From IMG/VR virus record IMGVR_UViG_3300032087_003848: a DNA stretch of 64,000 nt, one strand, 5' to 3'. Positions 1 through 64,000 of the stretch are shown here, one piece after another. Source of the stretch: an uncultured virus (IMG/VR IMGVR_UViG_3300032087_003848). Its lineage: Duplodnaviria; Heunggongvirae; Uroviricota; Caudoviricetes. Position 1 is the first letter of the stretch; the number at the start of each line of letters is the position of its first letter. The translations under genes were made by a program, and so were the position numbers. The notes beneath the pieces are model-generated. The model was not told where the DNA came from, searched no databases, and was given only the letters and a program-made list of their open reading frames with translations.

Positions 1-283
1 TCATCCCTAAAACTGGAATTTGTGAATCGTGAAATTCGGTTACTACATCCAAGATGGTGCCGTCACCACCTATTGTGACCAATGCTTGGATTTCATCGGT
101 TATTTCTTCTCTTTTTCGAAAAGACCTGGCTTCTATTTTCTTTTTCAATTTCCCTTCCAGAAAACGATGGAATGCTTCATAAATCCAAATCTGTTCTGTC
201 ACCTTTTCTAGCTCATCCAGGACTAGGTTGACCATTGAAATAGAACTGTCTTCAAATTTTCTCCCGTAAATAGCTAAAACCAT
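1..283 (-). CDS. nadK: NAD kinase, N-terminal part (runs off window), Bacteroidota-like
   Basis: Hand translation from ATG 283: MVLAIYGRKF...QALVTIGGDGTILDVV...IPVLGM; GGDGT signature. Not in ORF track. Confidence 0.9.
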   Translation of the reverse strand, partial: MVLAIYGRKFEDSSISMVNLVLDELEKVTEQIWIYEAFHRFLEGKLKKKIEARSFRKREEITDEIQALVTIGGDGTILDVVTEFHDSQIPVLGM

Positions 284-287
284 GTCT

Positions 288-923
288 TTAGATTGGTTGT
301 GTGAAATGTAAGAAAAAACCGCTTTCCTTTTGTTTGTTGAATGAGAATTCCAATCGAATGACCGTATCGTAATACGTCAGAAAATCCAGTCCTGCGCCGC
401 AACTATAAAGCCATTGGTTGCAGTATGAATTAACCGATCCGGAGAAGTTGTTGATTACATATCCAACATCTGCAAACAGATTTGCATACAATGCGAAGTA
501 CAGCTTGTTGAATCGTTGATTCTTAATTTTCGACATGACATGTGTTTTTTTTGGAATCAATTCGGCTTTTATATTTGATTTGCCGATACCATAATGATTT
601 CCGTCAAGAACATAATACTCGTAACCTCTAATCTGATGCTCGTAACCTAATCCACGTTGAAGGAAATACGGGATATTAGCCTGAACGGTAGTTTTTCCTG
701 CAATGCCAATGGCCCCGTAAAACCTTTTATGTATACGCATGAATTTTCTGGCAGCGCTTTCTATCGTTGTAAGGAAGATAGACTTGTTGATTCCAATTCC
801 ATTCTGACTTAGCAAAAGATCAAGATAATGACCGGTTAAAGGATAGTGTTTGTAGTCCCGCTTGTCTTTTTTGAATTGGTACGTGAATGTTAAAAAAGAG
901 GTGTGTGTAGCAGAGTCTCCAAT
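288..923 (-). CDS. C-terminal fragment of Bacteroidota Omp85/BamA-TamA-like outer membrane beta-barrel (part of chimeric ORF 288-2081)
   Basis: DKRDYKHYPLTG, IRGYEYYVLDG, LFADVGYV, GAGLDFLTYYDTVIRLEFS, terminal FFLHF strand; lies just upstream of nadK. Confidence 0.75.
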   Translation of the reverse strand: MGDSATHTSFLTFTYQFKKDKRDYKHYPLTGHYLDLLLSQNGIGINKSIFLTTIESAARKFMRIHKRFYGAIGIAGKTTVQANIPYFLQRGLGYEHQIRGYEYYVLDGNHYGIGKSNIKAELIPKKTHVMSKIKNQRFNKLYFALYANLFADVGYVINNFSGSVNSYCNQWLYSCGAGLDFLTYYDTVIRLEFSFNKQKESGFFLHFTQPI

Positions 924-1166
924 AAAATTGGGATTCATTTCTGGAGCTCCTCCAGTTAAATCTAAAGTAGTGACATTTGATTTTTTAAGCACCTCAAGGC
1001 AAAGTTGCATCGTTTCTTTACTCATGATTTCTTTGCGGTCTGGCCCAGCATCAACATGACAATGTTCGCATACTTGGTTGCACATATAACCCACATTGAC
1101 TTGTAAAATTTCAAGCGCTTTCGCTTTTAATGGAAACTGATTGGTTTCTGCAATTTTAGATTTAAA
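921..1166 (-). pseudogene. arsS: Internal fragment of ArsS-type radical SAM protein (Flavobacteria-like)
   Basis: LEILQVNVGYMCNQVCEHCHVDAGPDRKEIM...LDLTGGAPEMNPNF with CxxxCxxC motif; only ~80 aa present. Confidence 0.8.
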
Positions 1167-2081
1167 TCCTGAAAAATCTCTTGCTATTCTTCCGACATTA
1201 GCAAGGGCTTTTGCTTCGCTATTAAACGCTCTTAAATGAAGCATTCCCATAATTTCTATAACAGACATGTCTTTATTTGATGGAGTATTATCAATTATAG
1301 AGTTAGCAAGAGCAGAGTAAGTATTATTCAAATCAAAGATATTTATTTCAGAAGTAACTTTATTTTTGATAGTTCTTTCACCCTGTTCTCTCTTATACAT
1401 TTTCTTAGAATATATAGGAAATTCACCATTAAATGAAAATTGTTTGAATCTATTTACTATGAAATTAGTTTCGGTTCCCTTTTTAAATTCCGGTAGTGTG
1501 GACATGGTTCTTAGAACTTTTATTAAAAAATTAGAATCCCTTTTACTAATATCTCTATATGCACTTGCCCCTGTTATAGCAGGAGGTGAAAGATTAGTTT
1601 GGATTCTAACGTTTCTAATTAAATCATTTACCTTTTCTTTAGCATTTACTAAAAATTTAATTTCCTTCTGTGCCCTTCTATGTTCTGTTTCTTCTTTGCT
1701 CTTTTCTCTTTGTTCAGCAGAAAGCATAGTGCTTTGTCTTAATCTATCAGATTCTTTGAAACTTTCTTGTTCAGCCTGTTCTTGTTCGGACTGCCCCTGT
1801 AATCTTTCCTTTCTTTGTTCTATTTCTCTTGCCTTACCCGAAGTATATCTAGTGTCTCCTGCAAATTCACCATAGTCTTCATCTTCTTTTTGCTTAAGTA
1901 TTGCTTTTTCTATTAGTTTTCTATAAACAACAACGTTAGTAGCATCTATATTTTTAATTAGAGAATCTTTAATCATAGCAGCACTCGCTTGGTTTTCAAC
2001 AAGTTCCTTTGTTTCACTATCTAAATCATATTTCAATAGAACACTGTGTAGCGTTTTATCTTTAGATAGTTGAAAGAACAT
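1167..2081 (-). CDS. Viral hypothetical protein, N-terminal part, truncated by junction
   Basis: GAGGTGA RBS, charged coiled-coil, co-oriented with the portal operon. Confidence 0.6.
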
Positions 2082-2090
2082 CTAATCACC

Positions 2091-2318
2091 TCAGAATGGA
2101 ATATTTTCTTTTCTTCCTTTTCTCTTAGGAGGAAGTGTAACTACATCAGGAACATCAGCCGAATGTAGTTTAGCCTTATGTGTAGTATCAGGAGGAACCC
2201 CGCCAATACTGAAATCTCTATTCTTACTTAGTTTAGTATCGGCATTAGCGTTAATTGCTTTTACTTGTGCCAATTCTTTCTTTAGTCTTATTTCTTTTTG
2301 TCTCATATCTTCTGCCAT
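2091..2318 (-). CDS. hypothetical protein
   Basis: 75 aa ORF in operon downstream of portal. Confidence 0.6.
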   Translation of the reverse strand: MAEDMRQKEIRLKKELAQVKAINANADTKLSKNRDFSIGGVPPDTTHKAKLHSADVPDVVTLPPKRKGRKENIPF

Positions 2319-2334
2319 ATTAACCGACTCTCCT

Positions 2335-2595
2335 TTACTCTTCTTTCAAATAATTCCTAATAGAAGTAAATATTTCAGATGGAAGTTCATATTTGTATTT
2401 TTCTTTTTCAAATATCCCATTAGTAAATTGAACTGCAAAATGTCCTGTATGTATTTTAGAATGAATATGTTTTATTATAATCTGTAAAACAAGTTCCGCA
2501 TCATCAATATCCATAATAGCATTAATCATTTGGTCTGCTGCAATATTTTCAGGATAATCTTCTTCTTTCCCAATGTCATAATAATCCCAAGTCAT
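2335..2595 (-). CDS. hypothetical protein
   Basis: 86 aa ORF abutting portal stop, GGAG RBS. Confidence 0.65.
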   Translation of the reverse strand: MTWDYYDIGKEEDYPENIAADQMINAIMDIDDAELVLQIIIKHIHSKIHTGHFAVQFTNGIFEKEKYKYELPSEIFTSIRNYLKEE

Positions 2596-2596
2596 A

Positions 2597-4252
2597 TCAA
2601 TTCACTCTCCTTTCAGTTCTTCTATCCACGTTTTGATTACCTGCTTCTCTAGGTAGTCCGGCTAATCTCTTATCCGGCCCCGTTGCCATACTTGGCTTAT
2701 TTCTATTGGCTTTAACCTTTGCCGGTTTAGCAGGCATTCCTGCTTCTTCCGGTGAAGGTTTAGTTCCCTCTTCCATCATTTGACCTAATTGACTTTGGTC
2801 TATATTAGTGCCTGCATAAGGGTCTAATTCTATTTCTTCTTGATTTTCACCTTCTCCCTCATTTTCTTGAGGTTCGGGTTTAGTAAAGGTAAAGTTACCA
2901 TCTTCATCCATATCAACCTCAAATCCTAGATTCTTAGTTGAAGCAGCAATATTAACTTCTATCTCTCTCTTTCTCAATACTGCAATTTCATCTTCTTCTT
3001 CGGATGGTGGTAGTTTTAGTTTCCAATCACTAATACCGAATTGCTTTACTAGGAATGGGAATACATATTCATTGTAAACATTCTGTGCCATTTGAACGGC
3101 TCTATTAGTAACTAAGATTTGCATACCTTCATTATTTAATCCACCGCTTGTAGTATTATCAGCCATGAAAACTTTACTTACACCATAGAACGCTGAGATT
3201 CTATCTCTCAAATCATCCTTAACAGAAACATAATCCATTTCCTTTAGACTATCCATGAATTTAATCCATTCAACTGCACCCTTTCCTCCTTCGGCTTCAA
3301 TTCCCATAACAGGAATAAAGTGAGGGTCTTGTTCCATTTTTTCCTTTACTGAACGCCAAAAAGAACGCATAGAATCCATGTTTCTAGTTTGCACCGCTAG
3401 AAGACCTTTTGGCATTCTGCTTTTAGTATAAGACGAATTGACGTAATTTTCCATAGCAATAAGAGTCATGATGTTATTGTAAAGGGTAATTACAGGAGAC
3501 ATTCCGTATAGTCTAGAAGGACTATACTTACTAAAATGAAGAACTTCTCCCTTTAGGAAATATTGGTCTTCACCATGCACTCTGTTTACATAATGAACAG
3601 GAAATAAATTAGAACCGCACGTTTCACACAATTCATGCGGTTCTGTTGATAACATACTACGGTGATTGACGCAAGTAAATCCTTTTGTTCCCCTTTCACC
3701 CAACTCATCAGTATAGATAGCCATAGTAACAGGGTCGCCCCTATATACTTCTTTGATTCGATGCATTCTAATTTTACCATTACCATCTATGAAATATTCT
3801 TTTACAAGAACAATGTAAGCATCATCCATTATGTTTAGGTCATCTTCTAATTCTCTTAGAACATCAATGAATAGTTGTTCTGCTTTGTTTACATAGCCTT
3901 CAATAAACTTCTCAGCATATTCTAATTGCTTGACATCGGGAATCTTAAGATTAGTGCTTCCACAACGAGAACATTCTTGAACAGGCCTTTTGTGTTCTTT
4001 ACCGCAATCATTACACAAGGCTTCGTATGCCTTTTCCCAATAATATCCTCTTCTAAACACTTCTTGTTTTAGTTGAGTAATACATGTTCTAGCAATAACT
4101 GATTGATTTACTAAATGATAAATCAAAGGCGCAGTCATTATGTTTTGATTGTGCCTTTCTTGAATACCGATATTGTATATCTTCCTATCAGCAGGTTTAG
4201 GGGTTTGTCTTCTAAACAGATTTGTAATGGAGAATCTTCTCTTTTCTGCCAC
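2597..4252 (-). CDS. Phage portal protein with zinc-ribbon insertions
   Basis: Portal-like blocks (DLNIMDDAYIVL, EVLHF..SPSRLYGMSPV, ISAFYGVS), acidic tail, near terminase; CxxC pairs. Confidence 0.85.
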   Translation of the reverse strand: MAEKRRFSITNLFRRQTPKPADRKIYNIGIQERHNQNIMTAPLIYHLVNQSVIARTCITQLKQEVFRRGYYWEKAYEALCNDCGKEHKRPVQECSRCGSTNLKIPDVKQLEYAEKFIEGYVNKAEQLFIDVLRELEDDLNIMDDAYIVLVKEYFIDGNGKIRMHRIKEVYRGDPVTMAIYTDELGERGTKGFTCVNHRSMLSTEPHELCETCGSNLFPVHYVNRVHGEDQYFLKGEVLHFSKYSPSRLYGMSPVITLYNNIMTLIAMENYVNSSYTKSRMPKGLLAVQTRNMDSMRSFWRSVKEKMEQDPHFIPVMGIEAEGGKGAVEWIKFMDSLKEMDYVSVKDDLRDRISAFYGVSKVFMADNTTSGGLNNEGMQILVTNRAVQMAQNVYNEYVFPFLVKQFGISDWKLKLPPSEEEDEIAVLRKREIEVNIAASTKNLGFEVDMDEDGNFTFTKPEPQENEGEGENQEEIELDPYAGTNIDQSQLGQMMEEGTKPSPEEAGMPAKPAKVKANRNKPSMATGPDKRLAGLPREAGNQNVDRRTERRVN

Positions 4253-4284
4253 TATAACCCCTCCTATTTATCTGTCGGTGATGA

Positions 4285-4404
4285 TTAGTTATCAACCTTA
4301 CTAACTTCCATAGCCTTTGGTTTACCTGCTTTCACCCAACATGATTCACAGTATCCATGAGGATAATCGTTTTTAGAACAATAACATTTGCCGCAATATG
4401 TCAT
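4285..4404 (-). CDS. Zinc-finger microprotein (39 aa)
   Basis: MTYCGKCYCSKNDYPHGYCESCWVK; start overlaps stop of upstream ORF. Confidence 0.55.
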   Translation of the reverse strand: MTYCGKCYCSKNDYPHGYCESCWVKAGKPKAMEVSKVDN

Positions 4405-4772
4405 AGTCCCCGCCTCTGATTCTTTGGTCGAGTTAAATGCTTTCCGGGGTCAGAAGCAACATTACCGTATCGGTTTCCAACTGCCCCTGTATTAGCCATA
4501 TCATCTCTAGTTCGACCTACGATATTTGTTCTTGATGCAGGATTATCGAATCTTCCTCCCGCAATAGTTTGCATGATTCTTTTCATTTCTTCAACTGTTC
4601 TTTGTCGTTTGGGTATTTGTTTTACGTTGTTTTTGAATTTGTTTCTAGCATCATCAGAAAAGTAAGCGTTATTCATCTGAATATCATAAAATTCTTTTGC
4701 CTCTTGATTAGGAAAAAAACCAAAAATACCTTTTTCTAAATCAGATTTAAGTATTAATTTCCATTCTTCCAT
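4401..4772 (-). CDS. WxxILK-tag hypothetical protein
   Basis: Probable start MEEWKLILKS after GGAG RBS. Confidence 0.7.
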   Translation of the reverse strand: MEEWKLILKSDLEKGIFGFFPNQEAKEFYDIQMNNAYFSDDARNKFKNNVKQIPKRQRTVEEMKRIMQTIAGGRFDNPASRTNIVGRTRDDMANTGAVGNRYGNVASDPGKHLTRPKNQRRGL

Positions 4773-4776
4773 ATAA

Positions 4777-5094
4777 TCATCTCCTTGATTTATTTCCATG
4801 ACATTTCCATTTTTTACGACTCAGATTATTCGGGCTATTTGGGTCACTTCTCCAATTTCCTTTAATTTTATTTGACCTCGCACAATAAGCATCTCCCTTA
4901 GAAGTTCCGGGCCTTATTCTATCTCCGCCATCTTTGGCTTTACCTGCTTGACCGTATGAAACTTTCTTGCCCGAAGCCGTTCTTTTAACAAACCTTTTTC
5001 CTTTTCGAGGTTTGCCTAATTTCTTTTTTCTTCTTTTAGAACCGGCCTTTCGTCTAGCCTTACTTTTCTTTTGAAGAATATCTTGCCAAGTCAC
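4777..5094 (-). CDS. Basic WxxILK-tag protein
   Basis: MTWQDILQKKSKARRK; YCARS...WKC C-terminal domain. Confidence 0.75.
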   Translation of the reverse strand: MTWQDILQKKSKARRKAGSKRRKKKLGKPRKGKRFVKRTASGKKVSYGQAGKAKDGGDRIRPGTSKGDAYCARSNKIKGNWRSDPNSPNNLSRKKWKCHGNKSRR

Positions 5095-5495
5095 TGTTTT
5101 TCCCTCTTCATCTGATTCTTTTTGGACTTCTCATCTTTAGTAATCGGACCGCCTTTGGCCCATGTATAGCAAGTCCTATCTTCATGGCATTTGAAATCAT
5201 GCATCCAACAATACCCTAATCCGCCTTTTACATCTTCAATAGGCATACAATCTTTCATTCTTGGACTAATATCAAAAGCAATACAGTTTGAACATTTAGA
5301 TTTTTTAGCGGCTTTAACTGATGTGTCCCAATGTTCTGCTACCTTCTCCCAATAATCAGCAGGTTCATCTATATTCAAAGGACCGTATTTAATATCCTCA
5401 TCTTTAATAGCAGCATTTCTATTCTTAGTATTTAATTTCAAATCTTTAGTTGCCATTGGACAGGACAACTCTTTCAGTATAATTTGCCAAGTCAT
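5091..5495 (-). CDS. WxxILK-tag Cys-rich protein
   Basis: MTWQIILKE; CSNC...GYCWMH..C...C. Confidence 0.75.
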   Translation of the reverse strand: MTWQIILKELSCPMATKDLKLNTKNRNAAIKDEDIKYGPLNIDEPADYWEKVAEHWDTSVKAAKKSKCSNCIAFDISPRMKDCMPIEDVKGGLGYCWMHDFKCHEDRTCYTWAKGGPITKDEKSKKNQMKREKQ

Positions 5496-5863
5496 GCAGT
5501 GAATCCTCTCCCTTTACTTGGTTTCTTAATAGAGATAATATCTCCATCTCCGTGAATGTATATCTTTCCTTCTTTTACTAGGCGGTCAAGAGTTTCTTTT
5601 AGATTAGAAATACCCTTTAGGTCCTTTAGGTCTTTCATTCCTAATGCACCGCCTTCTTGTTTAATTTCATCAAGAATCATTTTTTCGGGATTCGCTTTCT
5701 TGACTTTCTTTCCATCTTTATCAAGAACACCTGCACCGATTAAAAAGTCTTTACGAGTTACTTCACCATCACCGGATAAATCCTCTAAATCTTTTTCAAA
5801 TATCTGCTTTTCCTTGTCAGCCTTTTCATTACAGTGTGTTTTTAGTATATCTTTCCAATTCAT
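5492..5863 (-). CDS. WxxILK-tag protein with EF-hand-like loop and wHTH-like domain
   Basis: MNWKDILKT; DLSGDGEVTRKD; LKETLDRLVKEGKIYI. Confidence 0.7.
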   Translation of the reverse strand: MNWKDILKTHCNEKADKEKQIFEKDLEDLSGDGEVTRKDFLIGAGVLDKDGKKVKKANPEKMILDEIKQEGGALGMKDLKDLKGISNLKETLDRLVKEGKIYIHGDGDIISIKKPSKGRGFTA

Positions 5864-6291
5864 GTTTTAGCCATCCTTTGTGTTTTTCTTTTACTTGATT
5901 CTTTTCTTGCCAAAGCAACTTTGTGTGCAGCGTTTAATCTCTTTTTTGCTTTGGTATCTTTTGCTCTCCTAGCCGCTACTCTTGCTCTTTGTTCAACTAA
6001 ATTGATTATTTGCGATTGTCTTTTATGTGACTTGGAACGGAATGCCGCACTACTGAATGTATCTCTCACATCTTTAGCAGTTTTAAAACTAACGGGAACA
6101 GTATCTTTTGGATTTTCATCTGTGTATAATCTTCTTCTAGACCCTTTTGGCTTTTTACCTGTTCCTTTTTTGGGGTCGGCTTTTTTCATTTCTTTACTTC
6201 GACAATGTGCTTTACAAGTAAATCCTTTAGTTTTATTTGGCCCACTACAAACGCAGTAGGACATATCTTTCTTTAGAATATCTTGCCACAT
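5860..6291 (-). CDS. Basic WxxILK-tag protein
   Basis: Start MWQDILKK; GTGKKPKGSRRRLYTDENP. Confidence 0.75.
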   Translation of the reverse strand: MWQDILKKDMSYCVCSGPNKTKGFTCKAHCRSKEMKKADPKKGTGKKPKGSRRRLYTDENPKDTVPVSFKTAKDVRDTFSSAAFRSKSHKRQSQIINLVEQRARVAARRAKDTKAKKRLNAAHKVALARKESSKRKTQRMAKT

Positions 6292-6557
6292 TATCTTCTC
6301 TTCCCCCATTTCTTACCTTTACCTTTAGTTTTACAGGCTGATGGGGTGGGGCGACAAGCAGGATATCTTCTTCTTTTTTCACCGGAAGAACGACCACATG
6401 ATTTGTAGCCTCCTTTTCCATCGGGCGCATTACAATCAACCCAACCACCTTTACTTCCTTTAGCACCTTTACGGCCAAACCAATCTCTAAGACTTGATTC
6501 AGAAGAAGGCTTTGAAGTTAACTTTCTTTTTTTATGAAGAATATCCTGCCAACTCAT
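6291..6557 (-). CDS. Basic WxxILK-tag protein
   Basis: MSWQDILHKK; LRDWF..GGWVDC..CGR..YPACRP. Confidence 0.75.
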   Translation of the reverse strand: MSWQDILHKKRKLTSKPSSESSLRDWFGRKGAKGSKGGWVDCNAPDGKGGYKSCGRSSGEKRRRYPACRPTPSACKTKGKGKKWGKRR

Positions 6558-6562
6558 ATCAA

Positions 6563-6769
6563 TCACTTCTTAGATTTATTGCCCCAATTAGCCGCACCTA
6601 CTTTACGACATCTAACTAAAGCACCGCTAGCATAAGCAGAAGGCCAAACACTATACCTGCTACGGACTTTATTATAGCAGGCATCTCTCTTTGCTTTCTT
6701 TTTTTTACGCTTAGAACCTTTCTTTCTCCGAGCCTTACTCTTCTTTTGAAGAATGTCTTGCCATTTCAA
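6563..6769 (-). CDS. Basic WxxILK-tag protein
   Basis: MKWQDILQKKSKARRK, near-identical N-terminus to 4777-5094; WPSAYASGALV. Confidence 0.75.
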   Translation of the reverse strand: MKWQDILQKKSKARRKKGSKRKKKKAKRDACYNKVRSRYSVWPSAYASGALVRCRKVGAANWGNKSKK

Positions 6770-8127
6770 GCCAATATCCCTCCTATTCCTTCTAACTCAT
6801 CCATTACTGAAATTTTACAATTATCTTTGTATTTTTGAATGTCATCTAAATTTATATTTTCTTTACCGAAATCAAACCCAACATGGTCTTTATGATTCTC
6901 CCATTTCATTAATTTGAAAATTTCGTCACACCTTTGCTTATACCAATCAGCCTTCTTATATGATTTTTTCATTCGTATCAACTCTATAAGTAGTTCGGCA
7001 TTTCCTTTCTTTAATCTAAAATGAGGAAGACACTTAGTTAGTAAATCCATAACATCTTTTTGTGAATAAAAATTTAAGCGATTTACGGGTCTAGTATCTT
7101 GTGGAGATTTTTGGTCTAAATGTAATCTGCCAAAACCAATTGATTTATGCATTTCTTCCATGAATGCCCTGCCTCTTTCTCCGGTAGCAACCAAACCAAC
7201 TCTAGGATTCATATTGCGGTCAAGAGTAATATAACCATCAGAGTCAATAAATGCAGCAGTGTAAGCCCATACATTTTTCTTTAACATAGTAGGAGCCTTG
7301 TAGTAATTACCCTTAACAGATAATATATCTAGTGACTTTGCTGATTTAGATATAGAGTTAGCATTGGTTGTTCTAAATAAATCAGCAGGCATTCTATCAT
7401 GTATTCCCTTCGCACTAATACCGGGGTTTTCACATACCATCTTTACAATAAAATCATTCTGTCTATCCTTTTTCGACTTAACTAAAGATTGATTAGAAAC
7501 CTTAGAAATAGCATTTCTAAATTCTTTTTTACTTTGTCTCATAGTCTTGTATAGTTCAGAATAATCATCACAGTAAACCATTCCTGTTTGCTCTAGTTCA
7601 GCCTCCCAATACTTACACAAAGCATCAACAACTTCTCTTCTAGATTCCACATCTTTCATTTTGTAAAGTTTCTGTAAATCCTTTTCATTAAATCTCATTT
7701 TCTTTAGAGGCACTTCGTAAGGAGATAACCAAGAAATAGAATCTATACATTTCTGCAAATGGTCTGAGTAAGCATCAATCATTGTGTCAATTACTCTTGT
7801 CATCCTTTCTCTATTTTCGCCCTTAAGAACTCTTCTAGCCTTTCTCATCTTAGTGACTAAATCAGGAATAGTTTGTTCTTGTATGATATATTCATCGGGG
7901 AATGAAACAATATACTTTCTTGCTTGAGAAGCATTAACTCCTAAATCATTTGATAGTTTAGTTATCTGCTCATTTTCCGACATAACGTAGGTATCAAAAG
8001 AAGTAGTAACTAAATCTCTATCTTGAGCATCTTCAATCTCATCCTTAAGAGATTCTTCTTCCTCAGTAATTCTAGACAACTCTTCATATTTGCTAGAAAT
8101 TTCTTTTAATCTTTCAGCCTTCGACAT
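6766..8127 (-). CDS. Protein with C-terminal LAGLIDADG endonuclease-like domain
   Basis: YTAAFIDSDGYI helix and LPHFRLKK motif after a helical/wHTH N-terminal region. Confidence 0.8.
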   Translation of the reverse strand: MSKAERLKEISSKYEELSRITEEEESLKDEIEDAQDRDLVTTSFDTYVMSENEQITKLSNDLGVNASQARKYIVSFPDEYIIQEQTIPDLVTKMRKARRVLKGENRERMTRVIDTMIDAYSDHLQKCIDSISWLSPYEVPLKKMRFNEKDLQKLYKMKDVESRREVVDALCKYWEAELEQTGMVYCDDYSELYKTMRQSKKEFRNAISKVSNQSLVKSKKDRQNDFIVKMVCENPGISAKGIHDRMPADLFRTTNANSISKSAKSLDILSVKGNYYKAPTMLKKNVWAYTAAFIDSDGYITLDRNMNPRVGLVATGERGRAFMEEMHKSIGFGRLHLDQKSPQDTRPVNRLNFYSQKDVMDLLTKCLPHFRLKKGNAELLIELIRMKKSYKKADWYKQRCDEIFKLMKWENHKDHVGFDFGKENINLDDIQKYKDNCKISVMDELEGIGGILA

Positions 8128-8135
8128 AATACCAC

Positions 8136-9548
8136 CTAGAAATTAAGACCCAATGAATTCGTTTTAGGACCACTATCAAATAAACCTATATCATCTAGCA
8201 GAATGAAGTTTTCAACCAATTGATATGTAGCAGCGTTAGCCAATGCTAAACTCATAACCATATCGTCATGTGCGCCTATTCCTTCAAACTTACCACGTTC
8301 AGTAATAGCAAACATTGACAATTCCTCAACTAATGTTGAAGTAACTCTTCGACTTTCTTCATTACCATAAGGAAAATTCATTTTTTGATTTTCTAAAGTC
8401 ATCTGTAAATTAAGAATAATTTCCTGCTTCTTTCTCCTAGTTGTATTGAAATCATGCACGTTCAAATCAGCCACCTGTCTCAACTCCTGTGTAAAAGATT
8501 TAGCGAAAGTATTAGTCTCAAAAAGAATAGCCTCCGGTCTGAAAATTTGACCTATCAATTTTACTTTGTTGATGTTTTCTCTAAACTCAACATTCTTTGC
8601 CCGGTCAATGTAAACTATGGATTTGTTTTCATTCTCATCAACTTCTAAAACAGTAATTACATTGTAGTCTCCATCAGTTGATATAGCAGGGTCCACTCCT
8701 ACAAAATATTTGTAGCCTTCTCTTCTCATAGGTTTCAAAACTAAGTCTTTATTCTTAGCACTATCCAAATATTCGGGATTGAATAAAGAAGTGCCCGTTG
8801 ATATTGGAACACACATGTATTCTCTTGTAAACATGAGAGAACCTACTTCAGCCTTTCTTGCCATTAGTGCGTCATAGTTCCATCTTTCGGGCCATAGCGG
8901 TTCGTTTAAAGAATTCAAACAAGGATATGTTCTAACTGTATAAGCCTCATTTTCTGCTAGTTGCTGATAAATATCTGTGTAACTAAAGGGAGTTCCGATT
9001 ACTCTAAGAGAAGCAGTGTGGTGAAGTGTTGGTATCATGTCACCATAAAACCAATCTGTAACTTTTTGAATACCCGTCATACTAAACTCCTTTAGAGGGT
9101 CATCAATAATAATCTCTTGAGGGTGTAACCCACGAATCTGAGAACCTACTGACCTCTCTAGAATTTGGTTTCCATTAGTCAAAGTAATATTACCAATAGC
9201 CCAACCTCTAGCAGGTTTAAACTTCTTAAGCATAGGATGAGTAAACATCTTATCAATGTCTCTCATGTGAACCAAAGTCTGCTTTTGGTTAGAAGAAATG
9301 TAAAGCATTTGATATGGTGGTTCTTCAAAGATTAATTTCCATACAACCCAACTGTGCATAAATACAGATTTTCCGTGGTCACGACTACAAATAATTACAG
9401 TTCTTTGAGTGTTATTCATTAACTCATGCCACTCTTGAATATAAGAAGGAAAATGATAGCCTAATACATTTTGAAAAAAATATGGAAAAGAGTTACGAGA
9501 TAACTCCATATCCATCTGATGTTCAAAATTAAATGCTTCTAAATCCAT
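8136..9548 (-). CDS. terL: Terminase large subunit
   Basis: Walker A SRDHGKS, Walker B IIIDD, GTP coupling motif, nuclease GVDPA and HDDMV. Confidence 0.95.
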   Translation of the reverse strand: MDLEAFNFEHQMDMELSRNSFPYFFQNVLGYHFPSYIQEWHELMNNTQRTVIICSRDHGKSVFMHSWVVWKLIFEEPPYQMLYISSNQKQTLVHMRDIDKMFTHPMLKKFKPARGWAIGNITLTNGNQILERSVGSQIRGLHPQEIIIDDPLKEFSMTGIQKVTDWFYGDMIPTLHHTASLRVIGTPFSYTDIYQQLAENEAYTVRTYPCLNSLNEPLWPERWNYDALMARKAEVGSLMFTREYMCVPISTGTSLFNPEYLDSAKNKDLVLKPMRREGYKYFVGVDPAISTDGDYNVITVLEVDENENKSIVYIDRAKNVEFRENINKVKLIGQIFRPEAILFETNTFAKSFTQELRQVADLNVHDFNTTRRKKQEIILNLQMTLENQKMNFPYGNEESRRVTSTLVEELSMFAITERGKFEGIGAHDDMVMSLALANAATYQLVENFILLDDIGLFDSGPKTNSLGLNF

Positions 9549-10747
9549 TACATATCCTCCGGTGAATAAAATACGGGAAGTTTGCTATTCCTCTGCAATC
9601 TGCCTATCATACTACTATGAAATTGTGTCATATCTTTATTACCTATTCTTCTATTTCTGCGATACATTCTGCCGTGATAGTTTCTTTTTTCTTGATTAGA
9701 CATGTTTTCATATTCTTCCCTTGTGGTTTCTATGAGTTTTATTTTTTCTCCACCATATTTAGAAGCAGCAAAGGTTGGCGGGGAATTATTCTTACGAAGT
9801 CGTGAATACATTCTTCCGTGAAATGTTTTCTCTTCGCCCTCAGATTTTCTATACATAGACATATGATATTTAATCTTTTCAGCCCTAGTTAAAGTTTCAT
9901 AAACTTCTTGTGAAAGTTCTTTATATGGCATAGGATTACCATGAGGAGTCTGTTGCCCTTTTGTTTTCCGTCTATTAGTTTCTAATTCTAAAGAATAAAA
10001 ACTCTTGTTAGGCGGTTTTACTCGTAACCTATTAACTTGCCTTCCATGAAATCTAAGTATTTCTTGTAATTTTACCATTTCCTGATATAATGGAGATTCT
10101 TCATCAGTAACATTAACTTTTGCTTGTAAATTTTTTAACCTTTTATCATAAGCCTTATATTGTCTTAAATGCCATCTTCTTCTATCATCGGGACTCGCTC
10201 TTTCATATTGTTCAGCACTACGAATGTCCACTAAATTTTTAATAATGTTCCACCATCCTTTTGCCAAAGGCAATCCTTTAACTGCCCATTTAGCCCCTCT
10301 AGGGTGGTCATCATAATATTCTTTGAATGCCTTAATAGTATTATCATTAGCATATTTGCCTAACTCTTCATCTGTTGGAGTTACCGACCAACCTCTCTTT
10401 TCAAAAGACTTAGCCCATTCTTCATTAGGCATAACAGTTGAAGAAATGCCTGTTATGTAAGGACCGGAAGTATTTCTCTCAAGATGTCTATCTAACTCTT
10501 GATAATGATTATTACCTCTTTCAGATTCAATAACAAATGCACCGCCTCTAGTAGTAAATTCTCCTTTCTTACCATAACCAATAGCAGCAATAGGTAGGCC
10601 GTCTTGTAATTTAACAAAGTAATCAGTTATAGGATAAAATGGGTCTAAAGGAGAATTCTTACTACGGGCAGCAGGAAACTCACTGTCATTGTTTGATTCC
10701 CACAAAGAAAACAATTCTTCTTTAGACATTTCCTCTATCAAAATCAA
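9548..10747 (-). CDS. GNAT-like N-terminal domain plus three helical repeats
   Basis: AFVIESERGNN..FEKRGW; repeats YExxSxxE/DxxxY/WH..FHxxxxxRL. Confidence 0.6.
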   Translation of the reverse strand: MILIEEMSKEELFSLWESNNDSEFPAARSKNSPLDPFYPITDYFVKLQDGLPIAAIGYGKKGEFTTRGGAFVIESERGNNHYQELDRHLERNTSGPYITGISSTVMPNEEWAKSFEKRGWSVTPTDEELGKYANDNTIKAFKEYYDDHPRGAKWAVKGLPLAKGWWNIIKNLVDIRSAEQYERASPDDRRRWHLRQYKAYDKRLKNLQAKVNVTDEESPLYQEMVKLQEILRFHGRQVNRLRVKPPNKSFYSLELETNRRKTKGQQTPHGNPMPYKELSQEVYETLTRAEKIKYHMSMYRKSEGEEKTFHGRMYSRLRKNNSPPTFAASKYGGEKIKLIETTREEYENMSNQEKRNYHGRMYRRNRRIGNKDMTQFHSSMIGRLQRNSKLPVFYSPEDM

Positions 10748-11013
10748 CCCTCTTTATTCTCATAATCGGTAATTAGTTTTCTTACTTTCATAGCGACATT
10801 TTTAATTTCATCAGCGAGGTCCAAATACTGTTGGCTTCTTCTTTTATCAATATAAGCAAACCTAGCCAACTCAGGAACAAGACCGTTTACTCCCTTGTGA
10901 AATTTGGTTTTATTCATAGTCTGCCGTAACAATTTAGAAACTTCTTCTCTAGGATATTGGATAGGATTAGCCATATCTAATCTTTCTGCTTTCAATACTT
11001 CTTGCCAATTCAT
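10744..11013 (-). CDS. WxxVLK-tag hypothetical protein
   Basis: MNWQEVLKAE. Confidence 0.7.
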   Translation of the reverse strand: MNWQEVLKAERLDMANPIQYPREEVSKLLRQTMNKTKFHKGVNGLVPELARFAYIDKRRSQQYLDLADEIKNVAMKVRKLITDYENKEG

Positions 11014-11017
11014 ATTA

Positions 11018-13717
11018 TCACTGCCTAAATGATGCTTTTATTAAATACACCTGTTCTTTGCTAATACCATATTCCTTTGATAAATTACCATGAGCGTCAT
11101 CGGATTTTACAATATTTTCAACTTCTAAATTACTCAAATCAATTTGATGAGTATGATACATGTCATCAATGAACGAACCTACATCTCTATTCAAATCAAG
11201 GAAACCATAAACAACAGGCTTTCCTAATTGCTTTCTAATAGCGTCATGAGCCTTTAACAACTTAACTACTCTTTCCGGTAAGTCCTTCTGTCTTTCTTCG
11301 TATATTCGCATGATTCTCTCATACTGTGATTTCATATTATCATCTTGTGTTAGAACACCCTGTTGTTCCAACAAGAAATTAAACAATGCTACTAGATACC
11401 TTCTCTGACCCGCAGATTCAAAGTATTCAGAAACTCTTTCTTTGATTGTTTTAGTGCTATCTTTAGGGAATCTCTTATCTTCTAATCTAGTATCTTCGAC
11501 TTCATTCATCAGAATGTAAATCTGAGTTGCTATCTCATTAGCAATCTTTTCTCTATTATTTTCTCCAAAAATCTCAGATATAGAATCCAACGCTGCTTGT
11601 CCTGCTACAAACGTATTACCTGTTATTTGTAAGTTTCTTGCATTTTTAATCTCAAAGAAATCGGCAATATTAGATAGGTCATTAACACCTATTTCATCCA
11701 CTTCTCCTTCGGATAGTATCTCATACGCTCGACCAAATGCTGACTCTAAACCTAACATATCTGCCCAAACACTGAATCCTCGATTAGCCCTGCTAGTGGA
11801 AAATTTAGGATTATTAATTACAGTGAAACCTGCTTGAACAGGAAGAGAAAAATAGTCTGTCATTCTCTTAATTAATTCCTTTAAGGGTTCAATAATGACT
11901 TTGTATTTCTCATCTATTTGTGCTAGAGAAGGGTCATCATCAATATCCCCTCGGAAAAATGACATGGTTTTACCGGCTGATAGCGCATCACCGTATCGAA
12001 CAGTTGTTCCTTTAGGTTGGCCTTTAGTTGTTCTAGAAGCAATATGGAAAGCAAAAGGAACAGGTTCAGATTTATCCCCTACCTTCTTGCCTTCGGGTAT
12101 TTCTCCTGCATCTTCCATTTCTTGAGTATAGGTTATTGGCTTTTCTTTTAGAGCATTAAGTAAGTCTTCTAAGAAATCCTTGATGTCATCTTCTCTATCT
12201 AATAATGACTGAGAATCCATTCCTTGATACAGTGAATTAAATTTTGAATTTCTAAGAATAGAAGCAGGAAGATAATATCCACCAAATGCAACTTCATCTT
12301 CTTCGACAATAGTTGTATCTTCTAATTCATCAGCCCACCTGTTTAATTGGGCTTCATAAGTGCCGGTAACTTTTAGTTCACCATCAGCAATATCATCTAA
12401 TTCATCATCAATATACTCAATCAATTCATCATACTGTTCTTCTGAAATACTAATGAGTTTCTTTTCAGTATCGTCTTTCTTCAATTCCCAACCTAAGAGA
12501 GGGTCAATTGATTCAAGACTGTTTTTCATTTGCTCAAACACTTGTTCATCTTTACCTTTGAATGCCATATCTTGAACTAATTTATTGTCTATTAATTCAG
12601 CCCCTTCTCTTATGGCTTCATCAGCCGAACCTGCCGCAGCAGTTTGTATGGCTTGCATAGCAGCATCTTTACTACTCTGTGCTTCTTGTTCTATTCTTTG
12701 CATCTCTTTGACTTCTTCTTGAGACATTTGTGTATCTTTTTCACCTACACCCTGTCTGTCTAATTCATCTTGTTGGAATTCAGCATACATGTCCTCAATT
12801 TTTTCTCCCACGTTGTTGAGTATCATCCAATACATTACTGTGGAATACAATCTTCCTAGAGCCTCCATTTGCATAGAATCCACTTTATCAAACTTAACAA
12901 TATATTGTAAATTCTTATTTGAATATCTATTCAAGACCTTTAACAATTCATCTCGATATTCTTGAGGTAAACTCTTTTCTTGTGCTACCGCAGTCCTAAA
13001 ATCATCTAATGCTTCTTTGAAAAAATCATATTTTCCGAAAACATTACCCCAATGGTTATACACTAATTGCCTAAATGTTTTCTTACTTACATCAACTGCA
13101 CCTAAAACGAAATCAAAATCTATTGGACTTTCCATAGTCTTTGCAGGGGAAATATCTGTTCTATATCTCCCTGTTCTTTCTCTAGGTCGTTCTTCGCCTT
13201 CGGCTGTATCTAATTCGTCTTCAATGAATAAATAAATTTCTTCAAAATTATGAGTCAAGTTTTCAACCAATTCATTTTGTTTCATATTTCTTAGAGAAGT
13301 AAGTGCAGAAGTTACTGTGTCTAAATCAGACGGACTGAATCCTCTTACTCTAAACCTCTCCGGCTTAAGGCGAATACTCGCTAATTGCTGATATCCTAAT
13401 TTTTGTCCCTTTAGGGTTTCAATGGTCAAGTTATTGATTACGTTTCTGATTTGTCCTATTGGAGTGCTTGACATCTCGCCTGCTCTTTCATCAGTTTTCT
13501 TATCAACCAAAGACCTAAATTCTCTTTCAAAACGATTAGTAAATCTTTTGATTTCTTCTTCACTCCCTTTATCCATCAAGAATTGTCTAAACTTTACAAG
13601 TTGTTGTCGAATGGCTCTTTGTTTTTTTGCGCCCTTCATAGCAGATATATCCTTGATGTCATTTTCAGAAACATCATATTCTGTATTTAATTCGGATAAA
13701 TCAATTACCTGCACCAT
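11018..13717 (-). CDS. Large acidic protein, putative virion/internal protein
   Basis: 899 aa ORF in structural arm; HTH-like C-terminus LSKEYGISKEQVYLIK. Confidence 0.6.
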   Translation of the reverse strand: MVQVIDLSELNTEYDVSENDIKDISAMKGAKKQRAIRQQLVKFRQFLMDKGSEEEIKRFTNRFEREFRSLVDKKTDERAGEMSSTPIGQIRNVINNLTIETLKGQKLGYQQLASIRLKPERFRVRGFSPSDLDTVTSALTSLRNMKQNELVENLTHNFEEIYLFIEDELDTAEGEERPRERTGRYRTDISPAKTMESPIDFDFVLGAVDVSKKTFRQLVYNHWGNVFGKYDFFKEALDDFRTAVAQEKSLPQEYRDELLKVLNRYSNKNLQYIVKFDKVDSMQMEALGRLYSTVMYWMILNNVGEKIEDMYAEFQQDELDRQGVGEKDTQMSQEEVKEMQRIEQEAQSSKDAAMQAIQTAAAGSADEAIREGAELIDNKLVQDMAFKGKDEQVFEQMKNSLESIDPLLGWELKKDDTEKKLISISEEQYDELIEYIDDELDDIADGELKVTGTYEAQLNRWADELEDTTIVEEDEVAFGGYYLPASILRNSKFNSLYQGMDSQSLLDREDDIKDFLEDLLNALKEKPITYTQEMEDAGEIPEGKKVGDKSEPVPFAFHIASRTTKGQPKGTTVRYGDALSAGKTMSFFRGDIDDDPSLAQIDEKYKVIIEPLKELIKRMTDYFSLPVQAGFTVINNPKFSTSRANRGFSVWADMLGLESAFGRAYEILSEGEVDEIGVNDLSNIADFFEIKNARNLQITGNTFVAGQAALDSISEIFGENNREKIANEIATQIYILMNEVEDTRLEDKRFPKDSTKTIKERVSEYFESAGQRRYLVALFNFLLEQQGVLTQDDNMKSQYERIMRIYEERQKDLPERVVKLLKAHDAIRKQLGKPVVYGFLDLNRDVGSFIDDMYHTHQIDLSNLEVENIVKSDDAHGNLSKEYGISKEQVYLIKASFRQ

Positions 13718-13719
13718 CT

Positions 13720-16155
13720 TTATGCCTCCTCAATTAATCCTGCTTTTTCAAAAACATTTACAATATTCGCTATCTTATTTTTATCATAAGTAAACATATG
13801 AAGAGTGAAGTTTTTCAATTGGTTTTCAAAGGCCTTAACTACTAATTCTTTCATTTCTTGTAAAAACTTAGACATCTTTTTATCTAATTTTTCAGCGATT
13901 GACTTAGCATCATCGGGCCTATTATCAATACTCTCATAAGCAGTTTGTATAAAGTCTTTATCATCGGGATAGAAAGAAGCAAGATAAGACAAAAACCCTG
14001 CTGCGTCTTTAGGATTCAATATTGACAACTTGTTAAAATCATTTTTAATCTCATCTGCTAGAGAAGACAAACCTCCCTTATCTTTTCTTTCCTTAGATAA
14101 ATCCACTAAGAAAGAAGTGAAGTCCTTTGCACTTGAGGATAAATTCCTAACTGCACCGATAGCAGACTTGGTTCTCTCTTTTTCCTTATTTTCGACATCT
14201 TCAAATCTCTCAATGTTAGCCTCTCTTTGAGCAATTGTATTTCTGATTTCATCTTTTCTTGCACTGCTTATATCAGTATTCAAAAGTTCACGAAGTTTAT
14301 CGTTCTGCTCCTTCTTCTTTTGTGTAATTTTATCATAATTCTTTCTTCTTCGCTCTTTCTGTTTTTCAAATGATTCGCCTAATTTTTCAGCAGTTTCTAA
14401 AGGAGTAAATGTTTTGTAATCCTCGTATTCGGCAGATGCAATATTATAATCATCATCATACTCTATGGTTTCTTCCATTACCCATGCAATCTCTATTCTA
14501 GCAAAAGAAGCAGCATCAATCATATTCTTTTCGGAAGCAAAATCTTCTTGAATTAAAGGTCTAGGTGAAATAGGACTAGAATACCAATTGACTCTTACTT
14601 TACCTTCAGCCCCTTCATATTCTCCTTCATTCCAAAATTCCAAAAACCGAAGTGCTTCTGATTTAGTCCATCCTCTATCTAAGTTAAATAAAGTGTCTCT
14701 TCTCATTTGGCTAGTGACCTTTTTGACCTCATTCTTCCTAGAAGAATTGTTTCTTATGTTCTCTTTTATTTTCTTTCTAGCAAAATCCGCATCATCAAAG
14801 TCAATATTTTTACCTTTTAGTGTCTTTTTATAAGGATTTAAGGGAATATCATACGCAAAACTTCTTTGAATAGCCCCATGAACACCGGAAAGACTAGAAT
14901 ATAAGTCATCAATAATCATTTTTTCAGCCCTATCTTCTGATATAAATTCGGTCTGTTTTGCCATTTTAAGATAGGTTTCAAACCAATTTTTACGCATAGA
15001 ATGGTATAAAATAGCAGAACCATAGGGATTTAGCACTATTTTCTTCATATTTTTAGTCGCTCTCTGTAAAAACAAGTTATCGGGGAAAGGTAAGATGGTT
15101 CCCGTAGGATTTCTTCCTATTGTAGTCTGATTATAATCAGAATTATCGGGATTTTTTCCAGAAATCCAAGATGGAATCAATTGGCCCGGTTCACCAATAA
15201 CATCTTCATAGGCCTTTATGTATAATTCAACAGATTTTGTTGTAAATGGACTATGAGCAGGTGCAATTTTATATTTTGTTCCTAAAAATGCCATTTTACT
15301 TCCTAAATCTTCTTTAGTTTCTTTATTTTTATTTTTTCCTGCAAAAATAACATTAATTTTGTATTTTTTATTGAGAGTATTATACAAATTCTTTATTTTT
15401 TTCTTATTTTTTACTAAATCTTCTTTTTCTTCAGCAATTACATCAATAATTTCTTCTTTGTTTTCAGGATTTTGTATTCTTTTAATCTCCCAATTAGATT
15501 TATTTTTATCTGAGTAAATAATTGGATTGAGAAGGGAAATAAATTCTCCATGAGTGCTTACATTTAACTCAATTACTCCATTTTCATACTTTGACTGCAA
15601 TAATTTAGCAAATTCTGTAACTTCACTATCATTTTCACTTGGAGTTGTATCAAATGATATCATATTTTTTGATTTTCTTCTATCAATATACTCTTGATAC
15701 TGTATAATTTTCTTTGCTTCGGGATATCTTCTCCACTTGCCTCTATTTTTTGGCATTAATTTAATTAATTCTGTAATTAATTTCTTTTTTCCTGAAAAAT
15801 CTGACTCTTGTATTTGTTCAACTAATGATTTTATTTGTTGAGATTTTTCGGGAGCCTGCTTTTTTGGTAAAAATTCTATAATTTGTTCTATGTTGGCCTT
15901 AAATTGCTCTTTGGTTTGGTCTGCTTGTGGTAATTTTCCATACAAATCATACGCTCTTTGGATTTTAGCATCATCAACTTTGAGTTGGTCTAGACGATTC
16001 TTCAACTTTGACAAATTTTCTTTTGAAAATTTGCCACTCTGAATATTTTCTAGGAATTCTTGAAAATTTTCCGAAGATATTAGGTCAAGATAAAGGACTT
16101 CATCAGCATCGGGGAACATCCCATAAGGTGCTTTCAGAATATTAAACCAATTCAT
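13720..16155 (-). CDS. Large WxxILK-tag protein, putative virion protein
   Basis: Start MNWFNILKA after GGAG RBS. Confidence 0.6.
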   Translation of the reverse strand: MNWFNILKAPYGMFPDADEVLYLDLISSENFQEFLENIQSGKFSKENLSKLKNRLDQLKVDDAKIQRAYDLYGKLPQADQTKEQFKANIEQIIEFLPKKQAPEKSQQIKSLVEQIQESDFSGKKKLITELIKLMPKNRGKWRRYPEAKKIIQYQEYIDRRKSKNMISFDTTPSENDSEVTEFAKLLQSKYENGVIELNVSTHGEFISLLNPIIYSDKNKSNWEIKRIQNPENKEEIIDVIAEEKEDLVKNKKKIKNLYNTLNKKYKINVIFAGKNKNKETKEDLGSKMAFLGTKYKIAPAHSPFTTKSVELYIKAYEDVIGEPGQLIPSWISGKNPDNSDYNQTTIGRNPTGTILPFPDNLFLQRATKNMKKIVLNPYGSAILYHSMRKNWFETYLKMAKQTEFISEDRAEKMIIDDLYSSLSGVHGAIQRSFAYDIPLNPYKKTLKGKNIDFDDADFARKKIKENIRNNSSRKNEVKKVTSQMRRDTLFNLDRGWTKSEALRFLEFWNEGEYEGAEGKVRVNWYSSPISPRPLIQEDFASEKNMIDAASFARIEIAWVMEETIEYDDDYNIASAEYEDYKTFTPLETAEKLGESFEKQKERRRKNYDKITQKKKEQNDKLRELLNTDISSARKDEIRNTIAQREANIERFEDVENKEKERTKSAIGAVRNLSSSAKDFTSFLVDLSKERKDKGGLSSLADEIKNDFNKLSILNPKDAAGFLSYLASFYPDDKDFIQTAYESIDNRPDDAKSIAEKLDKKMSKFLQEMKELVVKAFENQLKNFTLHMFTYDKNKIANIVNVFEKAGLIEEA

Positions 16156-16751
16156 TCTCCTTTCCACCTGTATTTGTTAGGCTTACCTTTTATTTTTTCA
16201 TATCTTTTGTAAGCAACGCTGTTAAAATACCCGCTAACTTCACCGGTAGTAGGTAAATTTCCTCCGGTTCTATCTTTTCGACTAATGTAATAATCCTGTA
16301 AGGCCAAAAAAGCATCATTAGCAGTTCTCGCCTTTCCATCCATCATGATATTGTCGAGATATTTACCAAATTGGTATGTTCTTCTTTTTTGTCTTTTCAT
16401 AAGTGACTCTTTGTAATAGTCTTGCATAGTATCTGTCCTTTTATAACGGATAGGATGTTGTTCACTAATCTTTTCAAAATAATTTCTTTGCCTACCATAA
16501 TTTAAAAAGAAATTTCTGAACCATGATTTTCCATTTTTCTTAAAAAGACTAAACCTTAAACGATTCCTATTGTCTTCTTTTGGAACTAAAGGCTCAGACA
16601 TATCCAAGAATTTTTCCCAATATGTATCTCCTTCAAAAACAGTATCGGCAGGAATACTCATGTATATTTTTTCTGTTATCTCTTTTATGAGACTCATATT
16701 GTTTTTAGGAAAAGCCTTTCCTTTCTTTTTTACTATTGCCCACCAATCCAT
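16152..16751 (-). CDS. WxxIVK-tag protein, paralog of 16753-17064
   Basis: IPADTVF..YWEKF..WFRNFFLNYG. Confidence 0.7.
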   Translation of the reverse strand: MDWWAIVKKKGKAFPKNNMSLIKEITEKIYMSIPADTVFEGDTYWEKFLDMSEPLVPKEDNRNRLRFSLFKKNGKSWFRNFFLNYGRQRNYFEKISEQHPIRYKRTDTMQDYYKESLMKRQKRRTYQFGKYLDNIMMDGKARTANDAFLALQDYYISRKDRTGGNLPTTGEVSGYFNSVAYKRYEKIKGKPNKYRWKGE

Positions 16752-16752
16752 G

Positions 16753-17064
16753 TTAAACCCTCTTTAACTTAGCCTTATCATAACTGCCTTCTCGCTCTAT
16801 GTAGTTTTTACGCATACCATAATTCGTGAAATAATTAGGAAACCAATCCTGTCCTTTTCCTTTACTCCAAACATTCCACATTCTTCTTTCTTGATTTCCT
16901 GAGCCAATTTTAGGTGCAACTATCTCAACAAATTTTTCATACATATCATTACTTTTGAAAACAGTTCCAGAAGGAATAGTAGCATATAATTCTTCAACTG
17001 ACTCTTTTAACATCTTTAGATTCTTAGAAGAATAACTCGCTTTTATGATATCTTCCCAAAGCAC
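16753..17064 (-). CDS. WxxIIK-tag protein
   Basis: IPSGTVF..MYEKF..WFPNYFTNYG. Confidence 0.7.
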   Translation of the reverse strand: MLWEDIIKASYSSKNLKMLKESVEELYATIPSGTVFKSNDMYEKFVEIVAPKIGSGNQERRMWNVWSKGKGQDWFPNYFTNYGMRKNYIEREGSYDKAKLKRV

Positions 17065-17066
17065 AA

Positions 17067-17219
17067 TTAATCCTCCCTTAACATGCTTTCAATAAAGCCC
17101 TGTGCTTGCGCTACTTTAGAAGTAGGTTCCATATCACTGTTTAGAATATCTAATAGTTTTCTTAGTTTTCTCTTAGTATAAAAACTACTTTCTTTTCTAA
17201 TTTTATTCTCCCAACTCAT
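17067..17219 (-). CDS. 50 aa tag-variant protein
   Basis: MSWENKIRKE after GGAGAGTGA; fills the gap between neighbours. Confidence 0.6.
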   Translation of the reverse strand: MSWENKIRKESSFYTKRKLRKLLDILNSDMEPTSKVAQAQGFIESMLRED

Positions 17220-17223
17220 TCAA

Positions 17224-17472
17224 TCACTCTCCTTTTAGTTCAAGTAATTTATCAACCATGCCTTCATACTCTTGCATTTGTGGAGAGAAAAGATGGTATT
17301 TTAAATCTCTTAAATTTTCTATTTCTTCTTTTGACATACTATCAATCTTTTTATCTAAATCAACTAATTCGTTTTGCATAAATGTTCTCCAATCAGTTCC
17401 TCTGAATAAATCTTCCATGTCCTTAGCCAATGATTGTAGCGTTTCTGCTTTTACTATTTCTCTCCAATTCAT
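17224..17472 (-). CDS. WxxIVK-tag protein
   Basis: MNWREIVKAE. Confidence 0.7.
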   Translation of the reverse strand: MNWREIVKAETLQSLAKDMEDLFRGTDWRTFMQNELVDLDKKIDSMSKEEIENLRDLKYHLFSPQMQEYEGMVDKLLELKGE

Positions 17473-18131
17473 TGTAACTTCTCCTGCATTTTCTTTTTAA
17501 TATCTAACCAAATCTCAGGATTGTTTTGTGCAAGCACTTCTTGAACAATTTGCATTTGTGCGACAATAATTGTATCTTGTCTCTTGTGTATAAGTTTTCC
17601 TTTAAACTCCATAAGATATTTTAGCGACTCTCTAATTTCTCTTGCTAACTTAGTTAAAGCATCAATCATCTTAGGGTCTAAATCATTTCCTAATTCATGA
17701 AATACCTGTTCAAGCCTAGCATCTAATTTCTCAACGTTATTAGAAAGTAATTCGACTTCATTAACTTCTTTCTTGGCAATAATAGCAGCAGCACTTTGTT
17801 GCACTATTGGAGTTAAGTGATGTTTCATATGCCTTTGAATCTGCGCCTTTGTAGTATCTAAGGCTAAAGCAACTGCCTCACTATCTATATCTCCATTACT
17901 TAATGCCTGTTCGTAATGTTTTCTCATGGGGTCGGTGCATAGATTACATTTAGGATTAGATGACATCACATAATCCCCCATGTGATTTCTTTGATGTTGA
18001 GCAGCAGTTCCGCTTCTCCAACCATTAGCAGCGTCTAATTCATCACAGGTAACAATACCGTTTTCTAGAGAGTTTTCTATTTCTTCTCTATCTTCATGCT
18101 GACATAGACCGCAGCGTTTTCTAGTTACCAT
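17469..18131 (-). CDS. Tandem CxxC..H Zn/HTH repeat protein, possible terminase small subunit
   Basis: CGLCQH..HQRNH and CNLCT..HMKHH repeats followed by helical oligomerisation region. Confidence 0.5.
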   Translation of the reverse strand: MVTRKRCGLCQHEDREEIENSLENGIVTCDELDAANGWRSGTAAQHQRNHMGDYVMSSNPKCNLCTDPMRKHYEQALSNGDIDSEAVALALDTTKAQIQRHMKHHLTPIVQQSAAAIIAKKEVNEVELLSNNVEKLDARLEQVFHELGNDLDPKMIDALTKLAREIRESLKYLMEFKGKLIHKRQDTIIVAQMQIVQEVLAQNNPEIWLDIKKKMQEKLQ

Positions 18132-18135
18132 GTAA

Positions 18136-19575
18136 TTACCTCCAAAGATGAGACTGCCACATTCTCTTCAATACAATCTTCTCATCAGTATTAGGTGCAT
18201 TCATGCTTTGTAAATCTCTAGTCCTACTAATTACAGACTGATTCAACAATGCTTTCATAGCACTCTTTGTAAGTTTAATCTGAATTGTTTTGGGATTAGT
18301 TTTCTCCTTTCTAAATAAGTCCAAAACTTTCTGCTTAGATGAAGGAGGAAAGTCAAACTTCCTTTCGCTTAATCTCGCTGCTGCTTGGCTAGTATCAAAA
18401 TTAGCACCATCATACAATTCTGTCTTTTTCAAAAGACCTTGTGCGAATCTTTTAATTTCGGGAATCTTTCCTAATTCCTTTGCCATTCTTACGCTATTAA
18501 CAGGAAAGACAACTTCTTCCTGTCCTTCTTCTCTAAAGTCAAATCCTCCCCTAACAGTGTTTTGCCAAGCCGGTTTATCATTAGGAGCAAGTGCAACACC
18601 TCTAGGGGTTTTTCTTCTCAATGCTCTTTCAATTAAAATTACAATTCCTTTAGGAGTTGCTGATAAAGTAATCTCAGTAATTTTTCCGGCAGGTGCATCT
18701 TTAGCATTGAGTTGAGCAATTTCTCTTACTAACCTTCTGTCGGTATTTCCTAATTTGAATTTAGTATTTTCAAAGTCCCTTCTCAGTTTGGTTACATTCA
18801 GTTTACCGTCTTTATTCCAAAATGCAGTATTTCTGATAGCCTTGTCAAAGTATCTTTCTATCTCGCCTATTTCTTCCCAATCAATAATAGTCTCATCGTC
18901 TTCGGTCATTGGGACATCATCAACTTCATTTGTTATTTGTGCCAACTTTCCTTTAGCATCTGTCATGATAACTGCTAATCCTCTTGAATCAAAATCAGCA
19001 GTTGGTTTTTCATTAAATAGTGCCTTGTGTGGTAAATTGCTACCCGTAAACCAATCTCCGGGGGCTGCTTCGCCTCCATATTTTTCCTTGTATTTTTCTG
19101 TTCTATAGTGTCCTTGAACAGGCTTAGGTGCAAGTCTTTCATTACCTCTTACTTCTTCAACGTCTGTAAATAAAATAAATGCAGGGTCTAGTGCTTTACC
19201 GTCACCTCCGGCATCTTCACCGGTTCCCTTTAAAGCCATCAAAGCGTCGCCTAAAGAAGAAATAGCAATTTCATCTGCTAGCGTATAATATTTATTTTCT
19301 ATAACTCTTTCAATGAAGGCAATATATTTTTTATTTGCCCCTTCATCAGTAAAGCCCCTGTTACGACTATTGTCTCTTACATTTGTTGAAGTAATATGAT
19401 TAACTAAGAAATCATACAGAGTAGGAATCCTATTGCTAACCATCATGTCTGAGTTACTAATACCCATACACGTTTCTTTCCAATTACGATACTCTTGTAT
19501 AAACTCAGCCTTATCAGAATTCTGTGTGACTCTCATCCCTTTGTAGTCATCAACATTCTTCTTTTCTTTACTCAT
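18136..19575 (-). CDS. hypothetical protein, putative virion protein
   Basis: ~480 aa ORF, GAGG RBS. Confidence 0.6.
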   Translation of the reverse strand: MSKEKKNVDDYKGMRVTQNSDKAEFIQEYRNWKETCMGISNSDMMVSNRIPTLYDFLVNHITSTNVRDNSRNRGFTDEGANKKYIAFIERVIENKYYTLADEIAISSLGDALMALKGTGEDAGGDGKALDPAFILFTDVEEVRGNERLAPKPVQGHYRTEKYKEKYGGEAAPGDWFTGSNLPHKALFNEKPTADFDSRGLAVIMTDAKGKLAQITNEVDDVPMTEDDETIIDWEEIGEIERYFDKAIRNTAFWNKDGKLNVTKLRRDFENTKFKLGNTDRRLVREIAQLNAKDAPAGKITEITLSATPKGIVILIERALRRKTPRGVALAPNDKPAWQNTVRGGFDFREEGQEEVVFPVNSVRMAKELGKIPEIKRFAQGLLKKTELYDGANFDTSQAAARLSERKFDFPPSSKQKVLDLFRKEKTNPKTIQIKLTKSAMKALLNQSVISRTRDLQSMNAPNTDEKIVLKRMWQSHLWR

Positions 19576-19714
19576 CTTCCTCATCCTCTTTTCGTGGATT
19601 GACGACCTTAGAGTTAATTACACCCGGAGTTGATGTAGTGACTGCTCCTGCTGCTTTTTTCTCACAGTCTGAACAACCGCAGCCTTTCTTTTTAAGAATT
19701 ATTTGCCAAGTCAT
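19568..19714 (-). CDS. Small WxxILK-tag protein
   Basis: MTWQIILKKKGCGCSDC. Confidence 0.65.
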   Translation of the reverse strand: MTWQIILKKKGCGCSDCEKKAAGAVTTSTPGVINSKVVNPRKEDEEDE

Positions 19715-20204
19715 TTGAGACTTCCTCCCTATATTTTCTTGGTATTCTATTTCTAGGTAGTCCCATCTCCTTTCTTTTTCTATCATACGCTGAACGGGCA
19801 TCTCTTCTTTTTTTGTCTTGTTCTATTGATTGAATAGTAAGTTCGTCAATTTGTTCCATACTGTTCAAACCACGTTCTTCCATTTCTTGTCTAAGTTTTT
19901 TTGTTTCTCTAGAATCACTAGCATAATCGTATTTAGATACATTAAAAATGTCCTGTAACTCCATTCTTAATTCTTCATATCTTTCAGCATCAATCTTTCC
20001 TTTGGAAAATAATCTTGCTAATTTTTCCATACCTTGAGGATATGTATTTGCTCCCTTTTGTAATTCGGGCGACCTTGTGGATTTATCTTTCTTTGCCGAT
20101 GTAGGCCCTTCATAAGAAGCACCGCCATATTCATCAAAAGAATCAGCACTAATATTTCTTTCATTATCAGAGGCTTTTCTTTTTAGTATGTCTTCCCAAC
20201 TCAT
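19692..20204 (-). CDS. WxxILK-tag protein
   Basis: MSWEDILKR, AGGTGA RBS. Confidence 0.7.
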   Translation of the reverse strand: MSWEDILKRKASDNERNISADSFDEYGGASYEGPTSAKKDKSTRSPELQKGANTYPQGMEKLARLFSKGKIDAERYEELRMELQDIFNVSKYDYASDSRETKKLRQEMEERGLNSMEQIDELTIQSIEQDKKRRDARSAYDRKRKEMGLPRNRIPRKYREEVSNDLANNS

Positions 20205-20219
20205 GTTAATCACCTGTAA

Positions 20220-20435
20220 TTAATCTCTCTTCGCAATATCCGCAAGATAATCTTTTAGCATATTCTTGAAGGCTTCACCGTATAGGTCAATATCCTCTAA
20301 TATGTTATCTCTTACTTCCTTTTGCATAGCCATATCTCCAATTGCATGAAAGCCTTGATTATTAACTATATCCATAATTTCAAGAAAAGTCAAATCGTCT
20401 TTCGGCAACTTTTTCAATATATTTTCCCAATTCAT
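20220..20435 (-). CDS. WxxILK-tag protein
   Basis: MNWENILKK. Confidence 0.7.
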   Translation of the reverse strand: MNWENILKKLPKDDLTFLEIMDIVNNQGFHAIGDMAMQKEVRDNILEDIDLYGEAFKNMLKDYLADIAKRD

Positions 20436-20593
20436 TTCTTCTCACCTGTAATCAAATCTTTCTTTTGCTTTTGTTCTTCTGTGTCTAACTGTTTTGACTT
20501 AGAATCAAACCAACTATCAAGCAAAATACACCGAGTCATGGAAATGACGAATAGGACTCTGCTTATTAATTTGACTATGTAAATCGCAATACG

Positions 20594-21055
20594 TCATGTT
20601 TTGCGGAAGTCTATATCAGCATCTAAATCTTGAGATTGTGTAGCAAACTTCATTCGCTTCATGTCATCATAATCCATCTTTCCCCAATTATAACAAACAA
20701 CTCTGAATACTTGATATTTAGGCCGAGGTGGATGTTGGTAAACACCATAGGCTACTTTATAGTCATAATTCATACCATTAATATTTTTTATTGTTTTATA
20801 ACCAATTTTGGTTTTTCCTTTTTTTGCTGATTCTAAATCTTCTAATATAGCACAAGCGACTTCTTCAGGAATAGAGAAAAAGGAGAAATAACCATCTGCT
20901 CTTGCATGAGGATGATTCTTTGCTTTGTCATAATATTCTTTTAATTTCTTAAGACAATCAGATTCCTCTTCTTCGGGGACAGTTTCATCACCCCAATCCA
21001 AATTAATCATTTGTCTTGAAGACTGATTTACGTTTTTTAGAATATCAAACCACAT
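20594..21055 (-). CDS. Paralog-array member (INLDW family)
   Basis: MWFDILK..QSSRQMINLDW..DCLKKL..PEEVAC. Confidence 0.8.
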   Translation of the reverse strand: MWFDILKNVNQSSRQMINLDWGDETVPEEEESDCLKKLKEYYDKAKNHPHARADGYFSFFSIPEEVACAILEDLESAKKGKTKIGYKTIKNINGMNYDYKVAYGVYQHPPRPKYQVFRVVCYNWGKMDYDDMKRMKFATQSQDLDADIDFRKT

Positions 21056-21662
21056 TGAAAACCGCCCTCGCTCTTTCTGCTAACTCTTCGAGTTTTTTAT
21101 TTTGTTCATCATTTTCATCTGTATATCCATCTTTGTCTTTCTTTTCTGTGGTAATGACTATGCTACAAAATTTCAACGGAACATTTCTTTCCATTAATAC
21201 CATAGTCCTACCGAGAAGAAATCTAGAATTTGTTTTATCAACCATACCAATTATATCATCATCATGAACAACATTAACTGCACCTTGACCCAAAGGTATC
21301 TTATTGAATGATTCTAACATCCGACAAACACGTTCTTCGGAAGAATTTTTATCTAAATATTCCCAAGCAATACTTATTCTATATGTAGCATTTGAACCGG
21401 GATATGTCCAAGTGGGTTTTTTTCTATCACCCTGTTTATAGAAAGTAATTTTATTTTCTTTAACATCGGTTTCCCATCCTCCGGTATCATCTTCTATTAG
21501 ATAGTCTTTAACAATATGACTAAAGGATTCATTCTTCTTACATTGAGCATTCCATCGTTTAATACAATCCTCTTCTTCCTCTTCAATATCTTCTTCCCAA
21601 TCAAGATTAATCATTCCCCTAGAAACCTGTTGTTGGTTTTTAATTATGTCCCACCACATCAT
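21045..21662 (-). CDS. Paralog-array member
   Basis: WWDIIK..SRGMINLDWEE..DCIKR..EERVC. Confidence 0.8.
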   Translation of the reverse strand: MMWWDIIKNQQQVSRGMINLDWEEDIEEEEEDCIKRWNAQCKKNESFSHIVKDYLIEDDTGGWETDVKENKITFYKQGDRKKPTWTYPGSNATYRISIAWEYLDKNSSEERVCRMLESFNKIPLGQGAVNVVHDDDIIGMVDKTNSRFLLGRTMVLMERNVPLKFCSIVITTEKKDKDGYTDENDEQNKKLEELAERARAVFNVV

Positions 21663-22321
21663 AACATCCCCCTAATTTTTTCGGCTATGTTAACACAACT
21701 GCTAGAAATTGATTCATGAATAAGCCGTGAATTTATCTTGCCTACGCCGGGAGTAAATTCTTTTGATTCTGTATATCGTAAAGGCCTGCAAAGAAACTTA
21801 AAGAATACAAATATGTCATTATTCCAATCCTCTAAACTAACTCTTGCTATAAACCCATCATCATCATATCTAGTTTTAGTATTATACTTTATTTCCATGT
21901 TTGGCCTTAAATTAAGTGAGCCTCTTGTGTCTTTTCTAGATATAGCATCACCTAGCGTTTCCTTCACCTTCTCATTGAATGCACAGGCTTCGTCTTCTGA
22001 TAATTTATCTATATCTCCAACATCAATTTCAACAGTAACGGCACTTCTAGTAAATCTATCTTTACTAGATTTGAAAGGCATTCTTTTATCTAACCACCCA
22101 CCACTGTCATATTCATCTGTAAAATCAAAGGCTTTAACTTCATTTCCGAAAGTAAACTCAATACCATTAAGAGAAGAAAGATATTGATGAACTGCCCTTA
22201 ATTTCTTTTTACAATCTTCTTCCTCTTGTTCTGAATCGGGAACCATCTCTTCATCCCAATCAAGACTAATCATTTCCTTAGAGGCCTGTCTAGTTTCTTT
22301 GATTATTTCCCACCACCACAT
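21659..22321 (-). CDS. Paralog-array member
   Basis: WWEIIK..SKEMISLDWDEE..DCKKKL..EDEAC; ends KIRGML. Confidence 0.8.
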   Translation of the reverse strand: MWWWEIIKETRQASKEMISLDWDEEMVPDSEQEEEDCKKKLRAVHQYLSSLNGIEFTFGNEVKAFDFTDEYDSGGWLDKRMPFKSSKDRFTRSAVTVEIDVGDIDKLSEDEACAFNEKVKETLGDAISRKDTRGSLNLRPNMEIKYNTKTRYDDDGFIARVSLEDWNNDIFVFFKFLCRPLRYTESKEFTPGVGKINSRLIHESISSSCVNIAEKIRGML

Positions 22322-22325
22322 TTTA

Positions 22326-22796
22326 TCACCTCCAATCTAATTCTTTAGGGTCAATGCCTACTCTTTCTTGACTACCGTATTTGGGAGCAGTTGTTCCGAA
22401 ATAAATAGTTTTGTGGCCTGCACCTCTCTTAAAAGTAACAAAGAGAAAACTTTTTTCATTCCAAACCATTTGTATTGTATATCCTTCAAAATCAGTAACT
22501 ATTGAATCAGTTATTATTCTTAATCTTTCATCCCTAGATGAGTATGGGGTTGTAAATTCGGCATCTGCAATCATCTCTAAAGATTTACACGCTACACTTT
22601 CCGGCAAATCTTTAATTTTCCAACTGTGAAAATCAGAAAAATAATATTTATGTTGTGTTACCTTTTCATACAGTTGTCTTAATCTCTTAACACAACTGTC
22701 TTCTTCTGCTTCCGGTTGAATTTCTTCATCCCAATCTAAGTTTATCAACTGTCTAGAAGTTTGCTTAGATTCTTTAAGGATATCAAACCACATCAT
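22326..22796 (-). CDS. Paralog-array member
   Basis: WFDILK..SRQLINLDWDEE..SCVKRL..PESVAC; ends ELDWR. Confidence 0.8.
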   Translation of the reverse strand: MMWFDILKESKQTSRQLINLDWDEEIQPEAEEDSCVKRLRQLYEKVTQHKYYFSDFHSWKIKDLPESVACKSLEMIADAEFTTPYSSRDERLRIITDSIVTDFEGYTIQMVWNEKSFLFVTFKRGAGHKTIYFGTTAPKYGSQERVGIDPKELDWR

Positions 22797-23365
22797 AACA
22801 TCCCCTTAATTTTTGTAACTAGAGAAACTATTTCATCAGAAATCGTGTCATATTCTTTTCTAAAAGGAAAATATGCTATGCTAAACTCTAAACTAAAATA
22901 ATTATCTTCTTTCGCAATAAACGAAACATCACCATTAAAACCAAGTTTATTAGGGGCATGATAAACTCTCGCATAAGAGTAAGACCCTTCGCCGTCACGC
23001 ACAGGAATACGTTCTTTTAGTTCCTTTTCATCAATAATTGCTTGACAGACCTGTTTTATATATTCATTAAATGTGCAAACTTCTTCATTGGAAAACTTAT
23101 CAAGAAACTGAAGATGAATCAATATATGAAACTTAGGATGAAGTCCCAACTCAAAATTATTAACGAATCTAGTAAAAGAACGTTGTCCATTATCTTGAGT
23201 TTCATTAAACTTAATATCATTAGAGGAACGAATATACTCATAAACTGAAAGAAGTTTCTTTTTACAATCTTCTTCCTCTTGCATTGGGACTGCTTCTTCT
23301 TCCCAATCTAAGTTTATCATTTCCTTAGACCGTTGTTGGGCTTTGATGATATTCCACCACATCAT
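22793..23365 (-). CDS. Paralog-array member
   Basis: WWNIIK..SKEMINLDWEEE..DCKKKL..NEEVC; ends KIKGML. Confidence 0.8.
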   Translation of the reverse strand: MMWWNIIKAQQRSKEMINLDWEEEAVPMQEEEDCKKKLLSVYEYIRSSNDIKFNETQDNGQRSFTRFVNNFELGLHPKFHILIHLQFLDKFSNEEVCTFNEYIKQVCQAIIDEKELKERIPVRDGEGSYSYARVYHAPNKLGFNGDVSFIAKEDNYFSLEFSIAYFPFRKEYDTISDEIVSLVTKIKGML

Positions 23366-23988
23366 AACATACCCCTAACTTTTTCTAAAAAGGCTCTAAT
23401 ACCGTCTTCTTCAATAGCAGGAGGATAAGGCATCCAATACATACTTATAGAAAATCTAGTATTACTCCCAACTGATGCTCCTGCATCTAATATTTTTGCA
23501 TTAAGCATGTGCTGACTGCCCTTTAGTTTACTCATTGTTCCTCGATTACTACCTGATAAAATATCAAATTCACCTACGTTTACTCTGCCACCTGCATTAG
23601 GAAGTTGTGGTTTATAGTCTATAGATTCGGGAGTGTCTAAATGAGCGATAGAATGGTCTAATACCTTCTCAAATTCTGCTAAAAAAACACATGCTGCTTC
23701 TTCAGTAAAAGAGTCCATTCCTCGATGATACGCCGTAATGTAAAGTGACATGTAAGGGTCTTGTCTTCGGCCATGAGTATAGCGTTGACCGAAGGCTTCA
23801 CCTTTGTCTAAATTAACCGCTTGATATTCAAAAGGCAAATCCTTGTTAGTTTTTAGAAAATCAAATAATTTCTGCAATCTATCTTTACATTTTTCATCTT
23901 CTTCTTCGGGTATCTGTTCTTCATCCCAATCTAGGTTAATTACTTCTTTAGAAGTCTGCCTAATATTTTTCAAAATATCCCACCACAT
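23362..23988 (-). CDS. Paralog-array member
   Basis: WWDILK..SKEVINLDWDEE..KCKDRL..EEAAC; ends KVRGML. Confidence 0.8.
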   Translation of the reverse strand: MWWDILKNIRQTSKEVINLDWDEEQIPEEEDEKCKDRLQKLFDFLKTNKDLPFEYQAVNLDKGEAFGQRYTHGRRQDPYMSLYITAYHRGMDSFTEEAACVFLAEFEKVLDHSIAHLDTPESIDYKPQLPNAGGRVNVGEFDILSGSNRGTMSKLKGSQHMLNAKILDAGASVGSNTRFSISMYWMPYPPAIEEDGIRAFLEKVRGML

Positions 23989-23992
23989 ATTA

Positions 23993-24706
23993 TCAATTCC
24001 AATATTGTGTTTCTATCGTTTCTTTTATAACTGATAGAATTTTTTTATCTAACGGCTTATCTTCTTCATTGAGTTCACCGGCCCAATAAAACCACTGTTC
24101 AGCAAGTGCATCAATACAATAGTCCGATAAATTGGGATTATTAGTATGGTTAATAAGTTCTTTTAAGAATTGGCACATCCTTCTTGTCCATGTATTTTTC
24201 CCACGATTAAACCTACTAACAAATGAATTTTTTTGAATAAAGTGTTCATCAGTGCCCTTTCTTGAATTAATTCTCTCTATCTCCATTTCAGGAGGACATC
24301 TAGCCCATGTTCTAGTAAGGCCCGAATTCATAAAATATTCAGGTGTGTCTTCTTTCCCAATAAAAATAAATATATCAAACCAACCTGTTCCTACTTTACT
24401 TGGTCTTAATTCAAAAGAAATGCCAACGTTAATGCCGCCTTCATTGAAATCTATACTTGGACTAGGAATATCTTGTTGAAATTTCTGCTTAACTAAACAA
24501 GCCACTTCATTAGGAATTTTATTTGTTATTGGCCCTTGAGGAATACGATGCGTAACTAAATCGTCATACTTAACAATAATATTATGATATTCCACAAGCC
24601 ACTTTAAACAGTCTTCATCTTCTATGGAAATCGCTTCTTCATCCCAATCTAAATTGATTAATTGTCTAGAGGACTGTTTAGTGTCTTTAATGATATTCCA
24701 CCACAT
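23993..24706 (-). CDS. Paralog-array member
   Basis: WWNIIK..SRQLINLDWDEE..DCLKWL..PNEVAC. Confidence 0.8.
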   Translation of the reverse strand: MWWNIIKDTKQSSRQLINLDWDEEAISIEDEDCLKWLVEYHNIIVKYDDLVTHRIPQGPITNKIPNEVACLVKQKFQQDIPSPSIDFNEGGINVGISFELRPSKVGTGWFDIFIFIGKEDTPEYFMNSGLTRTWARCPPEMEIERINSRKGTDEHFIQKNSFVSRFNRGKNTWTRRMCQFLKELINHTNNPNLSDYCIDALAEQWFYWAGELNEEDKPLDKKILSVIKETIETQYWN

Positions 24707-24707
24707 G

Positions 24708-25139
24708 TTACCTCCAATCTAATTCTTCAAGTGTGTATTTTTCGTCTTTATTATGGGCATATATTCCAAGCACAGTTGGTCCACCATGAAGCGGTCTATC
24801 TGGGAAAATAGTAATACCGAAACCGGTTATATCATATACACACACAATATAATATCCATCTATTATATCAGAAAAAGCAGTATCATCTTTTCCTAATCGC
24901 TTAATAAAGTCTAAAGCCCTACATGCCACTGCTTCCGGCATGTCTTTCATCGTAGGGTTAGGAAATTTGGTTTCTGTTTCTCTAATAACAGGATGATTTT
25001 TTGCTTTCTCAACCACCCTTCTTAATTCCTTAATGCAGGTATCTTTGTCCTTCTCCGGTAATTGTTCTTCATCCCAATTTAAATTCACTATCTCTCTAGA
25101 AGTGGTTTTAGACTCCTTCAAGATAGAACGCCAAGACAA
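24708..25139 (-). CDS. Paralog-array member
   Basis: WRSILK..SREIVNLNWDEE..TCIKEL..PEAVAC; ends ELDWR. Confidence 0.8.
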   Translation of the reverse strand: MSWRSILKESKTTSREIVNLNWDEEQLPEKDKDTCIKELRRVVEKAKNHPVIRETETKFPNPTMKDMPEAVACRALDFIKRLGKDDTAFSDIIDGYYIVCVYDITGFGITIFPDRPLHGGPTVLGIYAHNKDEKYTLEELDWR

Positions 25140-25143
25140 AGCA

Positions 25144-25812
25144 TCACCTTCTCAATTGATTAAACCATTCAGACTTAAAAAATTCTGAGAAGTCCTTTCC
25201 TTCAAATCTCATATCAGAAAAGTCACCTTCTTCATCCGGCACACTAATTTCGGTTCTTTCTTCTCTAAGGTCGGCATCTTCTAATAGGTTTTTACCCTCG
25301 TTGTATGCATATGTTATGACTAAAGCCATGATATAATTTATGAAATTCCTACTTTTATCACTAGATAAGATTCCTTTCAATATATACTCCATTTCAATAC
25401 TTAAATCTAAATCTTTAGAAACGGCATTAGTCACACCTTGAATCACTCTTTCTGTCACTGTTGCAGGGATTTGCATAGGGGCTTGTTCACTATCGAAATC
25501 CATTTCTTGAAGGTCTTCTTCTGTGAATTTAGTCTTGACATCTGTTTCTTGATATTCTTTAAATGCTGCTAGAATTATACCACCGGTAGTTTTAGACGCA
25601 ATTTCAATTTGAGAAGATTCAAGAAATGGCCCATCTTCGGCTCGCAAACCTTCTTTCTCCGGGGTTTCTGTTCTGCTAAGAGTGTCCATCATTTCAGTAA
25701 GATAGGAATTGGTTGCTTTGTAAATACCGTTTCCAACTCCATCAGATAATTTTTCTAAAAGCCTCTCTAGACGCTTATTTCCATGCTGCATTACTTCTCT
25801 TATATCCACCAT
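25144..25812 (-). CDS. Acidic hypothetical protein
   Basis: 222 aa ORF; ends KSEWFNQLRR. Confidence 0.7.
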   Translation of the reverse strand: MVDIREVMQHGNKRLERLLEKLSDGVGNGIYKATNSYLTEMMDTLSRTETPEKEGLRAEDGPFLESSQIEIASKTTGGIILAAFKEYQETDVKTKFTEEDLQEMDFDSEQAPMQIPATVTERVIQGVTNAVSKDLDLSIEMEYILKGILSSDKSRNFINYIMALVITYAYNEGKNLLEDADLREERTEISVPDEEGDFSDMRFEGKDFSEFFKSEWFNQLRR

Positions 25813-25821
25813 TTTATCATC

Positions 25822-26391
25822 TCAAAGTATAATTTTATCTGTTGCCGTAAATTCACGAACCAAAGTCCCAATAATTTGGCCGTCTAACTTTTGTATTTCT
25901 TGGGACTTCTCTATATTCTTTAAACGTTCCTGTATTAAAGTAAGAAATGTGTCTTTCACTAACTTAGTCAAAACATCATCCAATTGAGGATTAAATCCAC
26001 TTTGGTCAAAAACATCAACTTTAGCATCGCTAGGGTCCTTTTGTGCTATTCTAGCATATCTCGCTCTTGCATTATTACTATAATTAACAAAATCTATACC
26101 ATTATAATATACAAACTTACCATTCTGAATTCCAAAAATATTTCCTTTTCCTACATCAACAAAAGTAGTATTTGGGTATTTCTCAAGAATTCTCAAAAAC
26201 TCGGTTTTATTCCCTCCCAATTCAGCCTCATCCATAGACTGAATTTTGTCTATCATAGTAGCGGTGTTTCCATATAGTTTCGTATTTTGTTTAATTCTAT
26301 TCAAATATTTCTCTGCGTAAAGAAGGGCTAACTCTTCAACAAATTCGTCAATATCCTCATTCACAAATACTTTGAGAATATCTTGCCACAT
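25822..26391 (-). CDS. WxxILK-tag protein
   Basis: MWQDILKV, GGAG RBS. Confidence 0.7.
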   Translation of the reverse strand: MWQDILKVFVNEDIDEFVEELALLYAEKYLNRIKQNTKLYGNTATMIDKIQSMDEAELGGNKTEFLRILEKYPNTTFVDVGKGNIFGIQNGKFVYYNGIDFVNYSNNARARYARIAQKDPSDAKVDVFDQSGFNPQLDDVLTKLVKDTFLTLIQERLKNIEKSQEIQKLDGQIIGTLVREFTATDKIIL

Positions 26392-26554
26392 GCTAATTTC
26401 TCCAAAAAATTTTGGGGGATTTTTTTTAACCTATTCATTAAATTTCTCAAAAAATGTGGCGGAATTTATTTGGCACTTGCGCCCGGTTTTAAATTTTATG
26501 TTTTATATTCCCAGAATAAGAATCAGTGGTTTTAATTATTAGGCTTTTATTTAT

Positions 26555-26758
26555 TTAATTTAAATCTAATTTAGTTTGTTTAGTATCTGTATTAACTTTA
26601 GGTATTGTTTCTTGTTCTTTAGATTTCTTCTTTTTAGGTATTTTCTTGAATTTCCAATCTTCTAAAGGCTTACCTGTTTGTGCCCCTGCGGTTATTTCTT
26701 TAGGTAATTTAGATTGTTTATTTTTAATTACAGTAAACCAACTTGGAGTATCTGTCAT
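26555..26758 (-). CDS. Small basic protein with tag variant
   Basis: MTDTPSWFTVIKN. Confidence 0.5.
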   Translation of the reverse strand: MTDTPSWFTVIKNKQSKLPKEITAGAQTGKPLEDWKFKKIPKKKKSKEQETIPKVNTDTKQTKLDLN

Positions 26759-26890
26759 GTGAACAATACTGTGCAAAGTGGCTTTGGTTATAATCGTTCT
26801 GTTATAGAACAGTAAAATAGGCTCGAAACTGTTAAAATATGACGATTTAGGCCTTATGCTTTAAAACAGAACAAAATAAAAATTTTGGAA

Positions 26891-26938
26891 CAAAGCCATA
26901 TGGTTGTAAATTACTTTGTAAACGCAGGTTTTACAACC
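26891..26938. repeat. Cassette-boundary element 1
   Basis: CAAAG-CCATATGGT-N9-CTTTG; ggttgtaaa/tttacaacc stem. Confidence 0.85.
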
Positions 26939-26964
26939 CTATATTTCCTATTCGGGTTTTTATT

Positions 26965-27365
26965 GTCTAAGGGGCACTTTGGACAGGGATTGACTGAATA
27001 AAGATACGGACAGGTCTTAAAGTGAACATATCGAGGTGGTTCTCGCCGATAGTGTGTTACAAAGCGGTTTAGTCGCCGACTTTGAAACATAACCGGTAAA
27101 GTTGAGTTGTGACCAACTTAATTCTCAATATATGTTGCAGTGGAGGTTTATCAGAACATTGACTGTTCGACAAAACCCTCCCTTATCGGTAATCAATTAA
27201 ATCCGATATCCCACCCATTATATTCCCATATGGAGAAACGAAGCCGAACAGGTCAGGTATATAGGTCAAAATTAGTTTTGAGGTTATTTGCTAGCAATAT
27301 CCCAACTAATAGAAGTCCGAAGATTAGTAAATCCTAGACACTTAGTAGGCGGAGTTTCTTCTTTA
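26965..27365 (+). ncRNA. Candidate ~400 nt structured RNA or long leader
   Basis: No convincing ORF; several hairpins; TATA-like sequence at ~26940. Confidence 0.4.
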
Positions 27366-27377
27366 CAGGTGATTAAC

Positions 27378-27620
27378 ATGAGAAGGGCACAAAAAAACGG
27401 TAATTTGAAAGTCAGACATAACAACTATCTTCAGAAAGAAAGAAGAAGAGTGATTATTGCACAGCGAATTAAGATTAGAACAATGTGGGCTAAGGCTGAT
27501 TGGTCGGGTATGTCACAATCACAGGCTCTAAGATTCTTTAAGGGATATTACCCAACATCTGCTATTAAGAAAGCAGCCAAGATTAAGTGTGGGCCTCGAC
27601 TATCCTCCTTATGGGAGTGA
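27378..27620 (+). CDS. Small basic protein (cassette 1)
   Basis: AGGTGA RBS before ATG 27378. Confidence 0.7.
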   Translation: MRRAQKNGNLKVRHNNYLQKERRRVIIAQRIKIRTMWAKADWSGMSQSQALRFFKGYYPTSAIKKAAKIKCGPRLSSLWE

Positions 27621-27648
27621 TAGTTGGGGTCTTCCTTGCTTAACAGCC

Positions 27649-27689
27649 CAAAGTGAAACAATACCATATGGTAGTGCTTTGCTGCTACC
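27649..27689. repeat. Cassette-boundary element 2
   Basis: CAAAG-N9-ACCATATGGT-N4-CTTTG. Confidence 0.85.
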
Positions 27690-27706
27690 CCAAGAGTGGG
27701 CTTGGC

Positions 27707-27925
27707 TCAAGTTTTGAAACTCTTGAGCCAAACCCTATCATGAGGCCATAATTCACGGCCAATACTTCGTAAAGCCAACCAATAAGCATCAATATGATAC
27801 CTATTGCTTGATTCATCAATAAGATTAAGTAAATTATTAATCGCTTCTTTGAGGTCCGGTTCAATTACCGATTCAATCATTAATTCATTTACTCTCTTTA
27901 TTCTTCCATCTAAATTACTTATCAT
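27707..27925 (-). CDS. hypothetical protein (cassette 2)
   Basis: GAGGTGA RBS. Confidence 0.7.
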   Translation of the reverse strand: MISNLDGRIKRVNELMIESVIEPDLKEAINNLLNLIDESSNRYHIDAYWLALRSIGRELWPHDRVWLKSFKT

Positions 27926-27934
27926 TTAATCACC

Positions 27935-28267
27935 TCAATACATCCCATAAAAGGAATGCCACTTTGTTATTTCTGTGGTTACACCTGTCCAATAGTCACC
28001 ATTCAAAAACCACATATAATTACGTTGTTGAATTCTTACCTTTGGTAATGCATTAAGTCGGCTTTTAGTTGTTGCAGTAGTCCATCCACAAGATGAAATA
28101 AATAGTCTGTTTTCGTTTGTAATAAAAGCAATACAATTCCCATGTAATAACATCTCTCTTGAACCGTCGTCATATACCTTTACTTTGGTATTGCCTCGGT
28201 TAAATCGGTTTCCATGTAATAGTGCTTTTGCCGCATCTCTGCTTATCTTTGACATGTAATTAGGCAT
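27935..28267 (-). CDS. Phage-type hypothetical protein (cassette 2)
   Basis: LHGNCIA..GWTTATTKSRLNAL motif. Confidence 0.75.
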   Translation of the reverse strand: MPNYMSKISRDAAKALLHGNRFNRGNTKVKVYDDGSREMLLHGNCIAFITNENRLFISSCGWTTATTKSRLNALPKVRIQQRNYMWFLNGDYWTGVTTEITKWHSFYGMY

Positions 28268-28301
28268 TAACGGCAGTATTAGTTGGGGAGTTCATTTCAT
28301 C

Positions 28302-28335
28302 AACAAAGTTGCTACCATATGGTAGTATCTTTGTT
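28302..28335. repeat. Cassette-boundary element 3
   Basis: AACAAAG-N5-ACCATATGGT-N5-CTTTGTT. Confidence 0.85.
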
Positions 28336-28437
28336 ACTTGGGTAGGGAGGGCTAAAAATGGTTTAGAGAAACCATAGGGGGCAAACCCCCCATGATTTCG
28401 ACTCCCCTAATGGGTGAAACTAGGCACTGCCAACCAA

Positions 28438-28995
28438 TCAAGCCTTCTCGGTCTTCTTTTCCGGCTTAGGTTTGATAGGTGGTGGATTAGGTGCATGTAG
28501 CGCACCTTCCAACAATTCGGTCCCTGCTGCATTATCTCGCTTTGCTTTGATTGATGCGTCTAATTCTTTGGTAACTAGAGTAATGATAGTTTCCTTCATT
28601 GACTCAAGTGCCCAATAGCCGCCCTTTCTAGCACTAGGCGTAATAACCAACCTCAGAACCTCTAAAACAGGGTCTTCTAATTCATTGATATGGGACTTAG
28701 CCACCTCAATATTATGAGACTTCCATTTTATTTGCTCATCAGTGTGGGCTATGGAACCGGTCTTAATAACCGGAAAATCATCAAAATATTTCCCGTTATT
28801 GCGAATTGTGTCCCATTCGCCTTGTCGTTCTTTCAATTCTGCGGGTTCGTCACCTTTGATGTCTTTTGCAAAGTCAATAGACATCTTGATGAGCGAAAGC
28901 CGCTTCTTCTGCTTCGAGTCCAATTGCGATTCGTCTTGAGCGTCAACCCATGTCTGAATGACAATTAGATGCTTGTTAAAGTTAGCCAACTTCAT
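28438..28995 (-). CDS. Cassette protein family member A
   Basis: MKLANF..WDTIRNNGKYFDDFP..TPSARKGG..PPP; paralog of 30100 and 31352. Confidence 0.75.
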   Translation of the reverse strand: MKLANFNKHLIVIQTWVDAQDESQLDSKQKKRLSLIKMSIDFAKDIKGDEPAELKERQGEWDTIRNNGKYFDDFPVIKTGSIAHTDEQIKWKSHNIEVAKSHINELEDPVLEVLRLVITPSARKGGYWALESMKETIITLVTKELDASIKAKRDNAAGTELLEGALHAPNPPPIKPKPEKKTEKA

Positions 28996-29045
28996 ACACT
29001 TTACCTCATAAAAGGACATTTAGCACACATTAGGGTGCTAAACGG

Positions 29046-29107
29046 CAAAGAACCGTTTGTTACCATATGGTTGTAAACTTCTTTGAAGACGTAGTGCATT
29101 TACAACC
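29046..29107. repeat. Cassette-boundary element 4
   Basis: CAAAG-N11-ACCATATGGT-N9-CTTTG; ggttgtaaa/tttacaacc stem. Confidence 0.85.
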
Positions 29108-29150
29108 TTGAAGATTGAATTAAGGATTTAATTACTAGGAGGCATATTAT

Positions 29151-29882
29151 ATGGTAACTTACAAGAGAAAGGTTGAGTTTGTCTATGGAAATAAGATGGA
29201 TGACTTGACCTTTAGAAAACTAGGAGCAGAATTACAGAAGAACGGGCTAACCATTATCTCTATGTTCAGAGACAATGTTGAATACGGTTTTAAGAAAGTA
29301 GCAACAACCAACATCTCTTATGATGTATTTGTTGCAGATGAAACAGTAGGCAGTTTTAGAGTATCTCAAGACGCAAGAGAAGCAGTTAGAATGTTAGAAA
29401 AACTAATTGATAAAAGACCAATTAACTCTAGGCTAGTATCTAATACAACCGCCAAGAAGCAATGGAAAGAAATCTTTGGTGACATATTAATGGTTGATAA
29501 GAAAATAATTCAATTAGACGGCTCTCAATCTATCTTTTGGGACAGAGACATCACCTATGAATTAGAAGATGATGAAGACGTTAAAATGAATGCTACGTTC
29601 AATAACAGTAATAGCGGCTTGAAATTAACTTTTGAAATAACATGGAAGCCTGAAAAGATTCAAAGAAAAGATGCCATTGAAGAAAAGATGGTTGACTTGA
29701 CATTGAATGATATTGCTACATTTCAAAAAGTAATTGAGAAGAAAATCAAACTCAAGAAGTTTGGTAGTTATGACATCAACGAACCTACAATCAATTGTAA
29801 GTTTGATGCTATGACACACACCTCTTCAGAGTGTGCGCCGGATATAATCCAAAAAGTGCGTGACGCTAAGAAGGGTCTTTGA
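29151..29882 (+). CDS. hypothetical protein (cassette 4)
   Basis: 243 aa, AGGAGG RBS, followed by hairpins and T-run (29913-29962). Confidence 0.8.
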   Translation: MVTYKRKVEFVYGNKMDDLTFRKLGAELQKNGLTIISMFRDNVEYGFKKVATTNISYDVFVADETVGSFRVSQDAREAVRMLEKLIDKRPINSRLVSNTTAKKQWKEIFGDILMVDKKIIQLDGSQSIFWDRDITYELEDDEDVKMNATFNNSNSGLKLTFEITWKPEKIQRKDAIEEKMVDLTLNDIATFQKVIEKKIKLKKFGSYDINEPTINCKFDAMTHTSSECAPDIIQKVRDAKKGL

Positions 29883-29967
29883 ATTCACATCTCCGTGTGA
29901 AGTAAACAAAAAAACCGGATTATACCTCCCGGTTTTCCTCTAGTTCGGGCTAGGGGTTTTTTACGGG

Positions 29968-30027
29968 CAAAGCAGTATCAACCATATGGTTGTTAATCGC
30001 TTTGCGAATGTAATGGTATTAACAACC
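29968..30027. repeat. Cassette-boundary element 5
   Basis: CAAAG-N8-ACCATATGGT-N9-CTTTG; ggttgttaat/attaacaacc stem. Confidence 0.85.
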
Positions 30028-30099
30028 CTATACTCCCCACAGGCATATTATTGCGTCGGGAGAATAGTTAGACGCACTTAACTCACATAGGTGATTAAG

Positions 30100-30612
30100 A
30101 TGAAGTTAGAAAATTGGAATATAAATGCAGCACAGGTTAGCCTGTGGCTACAGAAGGAAGACAGACCTGTTAACCCGGCAATTGAGTTATCAATTATGCT
30201 AGGTAACGATGCCGAAAACGATGACGAAAGAGACACTTATTGGGGTGCTATCAGAAATCTAGGTAAGAAATACTCAGATTTCCCTATGGCCCGCCGAGGC
30301 AGAGAATCGGACATTCCTCAAGAAGTAGTTCTAAATGCTACTTCTGTGAAGAACACAGTAATAGATGCCTTTGCAGGTATTTCTAATGCAGATGTTATTC
30401 TGTCCGTTATTTTGCCACATGGCCGAACCGGCGGTGCATATGCATCTATCGACGACTTGGCTCAAGATATGGGCGACAAAGCATACCGCACACTGCTTAA
30501 GGCTTACAATGCAAAGCCGGAGCAACGTTGGGATGGTTCAATGGATGGCAACGTGCCATTAATGACCCCGCCACCGGTCAAACAACAAAAGGGAGGCGAT
30601 GAGGAAGAGTGA
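30100..30612 (+). CDS. Cassette protein family member B
   Basis: MKLENW..WGAIRNLGKKYSDFP..LPHGRTGG..WDG..PPP..DEEE. Confidence 0.8.
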   Translation: MKLENWNINAAQVSLWLQKEDRPVNPAIELSIMLGNDAENDDERDTYWGAIRNLGKKYSDFPMARRGRESDIPQEVVLNATSVKNTVIDAFAGISNADVILSVILPHGRTGGAYASIDDLAQDMGDKAYRTLLKAYNAKPEQRWDGSMDGNVPLMTPPPVKQQKGGDEEE

Positions 30613-30689
30613 GTCTAACTCATTCTCCCGTCGCACCCCTTTGGGGGTGGGATTAGAATCCAATTAAGGGTTCTATTTCCGTTACACCG

Positions 30690-30713
30690 CAAAGCGAATA
30701 TGAACCATATGGT
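30690..30713. repeat. Cassette-boundary element 6 (left arm plus core only)
   Basis: CAAAG-N9-ACCATATGGT; no CTTTG follows. Confidence 0.8.
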
Positions 30714-30719
30714 ATGGCG

Positions 30720-31270
30720 AAAATGACAACGAAAGAGCAGGTTTTTCCTAACCCATATATAAAACAAAGACAAAACAAAGGTATCTGTCAAATACCTAAA
30801 ATATCGTTGCAGTATAACGAATTTTGTTCAATTGATTGTATAATAATAAATATATTATAATATATTATAGTAATCTAGCCAACACTTCTCATCGAAATTT
30901 TGAATGAGAAGATAAATAAATCGGGCAAAAAAGAGAGGTTGTGTAACATAAATTATATATTTTTATTATTATTATCATTTATCATTATTATCATAGGGGG
31001 AGGGCCTTTCCTAAGATAGTCTTTACATAAGTCCTTTATTATAGGGCACTTATGTATCACATAGGGAGAGAGAAAGGGAGGCCCCCCATGATAAGAGAAG
31101 AGAAGTGTTGTTTTTGCAGGTTTGAAGGGTTTTTGCTAAGGTTGTGTTGCACAACCTTTGTTCTCACGCTTGATAAAGATAGTGAGAAGTAATGATGAGT
31201 TGCTAACCTCCGAATAATACGCATAAATTCGATTTACGTTATTAATACTGTGAGTGAAAAAGGCCCGCAG
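30720..31270. other. AT-rich non-coding region, candidate replication origin or genome-end region
   Basis: No ORFs; AT tracts, TTATCA/TGAGAAG repeats and inverted repeats; sits at the strand switch. Confidence 0.45.
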
Positions 31271-31281
31271 GATAGCGATTA

Positions 31282-31296
31282 GTCTTCCTTAATATA
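31282..31296 (+). promoter_or_regulatory. Promoter with TATA box (GTCTTCCTTAATATA)
   Basis: Identical 15-mer at 37463-37477; both precede a gene start. Confidence 0.7.
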
Positions 31297-31351
31297 CCCC
31301 CAAAAAGATGCAATTTTGCCAAGAGTGGCAAGAAAAATAGGAAGTGAAAAT

Positions 31352-31828
31352 ATGAATGATGAAGAATGGAATTTGGTAAGAGGACAGGTTGTTGAATATC
31401 TAGCAGCCGACGATAGTCTCAATGATTCGTTGAGGCAAATTGTCAATTTGAATTTACAAATTGGTGATAGCGACGCTGAAGAAAGAGATGCGGTTTTGGG
31501 AGCATTGAAGTCTATCCTAAAAGGAAGACTAGGTTCACCTTTTGGAAAGAGAGGAAGCAAATCAACAGTTCCGGCACATGTTAGAGTTTCAATTGATACA
31601 ATCGGAAATCATGTAAGAGCAGCCGCAATTGCATATTTCAACAGTAGCCCATACATGCCTATGATTATTCATAGGCACAGTAAGTCCGGTGGTGGCCTTT
31701 TCGAGAGTGCCGAAGATTATGCTGATGTTATCGAAAAGCGTGAAAGGTCCAAACTACAAAGGGCTTATTCCACAGGCGTATGGGATGGAAATCTAGAGAA
31801 TCTAGGTCCATCTGATGAAGAAGAGTGA
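31352..31828 (+). CDS. Cassette protein family member C
   Basis: ERDAVLGALK..PFGKRG..HRHSKSGGG..WDG..DEEE. Confidence 0.75.
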   Translation: MNDEEWNLVRGQVVEYLAADDSLNDSLRQIVNLNLQIGDSDAEERDAVLGALKSILKGRLGSPFGKRGSKSTVPAHVRVSIDTIGNHVRAAAIAYFNSSPYMPMIIHRHSKSGGGLFESAEDYADVIEKRERSKLQRAYSTGVWDGNLENLGPSDEEE

Positions 31829-31875
31829 ATTGTTTCAATAGGCAATTTATTGTATATACCTTAACGGGTAAATTT

Positions 31876-31920
31876 GCCTCCCACCTCTCTTAGGGGAAGT
31901 GGGAGGCTCATCTTTCTTTA
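31876..31920 (+). terminator. GC-rich hairpin terminator candidate
   Basis: gcctcccac...gtgggaggc stem then pyrimidine run. Confidence 0.55.
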
Positions 31921-32008
31921 TGTAATATTACTGAGCATTTGTTACACCGGTAAAAAATGTGTTACCCTCGGTGGCCTCCCGACCTATACTAGCGGTCCAC
32001 CCTTCCAT

Positions 32009-32127
32009 TGAGCAAAGGTGAATACCGCATTGATTTTTACACAGGTCGAGAACGGGTGCGACTAAAGATGTAAGAACAGAAATAAATCTGTTTTGTTCTC
32101 CTTGTGTAATACATTCACCTTTGCTCA
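32009..32127 (+). ncRNA. Long hairpin immediately 5' of tRNA
   Basis: 15-bp perfect inverted repeat with nested stems. Confidence 0.45.
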
Positions 32128-32134
32128 CCTACAT

Positions 32135-32295
32135 GGGCTATTGGCGCAGTCAGGCAGCGCAACGGGCTTTTAATGAGGTTTGATAGTTAAAACAAACATG
32201 TCACCTCTGAATTATCTAGTCCCTTGTTCAACTTGGATGAGTTTGTTTCCTCAAAAGAAATCCGTTGGTCGCAGGTTCAAATCCTGCATAGCCCG
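32135..32295 (+). tRNA. tRNA-Lys(UUU) with 87-nt BHB intron (32173-32259)
   Basis: Acceptor GGGCTAT/ATAGCCC, T arm GCAGG-TTCAAAT-CCTGC, anticodon TTT 32169-32171, canonical 37/38 bulge-helix-bulge; CCA not encoded. Confidence 0.92.
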
Positions 32296-32357
32296 TCATA
32301 TTCAAGTGTATTATACACATTTCACATTCCCTAACAGGAAAAATAGGAGGAATAAAA

Positions 32358-33788
32358 ATGATAAATGGAACAATAGAACAAAACGCAATATGGGAAGCAA
32401 TTGAACATGGTGAAGGACATGTAATTGTTAATGCCGGTGCAGGAACCGGTAAGACATTTACAATCGTCGAAGGTGCAAATAGAATTGGTGATAAGAAAGC
32501 CGCATTCTTGGCATTTAACAAATCAATTGCTACTGAATTACAGAAGAAACTACCGGATGAAGTTGAAGCAAAAACATTTCACGCATTTGGTTTTGCAGCA
32601 CTGCGAAATGCAGGAATCAGAACAAAAGTGAATAATTTCAAAGTAAACAATATCATCGGTGAACTGCTAGGTAAGGATTATTTCGTTACACCACTAAAGA
32701 AATTAGTATCTCTAGTAAAGGGTGCTATGTATGATGGAACTAACACAAGCGAAATTAGAAGTTTAATTGATGAATATAATATTCAATTTCAATCTGAAAG
32801 AGAAGAACAGCAAGCAATTACTTCAATACCTGCAATTCTAAAACAGTGCAGCACACAGACACATATGATTGATTTTGATGATATGATTTGGCTACCGCTA
32901 GTAAATAACTATCCTTTACCTCATTACGACATTATGTTTGTTGATGAAGCGCAGGATTTTAATGAAGCACAAAGAGAATTAATCAGCAGATGCGTAAATG
33001 GTGGCCGATGTATTATTGTCGGTGATAAAAACCAAGCAATTTATGGATTTAGAGGTGCTGATAGTAACTCAATCGCTAGATTTGTTGAAAGACTTGAGAA
33101 TGGCAAGAGAGAAATAGGCCATTTCTCCTTGACAATTACATGGCGTTGTCCTAAATCGGTTGTTTCTGAAGCAAACCGATATGTGGCAGACTACAAAGCA
33201 CATGCAGATGCTATTGATGGTAATGTCATAGTAAACGCAGCCTTTGTTCCTCTAAGGAATGATATGGTATTGTGCCGATATAATGCACCTCTAGTAAGTG
33301 CATTTTACGATTTAATTAGTCAAGGTAAATCAGCATACATTCTAGGCAGAGACATGACTAAAGGACTAATTGCAGCAGTTGAGAAGATTTCTAAGAATCA
33401 TCAGATGGGTGTTGAGGAATTCTTGAATTTATTCATGACTGATTTTGAATACAATTACAACAAACTTCTAAGACAAGATAAGGAGAATCAAGCCTTTGCA
33501 CTAGAAGATAAGAAAGATTGTATTCTAGTATTTGCTGATAAAGCAACAACCGTTGGTGGAATCATTAGCGAAATTAAGAGAGTATTCGATGGTAATGATG
33601 AAGGCGAAATTATGCTTTCAACAGTCCACAAGGCTAAGGGATTAGAGGCAGATAATGTCTATATTCTAGCAACAAATAGAATGCCTCATCCAAAGGGCGG
33701 CAGTGAAGAGAATAACATTTGTTATGTGGCTATCACAAGAGCAAAGAAGAATCTATTCTATGTTGGTCCTAAACCGGGAGTGAATTAA
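32358..33788 (+). CDS. UvrD/Rep-like SF1 helicase
   Basis: AGAGTGKT, VDEAQD, GDKNQAIYGFRGA, STVHKAKGLE, YVAITRAK. Confidence 0.95.
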   Translation: MINGTIEQNAIWEAIEHGEGHVIVNAGAGTGKTFTIVEGANRIGDKKAAFLAFNKSIATELQKKLPDEVEAKTFHAFGFAALRNAGIRTKVNNFKVNNIIGELLGKDYFVTPLKKLVSLVKGAMYDGTNTSEIRSLIDEYNIQFQSEREEQQAITSIPAILKQCSTQTHMIDFDDMIWLPLVNNYPLPHYDIMFVDEAQDFNEAQRELISRCVNGGRCIIVGDKNQAIYGFRGADSNSIARFVERLENGKREIGHFSLTITWRCPKSVVSEANRYVADYKAHADAIDGNVIVNAAFVPLRNDMVLCRYNAPLVSAFYDLISQGKSAYILGRDMTKGLIAAVEKISKNHQMGVEEFLNLFMTDFEYNYNKLLRQDKENQAFALEDKKDCILVFADKATTVGGIISEIKRVFDGNDEGEIMLSTVHKAKGLEADNVYILATNRMPHPKGGSEENNICYVAITRAKKNLFYVGPKPGVN

Positions 33789-33789
33789 G

Positions 33790-35091
33790 ATGTCAGATTA
33801 TAGAACAAAAAGAGAATTGGGCGAAGGCCGATGGGACAAAATTCTCAAAAAGAGAATGGTTAGTCTTTCAGAAGCAGATAATTATGATGATGCTAAAGAA
33901 GAATGGATAGCCACAGGAAGAGTTTGGTGGGGTCATTATGCTAATGATGCTGCCCCTGATTGGGTAAATAATTCTTCTAATGGGAGAGGAAAGTGTCTAT
34001 GTGGTCACACAGTTGTTTATCACTTTGAAATTACAAACACAGAGAATGGTAATGTCGAATGTGTAGGTTCAGACCACATTAACACTTATCTAATTATTAG
34101 AGCAATTGCTGAAGAGAAAGGCATTCCTCTCGATGCAATTACTGATGAAGAAATTCAACAGTGGTTAAAAGAAAGAGTTAATTCACTAAAAGCAGTTGCT
34201 TGGTGGGAAGAAAACGGTGAAAACTTTGAGAAGATGTTTAATCGAGTTAAGGAGATTGATTTGCACTTTAATGTTAGAAATACAAATGATTGGTATTGGG
34301 ATGAAGAATGTGCTATGTCTAGAAGAGTAACTAAGATTAGAAAGAAAGGTCAAGGTGAATTTGGAACTCCTAGTTACAAAATGGCATCTATTGTTTGGAG
34401 ATGGAATCATCCTGATAATCCTAAGAATCAAAGAGATAAGTATGGTTATCCTAATGAGTTGTTGATGAGAGACTTATCTTATCTGTTCGTTACATCTAAA
34501 CCTTTAATTGAGAAGTTAGAAAAATACAAACAGACTATTGAAGAAACTAAGGCTAAAGTTGCTCAAAGAATAAGAGAAGCGGCAGAAGAAAGAGAAAGAC
34601 GCAGACTTGAAAGAGAAGAACGTGATAGACTTAGACGGGAACAATGGGAAAGAGAAAGACCTGCTAGAGAAGCAGCAGAAAAGATTAGACAATTGAAGTT
34701 AAAGAAACAATGGGAAGAAAGAGAAGCCCGAAGATTAGAAGCGGAAAGAATCAAATCTATTGAGAATGAAAGATATCTTGCTGCTCATCATGATGACTTT
34801 GAGCATATGTGTAGTTATTACGGAATGCCTGTGTTTGATTCATCGTTTGGTAATACACCGAAGGAAATTAATTTCTTAGCCGATATCAAGATTCAACTTA
34901 GTAAAAGAGAAACGTTGTCTAATAGACAAATACAGTGGCTGAAAGATATTCTTCTAACAGGAGCCACTGAAAAACAAAAAGAATATTTGTTATCTTTAGG
35001 TTACAGAGAATCATTTGGGTCAATGACAAGAAGACAGGCGAGTAATCTCATCACTAAATTGAAGAGGGAAAAGGATGATTCAATGGATTAA
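33790..35091 (+). CDS. Zn-binding plus coiled-coil hypothetical protein
   Basis: CLCGH..CVGSDH; E/R-rich helix; ATEKQ..QASNLI tail. Confidence 0.75.
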   Translation: MSDYRTKRELGEGRWDKILKKRMVSLSEADNYDDAKEEWIATGRVWWGHYANDAAPDWVNNSSNGRGKCLCGHTVVYHFEITNTENGNVECVGSDHINTYLIIRAIAEEKGIPLDAITDEEIQQWLKERVNSLKAVAWWEENGENFEKMFNRVKEIDLHFNVRNTNDWYWDEECAMSRRVTKIRKKGQGEFGTPSYKMASIVWRWNHPDNPKNQRDKYGYPNELLMRDLSYLFVTSKPLIEKLEKYKQTIEETKAKVAQRIREAAEERERRRLEREERDRLRREQWERERPAREAAEKIRQLKLKKQWEEREARRLEAERIKSIENERYLAAHHDDFEHMCSYYGMPVFDSSFGNTPKEINFLADIKIQLSKRETLSNRQIQWLKDILLTGATEKQKEYLLSLGYRESFGSMTRRQASNLITKLKREKDDSMD

Positions 35092-35335
35092 AAAATTCTT
35101 TGTGACTGAGAAAACTGACTCTAAGCCAAAATGTTGTATTTGCGGATTAGGTGCAAAGTATTACATGTTGATAGAGTTTCAAACTATCAGTCACAAAGAA
35201 TTGGATGATAAGATATTGATTAGCATATGTGGAGGATGTTACGATGAAGTTTATGAGAGATATAATCCCGACAGGGAACCACCGGTTATACAAGTCGGAT
35301 TATTTGAATCGCAGTTGGGATTCAGAACAAAATAG
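35075..35335 (+). CDS. CxxC zinc-finger protein
   Basis: CCIC..CGGC. Confidence 0.6.
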   Translation: MIQWIKKFFVTEKTDSKPKCCICGLGAKYYMLIEFQTISHKELDDKILISICGGCYDEVYERYNPDREPPVIQVGLFESQLGFRTK

Positions 35336-35422
35336 AATTGCTATCTTTAAGCAATTGAGAAAAACAGGTATGTGTTATTACAAAGCATACCAAATATCAA
35401 TAAGAAAAATGGAGGAATAAAA

Positions 35423-35656
35423 ATGAAAATAATGAAATTATATGGAAATAAAATACACCACGACAACACAATACGTCAGTCAGTGAGTTATGAATTTAAT
35501 TCACTTTCTGAATTAAGAGAGTTTTGGCAAGATAATCAAGACGCAGGACAAGAAGGAGATTGGTCTGCTGATTTGATAGATTTAAAAATTGAACATGTTA
35601 GTTATGTCAAGGTGACTGAAATGATTTGGAATGAAATAGGTGATACCGATGCTTGA
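35423..35656 (+). CDS. hypothetical protein
   Basis: GGAGG RBS. Confidence 0.6.
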   Translation: MKIMKLYGNKIHHDNTIRQSVSYEFNSLSELREFWQDNQDAGQEGDWSADLIDLKIEHVSYVKVTEMIWNEIGDTDA

Positions 35657-35894
35657 AGACATATTGGAGTTTTGTGGATATGATTCAGCGTTTAGTATGC
35701 TGAAAGATAACATGAAAGAAGAAGATTTGATGCATCTATTGGAGTCTATCATTGATAGTCCTGCTGATGCAGCAGACTTCATAAAAGAAGAGATTGAAAC
35801 CATAGCGTCACAGACCTTTGAATGGGTTGATAGAGATGCTTTAATTGCGAAGGCTGAAGATATAGAATACCTAAATTATAGAGATGGTGATTGA
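35649..35894 (+). CDS. Acidic hypothetical protein
   Basis: AGGTGA RBS, operon packing. Confidence 0.6.
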   Translation: MLEDILEFCGYDSAFSMLKDNMKEEDLMHLLESIIDSPADAADFIKEEIETIASQTFEWVDRDALIAKAEDIEYLNYRDGD

Positions 35895-36536
35895 ATGAAT
35901 ATATTTGCATTATCAAGAAACCCATACACATCAGCAGAAGAAATGATTGACAAGCATGTAATTAAAATGCCAACGGAAAGTTGTCAGATGCTACACACTA
36001 ACGTTTTGTTTCGTGATTATGTTAGGCATTACGGAGAAGAACCTTCTCTTGCTGAATTAAAACAATTTCACAGAGATATTGGTTCTAATCTGATGATACC
36101 TGCTATGCTTAACCATCCTTCAACAGTATGGGCTAGACAAACTGATGATAACGCACGTTGGCTATTTGAACATGCTAAAGCATTGTGTGACGAATATACT
36201 AAGCGTTATGGTAAAGAACATGGTTCTGAGGCTCGTATCTATGATATATCACATGAAATACATGTTCATAGTGATTGGCAGAACGCCTCAGCAGTAACTA
36301 TTGCTATGGATGACAAATACAGATTAGACTACAATAATGACATAGATATGTGGGATTTTGTAAACAAACAATATCAGCATTATTATCTTGAAGGCAAGTG
36401 GAAATTTGCTTCATGGAAAACAGAAGTGCCTAAGTGGTGGCCTAAAAACCACATCAAAAAGAAATGGAATATAGAGTTTGAGGCTATGGAAAGAGCAACC
36501 GGACTTAAAATGAATAAATACAAAATAGAGGAATAG
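35895..36536 (+). CDS. Pyrimidine-dimer DNA glycosylase (T4 endonuclease V/DenV-like)
   Basis: MNIF...DKHVIKMPTESCQML..NHPSTVWAR..EYTKRYGKEH. Confidence 0.85.
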   Translation: MNIFALSRNPYTSAEEMIDKHVIKMPTESCQMLHTNVLFRDYVRHYGEEPSLAELKQFHRDIGSNLMIPAMLNHPSTVWARQTDDNARWLFEHAKALCDEYTKRYGKEHGSEARIYDISHEIHVHSDWQNASAVTIAMDDKYRLDYNNDIDMWDFVNKQYQHYYLEGKWKFASWKTEVPKWWPKNHIKKKWNIEFEAMERATGLKMNKYKIEE

Positions 36537-36635
36537 AAATGCAAGAAAGATGTATGGCATGTGATAAACCAATTAGCAACAAAAGATACTATTGCTATGG
36601 TTGTTTCAAAGGACTAGAAGAAAAGGTGAATAAAG

Positions 36636-36911
36636 ATGTTCAATAGATTGTTTAAAATGAATAGATATAAGAAAGTAAAAATGGTTTCAGTTTGGTATGA
36701 GTTTTCGACTCATTTTTTCCTTGACCATCATGATATTGAAGGCAAGGATATTAGAAAGATGTTCGTTGATGACGGGAAATTAGTGGTGCAATTATTCAGT
36801 GGAGAAACTAAAAGAATTGACCCCACAGGAATTACTCTAGAATATGATTTTCCTATCCATATTAAGATGACTGATGAGGATAATAAGGCGGTGTGGACAC
36901 ATGAGTTGTAA
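36636..36911 (+). CDS. hypothetical protein
   Basis: AGGTGA RBS. Confidence 0.6.
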   Translation: MFNRLFKMNRYKKVKMVSVWYEFSTHFFLDHHDIEGKDIRKMFVDDGKLVVQLFSGETKRIDPTGITLEYDFPIHIKMTDEDNKAVWTHEL

Positions 36912-37206
36912 TAAGTGTGAAGGTAAATTATGGTATTTGGTTCCTAATCATCAACATGATGTGATGGAGAGAATAGAATGCTTGGATTGTATTTCTGAAA
37001 TGCAATATCAAGATGATGTAAAAGAAAGATTAAGTAAACTATTAGTGAATGCTAGTCATCAAAAACTAGCACAAATTGTTGCTGAATTGGCAGTAAACGG
37101 TATCTGTAAAGATGATAATGATAATATCACTAGATTTGAAACAGTTATTGCTACTAAGAATTTAGCAGAAGCACTAATGTTAGCAACAGTATATGCAGGT
37201 GTATAA
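36901..37206 (+). CDS. Zn-ribbon hypothetical protein
   Basis: MSCNKCEG..ECLDC. Confidence 0.65.
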   Translation: MSCNKCEGKLWYLVPNHQHDVMERIECLDCISEMQYQDDVKERLSKLLVNASHQKLAQIVAELAVNGICKDDNDNITRFETVIATKNLAEALMLATVYAGV

Positions 37207-37207
37207 T

Positions 37208-37459
37208 ATGAAACAAACAGTGGAATTTAGAATAATAAATACAAGTGAAATGCCTCCAATAGTTATTTCACAAAATGAAGATGACGAACCAAAAGTGGTA
37301 TTGAATGAATATCATAAGATTTGGATTAGTCTAAACAGAAAAGTGATTGCCGGTATCATTGAGAATCTTCAAGAGAAGATGGATATGCTCTTAACCGGCT
37401 ATCTGAAAGAACAAAGAGCGTTTGAAAAGGAAGACTTGAGAATGATGGAGGACATCTGA
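37208..37459 (+). CDS. hypothetical protein
   Basis: Operon packing. Confidence 0.65.
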   Translation: MKQTVEFRIINTSEMPPIVISQNEDDEPKVVLNEYHKIWISLNRKVIAGIIENLQEKMDMLLTGYLKEQRAFEKEDLRMMEDI

Positions 37460-37462
37460 TGT

Positions 37463-37477
37463 GTCTTCCTTAATATA
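37463..37477 (+). promoter_or_regulatory. Promoter (GTCTTCCTTAATATA) for the Ubl gene
   Basis: Exact copy of 31282-31296. Confidence 0.7.
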
Positions 37478-37514
37478 GGGTGAGAAAGATAAGAGAATAG
37501 GAAGAGTGATTAAA

Positions 37515-37724
37515 ATGATTACAGTAAGAATAATGAATGAAACAGGACACACAGAACTGATGCTAGATAGTGCTTCTAGCATTATTGAACAGATTGATAC
37601 CCATCCGACCCATTGGTGCTTTATCAATGGTGAAATGGTGGCTAGAGAAGATATTTCAGCAGTTAATTGGGATGACGTTACCTCAGTGGACCTAACCCCT
37701 GCTATTGTTGGAGGAAGCCTTTGA
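37515..37724 (+). CDS. Ubiquitin-like beta-grasp protein (ThiS/MoaD/SAMP-like) ending GG-SL
   Basis: 69 aa; MITVRI first strand, FINGEMV, VDLTPAIVGG end typical of ThiS/SAMP. Confidence 0.85.
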   Translation: MITVRIMNETGHTELMLDSASSIIEQIDTHPTHWCFINGEMVAREDISAVNWDDVTSVDLTPAIVGGSL

Positions 37725-37750
37725 TTTAGGCTATCTTCTTTCACCCTCTT

Positions 37751-37804
37751 GGGGGGAGTGATTTCGGTTTGCCAACATTTACCGAAATTGCTCTCCCCTT
37801 TTTT
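37751..37804 (+). terminator. Hairpin plus T-tract terminator
   Basis: ggggggagtgatttcggt/accgaaattgctctcccc then TTTTTT. Confidence 0.8.
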
Positions 37805-37806
37805 CA

Positions 37807-38196
37807 GTGATGTTAAACGATTTACTGAATTTTATCCCCGAAGAGGGATTCAAAATATATCTTACAGAAATTAAAGGATGGACTAATTTCAGTCCTTTAG
37901 TTAAAGACGGTTTAGCCGTCATTAAACCCGATTTTTATCCTAACAATTATGTTATTGCTAGAGGTAAATATGGATATATTTATGCGTATGGCGACACTCG
38001 CATAGAATACCGTGATGAAGAATATTCTTCACCGCAGGAATTACTTAAAAAACACGGTGAAAAGGCTATGACTGAATTCAAGGATTGGGTATTTCTTGAA
38101 GAAAAGGAATGGGTTGTAACTAAAACGGGTTTAGATTGGCAGTTTTCCTTTACAACATTAGATAAATGGCCTAAAAGAACAAAATATAGGTGTTAA
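37807..38196 (+). CDS. hypothetical protein
   Basis: 129 aa ORF. Confidence 0.65.
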   Translation: MMLNDLLNFIPEEGFKIYLTEIKGWTNFSPLVKDGLAVIKPDFYPNNYVIARGKYGYIYAYGDTRIEYRDEEYSSPQELLKKHGEKAMTEFKDWVFLEEKEWVVTKTGLDWQFSFTTLDKWPKRTKYRC

Positions 38197-38198
38197 AG

Positions 38199-40058
38199 AT
38201 GAACCAAAATAAGAAAATATTATCGGATATTACAGTGCATATGAAATACGCTAAATATATTCCCGAAAAGATGAGAAGAGAAACTTGGGAAGAAATCTGT
38301 GAAAGAAATATGCAGATGCACATCAAAACGTATCCACAACTAGAACAAGAAATTAAAGAAGTTTACACTCACTTTGTAATACCAAAGAAAGTATTACCAT
38401 CAATGCGTTCAATGCAATTCGCAGGTAAGCCTATTGGATTAAGTCCTAATAGAGTTTACAATTGTGCATATTTACCAATAGATTCACATCTAGCATTTAG
38501 TGAATCTATGTTTTTATTATTAGGAGGAACAGGAGTTGGTTATTCTGTTCAAAGACATCACATTGAAAACTTAAGTGCGATTCATCATCCTAATCCTAAC
38601 CGACAAAGAAGATATTTAATTGCTGATTCTATTGAAGGATGGGCAGATTCAATTAAGGTTCTAATGGAATGCTATACAGGTGTTAGAACATCAACTCCTG
38701 TATTTGACTATTCAGATATTAGAGAGAAGGGTGCGACATTAATTACAAGTGGTGGCAAAGCACCGGGGCCACAACCACTAAGAGAATGTTTAGTGAAAAT
38801 AGAAGGTATCTTACAGACTATTGATAATAATAGCAAATTAACTTCTATTCAAGCACATGATATAATGTGTCATATTGCTGATGCAGTGTTAAGTGGTGGA
38901 ATTAGAAGGGCTGCTATGATTAGTTTATTCTCAGCAGATGACCATGAAATGATTGCTTGTAAATCGGGTAATTGGTGGGAATCAAATCCGCAAAGAGGTC
39001 GTGCAAATAACTCAGCAGTATTACTTCGACATAGAATAACTAAGGAGTTTTTCATGGGATTGTGGGAAAGAATACAGGCTTCCGGTAGTGGTGAACCCGG
39101 TATTTACTTTAACAATGACAAAGATTGGGGAACTAACCCATGTTGTGAAATAGCACTAAGACCATTCCAATTCTGTAATCTTACAGAAGTAAATGCTTCT
39201 GATGTAAAGGACCAAGCCGATTTAGAACAAAGAGTAAGTGCTGCTTCTTTCTTAGGAACATTACAAGCGGGCTATACTGATTTCCATTATCTTAGAGAAA
39301 TATGGAAAAAGAACACAGAAAAAGATGCTCTATTAGGTGTATCTATGACAGGTATTGCTTCTAATGTTGTTGAACATTTAGATTTAGAAATGGCAGCAAT
39401 TGAGGTTAAGAGAGAAAATAAAAGAGTAGCAGAAATAATTGGAATAAAGCCTGCTGCTAGAACTACCTGTGTAAAACCTGCCGGAACCACTTCTCTTGTA
39501 TTAGGGACGAGTAGTGGCATTCATGCATGGCATCATCCTTACTATATCAGAAGATTAAGAGTAGGAAAGAATGAAGCAATTTACAATTATCTTCTAGAGA
39601 ATCATCCCGAATTAGTTGAAGATGAATTCTTTAATCCTACTGCTCAAGCAGTGATTTCGGTTCCACAAAAAGCACCGGAAAACGCCATTGTGAGAAGTGA
39701 ATCAGTATTTGATTTATTAGAACGGGTAAAAAACTTCAGTATTCGTTGGGTAAGAACAGGTCACACTGATGGGCTAAATACGCATAATGTTTCAGCAACC
39801 ATTTCTGTAAAAGAAAATGAATGGAATGAAGTTGGAGAGTGGTTATGGAGAAATAGACACTATTACAATGGTCTATCTGTTTTACCTTATGATGGTGGAA
39901 CATATACTCAAGCACCGTTTGAAAGTAGCGATAAAGATACATATCGTTATTTGAGTGAATCGCTAACTAATGTTGATTTAACTCAGATTATTGAATCTCA
40001 AGATAATACTGACCTAAAGGGCGAATTAGCCTGTGCAGGTGGACAGTGCGAAATTTAA
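38199..40058 (+). CDS. nrdJ: Class II (B12-dependent) ribonucleotide reductase
   Basis: YNCAY, GTNPCCEI, FCNLTE, VKPAGTTS, C-terminal CAGGQC; no beta subunit nearby. Confidence 0.93.
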   Translation: MNQNKKILSDITVHMKYAKYIPEKMRRETWEEICERNMQMHIKTYPQLEQEIKEVYTHFVIPKKVLPSMRSMQFAGKPIGLSPNRVYNCAYLPIDSHLAFSESMFLLLGGTGVGYSVQRHHIENLSAIHHPNPNRQRRYLIADSIEGWADSIKVLMECYTGVRTSTPVFDYSDIREKGATLITSGGKAPGPQPLRECLVKIEGILQTIDNNSKLTSIQAHDIMCHIADAVLSGGIRRAAMISLFSADDHEMIACKSGNWWESNPQRGRANNSAVLLRHRITKEFFMGLWERIQASGSGEPGIYFNNDKDWGTNPCCEIALRPFQFCNLTEVNASDVKDQADLEQRVSAASFLGTLQAGYTDFHYLREIWKKNTEKDALLGVSMTGIASNVVEHLDLEMAAIEVKRENKRVAEIIGIKPAARTTCVKPAGTTSLVLGTSSGIHAWHHPYYIRRLRVGKNEAIYNYLLENHPELVEDEFFNPTAQAVISVPQKAPENAIVRSESVFDLLERVKNFSIRWVRTGHTDGLNTHNVSATISVKENEWNEVGEWLWRNRHYYNGLSVLPYDGGTYTQAPFESSDKDTYRYLSESLTNVDLTQIIESQDNTDLKGELACAGGQCEI

Positions 40059-40067
40059 GGTGATTTA

Positions 40068-40430
40068 ATGACCGAGATTGCGCCATTGCGAGCGAAACAT
40101 AACTCTAGAATATACAAAGATTATGAAGATTGTTTAATGAATGCAATTTGTATTTCTAGGCTACTTACTCTTGAGAATCAAATCAAACTGAGACATGCTA
40201 TTTCAGTGTGTGATTCTTTAGACGAAGAAGCAGAGAAAAAATTTAGGTTAGTTACGACTCTGTTGAATACACTTTGGGATATTCCCGAAGCAGTAAACAA
40301 AGGCTTCCATAAATATTTGGCGGAACAACAAGAATACAACCGATTAATGCTAGGCTATCACAAAAAGAATTGTGAAAGTTATTGTGATATCTGTTCTTTC
40401 CTCAAAGAAAGAGTGGATTTTTTATGTTAG
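40068..40430 (+). CDS. hypothetical protein
   Basis: AGGTGA RBS. Confidence 0.65.
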   Translation: MTEIAPLRAKHNSRIYKDYEDCLMNAICISRLLTLENQIKLRHAISVCDSLDEEAEKKFRLVTTLLNTLWDIPEAVNKGFHKYLAEQQEYNRLMLGYHKKNCESYCDICSFLKERVDFLC

Positions 40431-40438
40431 GTGATTAA

Positions 40439-40600
40439 ATGAAAGAAAAGAATCCTGAATATGTTAAGAATAAAAGAAAAAATAAGAATACTGCGACCCG
40501 TTGTAGGGTCTGTGGAGGGCAATTGTTAATTGTCGAAGAAATAAATAAAGAAATACACGAAAGATGTGATATTGATAATACTAATATGTATATGATGTGA
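40439..40600 (+). CDS. Zn-finger microprotein
   Basis: CRVCGG..HERC; AGGTGA RBS. Confidence 0.55.
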   Translation: MKEKNPEYVKNKRKNKNTATRCRVCGGQLLIVEEINKEIHERCDIDNTNMYMM

Positions 40601-40604
40601 TAAT

Positions 40605-41834
40605 ATGGAAATGACATTACAAATAAGAAAACCAAATGATTCTAATGAAAGTTGGAAGACTAAAATAAAAATTGAAGGAGTAAACGCTACTTATTTAGGA
40701 ATATCTAATCATATTACCTATGTAAGAACTGCTAAAGACCCTGTTCATCAAGGAATAGTTAATTGGTGGAAAACTCTGTTCAGTAGCAGAGGACAAAGAT
40801 ATTACGGCAGACTTCCTAAAGAATATGAAATGGTAATTACTATTCAGACATTACCTATTGTTATCTCTAAGAATAAAACTAGGTATTCTATCAATGGTCA
40901 AACTGAGTCGGCTAACACTATCCATAATGTATTAGCAAGAGTGCTTTACAAAAGTATCTTTACTCAAGATGCAGCACAGTTAATGAAATCCATGATGGAT
41001 TATCTAGCGACTCCTGAAGAAGTGAAATATTGTCTAGAAAATAGATTACCATATCATTTCTTTGATGATTTCGTTAAGAAAGATTGCAGACTAAATATTA
41101 TGCAAATAGGCAAAGATGAGTGCGCTATTGAATTAAGTGATGGTCTTTGGGGCACACTAAGAAATAAAGAACTACTTCATCTGTATTCTTTCTATGCTCT
41201 AAATAAGAAAAGAAACACAAAATGGTCTTTCGTTTCACCTCAGAAGTTATTTGAATACACTGTTGGGAGGACTCCCTCAGAAGCAGAAAGTGTTCTAATG
41301 GTTGAGTTTTTACAACAGAACAGAACAAGAGATATTGTTGAAAAGAGGGCACTACAATTAGTAAATGATTTGTTAGCACAACATGGTGAAAGACTGAGAG
41401 CAGTTTGGAAAGATAATCAATTACAGACACTATTTGTTAAAGGTAAGGATTATGATTGGAAATTAGTTTCTGACCCATACAAGAGCAACATACAAATGGT
41501 TTCCACTTATGTTTGGCAACCCAAATATTCCACTAGAGATTTCCATGAACTTCTTGGAAAACATTTGAAAAAACTAGAAGAAACTGAAGATTGGAATGCT
41601 AAAAATCCTAAGAAAGCAAAACCTCTTCCCGAAAGACCTACCAATGAATATGCTTGGAAAGGACCAATATGTATAGATAATATGGCTCCCGATTCTCCAA
41701 TAGGCGACCAATTTGGGGCTAGAGCATTAGCGTTACTGAACGACACAATGACAATAAAAATAGTAAGCACAATCAAGAGATACTTGGTTACGAATAAAAA
41801 TATAAATAGGATTGATTTGAATGAAATGCGATGA
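40605..41834 (+). CDS. Hypothetical protein with candidate C-terminal E2/UBC-like motif
   Basis: GPICIDNMAPDSPIGDQFGARALALLND resembles the UBC GxICLD..SP..LLxD segment. Confidence 0.4.
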   Translation: MEMTLQIRKPNDSNESWKTKIKIEGVNATYLGISNHITYVRTAKDPVHQGIVNWWKTLFSSRGQRYYGRLPKEYEMVITIQTLPIVISKNKTRYSINGQTESANTIHNVLARVLYKSIFTQDAAQLMKSMMDYLATPEEVKYCLENRLPYHFFDDFVKKDCRLNIMQIGKDECAIELSDGLWGTLRNKELLHLYSFYALNKKRNTKWSFVSPQKLFEYTVGRTPSEAESVLMVEFLQQNRTRDIVEKRALQLVNDLLAQHGERLRAVWKDNQLQTLFVKGKDYDWKLVSDPYKSNIQMVSTYVWQPKYSTRDFHELLGKHLKKLEETEDWNAKNPKKAKPLPERPTNEYAWKGPICIDNMAPDSPIGDQFGARALALLNDTMTIKIVSTIKRYLVTNKNINRIDLNEMR

Positions 41835-42675
41835 ATGTAATAGCACAGATAATTATTTTGATGAGCGAATGGGAGAACGTATTTGTTCTGATTGTGGTCT
41901 AGTTTTAGTTACCGAGTCATTTGAAGAAACAACTCACATACTGAATTCAGCAGGTGAAGTTGTTCATTCAAGCGATAATAACAGACTAGGTTCTGTTGTT
42001 ACCGGTAAAGGTTCTTACAAATTCAACAAGTTTGGAAAGAATAGTGTTATGCCAAAAAATATCCAAAATGGACTGATGCATTGTAACATGACTCTTAGTG
42101 CAGTAGCACCTCAGATTGATGTAAAGGATAGAATAGAACGTGTCTATATTGAATTACAAAGAGCAAACATCATGACATCATATCCTTATGAAGTTAGAGC
42201 AGCAGCAATAGTCCATTATGTCCTAAGAGAGAATGGCACACCCCATACTTATAACGAGGTAATAAAGGAATACGATTGTAACAGAAAAAAGGTTTCTAGA
42301 TTATCTAGAAAAATAAATCAATTTTATGGCAATAGAGTCATAAGACAAGAAAATCCTTCATTTAGTTTGCTCAAAACATTAAATCTAATTACTAATGATT
42401 TATTGTTTCATAATCAGGCTAGAAAGGTATTAGCAGTATTGGAACCAATAGTTGCTAAATCAGATTATAATAAAGGCAGAGCATATTATTCAGCAATATG
42501 TTGGATAGCAAGTAATGTGTTTGTTAGAAATGATATTACTTCTGTATTAATCTCAGAAGTAACAGAATTTACTCGATGGAACATCCACAAAGAAACTAAA
42601 TTATTAGTTGGTTTGTTAGGATTCGATTCAGTTAAAGAATTAAAAGGAAAAGACATAAACAAAATAGGTGAATAA
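41821..42675 (+). CDS. tfb: Transcription initiation factor IIB (TFB) homolog
   Basis: Zn ribbon CDEC..GERICSDCGLV plus two cyclin-like repeats. Confidence 0.9.
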   Translation: MKCDECNSTDNYFDERMGERICSDCGLVLVTESFEETTHILNSAGEVVHSSDNNRLGSVVTGKGSYKFNKFGKNSVMPKNIQNGLMHCNMTLSAVAPQIDVKDRIERVYIELQRANIMTSYPYEVRAAAIVHYVLRENGTPHTYNEVIKEYDCNRKKVSRLSRKINQFYGNRVIRQENPSFSLLKTLNLITNDLLFHNQARKVLAVLEPIVAKSDYNKGRAYYSAICWIASNVFVRNDITSVLISEVTEFTRWNIHKETKLLVGLLGFDSVKELKGKDINKIGE

Positions 42676-42916
42676 AATGAATTTAGATGGAATGGAAACA
42701 AGAAGAGGACAGTGTGCATATTGTAACAATGATATGGCAACTAGATGTGATAAAACGAATTTGCCGATATGCAGAAAACATGCATGTGTAATACCGGTAT
42801 CAGAAAAAGTTAGTCCTTCTTTAATACAAGTTGTAGCAAAGAAACATGTCCCAAAAAAGCACAAAGATAAGTTAGAAGAATTGGCAAAAAAGCGTGGTGT
42901 TGAGTTTGTCTTTTGA
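42668..42916 (+). CDS. Cys/His zinc-finger protein (B-box/AN1-like spacing)
   Basis: CAYC..ATRCDKTNLPICRKH. Confidence 0.6.
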   Translation: MNKMNLDGMETRRGQCAYCNNDMATRCDKTNLPICRKHACVIPVSEKVSPSLIQVVAKKHVPKKHKDKLEELAKKRGVEFVF

Positions 42917-43235
42917 AAAAGAATGGATTAAACTCTCAAATCGCATTTACAGAACATCTCTTAAAAATGGTTTTTGGAAAGAAGATGGAAGAAATGATGG
43001 TGAAGCAATTGCTCTAATTCATTCAGAAATTAGCGAAGCATTAGAAGCCATGAGAGATGGTAATCCTGTTTCTAACAAGATAATGGATTACAATAAAGTC
43101 GAAGAAGAATTAGCGGATGCAGTAATCCGCATAATGGATTATGCCTTTGGTAAGGATTTAGATGTAGCAGGCGCAATATTAGCGAAGATAGAATATAACA
43201 AGAACCGTGAATTTTTACACGGAAAGAAATTTTGA
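42906..43235 (+). CDS. MazG-like nucleotide pyrophosphohydrolase
   Basis: LIHSEISEALEA..EEELADAVIRIMD..KIEYN. Confidence 0.9.
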   Translation: MSFEKEWIKLSNRIYRTSLKNGFWKEDGRNDGEAIALIHSEISEALEAMRDGNPVSNKIMDYNKVEEELADAVIRIMDYAFGKDLDVAGAILAKIEYNKNREFLHGKKF

Positions 43236-43246
43236 GGTGAATTATA

Positions 43247-43807
43247 ATGAGAAAAATATTGATAATAGGAGTAGGCGGAATTGGGTCATTTTTGGTTCAG
43301 TTTTTAGATAAAGTAAAACTGTATGATATAACGGTAGCAGACCCCGATAAAGTGGAGGAGAAGAATATACCCTATCAAAACTTTGGCAATAGTCATATTG
43401 GGCATAACAAAGCATCAGTTATGAACAATACTTACTATAAGTCTGTTAATAAGGCAATCCAATTTCCTATTCTGAGTGAACAACAAATGAAAGGATATGA
43501 TTTGGTTATCTGCTGTGTTGATAATTTAGGTGTCAGAAAGACCTTGTATAACACAAGTCTTAAATGGCTCGATTTACGGGCACAAGGCAGAAATGCGGCA
43601 CTTGTGTCACATAAGGCGGAAGCAAACATGTATGATACATTATTAGCAGGACCGGATGGTTCTTTCAGTTGTCAAGGAGATTCTTGGGATGGAACAAATA
43701 AAGGTGTTCAATTTATGCAAATAGCGATTGCAGGAGTTGGCGCACAATGGGTTCAAAGATATTTCAACGGTGAAGAAGTTAAAGATTTCATGGTGATGAA
43801 CGTATGA
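43247..43807 (+). CDS. ThiF/MoeB/E1-family activating enzyme
   Basis: GVGGIG, DPDKVEEKN, NKA, CCVDN..R, candidate catalytic Cys in FSCQ. Confidence 0.92.
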   Translation: MRKILIIGVGGIGSFLVQFLDKVKLYDITVADPDKVEEKNIPYQNFGNSHIGHNKASVMNNTYYKSVNKAIQFPILSEQQMKGYDLVICCVDNLGVRKTLYNTSLKWLDLRAQGRNAALVSHKAEANMYDTLLAGPDGSFSCQGDSWDGTNKGVQFMQIAIAGVGAQWVQRYFNGEEVKDFMVMNV

Positions 43808-44022
43808 GTATGAAATATAGTTTAGATGATGTTGGGACTATTGTTGAGTATGAAGACGAAAATGGTTGCGTTTGGAATGAAAAAATAGTAGCGGTTTGGT
43901 GTCAAGTATGTTCAGCAGAATATATTGGACCGATTAATGAAGCAGGTGGATTTTTAGCCCGTCATGGTTTTTTCCATGATTGGGAGTTTAAACAAGAAGT
44001 AAATGAAGAGATGGTGGCTTAA
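43804..44022 (+). CDS. C2H2-like zinc-finger protein
   Basis: CQVC..HGFFH. Confidence 0.6.
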   Translation: MSMKYSLDDVGTIVEYEDENGCVWNEKIVAVWCQVCSAEYIGPINEAGGFLARHGFFHDWEFKQEVNEEMVA

Positions 44023-44577
44023 ATGGTTAAAACATGCAGATGGAGTAAAACAGAAGAAAATAGACTAATGGAACTTGTAAGAGATGAAGTATCTTGGTTA
44101 GATATTTCAGAAGAATTACAGAGAAGTATTCCTGCATCTAAAAAAAGATTCAAGATGCTTGATGCGGCTAGATTAGAAAAATTAGAGAAAGAACGTGATG
44201 AATTTCATGAAACTAATCAATGGGCAGGCGACCATAAGGGATTTATTCCAATAGAGAATAATAGTTGGAATGCTGAGAAAGACTTTGATTTATTGGTTAA
44301 TTTCTATGAATTGAGTATAGATGAAGCAAAAGAAAGATTTGGTTTATCCTACGGAGAAATAGCAGGTCGCCTAGAATACCTTATCGAAAGCACAGAACCT
44401 GCCCATATTTCGATGCTTATGGAAGCGTCTAAGGCCATCCGGTCTAAGAAGATACACAAGAGCGTTTTAGCGAATAACTCGCAAAAGGTTCAGCGTAAAC
44501 TAAAGAAAATAGATAAATTATCTAAAAAGATAGACAAGTTACATCTATCTATCCTTGAAGAATTAGGAGATGAATAA
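44023..44577 (+). CDS. Myb/SANT-like HTH repeat protein
   Basis: RWSKTEENRL.. and SWNAEKDFDL.. repeats. Confidence 0.6.
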   Translation: MVKTCRWSKTEENRLMELVRDEVSWLDISEELQRSIPASKKRFKMLDAARLEKLEKERDEFHETNQWAGDHKGFIPIENNSWNAEKDFDLLVNFYELSIDEAKERFGLSYGEIAGRLEYLIESTEPAHISMLMEASKAIRSKKIHKSVLANNSQKVQRKLKKIDKLSKKIDKLHLSILEELGDE

Positions 44578-45169
44578 AATGGGAAGATTGAAAGATAAGT
44601 ATTTTGATGAAATTAACAACGAAGATGATAGCGGCTATGAGGAATTCAAAGCCCTTGAAGAAGCAAGAGAAAGAGCAGAGCAGCATATTCTGAATGTTTG
44701 GGTTCAAGAGGCTAATTTAACTCTTGAATCTATTGGTGTTGAATGGAAAGATAGACATGAGGTTGATGAATTAGCATATAAGAACTTTAAATTTCATGAT
44801 GCAATTTGGCATGCTTCAACAGAAATTCTTCCTAATCTAGAAGTGCAAGTAGTAATTGATAGTCAAAACAATTGTTATGTTACTACGGGTTCTCCCGGCT
44901 ATGTTGAGTTTGGTATGCAACCACCAATAGGAATGAAATTACCTATTAGGTGTTGGATTCATACACATCCATTTGGTTCCGCCTATTTTAGTGGAACAGA
45001 TATCAGAACAGTTTCTATTTGGCAGTCACAAATGACTGAGGCATATGTATTAGGCGGTGAAGGTCACTTTGGTTATTGGCATCAAGATAAGCCTAAGCAA
45101 CTGAAAATTTATAGAGAATTTAACTTAGAAAGAATACAAAATTGGAATAAAGGAGAGGAAGAAGAATGA
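44570..45169 (+). CDS. JAB/MPN+ (JAMM) metallopeptidase
   Basis: EVQ...WIHTHPFGSAYFSGTD matches E..HxH..SxxD. Confidence 0.9.
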   Translation: MNKMGRLKDKYFDEINNEDDSGYEEFKALEEARERAEQHILNVWVQEANLTLESIGVEWKDRHEVDELAYKNFKFHDAIWHASTEILPNLEVQVVIDSQNNCYVTTGSPGYVEFGMQPPIGMKLPIRCWIHTHPFGSAYFSGTDIRTVSIWQSQMTEAYVLGGEGHFGYWHQDKPKQLKIYREFNLERIQNWNKGEEEE

Positions 45170-45360
45170 GAATTAAAAGTGGTCTTAGGTCAGTTAGAAA
45201 GTATCAAGATAGACCTGCACACATGTTTACTAAGATAATATCAAGCGGTAGGGATTGGGAATCAAAGTTAGTCCCCGTTGAAAGACTACCACTTAGGGTT
45301 AGAAAAGCAAATCATATCAAAAGACATCCTAATGATAAAAGTCCGGGGTTGATTCTATGA
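45166..45360 (+). CDS. Small basic hypothetical protein
   Basis: ATGA overlaps on both sides. Confidence 0.55.
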   Translation: MRIKSGLRSVRKYQDRPAHMFTKIISSGRDWESKLVPVERLPLRVRKANHIKRHPNDKSPGLIL

Positions 45361-45623
45361 TTCAATGGTTGCTTAGAAAAACAATTAACGGAATGGGTCG
45401 AGTTTATGTTATTCTAGATTCATTTCTAAAGAATGAAGGTGGCCCTATTTTAGGGATAGAAATAGATGATGACTTTGAAAATATGAGTCGCAAACAACTT
45501 TGTCGTTATATTGAACATAAGTTTGGTTGGGAAGACAATGAGTTTTGGACTTTACATTCAACAGATAAAATTAGAGTCTGTTGCCAAATAGCAAGACAAA
45601 ATAAATTTGAGGTGAAAAAATGA
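45357..45623 (+). CDS. hypothetical protein
   Basis: Operon packing. Confidence 0.6.
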   Translation: MIQWLLRKTINGMGRVYVILDSFLKNEGGPILGIEIDDDFENMSRKQLCRYIEHKFGWEDNEFWTLHSTDKIRVCCQIARQNKFEVKK

Positions 45624-45850
45624 TAGCAGTAGGAGATTATGTAATTATAGAAACAGAAGAGAATACCACAGAAAGCGGAATTAAGATTAAACACGACAAC
45701 ATAGGATTAGTTGTCTCTAATAGAAAGGAACCGGATATGAACGGTTGTAAAGTAATTTATGATGATAGCCATATTTACAAGAGACATGGAAAGTATTTAT
45801 TTGTTCCTTTTCAGAACATATTCGCAATAGTTGAGGGTGATGAAGAATGA
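45620..45850 (+). CDS. groES: GroES-like co-chaperonin
   Basis: GDYVII..TTESGI mobile loop; directly upstream of GroEL. Confidence 0.8.
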   Translation: MIAVGDYVIIETEENTTESGIKIKHDNIGLVVSNRKEPDMNGCKVIYDDSHIYKRHGKYLFVPFQNIFAIVEGDEE

Positions 45851-47367
45851 TTATTCAAGGCGAAGAAGTAAAACAAAAACTACTACAAGGAATTGATTTG
45901 GTTGCTAATACTGTTAAACCAACATTAGGACCGCAGGCTAAGACTGTAATCCTACAAGGAAATCCTCCGGTAGTGATTAATGATGGTGTAACTATTACTA
46001 AGTATATTTCAAGTGATGACCCGTATGTTCAGATGGGTGTTCAATTGGTTCAGAATTTAGCAAGTAAAGCACAAGAAGGAAGCGGTGATGGAACAACAAC
46101 TGCTTGTATTCTAGCACAGGCATTATGTCACAGAATAATGGACTCAGCAGGCGAAATCACTGTTCATAAATTTAACAGGCTAATGGAACTAATTAGAGAG
46201 GAAATGTGTAATATTCTAGATAATTTAAGTCAAGAAGTAAATGATGATGAAATACTAGATATCGCTACTATCGCTTCTAATAATGATAAAGAAATGGGTA
46301 AACTGATTTCTAATGCTTTGGCTAAAGTAGGGAGAGATGGTGTTGTTACTGTCGAGGAATCTAAATCACATCTTACAGAATTAGTAATTAGAGAAGGAAT
46401 GGAAATTCATGAGGGATATATTAGTCACATTATGGCTAATTCTGAAAATGGAAAGGTTGAGTTTTCTAATCCTCTAGTATTCTTATCTAACTGTTCCTTC
46501 AAAAACTTTAGTGACGTTTTACCAATGTTAGAGTTTGCAGCACAAGAAAAGCGACCTCTTCTCATTATGTGTAAAGGTATGAAAGGTTCAGCACTAAACA
46601 ATCTGTTGATGAATGTAGTCAATAAAACAATTGAATGTGCAGTAATTCTAGCACCTAACTTTGGTGATGCTCAAGTTGATGAATTAGGAGATGTTCAGTC
46701 TTTAATTGGCGGAAGAATCTTCAATGAAGATATGAAAGCAGACCCAACTGATTTTAATGGAATAGATGATTTTGGAACCTGTCAAAGTGTTACTATCACT
46801 AAAGAAAAGACTACCTTTGTAGGGGCAGAAGGAGATGTTTCTAGCCGTGTTTTAGCATTAAAAGAAACTCTTGAAAATGTTACAGGACATGATGCTGCTA
46901 GACTAAAAAGAAGAATATCTCGATTAAATGGTGGAGTTGCCACAATTAGAATTGGGGCTGCTTCCTCTATTGAAATGAGAGAAAAGAAAGAAAGGTTAGA
47001 TGATGCTCTTAATGCTACTAAAGCAGCCTTAGAAGAAGGAATTGTAGTAGGTGGAGGACTAAGTTTGGCTAGAGCAGCAAACATTCTAAAGAGTAGTTTT
47101 ATCTTTAACACAGATTTGAGTTGGTTTGTTGATGCATTACATGAACCAATTAGAACACTAATCAGTAATAGTAATGCAACTGTTTCTTTGGATAATTTAT
47201 CTCCTAGTGAGAATATAGGTTTCAATGCGTTAATAGGTGACGTTTGTGATTTGACATCATTTGGAGTATATGACCCTGTAAAGGTAACTAAGAATAGTTT
47301 CTTAGCAGCATTATCTATCGCTAACTTATTCTATTCAACAGATGTAGCAGTATTATTGGAGGAATAA
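45847..47367 (+). CDS. groEL: Group I chaperonin GroEL
   Basis: TLGP, NDGVTI, GDGTTT, GRDGVVTVEE, APNFGD, DALNATKAA. Confidence 0.95.
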   Translation: MIIQGEEVKQKLLQGIDLVANTVKPTLGPQAKTVILQGNPPVVINDGVTITKYISSDDPYVQMGVQLVQNLASKAQEGSGDGTTTACILAQALCHRIMDSAGEITVHKFNRLMELIREEMCNILDNLSQEVNDDEILDIATIASNNDKEMGKLISNALAKVGRDGVVTVEESKSHLTELVIREGMEIHEGYISHIMANSENGKVEFSNPLVFLSNCSFKNFSDVLPMLEFAAQEKRPLLIMCKGMKGSALNNLLMNVVNKTIECAVILAPNFGDAQVDELGDVQSLIGGRIFNEDMKADPTDFNGIDDFGTCQSVTITKEKTTFVGAEGDVSSRVLALKETLENVTGHDAARLKRRISRLNGGVATIRIGAASSIEMREKKERLDDALNATKAALEEGIVVGGGLSLARAANILKSSFIFNTDLSWFVDALHEPIRTLISNSNATVSLDNLSPSENIGFNALIGDVCDLTSFGVYDPVKVTKNSFLAALSIANLFYSTDVAVLLEE

Positions 47368-47637
47368 ATATGGAATGGACTAAATGTAAATACAAAGGAT
47401 GTAAGAAAGAGATACTTAAAAACAGTGCCATAACAATAGGAGAACAACCGACTTGGGTCAAAAAGATGATTGAAGGTGAATATTGCATGGAACACGGTGC
47501 GCTTTTATTTAAGGAGGAAGACTAATGTTTGATGATAAAACGATTGAAAGAATGACTATTGTCTATGAAGATGGTTCAATGACTATTCTTACTAAAAACA
47601 AAGACGGAACAATGAAAGTCCAAAGGAGAGAGAAGTA

Positions 47638-48036
47638 ATGGTAAAAAAAGCAATTACTGTAACTTTACCTGCGCCTCATAAAGCCAAAATTAAATGTCCT
47701 ATTTGTGTAGGTAACAAGTGCAAAGTCTGTAATATGACAGGTAATTTGGGCATTGATGTAGCACCTCAAATACCCATTCAAAGAGCGCACATTATCAAGT
47801 ATGTTGTTGAAAATATACATGATGTTGCTAGAGAGATTACTAAGAAATATGGATTAGTGCCGGAAGTAAATACTTCTGAGGTTGCTGAGATAAATAATGG
47901 TCAATATGAGATAGTGCAAATATCAAGTTTAGGTGGCGTTTGTTGGGTAGTTAATCGTCTTGATGAATTAGACACTCCTAGATATTTTACTTCAAAACAG
48001 GAGTTAGATAAATTTAGACAGGGGTGGATGAATTGA
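47638..48036 (+). CDS. DnaJ-type Zn-finger containing protein
   Basis: CPICVGNKCKVCNMTG. Confidence 0.65.
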   Translation: MVKKAITVTLPAPHKAKIKCPICVGNKCKVCNMTGNLGIDVAPQIPIQRAHIIKYVVENIHDVAREITKKYGLVPEVNTSEVAEINNGQYEIVQISSLGGVCWVVNRLDELDTPRYFTSKQELDKFRQGWMN

Positions 48037-48245
48037 CTGATGAATTTGAAATCATAGGAAGGATAGTTAGGGATGCTGAGAATGAGTGCCTAATCAAAAA
48101 GGGAGTCTATTGGAAATTAGATGTAATAGATGTTAGATGGTTCAAGAATGACAAACCAACAAATAAAGGAATAAGACTAAACAGAAAGGAAGCAGTAAAA
48201 TTGCTAAAGATTTTAAAGAGGGAATTAAATGAAGAGAGTAACTGA
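48027..48245 (+). CDS. PC4/p15-like ssDNA-binding protein
   Basis: IDVRWFKNDKPTNKGIRL. Confidence 0.75.
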   Translation, partial: DELTDEFEIIGRIVRDAENECLIKKGVYWKLDVIDVRWFKNDKPTNKGIRLNRKEAVKLLKILKRELNEESN

Positions 48246-48495
48246 AACTCAAGGCAGAAATGCATTAAAAGCCGCAAATAAAGACAGACAATATTCACAA
48301 GGAACAACGGAAAAGTTTGCCGTATTATCTTCTGATATTGTTGATTTATTTGCTAAGTATGTTGAAAGTAAAATGGAAATGCCGCCAAATAGCGGAAGAG
48401 GTTGCAGAATGACAAAGCAACACGTTGAATTACACTTCGGAACATTTTATAGAAAGATTAGAGAATTTATGGATGGTGAAAATAATGAGCAATAA
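48229..48495 (+). CDS. Possible divergent histone-fold protein
   Basis: Helix-loop(RQYS)-long helix-RMTKQHV pattern. Confidence 0.45.
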   Translation: MKRVTETQGRNALKAANKDRQYSQGTTEKFAVLSSDIVDLFAKYVESKMEMPPNSGRGCRMTKQHVELHFGTFYRKIREFMDGENNEQ

Positions 48496-48865
48496 ATTGT
48501 TTTTGATTACAACTAACAATAAGAGATTTGAAGAGTGGGTTAAACAGAATAGAATTAAACTCATGAAGATGAAAAACAAAGCAGCACTTGACCATTTTAA
48601 TCAAGGTTATAGTGACGTTAGAACAGGAAATTATCTAGCAAGAGCATCATATGTTTGCTATTGGGAAATCTTTTCCAATGGAAGTCTTGCTAAGATTTCT
48701 CCTGCCATGACTCAAGCAACCTTAATTCATATGATGCACAGGTTTATTGAAATGGAAAAATATGAGGAAGTTGATGTAATTAATCAAATGATGATTAATT
48801 TCCTAAGACTTCTAGGTTCTCTTGATTCACCTAAAAAGGAAGGTGAACCGAGTGAACAAGAATGA
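48485..48865 (+). CDS. hypothetical protein
   Basis: GGTGA RBS. Confidence 0.6.
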   Translation: MSNKLFLITTNNKRFEEWVKQNRIKLMKMKNKAALDHFNQGYSDVRTGNYLARASYVCYWEIFSNGSLAKISPAMTQATLIHMMHRFIEMEKYEEVDVINQMMINFLRLLGSLDSPKKEGEPSEQE

Positions 48866-48981
48866 ATGGGTATCTTTAGCCAACATGATGTGGGCTTTTA
48901 GTGAAACCAATGACGGAAAAATGAGCAAATTAATTAAAGAATTAATATTAAAAATAAATGAAAATATGGAAGTGATTTTAG

Positions 48982-50523
48982 ATGACATGGGAGAACATGA
49001 GTAGGTTGTTAGAGGCTAGTGATAGAACAACACCAACAGAACAAATTAAACAAATTAATAGAGCATTGACAGTATCATTTACTGATACTAATGATAAGAT
49101 AAGTTTGCTTAGAATACTAGCACAAGATTATCCAACCAATAATATTGGTGTGTCTAAAGCGATTAAGTGGATGGCTAGTATCTTTGATTTATTCAACGAT
49201 GAAATGAAATCAGAATATGAGACTTTCAATGACTTAGGTGATGCAGTGTATCATCTTCAATCTAGTGCTGAGAAAACAAACGATTATTCTCTTACATCTA
49301 TCGTTAGACTATTAACTTTAGATTGCAGCAAAATTGACTCTGTTCAGAAGAAGTTAATTGCTGAATGTGTATTATCTATGTCTTCACAGGCTAGAAAGTG
49401 GTTTATTCGCTATTGGTTAAGAACACCTAGAAATGGAATTAATGAAGGAGTTGTTGCTAAAATTATAGCAAAACACTACGGTAAAAAGATAGGTGAAGTC
49501 AAGAAACATCTAAATTTTAATTCAATAGAAGTAGTAGTTAATTGTTATTCAATTAATACAACACCTGCCTGTAATTTAGTGCATGGTAAGTTTGTAAAGC
49601 CGATGTTAGCCAAAGAAGTGCCTATGAATAAATGGCCCGAAAATCGCATAGTTGATTTCAAGTATGATGGTAATCGTTACCAAATACACAAAGAAAAAGA
49701 AAGCGTGATTATTTTTAACCGCAAAGGAAATATTGTTACTGAGCAATTTTCTGATGTAGTTGAAAGCGTTAGAAATTATGAAATAGAATCATGTATTCTA
49801 GATGGTGAAATATATCCAATAAACGATGATGGTTCTCCTGCTGAACATAAACTAATGGCAACTAGAGTTCATTCTAAAAACCATGCAGAAGCAAGAGAAA
49901 AGGTCAAAGTCAAGTGGGTTATTTTTGATTGCCTTAAGTTTAATCATAATACTATTATGGATTTGCCTTATTGGCAAAGAATAGATTACTTCAATCGCTT
50001 GCCCGACCAAGCACACAGAATGGATAGAAATGGAGACACATTGGCATTTTACAATCAAGCAATAAATTTAGGCTTTGAAGGAATTATTGTGAAGGATTCC
50101 AATATGTCTTATGAACCGGGTAAAAGAAGTATAGGTTGGGCTAAATACAAACCACCTAGAATAGAGTTAGACGTTGTTATTCTTTCAGCAAAATACGGTG
50201 AAGGTAAAAGAGCAAATGTATTTGGGACTTTTGAAATAGGAGTTAAGTCTGAAAATGGATATGTTTCTGTCGGTCAAGTAGGAACAGGATTTAGTGATGC
50301 TGATTTAGTATCTCTAACTAATCAACTAAGAATGAATATAGAAGAATATTCTGATGGGGTTTATCGTTTCTTACCTAGAGTGGTTTTAGAAGTATCAGCC
50401 GATTTAGTATCTAGAGATAAAGATGGAAATATTGGTCTTAGATTTCCTCGATGTAGCAGAATTCGTAGTGATAAGTTTGCTAGTGACGCTAATACATTAA
50501 ATGATGTGGAGGCATTAGAATGA
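48982..50523 (+). CDS. lig: ATP-dependent DNA ligase
   Basis: KYDGNR, LDGE, FDCL, EGIIVK, LRFPR. Confidence 0.96.
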   Translation: MTWENMSRLLEASDRTTPTEQIKQINRALTVSFTDTNDKISLLRILAQDYPTNNIGVSKAIKWMASIFDLFNDEMKSEYETFNDLGDAVYHLQSSAEKTNDYSLTSIVRLLTLDCSKIDSVQKKLIAECVLSMSSQARKWFIRYWLRTPRNGINEGVVAKIIAKHYGKKIGEVKKHLNFNSIEVVVNCYSINTTPACNLVHGKFVKPMLAKEVPMNKWPENRIVDFKYDGNRYQIHKEKESVIIFNRKGNIVTEQFSDVVESVRNYEIESCILDGEIYPINDDGSPAEHKLMATRVHSKNHAEAREKVKVKWVIFDCLKFNHNTIMDLPYWQRIDYFNRLPDQAHRMDRNGDTLAFYNQAINLGFEGIIVKDSNMSYEPGKRSIGWAKYKPPRIELDVVILSAKYGEGKRANVFGTFEIGVKSENGYVSVGQVGTGFSDADLVSLTNQLRMNIEEYSDGVYRFLPRVVLEVSADLVSRDKDGNIGLRFPRCSRIRSDKFASDANTLNDVEALE

Positions 50524-50626
50524 ATTGGGCAATACATAGAATGTATTTTTTGGCTTTAGTGGAAAAAGGATGGTCTATTAAAGAGGCATATGCCGAAGCA
50601 ATACGGTTAGCATCGGAGGCATTAAA

Positions 50627-51070
50627 ATGATTAAAGACGGTGAAATGACAATTATCAACGCTATTACTTATAGGTGTATTAAACTAGAAGATGGTTATGC
50701 ACATCTAAAAGATATTACAACGGGTAGTGGAAGACCTAAGAAAGTAAAGATAGACGAATGTCCTTATGTTAAAGATGGTAAATTAGTAGTGCCGGAAAAA
50801 AAGGTAACTCCGCCGCACAAAGGAAAGAGCATAATTAGAATTTCATCTTTAGCAAAAGAATCAACTGAACTATCAGTTAGTAAAAATGCAAAGTATTTTT
50901 TGGCTGAATGGGCAGAAACCGCTATTGCTAATCTATTAGCCAAAGCAGAAGAAAGTGCTAAATCCCTCGGACACAAACGAATCACAGAAGCCCATATATT
51001 TTGGTTAGAAACAAACGATTTCGATGCCGGATATTGGCCTTCAAATAAAGAATACATGAGGGAAAATTAA
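50627..51070 (+). CDS. N-terminal beta domain fused to histone fold
   Basis: ISSLAK..SVSKNAKYFLAE..AEESAKSLGHKRITEAHI. Confidence 0.7.
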   Translation: MIKDGEMTIINAITYRCIKLEDGYAHLKDITTGSGRPKKVKIDECPYVKDGKLVVPEKKVTPPHKGKSIIRISSLAKESTELSVSKNAKYFLAEWAETAIANLLAKAEESAKSLGHKRITEAHIFWLETNDFDAGYWPSNKEYMREN

Positions 51071-51423
51071 TGTTCAATGACCCCGAAATTCAGAGTTGGA
51101 TAGATAAACATGGTTTAGCCACAAGCATGAATTTTATTGTTTATGGTGACATGGTTCAAGAAGAAGCCGACTTGTTGGTTAAGGGAGTAATTGTTCAATC
51201 AGCAAGTAATGATTTGACTAATAATTTTGCAGTTTTTTATGACCCTATTAACGAAGAACAGGCAAGAGCATGGGACACATTTCAAGGAACGAGCCTAACC
51301 TTTGTTTTTGCAGGGACAATAAAAGACGACCAAATAATCATTGAAACTATACAAGATGGTCTTAGATTTCTAAGATACAAGTATGATTACTTAGGACATA
51401 AAATAAGTGGTAGTTATGTATAG
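51070..51423 (+). CDS. hypothetical protein
   Basis: Operon packing. Confidence 0.65.
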   Translation: MFNDPEIQSWIDKHGLATSMNFIVYGDMVQEEADLLVKGVIVQSASNDLTNNFAVFYDPINEEQARAWDTFQGTSLTFVFAGTIKDDQIIIETIQDGLRFLRYKYDYLGHKISGSYV

Positions 51424-51820
51424 TAAAGAAATACTAAAAGGAATAATAATAGGAAACGGCAGAACACTACTGAATATTTACAGAGATGATAGAAGAACCA
51501 TAGGCTATAGTGTCAAAATAGCATTTGGTTTTAGAGGCAGTAACGAATTCCTAGAAAGGATTAATCGTAGCCTATTACAACATAATATTGTGTTTACTAA
51601 ACCTACTAGCAAACAACCTTTTCCTCTAAGCACTAGAAGAAAAGAAAACCAAAGTAAAATTATTTCTTTACTAGGGGACATACCTCTTAGTAAAGATTTA
51701 GAATTACTAAAAAACCTATTAGATGTGCAAAATTCTAGCATGTCTAAATTAGAAAAATTTGAAAAAATAATAGAAATACAAGGTGAGTCAAATGGGACTA
51801 ACGAATATGAATACGAATAG
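51416..51820 (+). CDS. Degenerate LAGLIDADG-like protein
   Basis: ILKGIIIGNG helix then GYSVKIAF strand, EFLERI. Confidence 0.5.
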   Translation: MYSKEILKGIIIGNGRTLLNIYRDDRRTIGYSVKIAFGFRGSNEFLERINRSLLQHNIVFTKPTSKQPFPLSTRRKENQSKIISLLGDIPLSKDLELLKNLLDVQNSSMSKLEKFEKIIEIQGESNGTNEYEYE

Positions 51821-52655
51821 AGCGATATTACTAACAGGAAAAACAGGAACGGGTAAATCAACTAAAGCAAAAACCCTTTTCGATAGAAATTTTGGTAATG
51901 ATGTGAAAATAGTTTACGCTAATGATTTTGATTTTGATGTAGGTTCTCATCCTAAAGAAGATGGAATAATCATTGAGGATGTTCATTATAAACCACAAAC
52001 TGATAAGATTGTTTCAATACTTAGAAGTTATCAAGGACAAGTGGTTTTAACTTCAATAAATGAAAAAAGTGTTCCTAAGTCAATTAGGGATATGTGCAAA
52101 ATCAAAAGAGCAGGTTCTTTCAACCATTTAGAAAATGAAATTAAAATGATAGCACCTCATAGTGAAAGTCCTTTCTCATATGAGAGAGACACATATTCGT
52201 TAGTCTCTGATTATCTAAAGACTAAAGATAGAGATTTAGTTGCTGAGTTATTACTTTTCAATAAACCGTCTGACACTCAAATGATGTCATGGTTAATTGA
52301 AAATATGCACCCGAATAAATTATTATTTATTGATGGTGTAGTAAAAAGAAGGTGGAGTCAAAGATATTTCTATGAAATGTTAGCGTATGTCCACAACGGT
52401 GAAGGATTATTTAGAATATCCATGCCAAAAAGAGGAACCTATTCTAAGATACCTAGTTTATCTAGAAGATTAGGAGTTAAGAATCCCAAAATCCTAAAAC
52501 AACTTTGTAAAGACGAAGAGTTTAGAAATTGGGCTAAGACAAAATTGAACAACGCAGAATGCCGACTGCTACAAATTGGCGAAAAAAGAACAGGTCGTAA
52601 AAAGAAAACCGACCCGATTATAATAGAACAGAAAACAATAGGTGAATATATATGA
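51792..52655 (+). CDS. Clamp loader large-subunit-like AAA+ ATPase
   Basis: LLTGKTGTGKS, IIIEDV; near RFC small subunit. Confidence 0.7.
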   Translation: MGLTNMNTNRAILLTGKTGTGKSTKAKTLFDRNFGNDVKIVYANDFDFDVGSHPKEDGIIIEDVHYKPQTDKIVSILRSYQGQVVLTSINEKSVPKSIRDMCKIKRAGSFNHLENEIKMIAPHSESPFSYERDTYSLVSDYLKTKDRDLVAELLLFNKPSDTQMMSWLIENMHPNKLLFIDGVVKRRWSQRYFYEMLAYVHNGEGLFRISMPKRGTYSKIPSLSRRLGVKNPKILKQLCKDEEFRNWAKTKLNNAECRLLQIGEKRTGRKKKTDPIIIEQKTIGEYI

Positions 52656-52978
52656 TAAACAAAGAATACCATGTATCAAAAGCAACTATCACATACTTAG
52701 TTGATGGTGAAGAAAGAGAAGAAACAGGTCAATTGCTAATACCGACTCTGATGTTTTTATCAGAGACTTTTATTCTAGCAAAGGGCAAAAAGCAAATCGC
52801 TATCCATACTAAGAATATAATCAAACTAGAATTAGAAATGGATGACCCTACTTATTGGGTAAAAGCAGCAGATATGAGAAAGGATATTTTCTTGAGAGAA
52901 GAACATCGTGCAATAGAACAAAGACAGATGGAAGAGAACATCAAAAGAGAAAAGAACAATACAAACAATGGATGGTGA
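52652..52978 (+). CDS. hypothetical protein
   Basis: Operon packing. Confidence 0.6.
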   Translation: MINKEYHVSKATITYLVDGEEREETGQLLIPTLMFLSETFILAKGKKQIAIHTKNIIKLELEMDDPTYWVKAADMRKDIFLREEHRAIEQRQMEENIKREKNNTNNGW

Positions 52979-53255
52979 TTTTATGGGAGAACACACTGAA
53001 AGGTGTATATCTCTAATGGTTGATATTCTTTCTGAAGAAGAAGGACTTACCACCGCAGAGATTTATACTAGATTATTGGATTTAGGATATAGAAATATCC
53101 CTACACGCCGCCAAGTATCTTCATTACTATCTCATCACCCATCTAAGTTTGAAGTAATGAAAACGGGCGAAGGCAGTTATAGAAATAAAAGAATTAAATA
53201 TTGGAGGAATAAAAATGCTATGGACAGAGAAATACAGGCCGAAGAATCTGAATGA
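52968..53255 (+). CDS. Winged-helix protein
   Basis: LTTAEIY..PTRRQVSSLL..W. Confidence 0.6.
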   Translation: MDGDFMGEHTERCISLMVDILSEEEGLTTAEIYTRLLDLGYRNIPTRRQVSSLLSHHPSKFEVMKTGEGSYRNKRIKYWRNKNAMDREIQAEESE

Positions 53256-54123
53256 AATTGTAGGTCAAGAACATTTTACAATGGATGCAGAAACATGGAT
53301 TGAAGAAAGAAATATGCCAAATCTTTTGATTTACGGTAAGCCCGGTAATGGTAAAACTACCGCCGGTATTGCATTTTCAAGAACAATGTTAGCAGAAGAA
53401 TTCGATGATAACTTCTTTGAAATAAATGCATCTGATGATAGAAGACTAGAAACTGTTAGAACAACAATTAAGCAAATTGCACAAAGCGGAACAATAGGTA
53501 ATTCACCATTTAGAATTGTTTTACTTGACGAAATGGATGGTATGACTAGCGATGCTCAAAACGCATTAAAAAGAATTATGGAAAGATATTCTAATAATAT
53601 TAGATTTATTATTACCTGTAATGATAAAAACAAAATTATTTTTGCTTTACAGAGTAGGTGTGCTAACTATCATTTTAAACCATTATCTAATCAATTGATA
53701 ATGGAGGTCATCAAATCAATACTCGTTAAGGAGAAAATTACTCGCTTTGAGGATAGTGAGTTGTCTTCTTTTATATATGCGATGAATGGTGATATGAGGC
53801 GAGCAGTTACAGAATTGCAGGCAGCAAAATCAAGCAACAAAGGCCTCGCAGTGCAACTAAAAACTTCACTAGATGAATACAATAAAATATTAAATAAATT
53901 ACAGAATAAAAATAAAAATATACTCGGTGAATTACATGAATTACTTTATCAAGGCAGAACAGTCAGAGAAATCTGTGTCGGCCTTCATGATGCAATTATA
54001 TCCTCAGAAATGGATAGTATTGCTAAATTTAAGTATCTAAGAACAATAGGTGAGAGTGAATGGCGTTCCAATACAATGACCCCCAAAGTGCTATTATCAT
54101 GGATGGTGGGACAATTACTTTAG
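53215..54123 (+). CDS. rfcS: Replication factor C small subunit
   Basis: WTEKYRP, GKPGNGKT, EINASD, LDEMD, LQSRC, GDMRRA. Confidence 0.96.
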   Translation: MLWTEKYRPKNLNEIVGQEHFTMDAETWIEERNMPNLLIYGKPGNGKTTAGIAFSRTMLAEEFDDNFFEINASDDRRLETVRTTIKQIAQSGTIGNSPFRIVLLDEMDGMTSDAQNALKRIMERYSNNIRFIITCNDKNKIIFALQSRCANYHFKPLSNQLIMEVIKSILVKEKITRFEDSELSSFIYAMNGDMRRAVTELQAAKSSNKGLAVQLKTSLDEYNKILNKLQNKNKNILGELHELLYQGRTVREICVGLHDAIISSEMDSIAKFKYLRTIGESEWRSNTMTPKVLLSWMVGQLL

Positions 54124-54154
54124 GAAAAAACAATGAAAAAAGAGGCGAAAAAAT

Positions 54155-55363
54155 ATGAATGAAAACGTAAGAGCAGAAATTGAAAAAAGCGCACAATACA
54201 TTAGTATGAGCGTTGAAGAAGCGATAGCGAAGTTTGAGGAAATTTGTTCCGCAAACGGACTTGAAACCAACAACCCTGCATCAATCGGTGTATGGAGAAA
54301 CTATGTAGCAAATGCTAGAAGACAAAACGAAAGTGGAGAAAAGAAAGATGACTCTCTTTTCAAGGCGGCTTTTGGATTCTTTGTTTCCCTAGATGCACCT
54401 AGAGATATGATGGCTTGGAACAGAAACAAGGCAAAAGAAGAATTTTTGCGTGATGAAGATAATGCACTTGAAAAGGGTATTGTTGCAGTAGCAACAGAAA
54501 ATGCTCTAGGAAAGTTTGTTATCTCTCGTTATCACAAGAATGAATATCAAGAAGTTACTGTTAATACACTACCGGAAGGAGCAGAAATTATGGAAGATGG
54601 AAGAATTTACATTCCTCTAGATAATACTGCTACTTACATGAATGGTGGAACTAATGCTAACTACGGTAAACCTCTTCCTGCACAACAAATGAGAAGAAGT
54701 GGTGTATTCTTTGGTTCTGTAAATAACGGAGAAATGCGACCCTATTATTTCTCATACAAGAATCAAGGTGGAGTTGATTTTGCTCCTAATACCTTTGAAT
54801 GGGTTCATTTCCTTTGTGTTGAAGGTTCTAATGGCACAGACATTTATGGTGCAACAGATTTGACTGTTGGCAGTCTTTCTCTAAATTCTGAGTTAGACCC
54901 GGAAAGTAATGTCTATCGCAACATGGATAACTTTAACTTTGAAGAAGCACTAAAGAATCACTTTAATGAACATATCATTATGTTGTTTGATATTGATAGA
55001 GAACATATACAAAGGCAAGCACTTCCTTCTAAGGAAAGATATGTCATTACTGAGGGAACAGTTTGTAATATGAATATGATGCCAACTAAGAATGGTAACA
55101 GAATCATTAACATTACAGACCTTAATACTGAAATGAATTATGAAGATGATTCGGGAATGGTAACTTGTTGGGTTCCCGAACATCTAACTTTAGATTTCGG
55201 TATTGGTTCAACAGTGTTTGTTGTCGGAAGAACAAGTCAAAGAACTATTGATGGAGTAGTTGAACCTGCAACTATCAATACTTCCGGTATTTACTGCTTA
55301 ATCAAACACGGTTCAGCAGTTGAAGTATCTCAACCAATTGAAGAAGACTTTGATTGGTTTTGA
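54155..55363 (+). CDS. OB-fold ssDNA-binding protein (RPA-like)
   Basis: C-terminal OB-like strands (ITEGTV..VTCW..VFVVG), acidic-aromatic tail EEDFDWF, replisome context. Confidence 0.6.
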   Translation: MNENVRAEIEKSAQYISMSVEEAIAKFEEICSANGLETNNPASIGVWRNYVANARRQNESGEKKDDSLFKAAFGFFVSLDAPRDMMAWNRNKAKEEFLRDEDNALEKGIVAVATENALGKFVISRYHKNEYQEVTVNTLPEGAEIMEDGRIYIPLDNTATYMNGGTNANYGKPLPAQQMRRSGVFFGSVNNGEMRPYYFSYKNQGGVDFAPNTFEWVHFLCVEGSNGTDIYGATDLTVGSLSLNSELDPESNVYRNMDNFNFEEALKNHFNEHIIMLFDIDREHIQRQALPSKERYVITEGTVCNMNMMPTKNGNRIINITDLNTEMNYEDDSGMVTCWVPEHLTLDFGIGSTVFVVGRTSQRTIDGVVEPATINTSGIYCLIKHGSAVEVSQPIEEDFDWF

Positions 55364-55461
55364 AACCTGACTCCACGCTTGGGGCTTTTAGTGTAAGCAT
55401 AAACTAATTGGAGAAATTGATGCTCAAAAGGGTGCAAAGCCCTTACCCTTGAGGGAATAAA

Positions 55462-55713
55462 ATGATATTACAAGAAAATAAATTTTTAATTAAAAAAGGA
55501 ACATATATTGTGGACCTTGAAAAAGTTGATTTTATTACTTGGAGAAATAATGAGAAAGAAGAAGGTAAATACCTAGTTAGACTTCACATTGGCTCTAAAG
55601 AAGCAACTTACATGTGTCAAACAATAGATGACGTAAAAGACCTAATAAGAAATTGGGCAATAGCAAATGGAAAAGTAACAGAAATAGATAATGAGGCGAT
55701 TATATGGGCTTAA
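55462..55713 (+). CDS. hypothetical protein
   Basis: GAGG RBS. Confidence 0.6.
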   Translation: MILQENKFLIKKGTYIVDLEKVDFITWRNNEKEEGKYLVRLHIGSKEATYMCQTIDDVKDLIRNWAIANGKVTEIDNEAIIWA

Positions 55714-56525
55714 CAGACAATAAGAAAACAGAAGCAGTAGGAATAGAAACAAGCAACAATGCTAGAGTTGCGGCCTTTAGAAACAAACTAAAGGCACAAA
55801 CAGATACTAGGTTAAAGAGAAATAACCGTTTAGTATGTGGTATTTGGGGAGAACCTAAAACAGTTAAGAGTGGACTAGCATTAGATTTCCCAACTAAGAA
55901 AATTTATGTCTTAGATTGGGATGATGGTTGCGAACCAACATGGAGACAAAACCATGATTGCACAGATAGAATTACACTTTGGAATCCCGAAGTTAGGAAT
56001 GCTAATGGTGAATTAGATATTCAAAAGTCTGAGCAAAATTCAGAAGATTTTGTCCTTTTTGTAAAGGAACAAATCAGTAATGGTGAAGATGTTCTCTTTG
56101 TATTTGATGGAGTGGATAAGTGGCTAGATTGTTGCACACTTCATGTAACAGGTTCTTCTAAGATTGGTAAACCACAAAAGATGAAATTTGAATGGGGTAA
56201 AAGAAATGCACCTTTCTATTCTCTTTTGATGATGTGTAAGAATTTGGATTGTGACCAAGTATATATTACTCATGCTAAAGCAGATTATGGGGCAACAGGA
56301 GAAGTAATTGGTTCTAAACCAAATTGGCATAATTGGGGAGATTATCTCCACCAAATTATCAATACTAAGAGAACCCTTAGAAAGGGCGATGTTGTTTACA
56401 AATCAACTTTAGAGAGTAGTAAATCTAATACTTCCTTAGTTGGAAAAACATGGGAAACTTTAGAGGTCGGTAAAGGCACTGTAAAGTGGAATGGTATTTC
56501 TGAATTAAGAGAGGGATTGATTTGA
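55704..56525 (+). CDS. RecA-fold/AAA_24 ATPase (Sak4-like recombinase candidate)
   Basis: GEPKTVKS, VLDWDDG, FVFDG, YITHAK. Confidence 0.7.
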   Translation: MGLTDNKKTEAVGIETSNNARVAAFRNKLKAQTDTRLKRNNRLVCGIWGEPKTVKSGLALDFPTKKIYVLDWDDGCEPTWRQNHDCTDRITLWNPEVRNANGELDIQKSEQNSEDFVLFVKEQISNGEDVLFVFDGVDKWLDCCTLHVTGSSKIGKPQKMKFEWGKRNAPFYSLLMMCKNLDCDQVYITHAKADYGATGEVIGSKPNWHNWGDYLHQIINTKRTLRKGDVVYKSTLESSKSNTSLVGKTWETLEVGKGTVKWNGISELREGLI

Positions 56526-56779
56526 AAATTGCAGATGATTTTCTAGCAATCGCTACCACTGAGCAAAAGGCTAAGGCCTTTGATTTACTACTAGAATACC
56601 ATAGACAATGTTCGGGAGAATATCTCGAAGAACCCGATATGGTTTTAATTTGGGGAACACAACATAGGGACCAAGTTTGCAGAATGACCACTTATCTAAG
56701 AGCAGTTATAGAAGACCATTGGATGATTGAAGGTGATGAATTAGTAATGTATTATGCTATTTGGGAGGAAGAAGAATGA
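56522..56779 (+). CDS. hypothetical protein
   Basis: Operon packing. Confidence 0.55.
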   Translation: MKIADDFLAIATTEQKAKAFDLLLEYHRQCSGEYLEEPDMVLIWGTQHRDQVCRMTTYLRAVIEDHWMIEGDELVMYYAIWEEEE

Positions 56780-57540
56780 TTTTTACAATAGAAACAGATT
56801 TACTAAAAGAAGCATTAACAAGTTTACAAGTAAAGGGTAAACATTTGACAAGCACCGGGTTTACTAACTCTAGTCTAGGACAGTATGTTTATTGTTCATT
56901 AGAAGATAATACTCTAACTATGTATAATGGAGATAATACCTTTATTGCTTGTCTTGTGTTAGAAGTTGAAGGAGAGAAGGATGGTTCAGTAGTAATTGAT
57001 ACTGACCTTCTTCTTCCTTATCTCCGTTCCTTTACAGGAAACATGAAGTTTAATTCCGGTGATTTTATTGTTATTTCTAATGGAAGCAGAAAGGCTTCTA
57101 TTCCATTAGTAGTTAATCATCCGAATCAAGGTGCGCTTGTTAGAATGAAGAATATGATTAATCATGTAAGTTATCAACCTCAGCCCGAAGTATTGTTTAA
57201 CTTCGGTCAAGGTAAGTTTGAAGGCGCATTTACATTACCATTGAAATCATTTACAACTGCAATTAAGAATTGTGAATTAGTAAAAAGCGGTGTCTATAAA
57301 TTAGACTTCAATGAAGGTTTGACTAACCTTTCAACTAGACTAAATGTTCAGAATAAATATGAAGAACAAATAGAACCTATGTTTGTTTTAGGAGAGCCTG
57401 CCACTATTGAATTTAGTGGCCCTCTCTATTCCTTCTTCAAAGAAGGACAATTACTAAACTTCTATGTAAAGGATGACTTTCCTTTGCTAGTAGTTTCTGA
57501 TGATAGAATTTTAGTAAAAGCACCATACGTTAACGGGTGA
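56776..57540 (+). CDS. pcna: DNA sliding clamp (PCNA-like)
   Basis: 254 aa two-domain pattern, PLLV...ILVKAP C-terminus, directly upstream of PolB. Confidence 0.75.
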   Translation: MIFTIETDLLKEALTSLQVKGKHLTSTGFTNSSLGQYVYCSLEDNTLTMYNGDNTFIACLVLEVEGEKDGSVVIDTDLLLPYLRSFTGNMKFNSGDFIVISNGSRKASIPLVVNHPNQGALVRMKNMINHVSYQPQPEVLFNFGQGKFEGAFTLPLKSFTTAIKNCELVKSGVYKLDFNEGLTNLSTRLNVQNKYEEQIEPMFVLGEPATIEFSGPLYSFFKEGQLLNFYVKDDFPLLVVSDDRILVKAPYVNG

Positions 57541-57546
57541 ATAAAT

Positions 57547-59199
57547 ATGATAATAAGTAAAACAGAAGATGGAAAAAGCATATACTTATCTTGGAGAGAG
57601 GATGGAGTAAAGCAATCTAAAACAGTAAATTTTAGACCTTACTTTTACATTCTAAACTCAAGTGGAGAAATACCTAGTTACAAGCCTAGTAAATATCTTG
57701 AAAGAGATTTTGATTATGAAGAAGGTGATTGGGTTAATCTTGAAGGTAACAAACTAAAGAAAGTTTATGTTGATAATTCATTTGATGTTTACAAGGCTAA
57801 AGAATTATTTGCTACAACTTATGAAGCAGATGTTCCTTATCATTTTAGATATGCAGTTGATAATATACATGAAATGCCGGAATATAAAATGCGTAAATGG
57901 TATTGGGATATGGAATGGCAACAAGGTGGAGAATATCATGATTGTATTACTACTATTGTAATGTATGATAATTATGATGAACAATACTATCAATGGGCTT
58001 GGTTTCCTAAAGACATAACCTTTGAAAATAAAAATGAGATTTATACGACCACAGGTGCATTTGATAATGAAAAGGATATGCTTGAACATTTCATTAATAC
58101 AATGATAGACAAAGACCCCGATATGCTAATTGCTTGGTTTGGTAACTTTGCTGATATACCTAAATTGCTTGAAAGGTGTTGTGCTTTAGGAATTAACCCT
58201 AATAGAATGTCACCAACTTCATCCATAAAGGGTGTTAAAAAGAGCAAGGATGGCTTTACTTTTGCTTATAGTGAGAATGGCTTCTCCCCTATCGAGCAGC
58301 CCATAGGGGGCCGCATAACCCTCAGTTTAGACCTTGCTTTTGAGAGACAATGGAACGATTCTCAAAGAGGAACGTTACCATCTTTGAGTCTTGATTATGT
58401 TGGTGAATTAGTCCTTAATAAAAAGAAATTAGTTTCTGAGAAGTTTTCAGATACAAATGAGTTTTATCGTAGGGCTTGGTTAGAAGATACACAAACATAT
58501 CTTGATTATGCAGTAAAAGATGTTGAGTTAATTGTTGAATTAGATGAAACTAACTATTGCAGTGAAGCAATTCTTTCATTACAAAGATTACTAAAAGCAC
58601 CATTCGATGCTTGTTTCTATGCTTCTCACATGGGTAGTATTTACTTTATGAGAAATGCGTGGTGGAAAGCACCAACAGGAAATAAAAATGTAAAGCGTGA
58701 AGATTATCAAGGGGCTATGATTTATCATCCCGAAAGTGAAGGAACAAATGGTTTACATTTAGGAGTAGCAGCATTTGATTTTGCAGGACTATATCCTAGT
58801 ATGATTGTAGCAAGAAACATTTCTTGGGAAACTCTTTCTGAAATACCCACTGAATTCGGTGCAAATATCTTAACTCCTAGAGACTTCAGTGAAGTTACAG
58901 AAACAGATATGGTGTATTTTAAAACCGATGAATTGGGTCTTTTACCGAAGGCTATCTTAGAATTGAAAGAGTTGAGAGACTACTACAAAAAGAGAATGAA
59001 ATCAGCAGAAGATAAATTAGAGTATGCAAAATGGTATAATAACCAAATGGCAGTTAAGAGATTATCAGCCTCCTTTTATGGTATTATTGCATTTCAGGGA
59101 TTCGGTTGGGCTAATGTAAAACTAGCCGCTAGTATTACTGCTAGTGCTAGGGAAGCAATCAGATTAGCGGCTTTTGCAGCAAAGGAGTTGGAAGCATGA
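57547..59199 (+). CDS. polB: Family B DNA polymerase, N-terminal part (exonuclease, motifs A and B)
   Basis: WDME, YAVKD, DFAGLYPS, KRLSASFYG. Confidence 0.95.
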   Translation: MIISKTEDGKSIYLSWREDGVKQSKTVNFRPYFYILNSSGEIPSYKPSKYLERDFDYEEGDWVNLEGNKLKKVYVDNSFDVYKAKELFATTYEADVPYHFRYAVDNIHEMPEYKMRKWYWDMEWQQGGEYHDCITTIVMYDNYDEQYYQWAWFPKDITFENKNEIYTTTGAFDNEKDMLEHFINTMIDKDPDMLIAWFGNFADIPKLLERCCALGINPNRMSPTSSIKGVKKSKDGFTFAYSENGFSPIEQPIGGRITLSLDLAFERQWNDSQRGTLPSLSLDYVGELVLNKKKLVSEKFSDTNEFYRRAWLEDTQTYLDYAVKDVELIVELDETNYCSEAILSLQRLLKAPFDACFYASHMGSIYFMRNAWWKAPTGNKNVKREDYQGAMIYHPESEGTNGLHLGVAAFDFAGLYPSMIVARNISWETLSEIPTEFGANILTPRDFSEVTETDMVYFKTDELGLLPKAILELKELRDYYKKRMKSAEDKLEYAKWYNNQMAVKRLSASFYGIIAFQGFGWANVKLAASITASAREAIRLAAFAAKELEA

Positions 59200-59342
59200 A
59201 ATGTCCTATGTGCGGTAAAAAAGATTCATTGAGAATAATTAAAAAGAAAGACTTAGAAGCATATACTCATTTACATTCTTGGCAGAATAAAGCGGGAATA
59301 TTAGGTTGTAACTCATGTGACTATGTGGAGGTATTTCGGTGA
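59196..59342 (+). CDS. Zn-ribbon microprotein between PolB halves
   Basis: MKCPMCG..CNSCDY. Confidence 0.6.
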   Translation: MKCPMCGKKDSLRIIKKKDLEAYTHLHSWQNKAGILGCNSCDYVEVFR

Positions 59343-59710
59343 ATCAACATAGCCAAAGAAGAATAAAGGAATTAATCTATGAATTAGAAGAACCCTTTAC
59401 TGCCCAAAATGTAAAGACTGCTCTAATAGAAAAACACGGAACTGCTTATACTCCTAGTAATATTAGTTTAGGTCAATTCCTAAATAGAATATGCATACGG
59501 ATAGGAAAACATCGTGGGAGATTTTTATACAAGGTGAAGACAATGAAAAAGAAAATAGTTAAAGTTGAAGTAACATACGATACAGAAGAAACATGGGAAA
59601 CTACTTTACAAGAAGTAAAGGAGTTATTTCAGATGATGAATAATATAAAGCGTAATGCTATCATTATTGATATTCAAGGTGATAAAGATGATGATGGACA
59701 AAACGAATGA
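59339..59710 (+). CDS. hypothetical protein (possibly two small genes in one frame)
   Basis: wHTH-like first half; internal AGGTGA..ATG. Confidence 0.55.
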   Translation: MNQHSQRRIKELIYELEEPFTAQNVKTALIEKHGTAYTPSNISLGQFLNRICIRIGKHRGRFLYKVKTMKKKIVKVEVTYDTEETWETTLQEVKELFQMMNNIKRNAIIIDIQGDKDDDGQNE

Positions 59711-59815
59711 GTTATTAGAGGAATTGCTCGCTATGATAGCAAAATCAAATAAGATATTGATGATGGTAAATATCGTAAACATAGCAACCATTTTAACAAT
59801 AGTGACGGTGATACT

Positions 59816-60067
59816 ATGAATAGTTATGAATTGAAAAAACTGAATGAAGAAATAAAGAGATTAACAATGGAAAACGAAGCCCTAGTTGAAAGAATAAAGG
59901 GTCTTGAGCAAAGACTAAGATTACTTGAATCTGAATCGGAAGAAAGAGATTCAGTATATTCTGTGGCAAAGGCAGTTCATGAAATGCAGAACGACCTAAA
60001 GAGATTGCATCCCGAATTGAATTTTAATAATTCTATTTATGCACCCGATAAGGTGGGCGGAGTATGA
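59816..60067 (+). CDS. Coiled-coil protein
   Basis: Heptad pattern. Confidence 0.65.
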   Translation: MNSYELKKLNEEIKRLTMENEALVERIKGLEQRLRLLESESEERDSVYSVAKAVHEMQNDLKRLHPELNFNNSIYAPDKVGGV

Positions 60068-60954
60068 AAGTAGTTTACGGCCACACTGATTCAATCTATG
60101 TTCAGATTGATTCTGTTGAAAAGGCCCAAACTGCTATCAAGAAAATAGAAGAAAGTGTTAGAGAACATTTTCCTAATATTATGGGATTAGATAACCATCC
60201 CGTAGTTTTAGAGTTTGAAAAATACTTTTCAGCATTAGGTGTAGGTTTAACTAAAAACCGTAACGCAGGATTAGTATCTTGGGAAGACGGAAATTGGTTA
60301 GATGAACCTAAGTTTACTATGACAGGATTTACGGCTAAAAGGGTTAGTGAAACAGTATTAGCAAAAGAAGTGCAAACCACTGTGCTGAAAATGTGGGTCG
60401 AGAATAAAACACAAGCAGAAATCAACAAATATTTGCATGATACCTATGATTCTGTTATTAAAGGTGAAATTAAAATTGATACTATTATCAAAAGAAGCCG
60501 CCTTAGAAAAAACAGGTTCATGGTAAAATGTCCGACTTGTAAAAAGAAATATCACTTGAAAGAGTGTCTTAAATTAAAACATAAAGCGTGTAAGAAGTGC
60601 GCTACCGATTCTTCTAAGTTTATTACTCTAGAAGGAAAGAAACCTTCTATTGGTTCCGGTATCGCAGGTGTGCTTTATGGTTGGGAAAAACAAAATATGG
60701 AGTTTGACGACTCCTATCTTTTCTTAAAGGTAAAAGCGAATGATTACTATACTAACCCATTAACTCATGAAAGAAGAGAAGTGGAATATGTTTCCGGTGT
60801 TACATTGAAGGATTTTGAAAATGTAAAGCCCGATTGGAAACACTATGCTCAACAGGTAATTGATAAAGCAAAACCCATTTACAATTCTATGGGATGGGAT
60901 TTGAGCAGTATTAAAACGGGCAAAATACAAATGAGTTTGGAGGAATGGTTTTGA
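60064..60954 (+). CDS. polB: Family B DNA polymerase, C-terminal part (motif C, thumb)
   Basis: VVYGHTDS, LEFEK, KNRNAG, Cys4 insertion, QMSLEEWF PIP-box. Confidence 0.93.
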   Translation: MKVVYGHTDSIYVQIDSVEKAQTAIKKIEESVREHFPNIMGLDNHPVVLEFEKYFSALGVGLTKNRNAGLVSWEDGNWLDEPKFTMTGFTAKRVSETVLAKEVQTTVLKMWVENKTQAEINKYLHDTYDSVIKGEIKIDTIIKRSRLRKNRFMVKCPTCKKKYHLKECLKLKHKACKKCATDSSKFITLEGKKPSIGSGIAGVLYGWEKQNMEFDDSYLFLKVKANDYYTNPLTHERREVEYVSGVTLKDFENVKPDWKHYAQQVIDKAKPIYNSMGWDLSSIKTGKIQMSLEEWF

Positions 60955-61880
60955 ATAAAGAAGAAAAATACGAAGCAAAGATAGCATCAATGAGAGAATA
61001 TACATACAAATGGCTACCGGAAAATTATGATGACCCGACTAAGCCTATACTAAAGATTAGTAAATCATCTTTAGGTTCGTTTAATTGGTGTCCTAAGAAA
61101 TATGAATTCAGTTATATTGAGAAATTACCTCAAGACCAAACTGAAGCCATGAGAAAAGGAACGGTTTTACATAACCATAGAGAGAATTTTTTCAATGAAT
61201 TCGATATTAAGAAGGCAACTGAGATGAATAATTCAGAAATCATCGAATATTGTAATAGTTTAATGCCTGTTGATGAGTATTTTGATATTTCTTTAACAGT
61301 TGCTGCTTTTGAAGCACAAAGATTCATCGAAGCAAAGAGCGAAGGCAAAATTGATGAATATTTACCTGCAATTAATGAAGAATTGTTCGATTGTGAGATA
61401 ATTATACCTGCGGGGCCGTATAAAGGCGGTGCTTGGAACGATTATGAAGAATATTCTCTTAGCAGGGACTATACTGTGCATCTTCAAGGTATTATTGATA
61501 GAGTTTTTATAGAAAATGGTGGATTAATACCATTTGAATACAAAACAGGTGCATGGAAGGACTACAAAACGACTTCCATGAGACAAGAAATGGCATTTTA
61601 CCAACTAATGATTGAGAATTGTTCAGAAGAAGTCCTTGAATACTTAGGAATTGATAAAGATACCCCTGTTACTCATTGGGGATGGTATTATCCCGCTTCA
61701 AATTACGTTTATGTTGAAAAGGTTAAGCCTAGAAGTATGACTTCTGTTAAGAACAATATAGCAAAGTTGCTTTATGCTTACGAACAAAAACATTTTGAAA
61801 CTAAATTTTACTATAAGACCTGTTCACATTGTAGTTACTTTGGTATTTGTGATGCTGCTAATGCTAATACATGGGGTTGA
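60945..61880 (+). CDS. Cas4/AddB-like PD-(D/E)xK exonuclease
   Basis: WCP..GIIDRV..FEYKTG..Q..Y..CSHCSYFGIC (four Fe-S cysteines). Confidence 0.88.
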   Translation: MVLNKEEKYEAKIASMREYTYKWLPENYDDPTKPILKISKSSLGSFNWCPKKYEFSYIEKLPQDQTEAMRKGTVLHNHRENFFNEFDIKKATEMNNSEIIEYCNSLMPVDEYFDISLTVAAFEAQRFIEAKSEGKIDEYLPAINEELFDCEIIIPAGPYKGGAWNDYEEYSLSRDYTVHLQGIIDRVFIENGGLIPFEYKTGAWKDYKTTSMRQEMAFYQLMIENCSEEVLEYLGIDKDTPVTHWGWYYPASNYVYVEKVKPRSMTSVKNNIAKLLYAYEQKHFETKFYYKTCSHCSYFGICDAANANTWG

Positions 61881-62055
61881 TTAAATGAGTAAAAAATGCG
61901 AAATGTGTGAATGGTTTGTTTGGGGTGGAGTTGATATTCATTCTATATCTAATCATGAAAATGAATTTGAAGCATTAGTAAATGTAACAATAAAATGTCA
62001 GCATTGTGAAATAACCCACGAATTATGCATGTCAGCAAAAGATGAGGTGTAAATA

Positions 62056-62193
62056 ATGAAATGTAAATTATGTAAAGCGGAAATAGAGGGCTACGGTCAT
62101 ATGTTAACAAAAGGTAATGGTGAATGGTATTGTTGTGATGCTTGTAATTACGCAATAGTATTGCCTGCAAGATTAAGGGGGGTTCATTATTGA
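62056..62193 (+). CDS. Zn-finger microprotein
   Basis: MKCKLC..CCDAC. Confidence 0.55.
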   Translation: MKCKLCKAEIEGYGHMLTKGNGEWYCCDACNYAIVLPARLRGVHY

Positions 62194-62561
62194 AAGAATT
62201 AATTAAAAAGAAAGTATTGGCTAAAAGTTGGACATTCAATGAAATATCTGATTTGACTGTAACAATAAAGGTTCTGTCTGAGGAAGTATGGTCGGAAATG
62301 ACTCTTCTTGAAAGAATTGATTTAGTAAGAGATATTAGAATAAATGAAAACTTAGTAGGGTGGGATTTTGAACATGCTATTAGGGAAGTAGTGCTAACTT
62401 CTCTTAAAGGAGAAATAGCAGAAGTGATTAAGAATATGCTAAGTAAAGCAACAATAAATTTTGGAGGGAATAATAATGAAATATCCGAGAGAAGTATGGG
62501 CGGGAAGTCACATCAAGAACGCACCTCAGATGAAGAGGAAAATAGCGTGGTCGAGGAATGA
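62190..62561 (+). CDS. hypothetical protein
   Basis: Operon packing. Confidence 0.6.
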   Translation: MKELIKKKVLAKSWTFNEISDLTVTIKVLSEEVWSEMTLLERIDLVRDIRINENLVGWDFEHAIREVVLTSLKGEIAEVIKNMLSKATINFGGNNNEISERSMGGKSHQERTSDEEENSVVEE

Positions 62562-63504
62562 ATATGTTGAGTTTGTTAATGCTCAAAATAATAAAACCAA
62601 TGTTTATACAACTGTATATGACTTTGAACATTTTTCAGAAAAAGCGAAAATAGAATCTTCTGTTGTTCTAGATAGAGTGTTTTTGGATTTTGACGGTCAT
62701 GATAATGATTTAGATAGAGCGTGGAGAGATGTTAAAATGGTAATGCAAAAGGTTCTTGAGAATAATTGGGAATATACTCTTTTCTTTTCGGGAAGAGGAT
62801 TCCATCTTTTCTTATTCGGTGAAAGAACAGATAACATAAGAAACATACAGGTTTTCTTTAGAGAAATTAAAAAGACTCTTGATGCTAACTTTTATCCTAA
62901 TACTTTAGATGAAAGAGTGGGACAAACAACAAGATTGCGAAGAGTGCCAAATACAGTAAATATGTCATCCTCTGATGGTAAAGGTAATCCGTATTATTGT
63001 ATTCCTTTGACGAAAAATGAACTATCATTTACATTAGATGGTATTCTCGATTTAGCCTCAAAGCCTAGACATATTCCCTTCAAAAAAGGTGGTTCGGTTA
63101 AGGTAGTATTTCCTAAAGCACCCCCTCTTGAAGCGATAGGGGGTGAGGTTTCTGTGCCCGATACAATAGGAAAACTTCCTATACTACCGTGTTTACATAA
63201 TGCCATTATGGTTGAAAACCCCTCGCATATTGCTAGAGCATACCTAGTTTCTTGGTATCGAGATTTGCTTTCGGGATATAGAGATTTAACTTCACATTCG
63301 GATAAAAAGAAAGTTTTGGATTTAGTTGTTGAAGAATTAGAAAGAGTCTTTGCTGATTCCGATTCTGTTTGGTTAGATTGGGATAAAGATACTACCCGCA
63401 AACATTCTAAGTTTACTGTCTTTAATAATTACAATACACCTCATTGTGACAAACTAATTGGTGAAGGTTTCTGTATAGGAAAATGTTGGAGGTTTCCACA
63501 ATGA
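62476..63504 (+). CDS. Archaeo-eukaryotic primase, PriS with fused PriL-like Fe-S domain
   Basis: FLDFD, SGRGFH, RLRRVP; C-terminal LPC..HC..FC..KC. Confidence 0.88.
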   Translation: MKYPREVWAGSHIKNAPQMKRKIAWSRNEYVEFVNAQNNKTNVYTTVYDFEHFSEKAKIESSVVLDRVFLDFDGHDNDLDRAWRDVKMVMQKVLENNWEYTLFFSGRGFHLFLFGERTDNIRNIQVFFREIKKTLDANFYPNTLDERVGQTTRLRRVPNTVNMSSSDGKGNPYYCIPLTKNELSFTLDGILDLASKPRHIPFKKGGSVKVVFPKAPPLEAIGGEVSVPDTIGKLPILPCLHNAIMVENPSHIARAYLVSWYRDLLSGYRDLTSHSDKKKVLDLVVEELERVFADSDSVWLDWDKDTTRKHSKFTVFNNYNTPHCDKLIGEGFCIGKCWRFPQ

Positions 63505-63824
63505 GAAAAAAACTAGATATGGAATTACTTAGGCAAATAACACAAGAAGAGTTAGAAAAAATTTCTGAAAATGAAATTTGGTTAAGTGAATTAGTTGAAG
63601 AGGTGGCTAACAGATATGCAAAACATACTCGTAATTATTATCCTCTCCATACTCTTACTTTTAGAAAAATAAAACAATCTGAATGTGTTGTTCGTAACAT
63701 AGCACAAAATTTTGGTTGGGTGGCTAAAAGAAAAAATCTTCAGGAGAGTTTTTTTATTAATGGAAAATTTTTTAGGAAACAAAAATACTTGTGCCGATTG
63801 TATAGATTACAGGAGGAAGAGTAA
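63501..63824 (+). CDS. hypothetical protein
   Basis: GGAGG RBS. Confidence 0.6.
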   Translation: MRKKLDMELLRQITQEELEKISENEIWLSELVEEVANRYAKHTRNYYPLHTLTFRKIKQSECVVRNIAQNFGWVAKRKNLQESFFINGKFFRKQKYLCRLYRLQEEE

Positions 63825-64000
63825 TGTTAGTAATTGATTCAAGAGAAAACTCCAAACTATCTAAGTTGGTAATTCAAAAAGCGGAAGCAATAAGAATACC
63901 TTATGATAAAAAATGGATTGAGGTAGGAGACTATGTTTTTGATGATGTTTGTTTTGAAGCCAAATCAACAACAGATTTCTTAGGTTCAGTAATGACAAAG
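63824..64000 (+). CDS. ERCC4/XPF-family nuclease (partial)
   Basis: MLVIDSRE..VGDY..CFEAKSTTDFLGS. Confidence 0.85.
   Translation, partial: MLVIDSRENSKLSKLVIQKAEAIRIPYDKKWIEVGDYVFDDVCFEAKSTTDFLGSVMTK

Follow-up and report, generated by a model that had tools for sequence, protein, structure and literature searches.

The closest described counterparts of the locus reported here are the promoter-early stem-loops (PeSLs) of T4-type phages (Arbiol et al. 2010, PMC2839356; Comeau et al. 2014, PMC4122927). In the parts of these two papers on which we draw, PeSLs are short intergenic composites of a promoter and a stem-loop in a hyperplastic, ORFan-rich region. Insertions, deletions and replacements between related phages map to the motif, and the regulatory cassette is at the same time a recombination point. 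The promoters are of the sigma-70 −35/−10 type, the stem-loops are G/C-rich terminators whose position relative to the promoter varies, and mini-circles formed by exchange between nearby motifs have been shown.

Here we describe an array of small gene cassettes in a 64,000-nucleotide stretch of DNA (the window) from an uncultured virus (IMG/VR record IMGVR_UViG_3300032087_003848). An initial annotation had read the array as an integron- or shufflon-like shuffling platform with breakpoints in a palindromic core, and had named regulator operators and T4-type mobile promoter stem-loop modules as alternatives.

Magroviruses rank with the most abundant viruses of archaea in the surface ocean and, to our knowledge, neither they nor their hosts are in culture. 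Judged by its gene content, the window is from a group-B-like magrovirus, a tailed archaeal virus with Marine Group II hosts, because the split PolB, RNR, GroEL, ATP-dependent ligases, TFB homologue and intron-bearing tRNA fit the group-B description in passages of PMC5434244. The magrovirus literature searched makes no mention of a palindrome-joined array.

Results

The window contains seven CCATATGG cores (0.82 expected; none of 100 shuffles reached seven), starting at 26896, 27226, 27664, 28315, 29063, 29982 and 30705 and thus all within 26896..30712. Six of these starts had been listed correctly before, and the core at 27226 had been missed. Without the latter, the six hairpin-linked cores are 768, 651, 748, 919 and 723 bp apart. 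These spacings agree with the initial annotation, as do the intergenic location of the sites, the gene orientation in the five intervals (+,−,−,+,+), the CAAAG abutting the first core and the missing outer arm of the last. ACCATATGGT is exact at five sites, whereas the first site reads GCCATATGGT. The full CAAAG..CCATATGG..CTTTG form occurs four times (0.00 expected). Degenerate cores in the window are not enriched beyond the true sites (41 with at most two mismatches, 25.9 expected), the excess roughly equalling the true sites. Among centres flanked by CAAAG and CTTTG, 308 exact CCATATGG cores and 22 longer matches still containing CCATATGG stand against a single true variant, and no gradient of weak core sites was seen. 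Such an all-or-none core is unusual for an operator family. The joint between neighbouring cassettes is an invariant palindrome, ACC-ATAT-GGT, in which four bases lie between the closing nucleotides of one hairpin and the opening nucleotides of its neighbour.

More than 213 IMG/VR stretches carry the motif, many of them as arrays. Counted beyond the array, as had been proposed, it proved confined to the array region in complete relatives (7 of 8, 6 of 8, 8 of 9 and 4 of 6 cores clustered; no match to a reversed-pattern control), with 4 to 11 cores per relative. The 255 intergenic sites occur at all types of gene junction, including 46 between convergent genes, site 2 of the window among them. 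In the window the array lies at the divergence point of the two gene arms, and the GC skew changes sign between approx. 26 and 30 kb.

The left boundary of the array is core 1 (GCCATATGGT, 26896..26903), which abuts CAAAG and lacks a left hairpin, a form kept in relatives. Its right hairpin, GGTTGTAAA..CTTTG..TTTACAACC (26902..26938, plus strand), has a 9-bp outer stem and is followed 2 nt on by a TATA-like box (TATATTT, 26940..26946, plus strand) located 25 nt upstream of the start of a manA RNA match. This RNA (Rfam RF01745; 26965..27217, plus strand) is the cargo of cassette 1 and covers model positions 1-192 of 192 at 62.8 bits (gathering threshold 55.2, E 1e-15). The extra CCATATGG core without hairpins (27226..27233) lies 9 nt past its 3′ end and is also present in the relative L001. 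There follow a small gene of 80 aa from its ATG without a family match (27378..27620, plus strand; ORF open from a TTG at 27288) and site 2 (CAAAG..ACCATATGGT..CTTTG, 27649..27681), which faces a gene start on neither side. The next interval holds two minus-strand genes, one of 72 aa with no assigned function (27707..27925) and one of 110 aa matching PHROG 554 and Pfam Kyano_Gp96 (27935..28267; E 2.8e-19 and 3.7e-16), the latter in opposite orientation in L002. The left side of site 3 (28304..28333) faces the start of this second gene, whose ATG is preceded by a TAATACT box at a distance of 26 nt. Beyond it lies an F0-family paralog of 193 aa (28438..29019, minus strand).

Site 4 (29046..29085) is located between divergent genes and faces gene starts on both sides; its right hairpin (29069..29107, plus strand) combines a 9-bp outer stem with an inner CTTC TTT GAAG. 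The following F13-family gene (243 aa, no assigned function; 29151..29882, plus strand) is inverted in L002, L007 and L008. After it, ahead of site 5 (29968..30004), a run of six T (29957..29962, plus strand) is a candidate archaeal oligo-T terminator. The right hairpin of site 5, GGTTGTTAAT CGC TTT GCG .. ATTAACAACC (29988..30027, plus strand), has a 10-bp stem followed by CTATACT, and its orthologues carry compensatory changes. Cassette A contains an F0-family paralog of 170 aa (30100..30612, plus strand) that is inverted in L003, L004 and L005. The array closes with the left hairpin of site 6 (30669..30706, minus strand; 5-bp outer stem) and core 6 (30705..30712), the right boundary, which has no right hairpin. 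A conserved F0-family copy outside the array (31352..31828, plus strand), upstream of a helicase gene, is present in all relatives compared. The F0 family, for which no informative fold match was obtained, is the most common cargo; also among the cargo are the manA RNA and a family of genes that cyanophages share.

The inverted CAAAG and CTTTG arms noted previously are present but form no stem between them. The two spacers of a site have the same length in only 28 of 205 cases, and past the first base they match at 22-41% of positions. The two pentamers are not separate boxes; each forms the loop of one hairpin in a back-to-back pair (GGT-stem-C TTT G-stem-ACC, read outward from the joint). 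Outer stems counted from the GG average 4.43 bp compared with 2.48 bp in shuffled tails, and reach at least 5 bp in 202 of 495 halves as against 98 of 2475 controls. In 30 19-mers, 85.4% of cells pair (72.7% when shuffled, 21-48% in slid controls), and the covariation score of 0.309 (0.120 when shuffled) was reached by none of 500 shuffles. Orthologous F0-promoter hairpins preserve stems of 8-10 bp through compensatory changes. Five of the six window hairpins of the GGT/C-TTT-G/ACC form adjoin a core. On the outward-read strand, which gives the more stable fold, G:T mismatches are less depleted than A:C (GT/(GT+AC) of 0.75 versus 0.65 in shuffled sequences, reached by 6 of 2000 shuffles), a signal that is small after allowing for base composition. 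The G:T excess together with the more stable outward-read fold is a hint of a single-stranded folded form.

Half-sites occur at both ends of each cassette whatever the orientation of its genes, which resembles a mobility signal more than a regulatory need. The two end hairpins of a cassette are mutually inverted, with a TTT loop at one end of a given strand and an AAA loop at the other. Sides that face gene ends carry T-runs and GC hairpins upstream of the half-site. On sides that face gene starts, an archaeal TATA-like box follows 2 nt after the hairpin, giving the sequence ACC-[C/T]-T-A-T-A. Distances from TATA to ATG peak at 25-30, 35-44 and 70-75 nt, and start codons lie approx. 25-44 nt beyond the boxes. 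The distance between core and TATA box varies from 17 to 60 nt and tracks hairpin length, which makes a phase-dependent activator unlikely. No −35/−10 promoter logic was found at the sites, and promoters within cassettes or outside the array have neither core nor hairpin. Outside the array the virus encodes its own TFB/TFIIB homologue (41821..42675, plus strand; PF08271 E 2.5e-7, Foldseek E 1.5e-7), for which all 32 Foldseek matches at E<=0.001 are TFIIB, TFB or Brf chains.

Gene-family and DNA maps of the cassettes revealed that the arms are syntenic among relatives and that the cassettes are permuted, inverted, gained and lost. Identity is 0.83-1.0 inside a cassette up to the core as opposed to 0.2-0.5 outside. 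HSP ends inside arrays fall within 20 nt of a core centre in 41 of 91 cases (8% expected) and within 5 nt in 21 of 91 (2.1% expected). The platform with breakpoints in the core, as originally proposed, is borne out by these comparisons. The cassette order A,H,B in L004 and H,B,A in L005 indicates translocation as well as inversion. Between these two genomes cassettes (77-85%) and flanks (83%) are about equally diverged, and rearrangement events are therefore rare. None of three close pairs of assembled contigs (window/L001 at 93.5% identity, L007/L008 and L004/L009) differs in arrangement. As judged from these assemblies, the tempo of cassette rearrangement is slow.

The search for a recombinase covered 135 ORFs from the window and the rest of a 98%-related genome (L224, L225), with PHROGs applied to part of them. 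Neither Pfam nor PHROGs identified a tyrosine, serine, DDE or HUH recombinase among them, nor was there a match to PF00589-type (IntI), Rci-type, Y1_Tnp or RAYT/HUH proteins, which extends the earlier statement that none is visible in the window. An IS200/IS605-type (HUH Y1) element was rejected, as there is no Y1_Tnp match among the 135 ORFs and the end hairpins are inverted, not on the same strand.

Discussion

We give roughly even odds to the view that the core with its twin hairpins is a boundary and regulatory element that also serves as an evolutionary crossover point, comparable to PeSLs but differently built. Each cassette is an autonomous unit in which a structured half-site is followed 2 nt on by a TATA box and then by the cargo, either a structured RNA or one or two small genes, with another half-site at the far end. 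This anatomy, the covariation of the stems and the rearrangement of cassettes with homology ending at the core are direct observations, from which we infer the remaining steps. A dimeric factor of the virus or its host may bind the core and its hairpins as a boundary element; this putative factor would insulate the cassette promoters or regulate them jointly. Rare recombination between cores by general repair or recombination enzymes would delete, insert, translocate or invert units. Such an exchange would be possible because the core is palindromic and is the sole sequence common to otherwise unrelated cassettes. In principle this would be how T4-type PeSLs work, except that the promoters are archaeal and the joint is a palindrome. 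Observations that speak against this view include sites that have no promoter to regulate (46 of 255 lie between convergent genes), half-sites at both cassette ends irrespective of gene direction, the all-or-none core, the variable distance between core and TATA box, and a shared identity of approx. 10 bp, which is short for ordinary homologous recombination. The simple regulator operators considered initially leave the convergent sites unexplained.

Among the alternatives of the initial annotation, the T4-type mobile promoter stem-loop comes closest, as an analogue that differs in promoter type and lineage. Relative to the published PeSL descriptions cited above, the array shares the short intergenic composites in a hyperplastic, ORFan-rich region and the mapping of gene content differences to the motif. 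The correspondence in promoter and stem-loop is by analogy only, because the array promoter is of the archaeal type, with a TATA box in place of −35/−10 elements and a host from a different domain. A magrovirus with a TFB homologue is not of the T4-type myovirus lineage. Furthermore, only the array has an invariant 10-bp palindrome and two back-to-back hairpins with C-TTT-G loops; its half-sites flank both cassette ends, promoterless junctions included, and its cassettes are inverted as well as swapped.

A dedicated cassette-mobility system is a tentative alternative that we regard as rather unlikely. Here, an unrecognised virus or host enzyme would act on the folded pair of hairpins, cleaving or exchanging strands within the ATAT linker. 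The conserved GGT/ACC foot and C-TTT-G loop on a free stem might be read by shape, by analogy with integron attC. Because the joint is palindromic, cassettes could insert in either orientation, each insertion regenerating two complete joints. Half-sites on both cassette ends, sites at convergent junctions, the invariant 8-bp core, stems that covary under conserved loops, breakpoints in the core and translocation besides inversion (L004 versus L005) all fit such a system. So do the G:T bias and the more stable outward-read strand, although the asymmetry is small given the base composition. At its outer boundaries the array has half-sites, which is what one would predict of cassettes that arrive with hairpins of their own. 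Against it count the lack of a tyrosine, serine, DDE or HUH recombinase among the 135 ORFs, the unchanged arrangement in all three close pairs and the rarity of events deduced from the L004/L005 divergence. Its full form, a hairpin-guided integration platform in magroviruses that would be the archaeal-virus counterpart of the integron, with an unrecognised enzyme, a 4-nt ATAT exchange and insertion of promoter-bearing cassettes in either orientation, structured-RNA cassettes such as manA included, is a shade more doubtful still.

Like an integron, the array consists of small unrelated cassettes whose content varies between relatives, and its signals, by analogy of shape only, resemble attC sites, which are read partly as folded hairpins that combine a conserved foot with a free stem. 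Unlike an integron, it has no IntI, attI or common Pc. Its cassettes carry their own TATA boxes in mixed orientation, whereas integron cassettes are promoterless and transcribed in one orientation from Pc. It has two half-sites (GGT/ACC foot, CTTTG loop) per cassette instead of one attC with R''/L''-L'/R' boxes, and its core is a palindrome, not an R-box. As in the R64 shufflon with Rci, short repeats delimit DNA segments whose orientation and order vary. The array, however, lacks an Rci-type recombinase, its segments are genes in their own right and not alternative ends of one gene, and no switching within a population was seen (assembled contigs, none of three close pairs). The shuffling implied by the earlier label 'integron/shufflon-like' stands; membership in either class is not supported, since no recombinase was found in the 135 ORFs, cassettes have their own promoters and none of the close pairs is rearranged. 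REP/BIME (REPIN) elements are likewise intergenic pairs of inverted small hairpins, whereas those of the array are confined to one 4-kb viral locus, joined by an invariant palindrome, have no RAYT/HUH gene among the 135 ORFs and delimit mobile gene cassettes. With respect to a TIR transposon or MITE, the array has inverted conserved ends, and neighbouring cassettes share an ATAT in which a target site duplication would be indistinguishable from a fixed core; no transposase was found among the 135 ORFs.

It is improbable that the elements are purely transcriptional, i.e. bidirectional terminators or insulators fused to promoters, with cassette differences arising by ordinary intergenic illegitimate recombination to which the core is irrelevant. 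Sites at all kinds of gene junction, TATA boxes at a fixed offset from the hairpins, the T-runs and GC hairpins ahead of half-sites on gene-end sides and a virus-encoded TFB agree with this explanation. Homology that ends at the core beyond chance (21 of 91 ends within 5 nt, 2.1% expected) does not. Divergent junctions need no terminator, yet full sites occupy 62 of the 255, and promoters inside cassettes and elsewhere do without core and hairpin. The three T of a hairpin loop also make a short run for an archaeal oligo-T terminator. It is very unlikely that the sites are replication-origin iterons or origin-recognition boxes where the two arms diverge. The sign change of the GC skew and the palindromic, AT-centred repeats would agree with an origin, but the sites are spread over 3.8 kb, neighbouring ones being separated by a gene, vary from 4 to 11 among relatives and travel with individual cassettes.

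With TATA boxes in register with hairpins and a TFB encoded by the virus, the array offers a sequence-level handle on magrovirus transcription, and it shows how magroviruses acquire and reshuffle accessory genes. Its invariant 10-mer is a practical marker for mis-binned magrovirus contigs. Should a dedicated enzyme act on the twin-hairpin joint, that joint would represent a recombination site of a new class. Otherwise, the array is a clear archaeal-virus parallel to PeSL-driven modular shuffling, built from entirely different parts.

Results

A palindrome confined to one array

The palindrome CCATATGG is found seven times in the 64-kb window, where 0.82 copies are expected; none of 100 shuffled sequences reaches seven. 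All seven cores are confined to 26896-30712; five sites have the exact form ACCATATGGT, and the full CAAAG..core..CTTTG arrangement is present four times (0.00 expected). Core copies that differ at one or two positions show no enrichment in the window beyond the true sites. The array of palindromic elements proposed in the initial annotation is thus borne out. The six core positions listed there (26896, 27664, 28315, 29063, 29982 and 30705) are correct, but a seventh core at 27226 had been overlooked; the core spacings, the intergenic placement, the incomplete site at either end and the orientation of the genes (+,-,-,+,+ across the intervals) are as described. The core is close to invariant: among centres with both arms, 308 carry the exact core, 22 are longer matches still containing it and one is a true variant.

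A search anchored on the helicase gene yielded nine related IMG/VR loci (75-98% protein identity), all of which have an array of 4-11 cores immediately upstream of the helicase; in one of them, L006, the contig end truncates the array and a single core is visible. A pattern scan of IMG/VR returned at least 213 stretches with the motif, many of which are arrays. Confinement of the motif, a check suggested at the outset, also holds in five near-complete relatives: 7 of 8, 6 of 8, 8 of 9 and 4 of 6 cores are clustered in four of them, the fifth record (184.7 kb) has two clusters of 10 and 7 cores, and a reversed-pattern control gave no match in any of the five. This fifth record (G006; L301), from which the locus L004 also derives, consists of two different magroviruses concatenated, with helicases of ~68% nucleotide identity and an array of CCATATGG each. 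As the two arrays come from different magroviruses, the record offers no close comparison and was rejected as a close pair.

Among 185,579 prokaryote genomes, 74 stretches matched, 72 of which are single, scattered and chance-like; no arrays of the full motif were found in host genomes. The sole array filed under a prokaryote, with at least five sites on the 14.7-kb contig NZ_NZTP01000027.1 binned as Altibacter (L278/L279), probably comes from a magrovirus and strayed into a bacterial MAG through mis-binning. Such arrays are therefore a feature of the viruses and not a host motif. The main text of the magrovirus papers searched mentions no palindromes, hairpins, inverted repeats, promoters, hypervariable regions or cassettes. 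Literature searches for the motif strings gave cloning or primer matches among those listed, and in combination with 'archaeal virus' only irrelevant ones.

Genome identity and archaeal host

The left arm is encoded on the minus strand and contains portal, terminase and other structural genes. A protein encoded at 6766-8127 includes an HNH-like region. On the plus strand, the right arm has genes for a UvrD-type helicase, a class II ribonucleotide reductase (RNR), GroEL, an ATP-dependent ligase, an RFC-like ATPase and a PD-(D/E)XK nuclease (60945-61880), and its PolB is split over two genes. The sign of the GC skew switches at 26-30 kb of the window. No close relative was found among GenBank phages; a 98%-related IMG/VR record stands in for the whole genome of the window and has a second ligase-domain ORF (L225). 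The split PolB, the RNR and GroEL agree with what PMC5434244 describes for group-B magroviruses, which infect Marine Group II archaea. The structural arm has at its inner end seven tandem paralogs of 153-237 aa (family F1, 20594-24706, minus strand), which show internal DNA similarity and have no family matches.

A 161-nt tRNA match at 32135-32295 (+; Rfam, 50.6 bits), presumably bearing an intron, has a 159-nt counterpart in the related locus L002; ARAGORN called no tRNA in the window. A full-length TFB/TFIIB homologue of 284 aa, with a zinc ribbon and two cyclin folds, is encoded at 41821-42675 (+) and kept in L001, L006, L007 and L008. Its zinc ribbon was recognized by Pfam (E 2.5e-7), and phmmer against the PDB found TFIIB over residues 14-163 (E 0.0037). 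All 32 Foldseek matches of its AF2 model (pLDDT 67.6) at E≤0.001 were TFIIB, TFB or Brf, the best at E 1.5e-7 and Pyrococcus TFB at 3.3e-6. The searched text of the magrovirus papers does not mention TFB or TFIIB. Together with a weak archaeal histone-fold match, the tRNA and the TFB homologue fit an archaeal host. Further along the same arm, a ThiF/E1-like protein (E 1.9e-14; 43247-43807, +) and a weak JAB-domain match (E 0.0024; 44570-45169, +) lie two genes apart and may constitute a ubiquitin-like (SAMP-type) modification pair in the virus.

Cassette cargo

The cassettes carry genes or RNA. A full-length manA RNA at 26965-27217 (+; Rfam RF01745, 62.8 bits, gathering score 55.2) starts 25 nt downstream of a TATA-like box at 26940. 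This RNA, which Rfam classifies as cis-regulatory, is cargo of an archaeal-virus cassette with its own TATA box. No copy was found in the arrays of L002, L003, L004, L005, L007 and L008. The gene at 27935-28267 (-) belongs to Kyano_Gp96 (Pfam, E 3.7e-16; PHROG 554).

The commonest cargo is the paralogous family F0, with three copies in the window (28438-29019, -; 30100-30612, +; 31352-31828, +), one copy being conserved beside the helicase. These proteins of 160-240 aa are all-alpha, with the conserved, R-rich motif FPxARRGRES, an HGRTGG motif and an acidic C-terminus. The likewise all-alpha AF2 model (pLDDT 81.8) had no Foldseek match at E<1, the rows returned being low-probability ones to Cas1 with a TM of about 0.2; a VIA-wide search returned only a generic three-helix bundle (Z 8.1), the ESM Atlas gave no usable match and phmmer against the PDB gave none. 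A nuclease or recombinase function of F0 was rejected, as none of these searches gave an informative match. No family match was found for F0 either.

Cassettes are rearranged between relatives

The genome arms are syntenic among relatives, whereas content, order and orientation of the array vary. The shuffling inferred in the initial annotation passed this comparison. The window has the Kyano_Gp96-like gene on its minus strand and L002 has it on the plus strand, a 243-aa gene is plus in the window and minus in L002, L007 and L008, and F0 paralogs are found in either orientation. Matched by DNA homology, cassette A (the F0 copy at 30100-30612) reads A+ in the window, L001 and L002 and A- in L003, L004 and L005; the cassette order is A,H,B,I,J in L004 and H,B,A,I,(new),J in L005. 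In alignments with 80-nt flanks, identity is 0.83-1.0 within the cassette up to the core and 0.2-0.5 outside, and the two hairpins of each cassette travel along with it. Alignment ends were collected from 33 between-array HSPs of at least 150 bp, leaving out three close pairs (window/L001, L007/L008 and L004/L009), none of which differs in arrangement. Of 91 HSP ends inside arrays, 41 are no more than 20 nt from a core centre (8% expected) and 21 no more than 5 nt (2.1% expected), although these ends are non-independent and alignments tend to end at the conserved core in any case.

The tempo of rearrangement is slow. The cassettes shared by L004 and L005 have diverged about as much as their flanks. 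Public runs were examined as assembled contigs, in which rare junctions cannot show; the figures for X8 and X10 were identical, and the two may be the same data set. Two joints, 26908>29056 and 27682>29979, were rejected as rearrangements: with sides of only 20-21 nt, they are most likely cross-matches among sites of co-occurring relatives. Many contigs of relatives co-occurring in the same metagenomes share only 26438-26484 and 26874-26913 with the window and diverge immediately past core 1, the left array boundary, leaving 3-5 loose ends at 26908. Assembled contigs of the examined runs likewise break at core 1.

Each half-site forms its own hairpin

Anatomy was studied on 483 distinct sites. 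Left and right spacers are equal in length in only 28 of 205 cases and are not complementary, so the two arms do not pair mutually; the idea of an extended palindrome or of a single large cruciform was rejected on these grounds. In the direction away from the core, each half is a separate hairpin of 17-60 nt with the layout GG-T-stem-C TTT G-stem'-A-CC. In the core ACC-ATAT-GGT, four bases thus separate the last bases of one hairpin from the first bases of the next.

The Watson-Crick run from the GG foot averages 4.43 compared with 2.48 for shuffled tails, and reaches at least 5 in 202 of 495 halves versus 98 of 2475 controls. Among 30 distinct 19-nt hairpins, 85.4% of cells pair (72.7% when shuffled; 21-48% in slid controls) and the covariation score is 0.309 versus 0.120, a value reached by none of 500 shuffles; these hairpins were picked for their symmetric length, a choice that favours pairing at the three foot positions, and the signal lies in pairs 4-7. 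Orthologous hairpins upstream of F0 genes keep stems of 8-10 bp through compensatory changes (GGTTGTTAAT/ATTAACAACC, GGTTGTTTTT/AAAAACAACC and GGTTGCTTTT/AAAAGCAACC). Across the whole window, five of six hairpins of the GG-stem-CTTTG form with a foot of at least 5 bp adjoin a core. Some half-sites fold weakly, a 5-bp foot being reached by 5 of the 10 halves in the window.

RNA folding favours the outward-read strand over its complement on gene-start sides (100 vs 41) as well as on gene-end sides (83 vs 31). G:T mismatches number 38 and A:C mismatches 13, a ratio of 0.75 compared with 0.65 expected from composition and reached by 6 of 2000 shuffles. The weaker depletion of G:T hints modestly at folding of a single strand, with equal polarity on both sides of the core. 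The count of isolated mismatches was discarded as a measure of strand asymmetry owing to too few events.

Promoters at gene-start sides

Given the archaeal identity, including the TFB homologue, promoters of the window are to be read as archaeal TATA/BRE elements. On gene-start sides, the sequence ACC-[C/T]-T-A-T-A (T 72%, A 77%; 157 halves) comes next after the hairpin, in fixed register, whereas gene-end sides have C-rich or GC-hairpin sequence in place of the TATA-like box. Distances from box to start codon, taken from the 70 of 157 halves that meet the strict pattern, peak at 25-30 nt, which fits leaderless mRNAs, at 35-44 nt, corresponding to a short leader with GGTGA or GGAGG, and at 70-75 nt, the leaders of F0 genes. 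Other viral promoters, for example those upstream of 31352 and 32358, have TATA-like boxes without the ACC foot and the hairpin. The viral TFB may pair with the unusual ACC-TATA cassette promoters. An RNA-library contig (27525-27711) covers site 2, which is not proof of transcription.

A Bacteroidota-type -33/-7 or sigma-70 -35/-10 reading of CTTTG plus core was dropped on inspection and in view of the archaeal identity. In the related genome, a 2296-aa ORF (L224 5552-12442, -) lies in the tail module two genes from a tape-measure-like gene. It has no Pfam match and only a weak C-terminal tail-protein PHROG, and a reading as hairpin promoters of an N4-like or crAss-like virion RNA polymerase was set aside.

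Discussion

With a probability of about one half, we regard the element as a boundary and regulatory module of the cassettes. In this proposal, the palindrome common to all cassettes would act as a rare crossover point. Of 337 sites examined, 255 are intergenic, at tandem (147), divergent (62) and convergent (46) junctions; a further 42 fall inside ORFs by a crude ORF call. Site 2 of the window itself sits between convergent genes, every cassette has a half-site at both ends, and the array begins and ends with a half-site. The presence at all junction types and at both cassette ends, the invariant core, the stabler folding of the outward strand and the G:T/A:C asymmetry argue for a role beyond that of a promoter motif.

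A dedicated hairpin-guided cassette system with an unrecognised enzyme is a more tentative explanation of the same mobile cassettes. It is weakened by the Pfam scan of all 135 ORFs of at least 50 aa, from the window and the 34 kb of the 98%-related genome beyond it, in which the recombinase search recommended earlier returned no tyrosine, serine, DDE or HUH enzyme. A PHROGs scan of 45 larger ORFs contained no recombinase either, and F0, the commonest cargo, lacks an informative fold match. Purely transcriptional or origin readings, for which the gene-start promoters and the skew change might be invoked, are even jointly less probable than such a system. The array was initially likened to integrons or shufflons; by those of their defining features that were tested, it is a member of neither.

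Among known systems, the promoter-early stem-loop (PeSL) of T4-type phages is the closest (PMC2839356; PMC4122927). The two differ in host domain and promoter type. In contrast to PeSLs, the magrovirus array combines an invariant palindrome with twin covarying hairpins, places half-sites also at promoterless junctions and contains inverted cassettes.

The manA RNA is otherwise known from marine bacteria and cyanophages. One cassette gene belongs to Kyano_Gp96/PHROG 554, a family that takes its name from cyanophages, and this points to genes having passed between bacterial and archaeal viruses.
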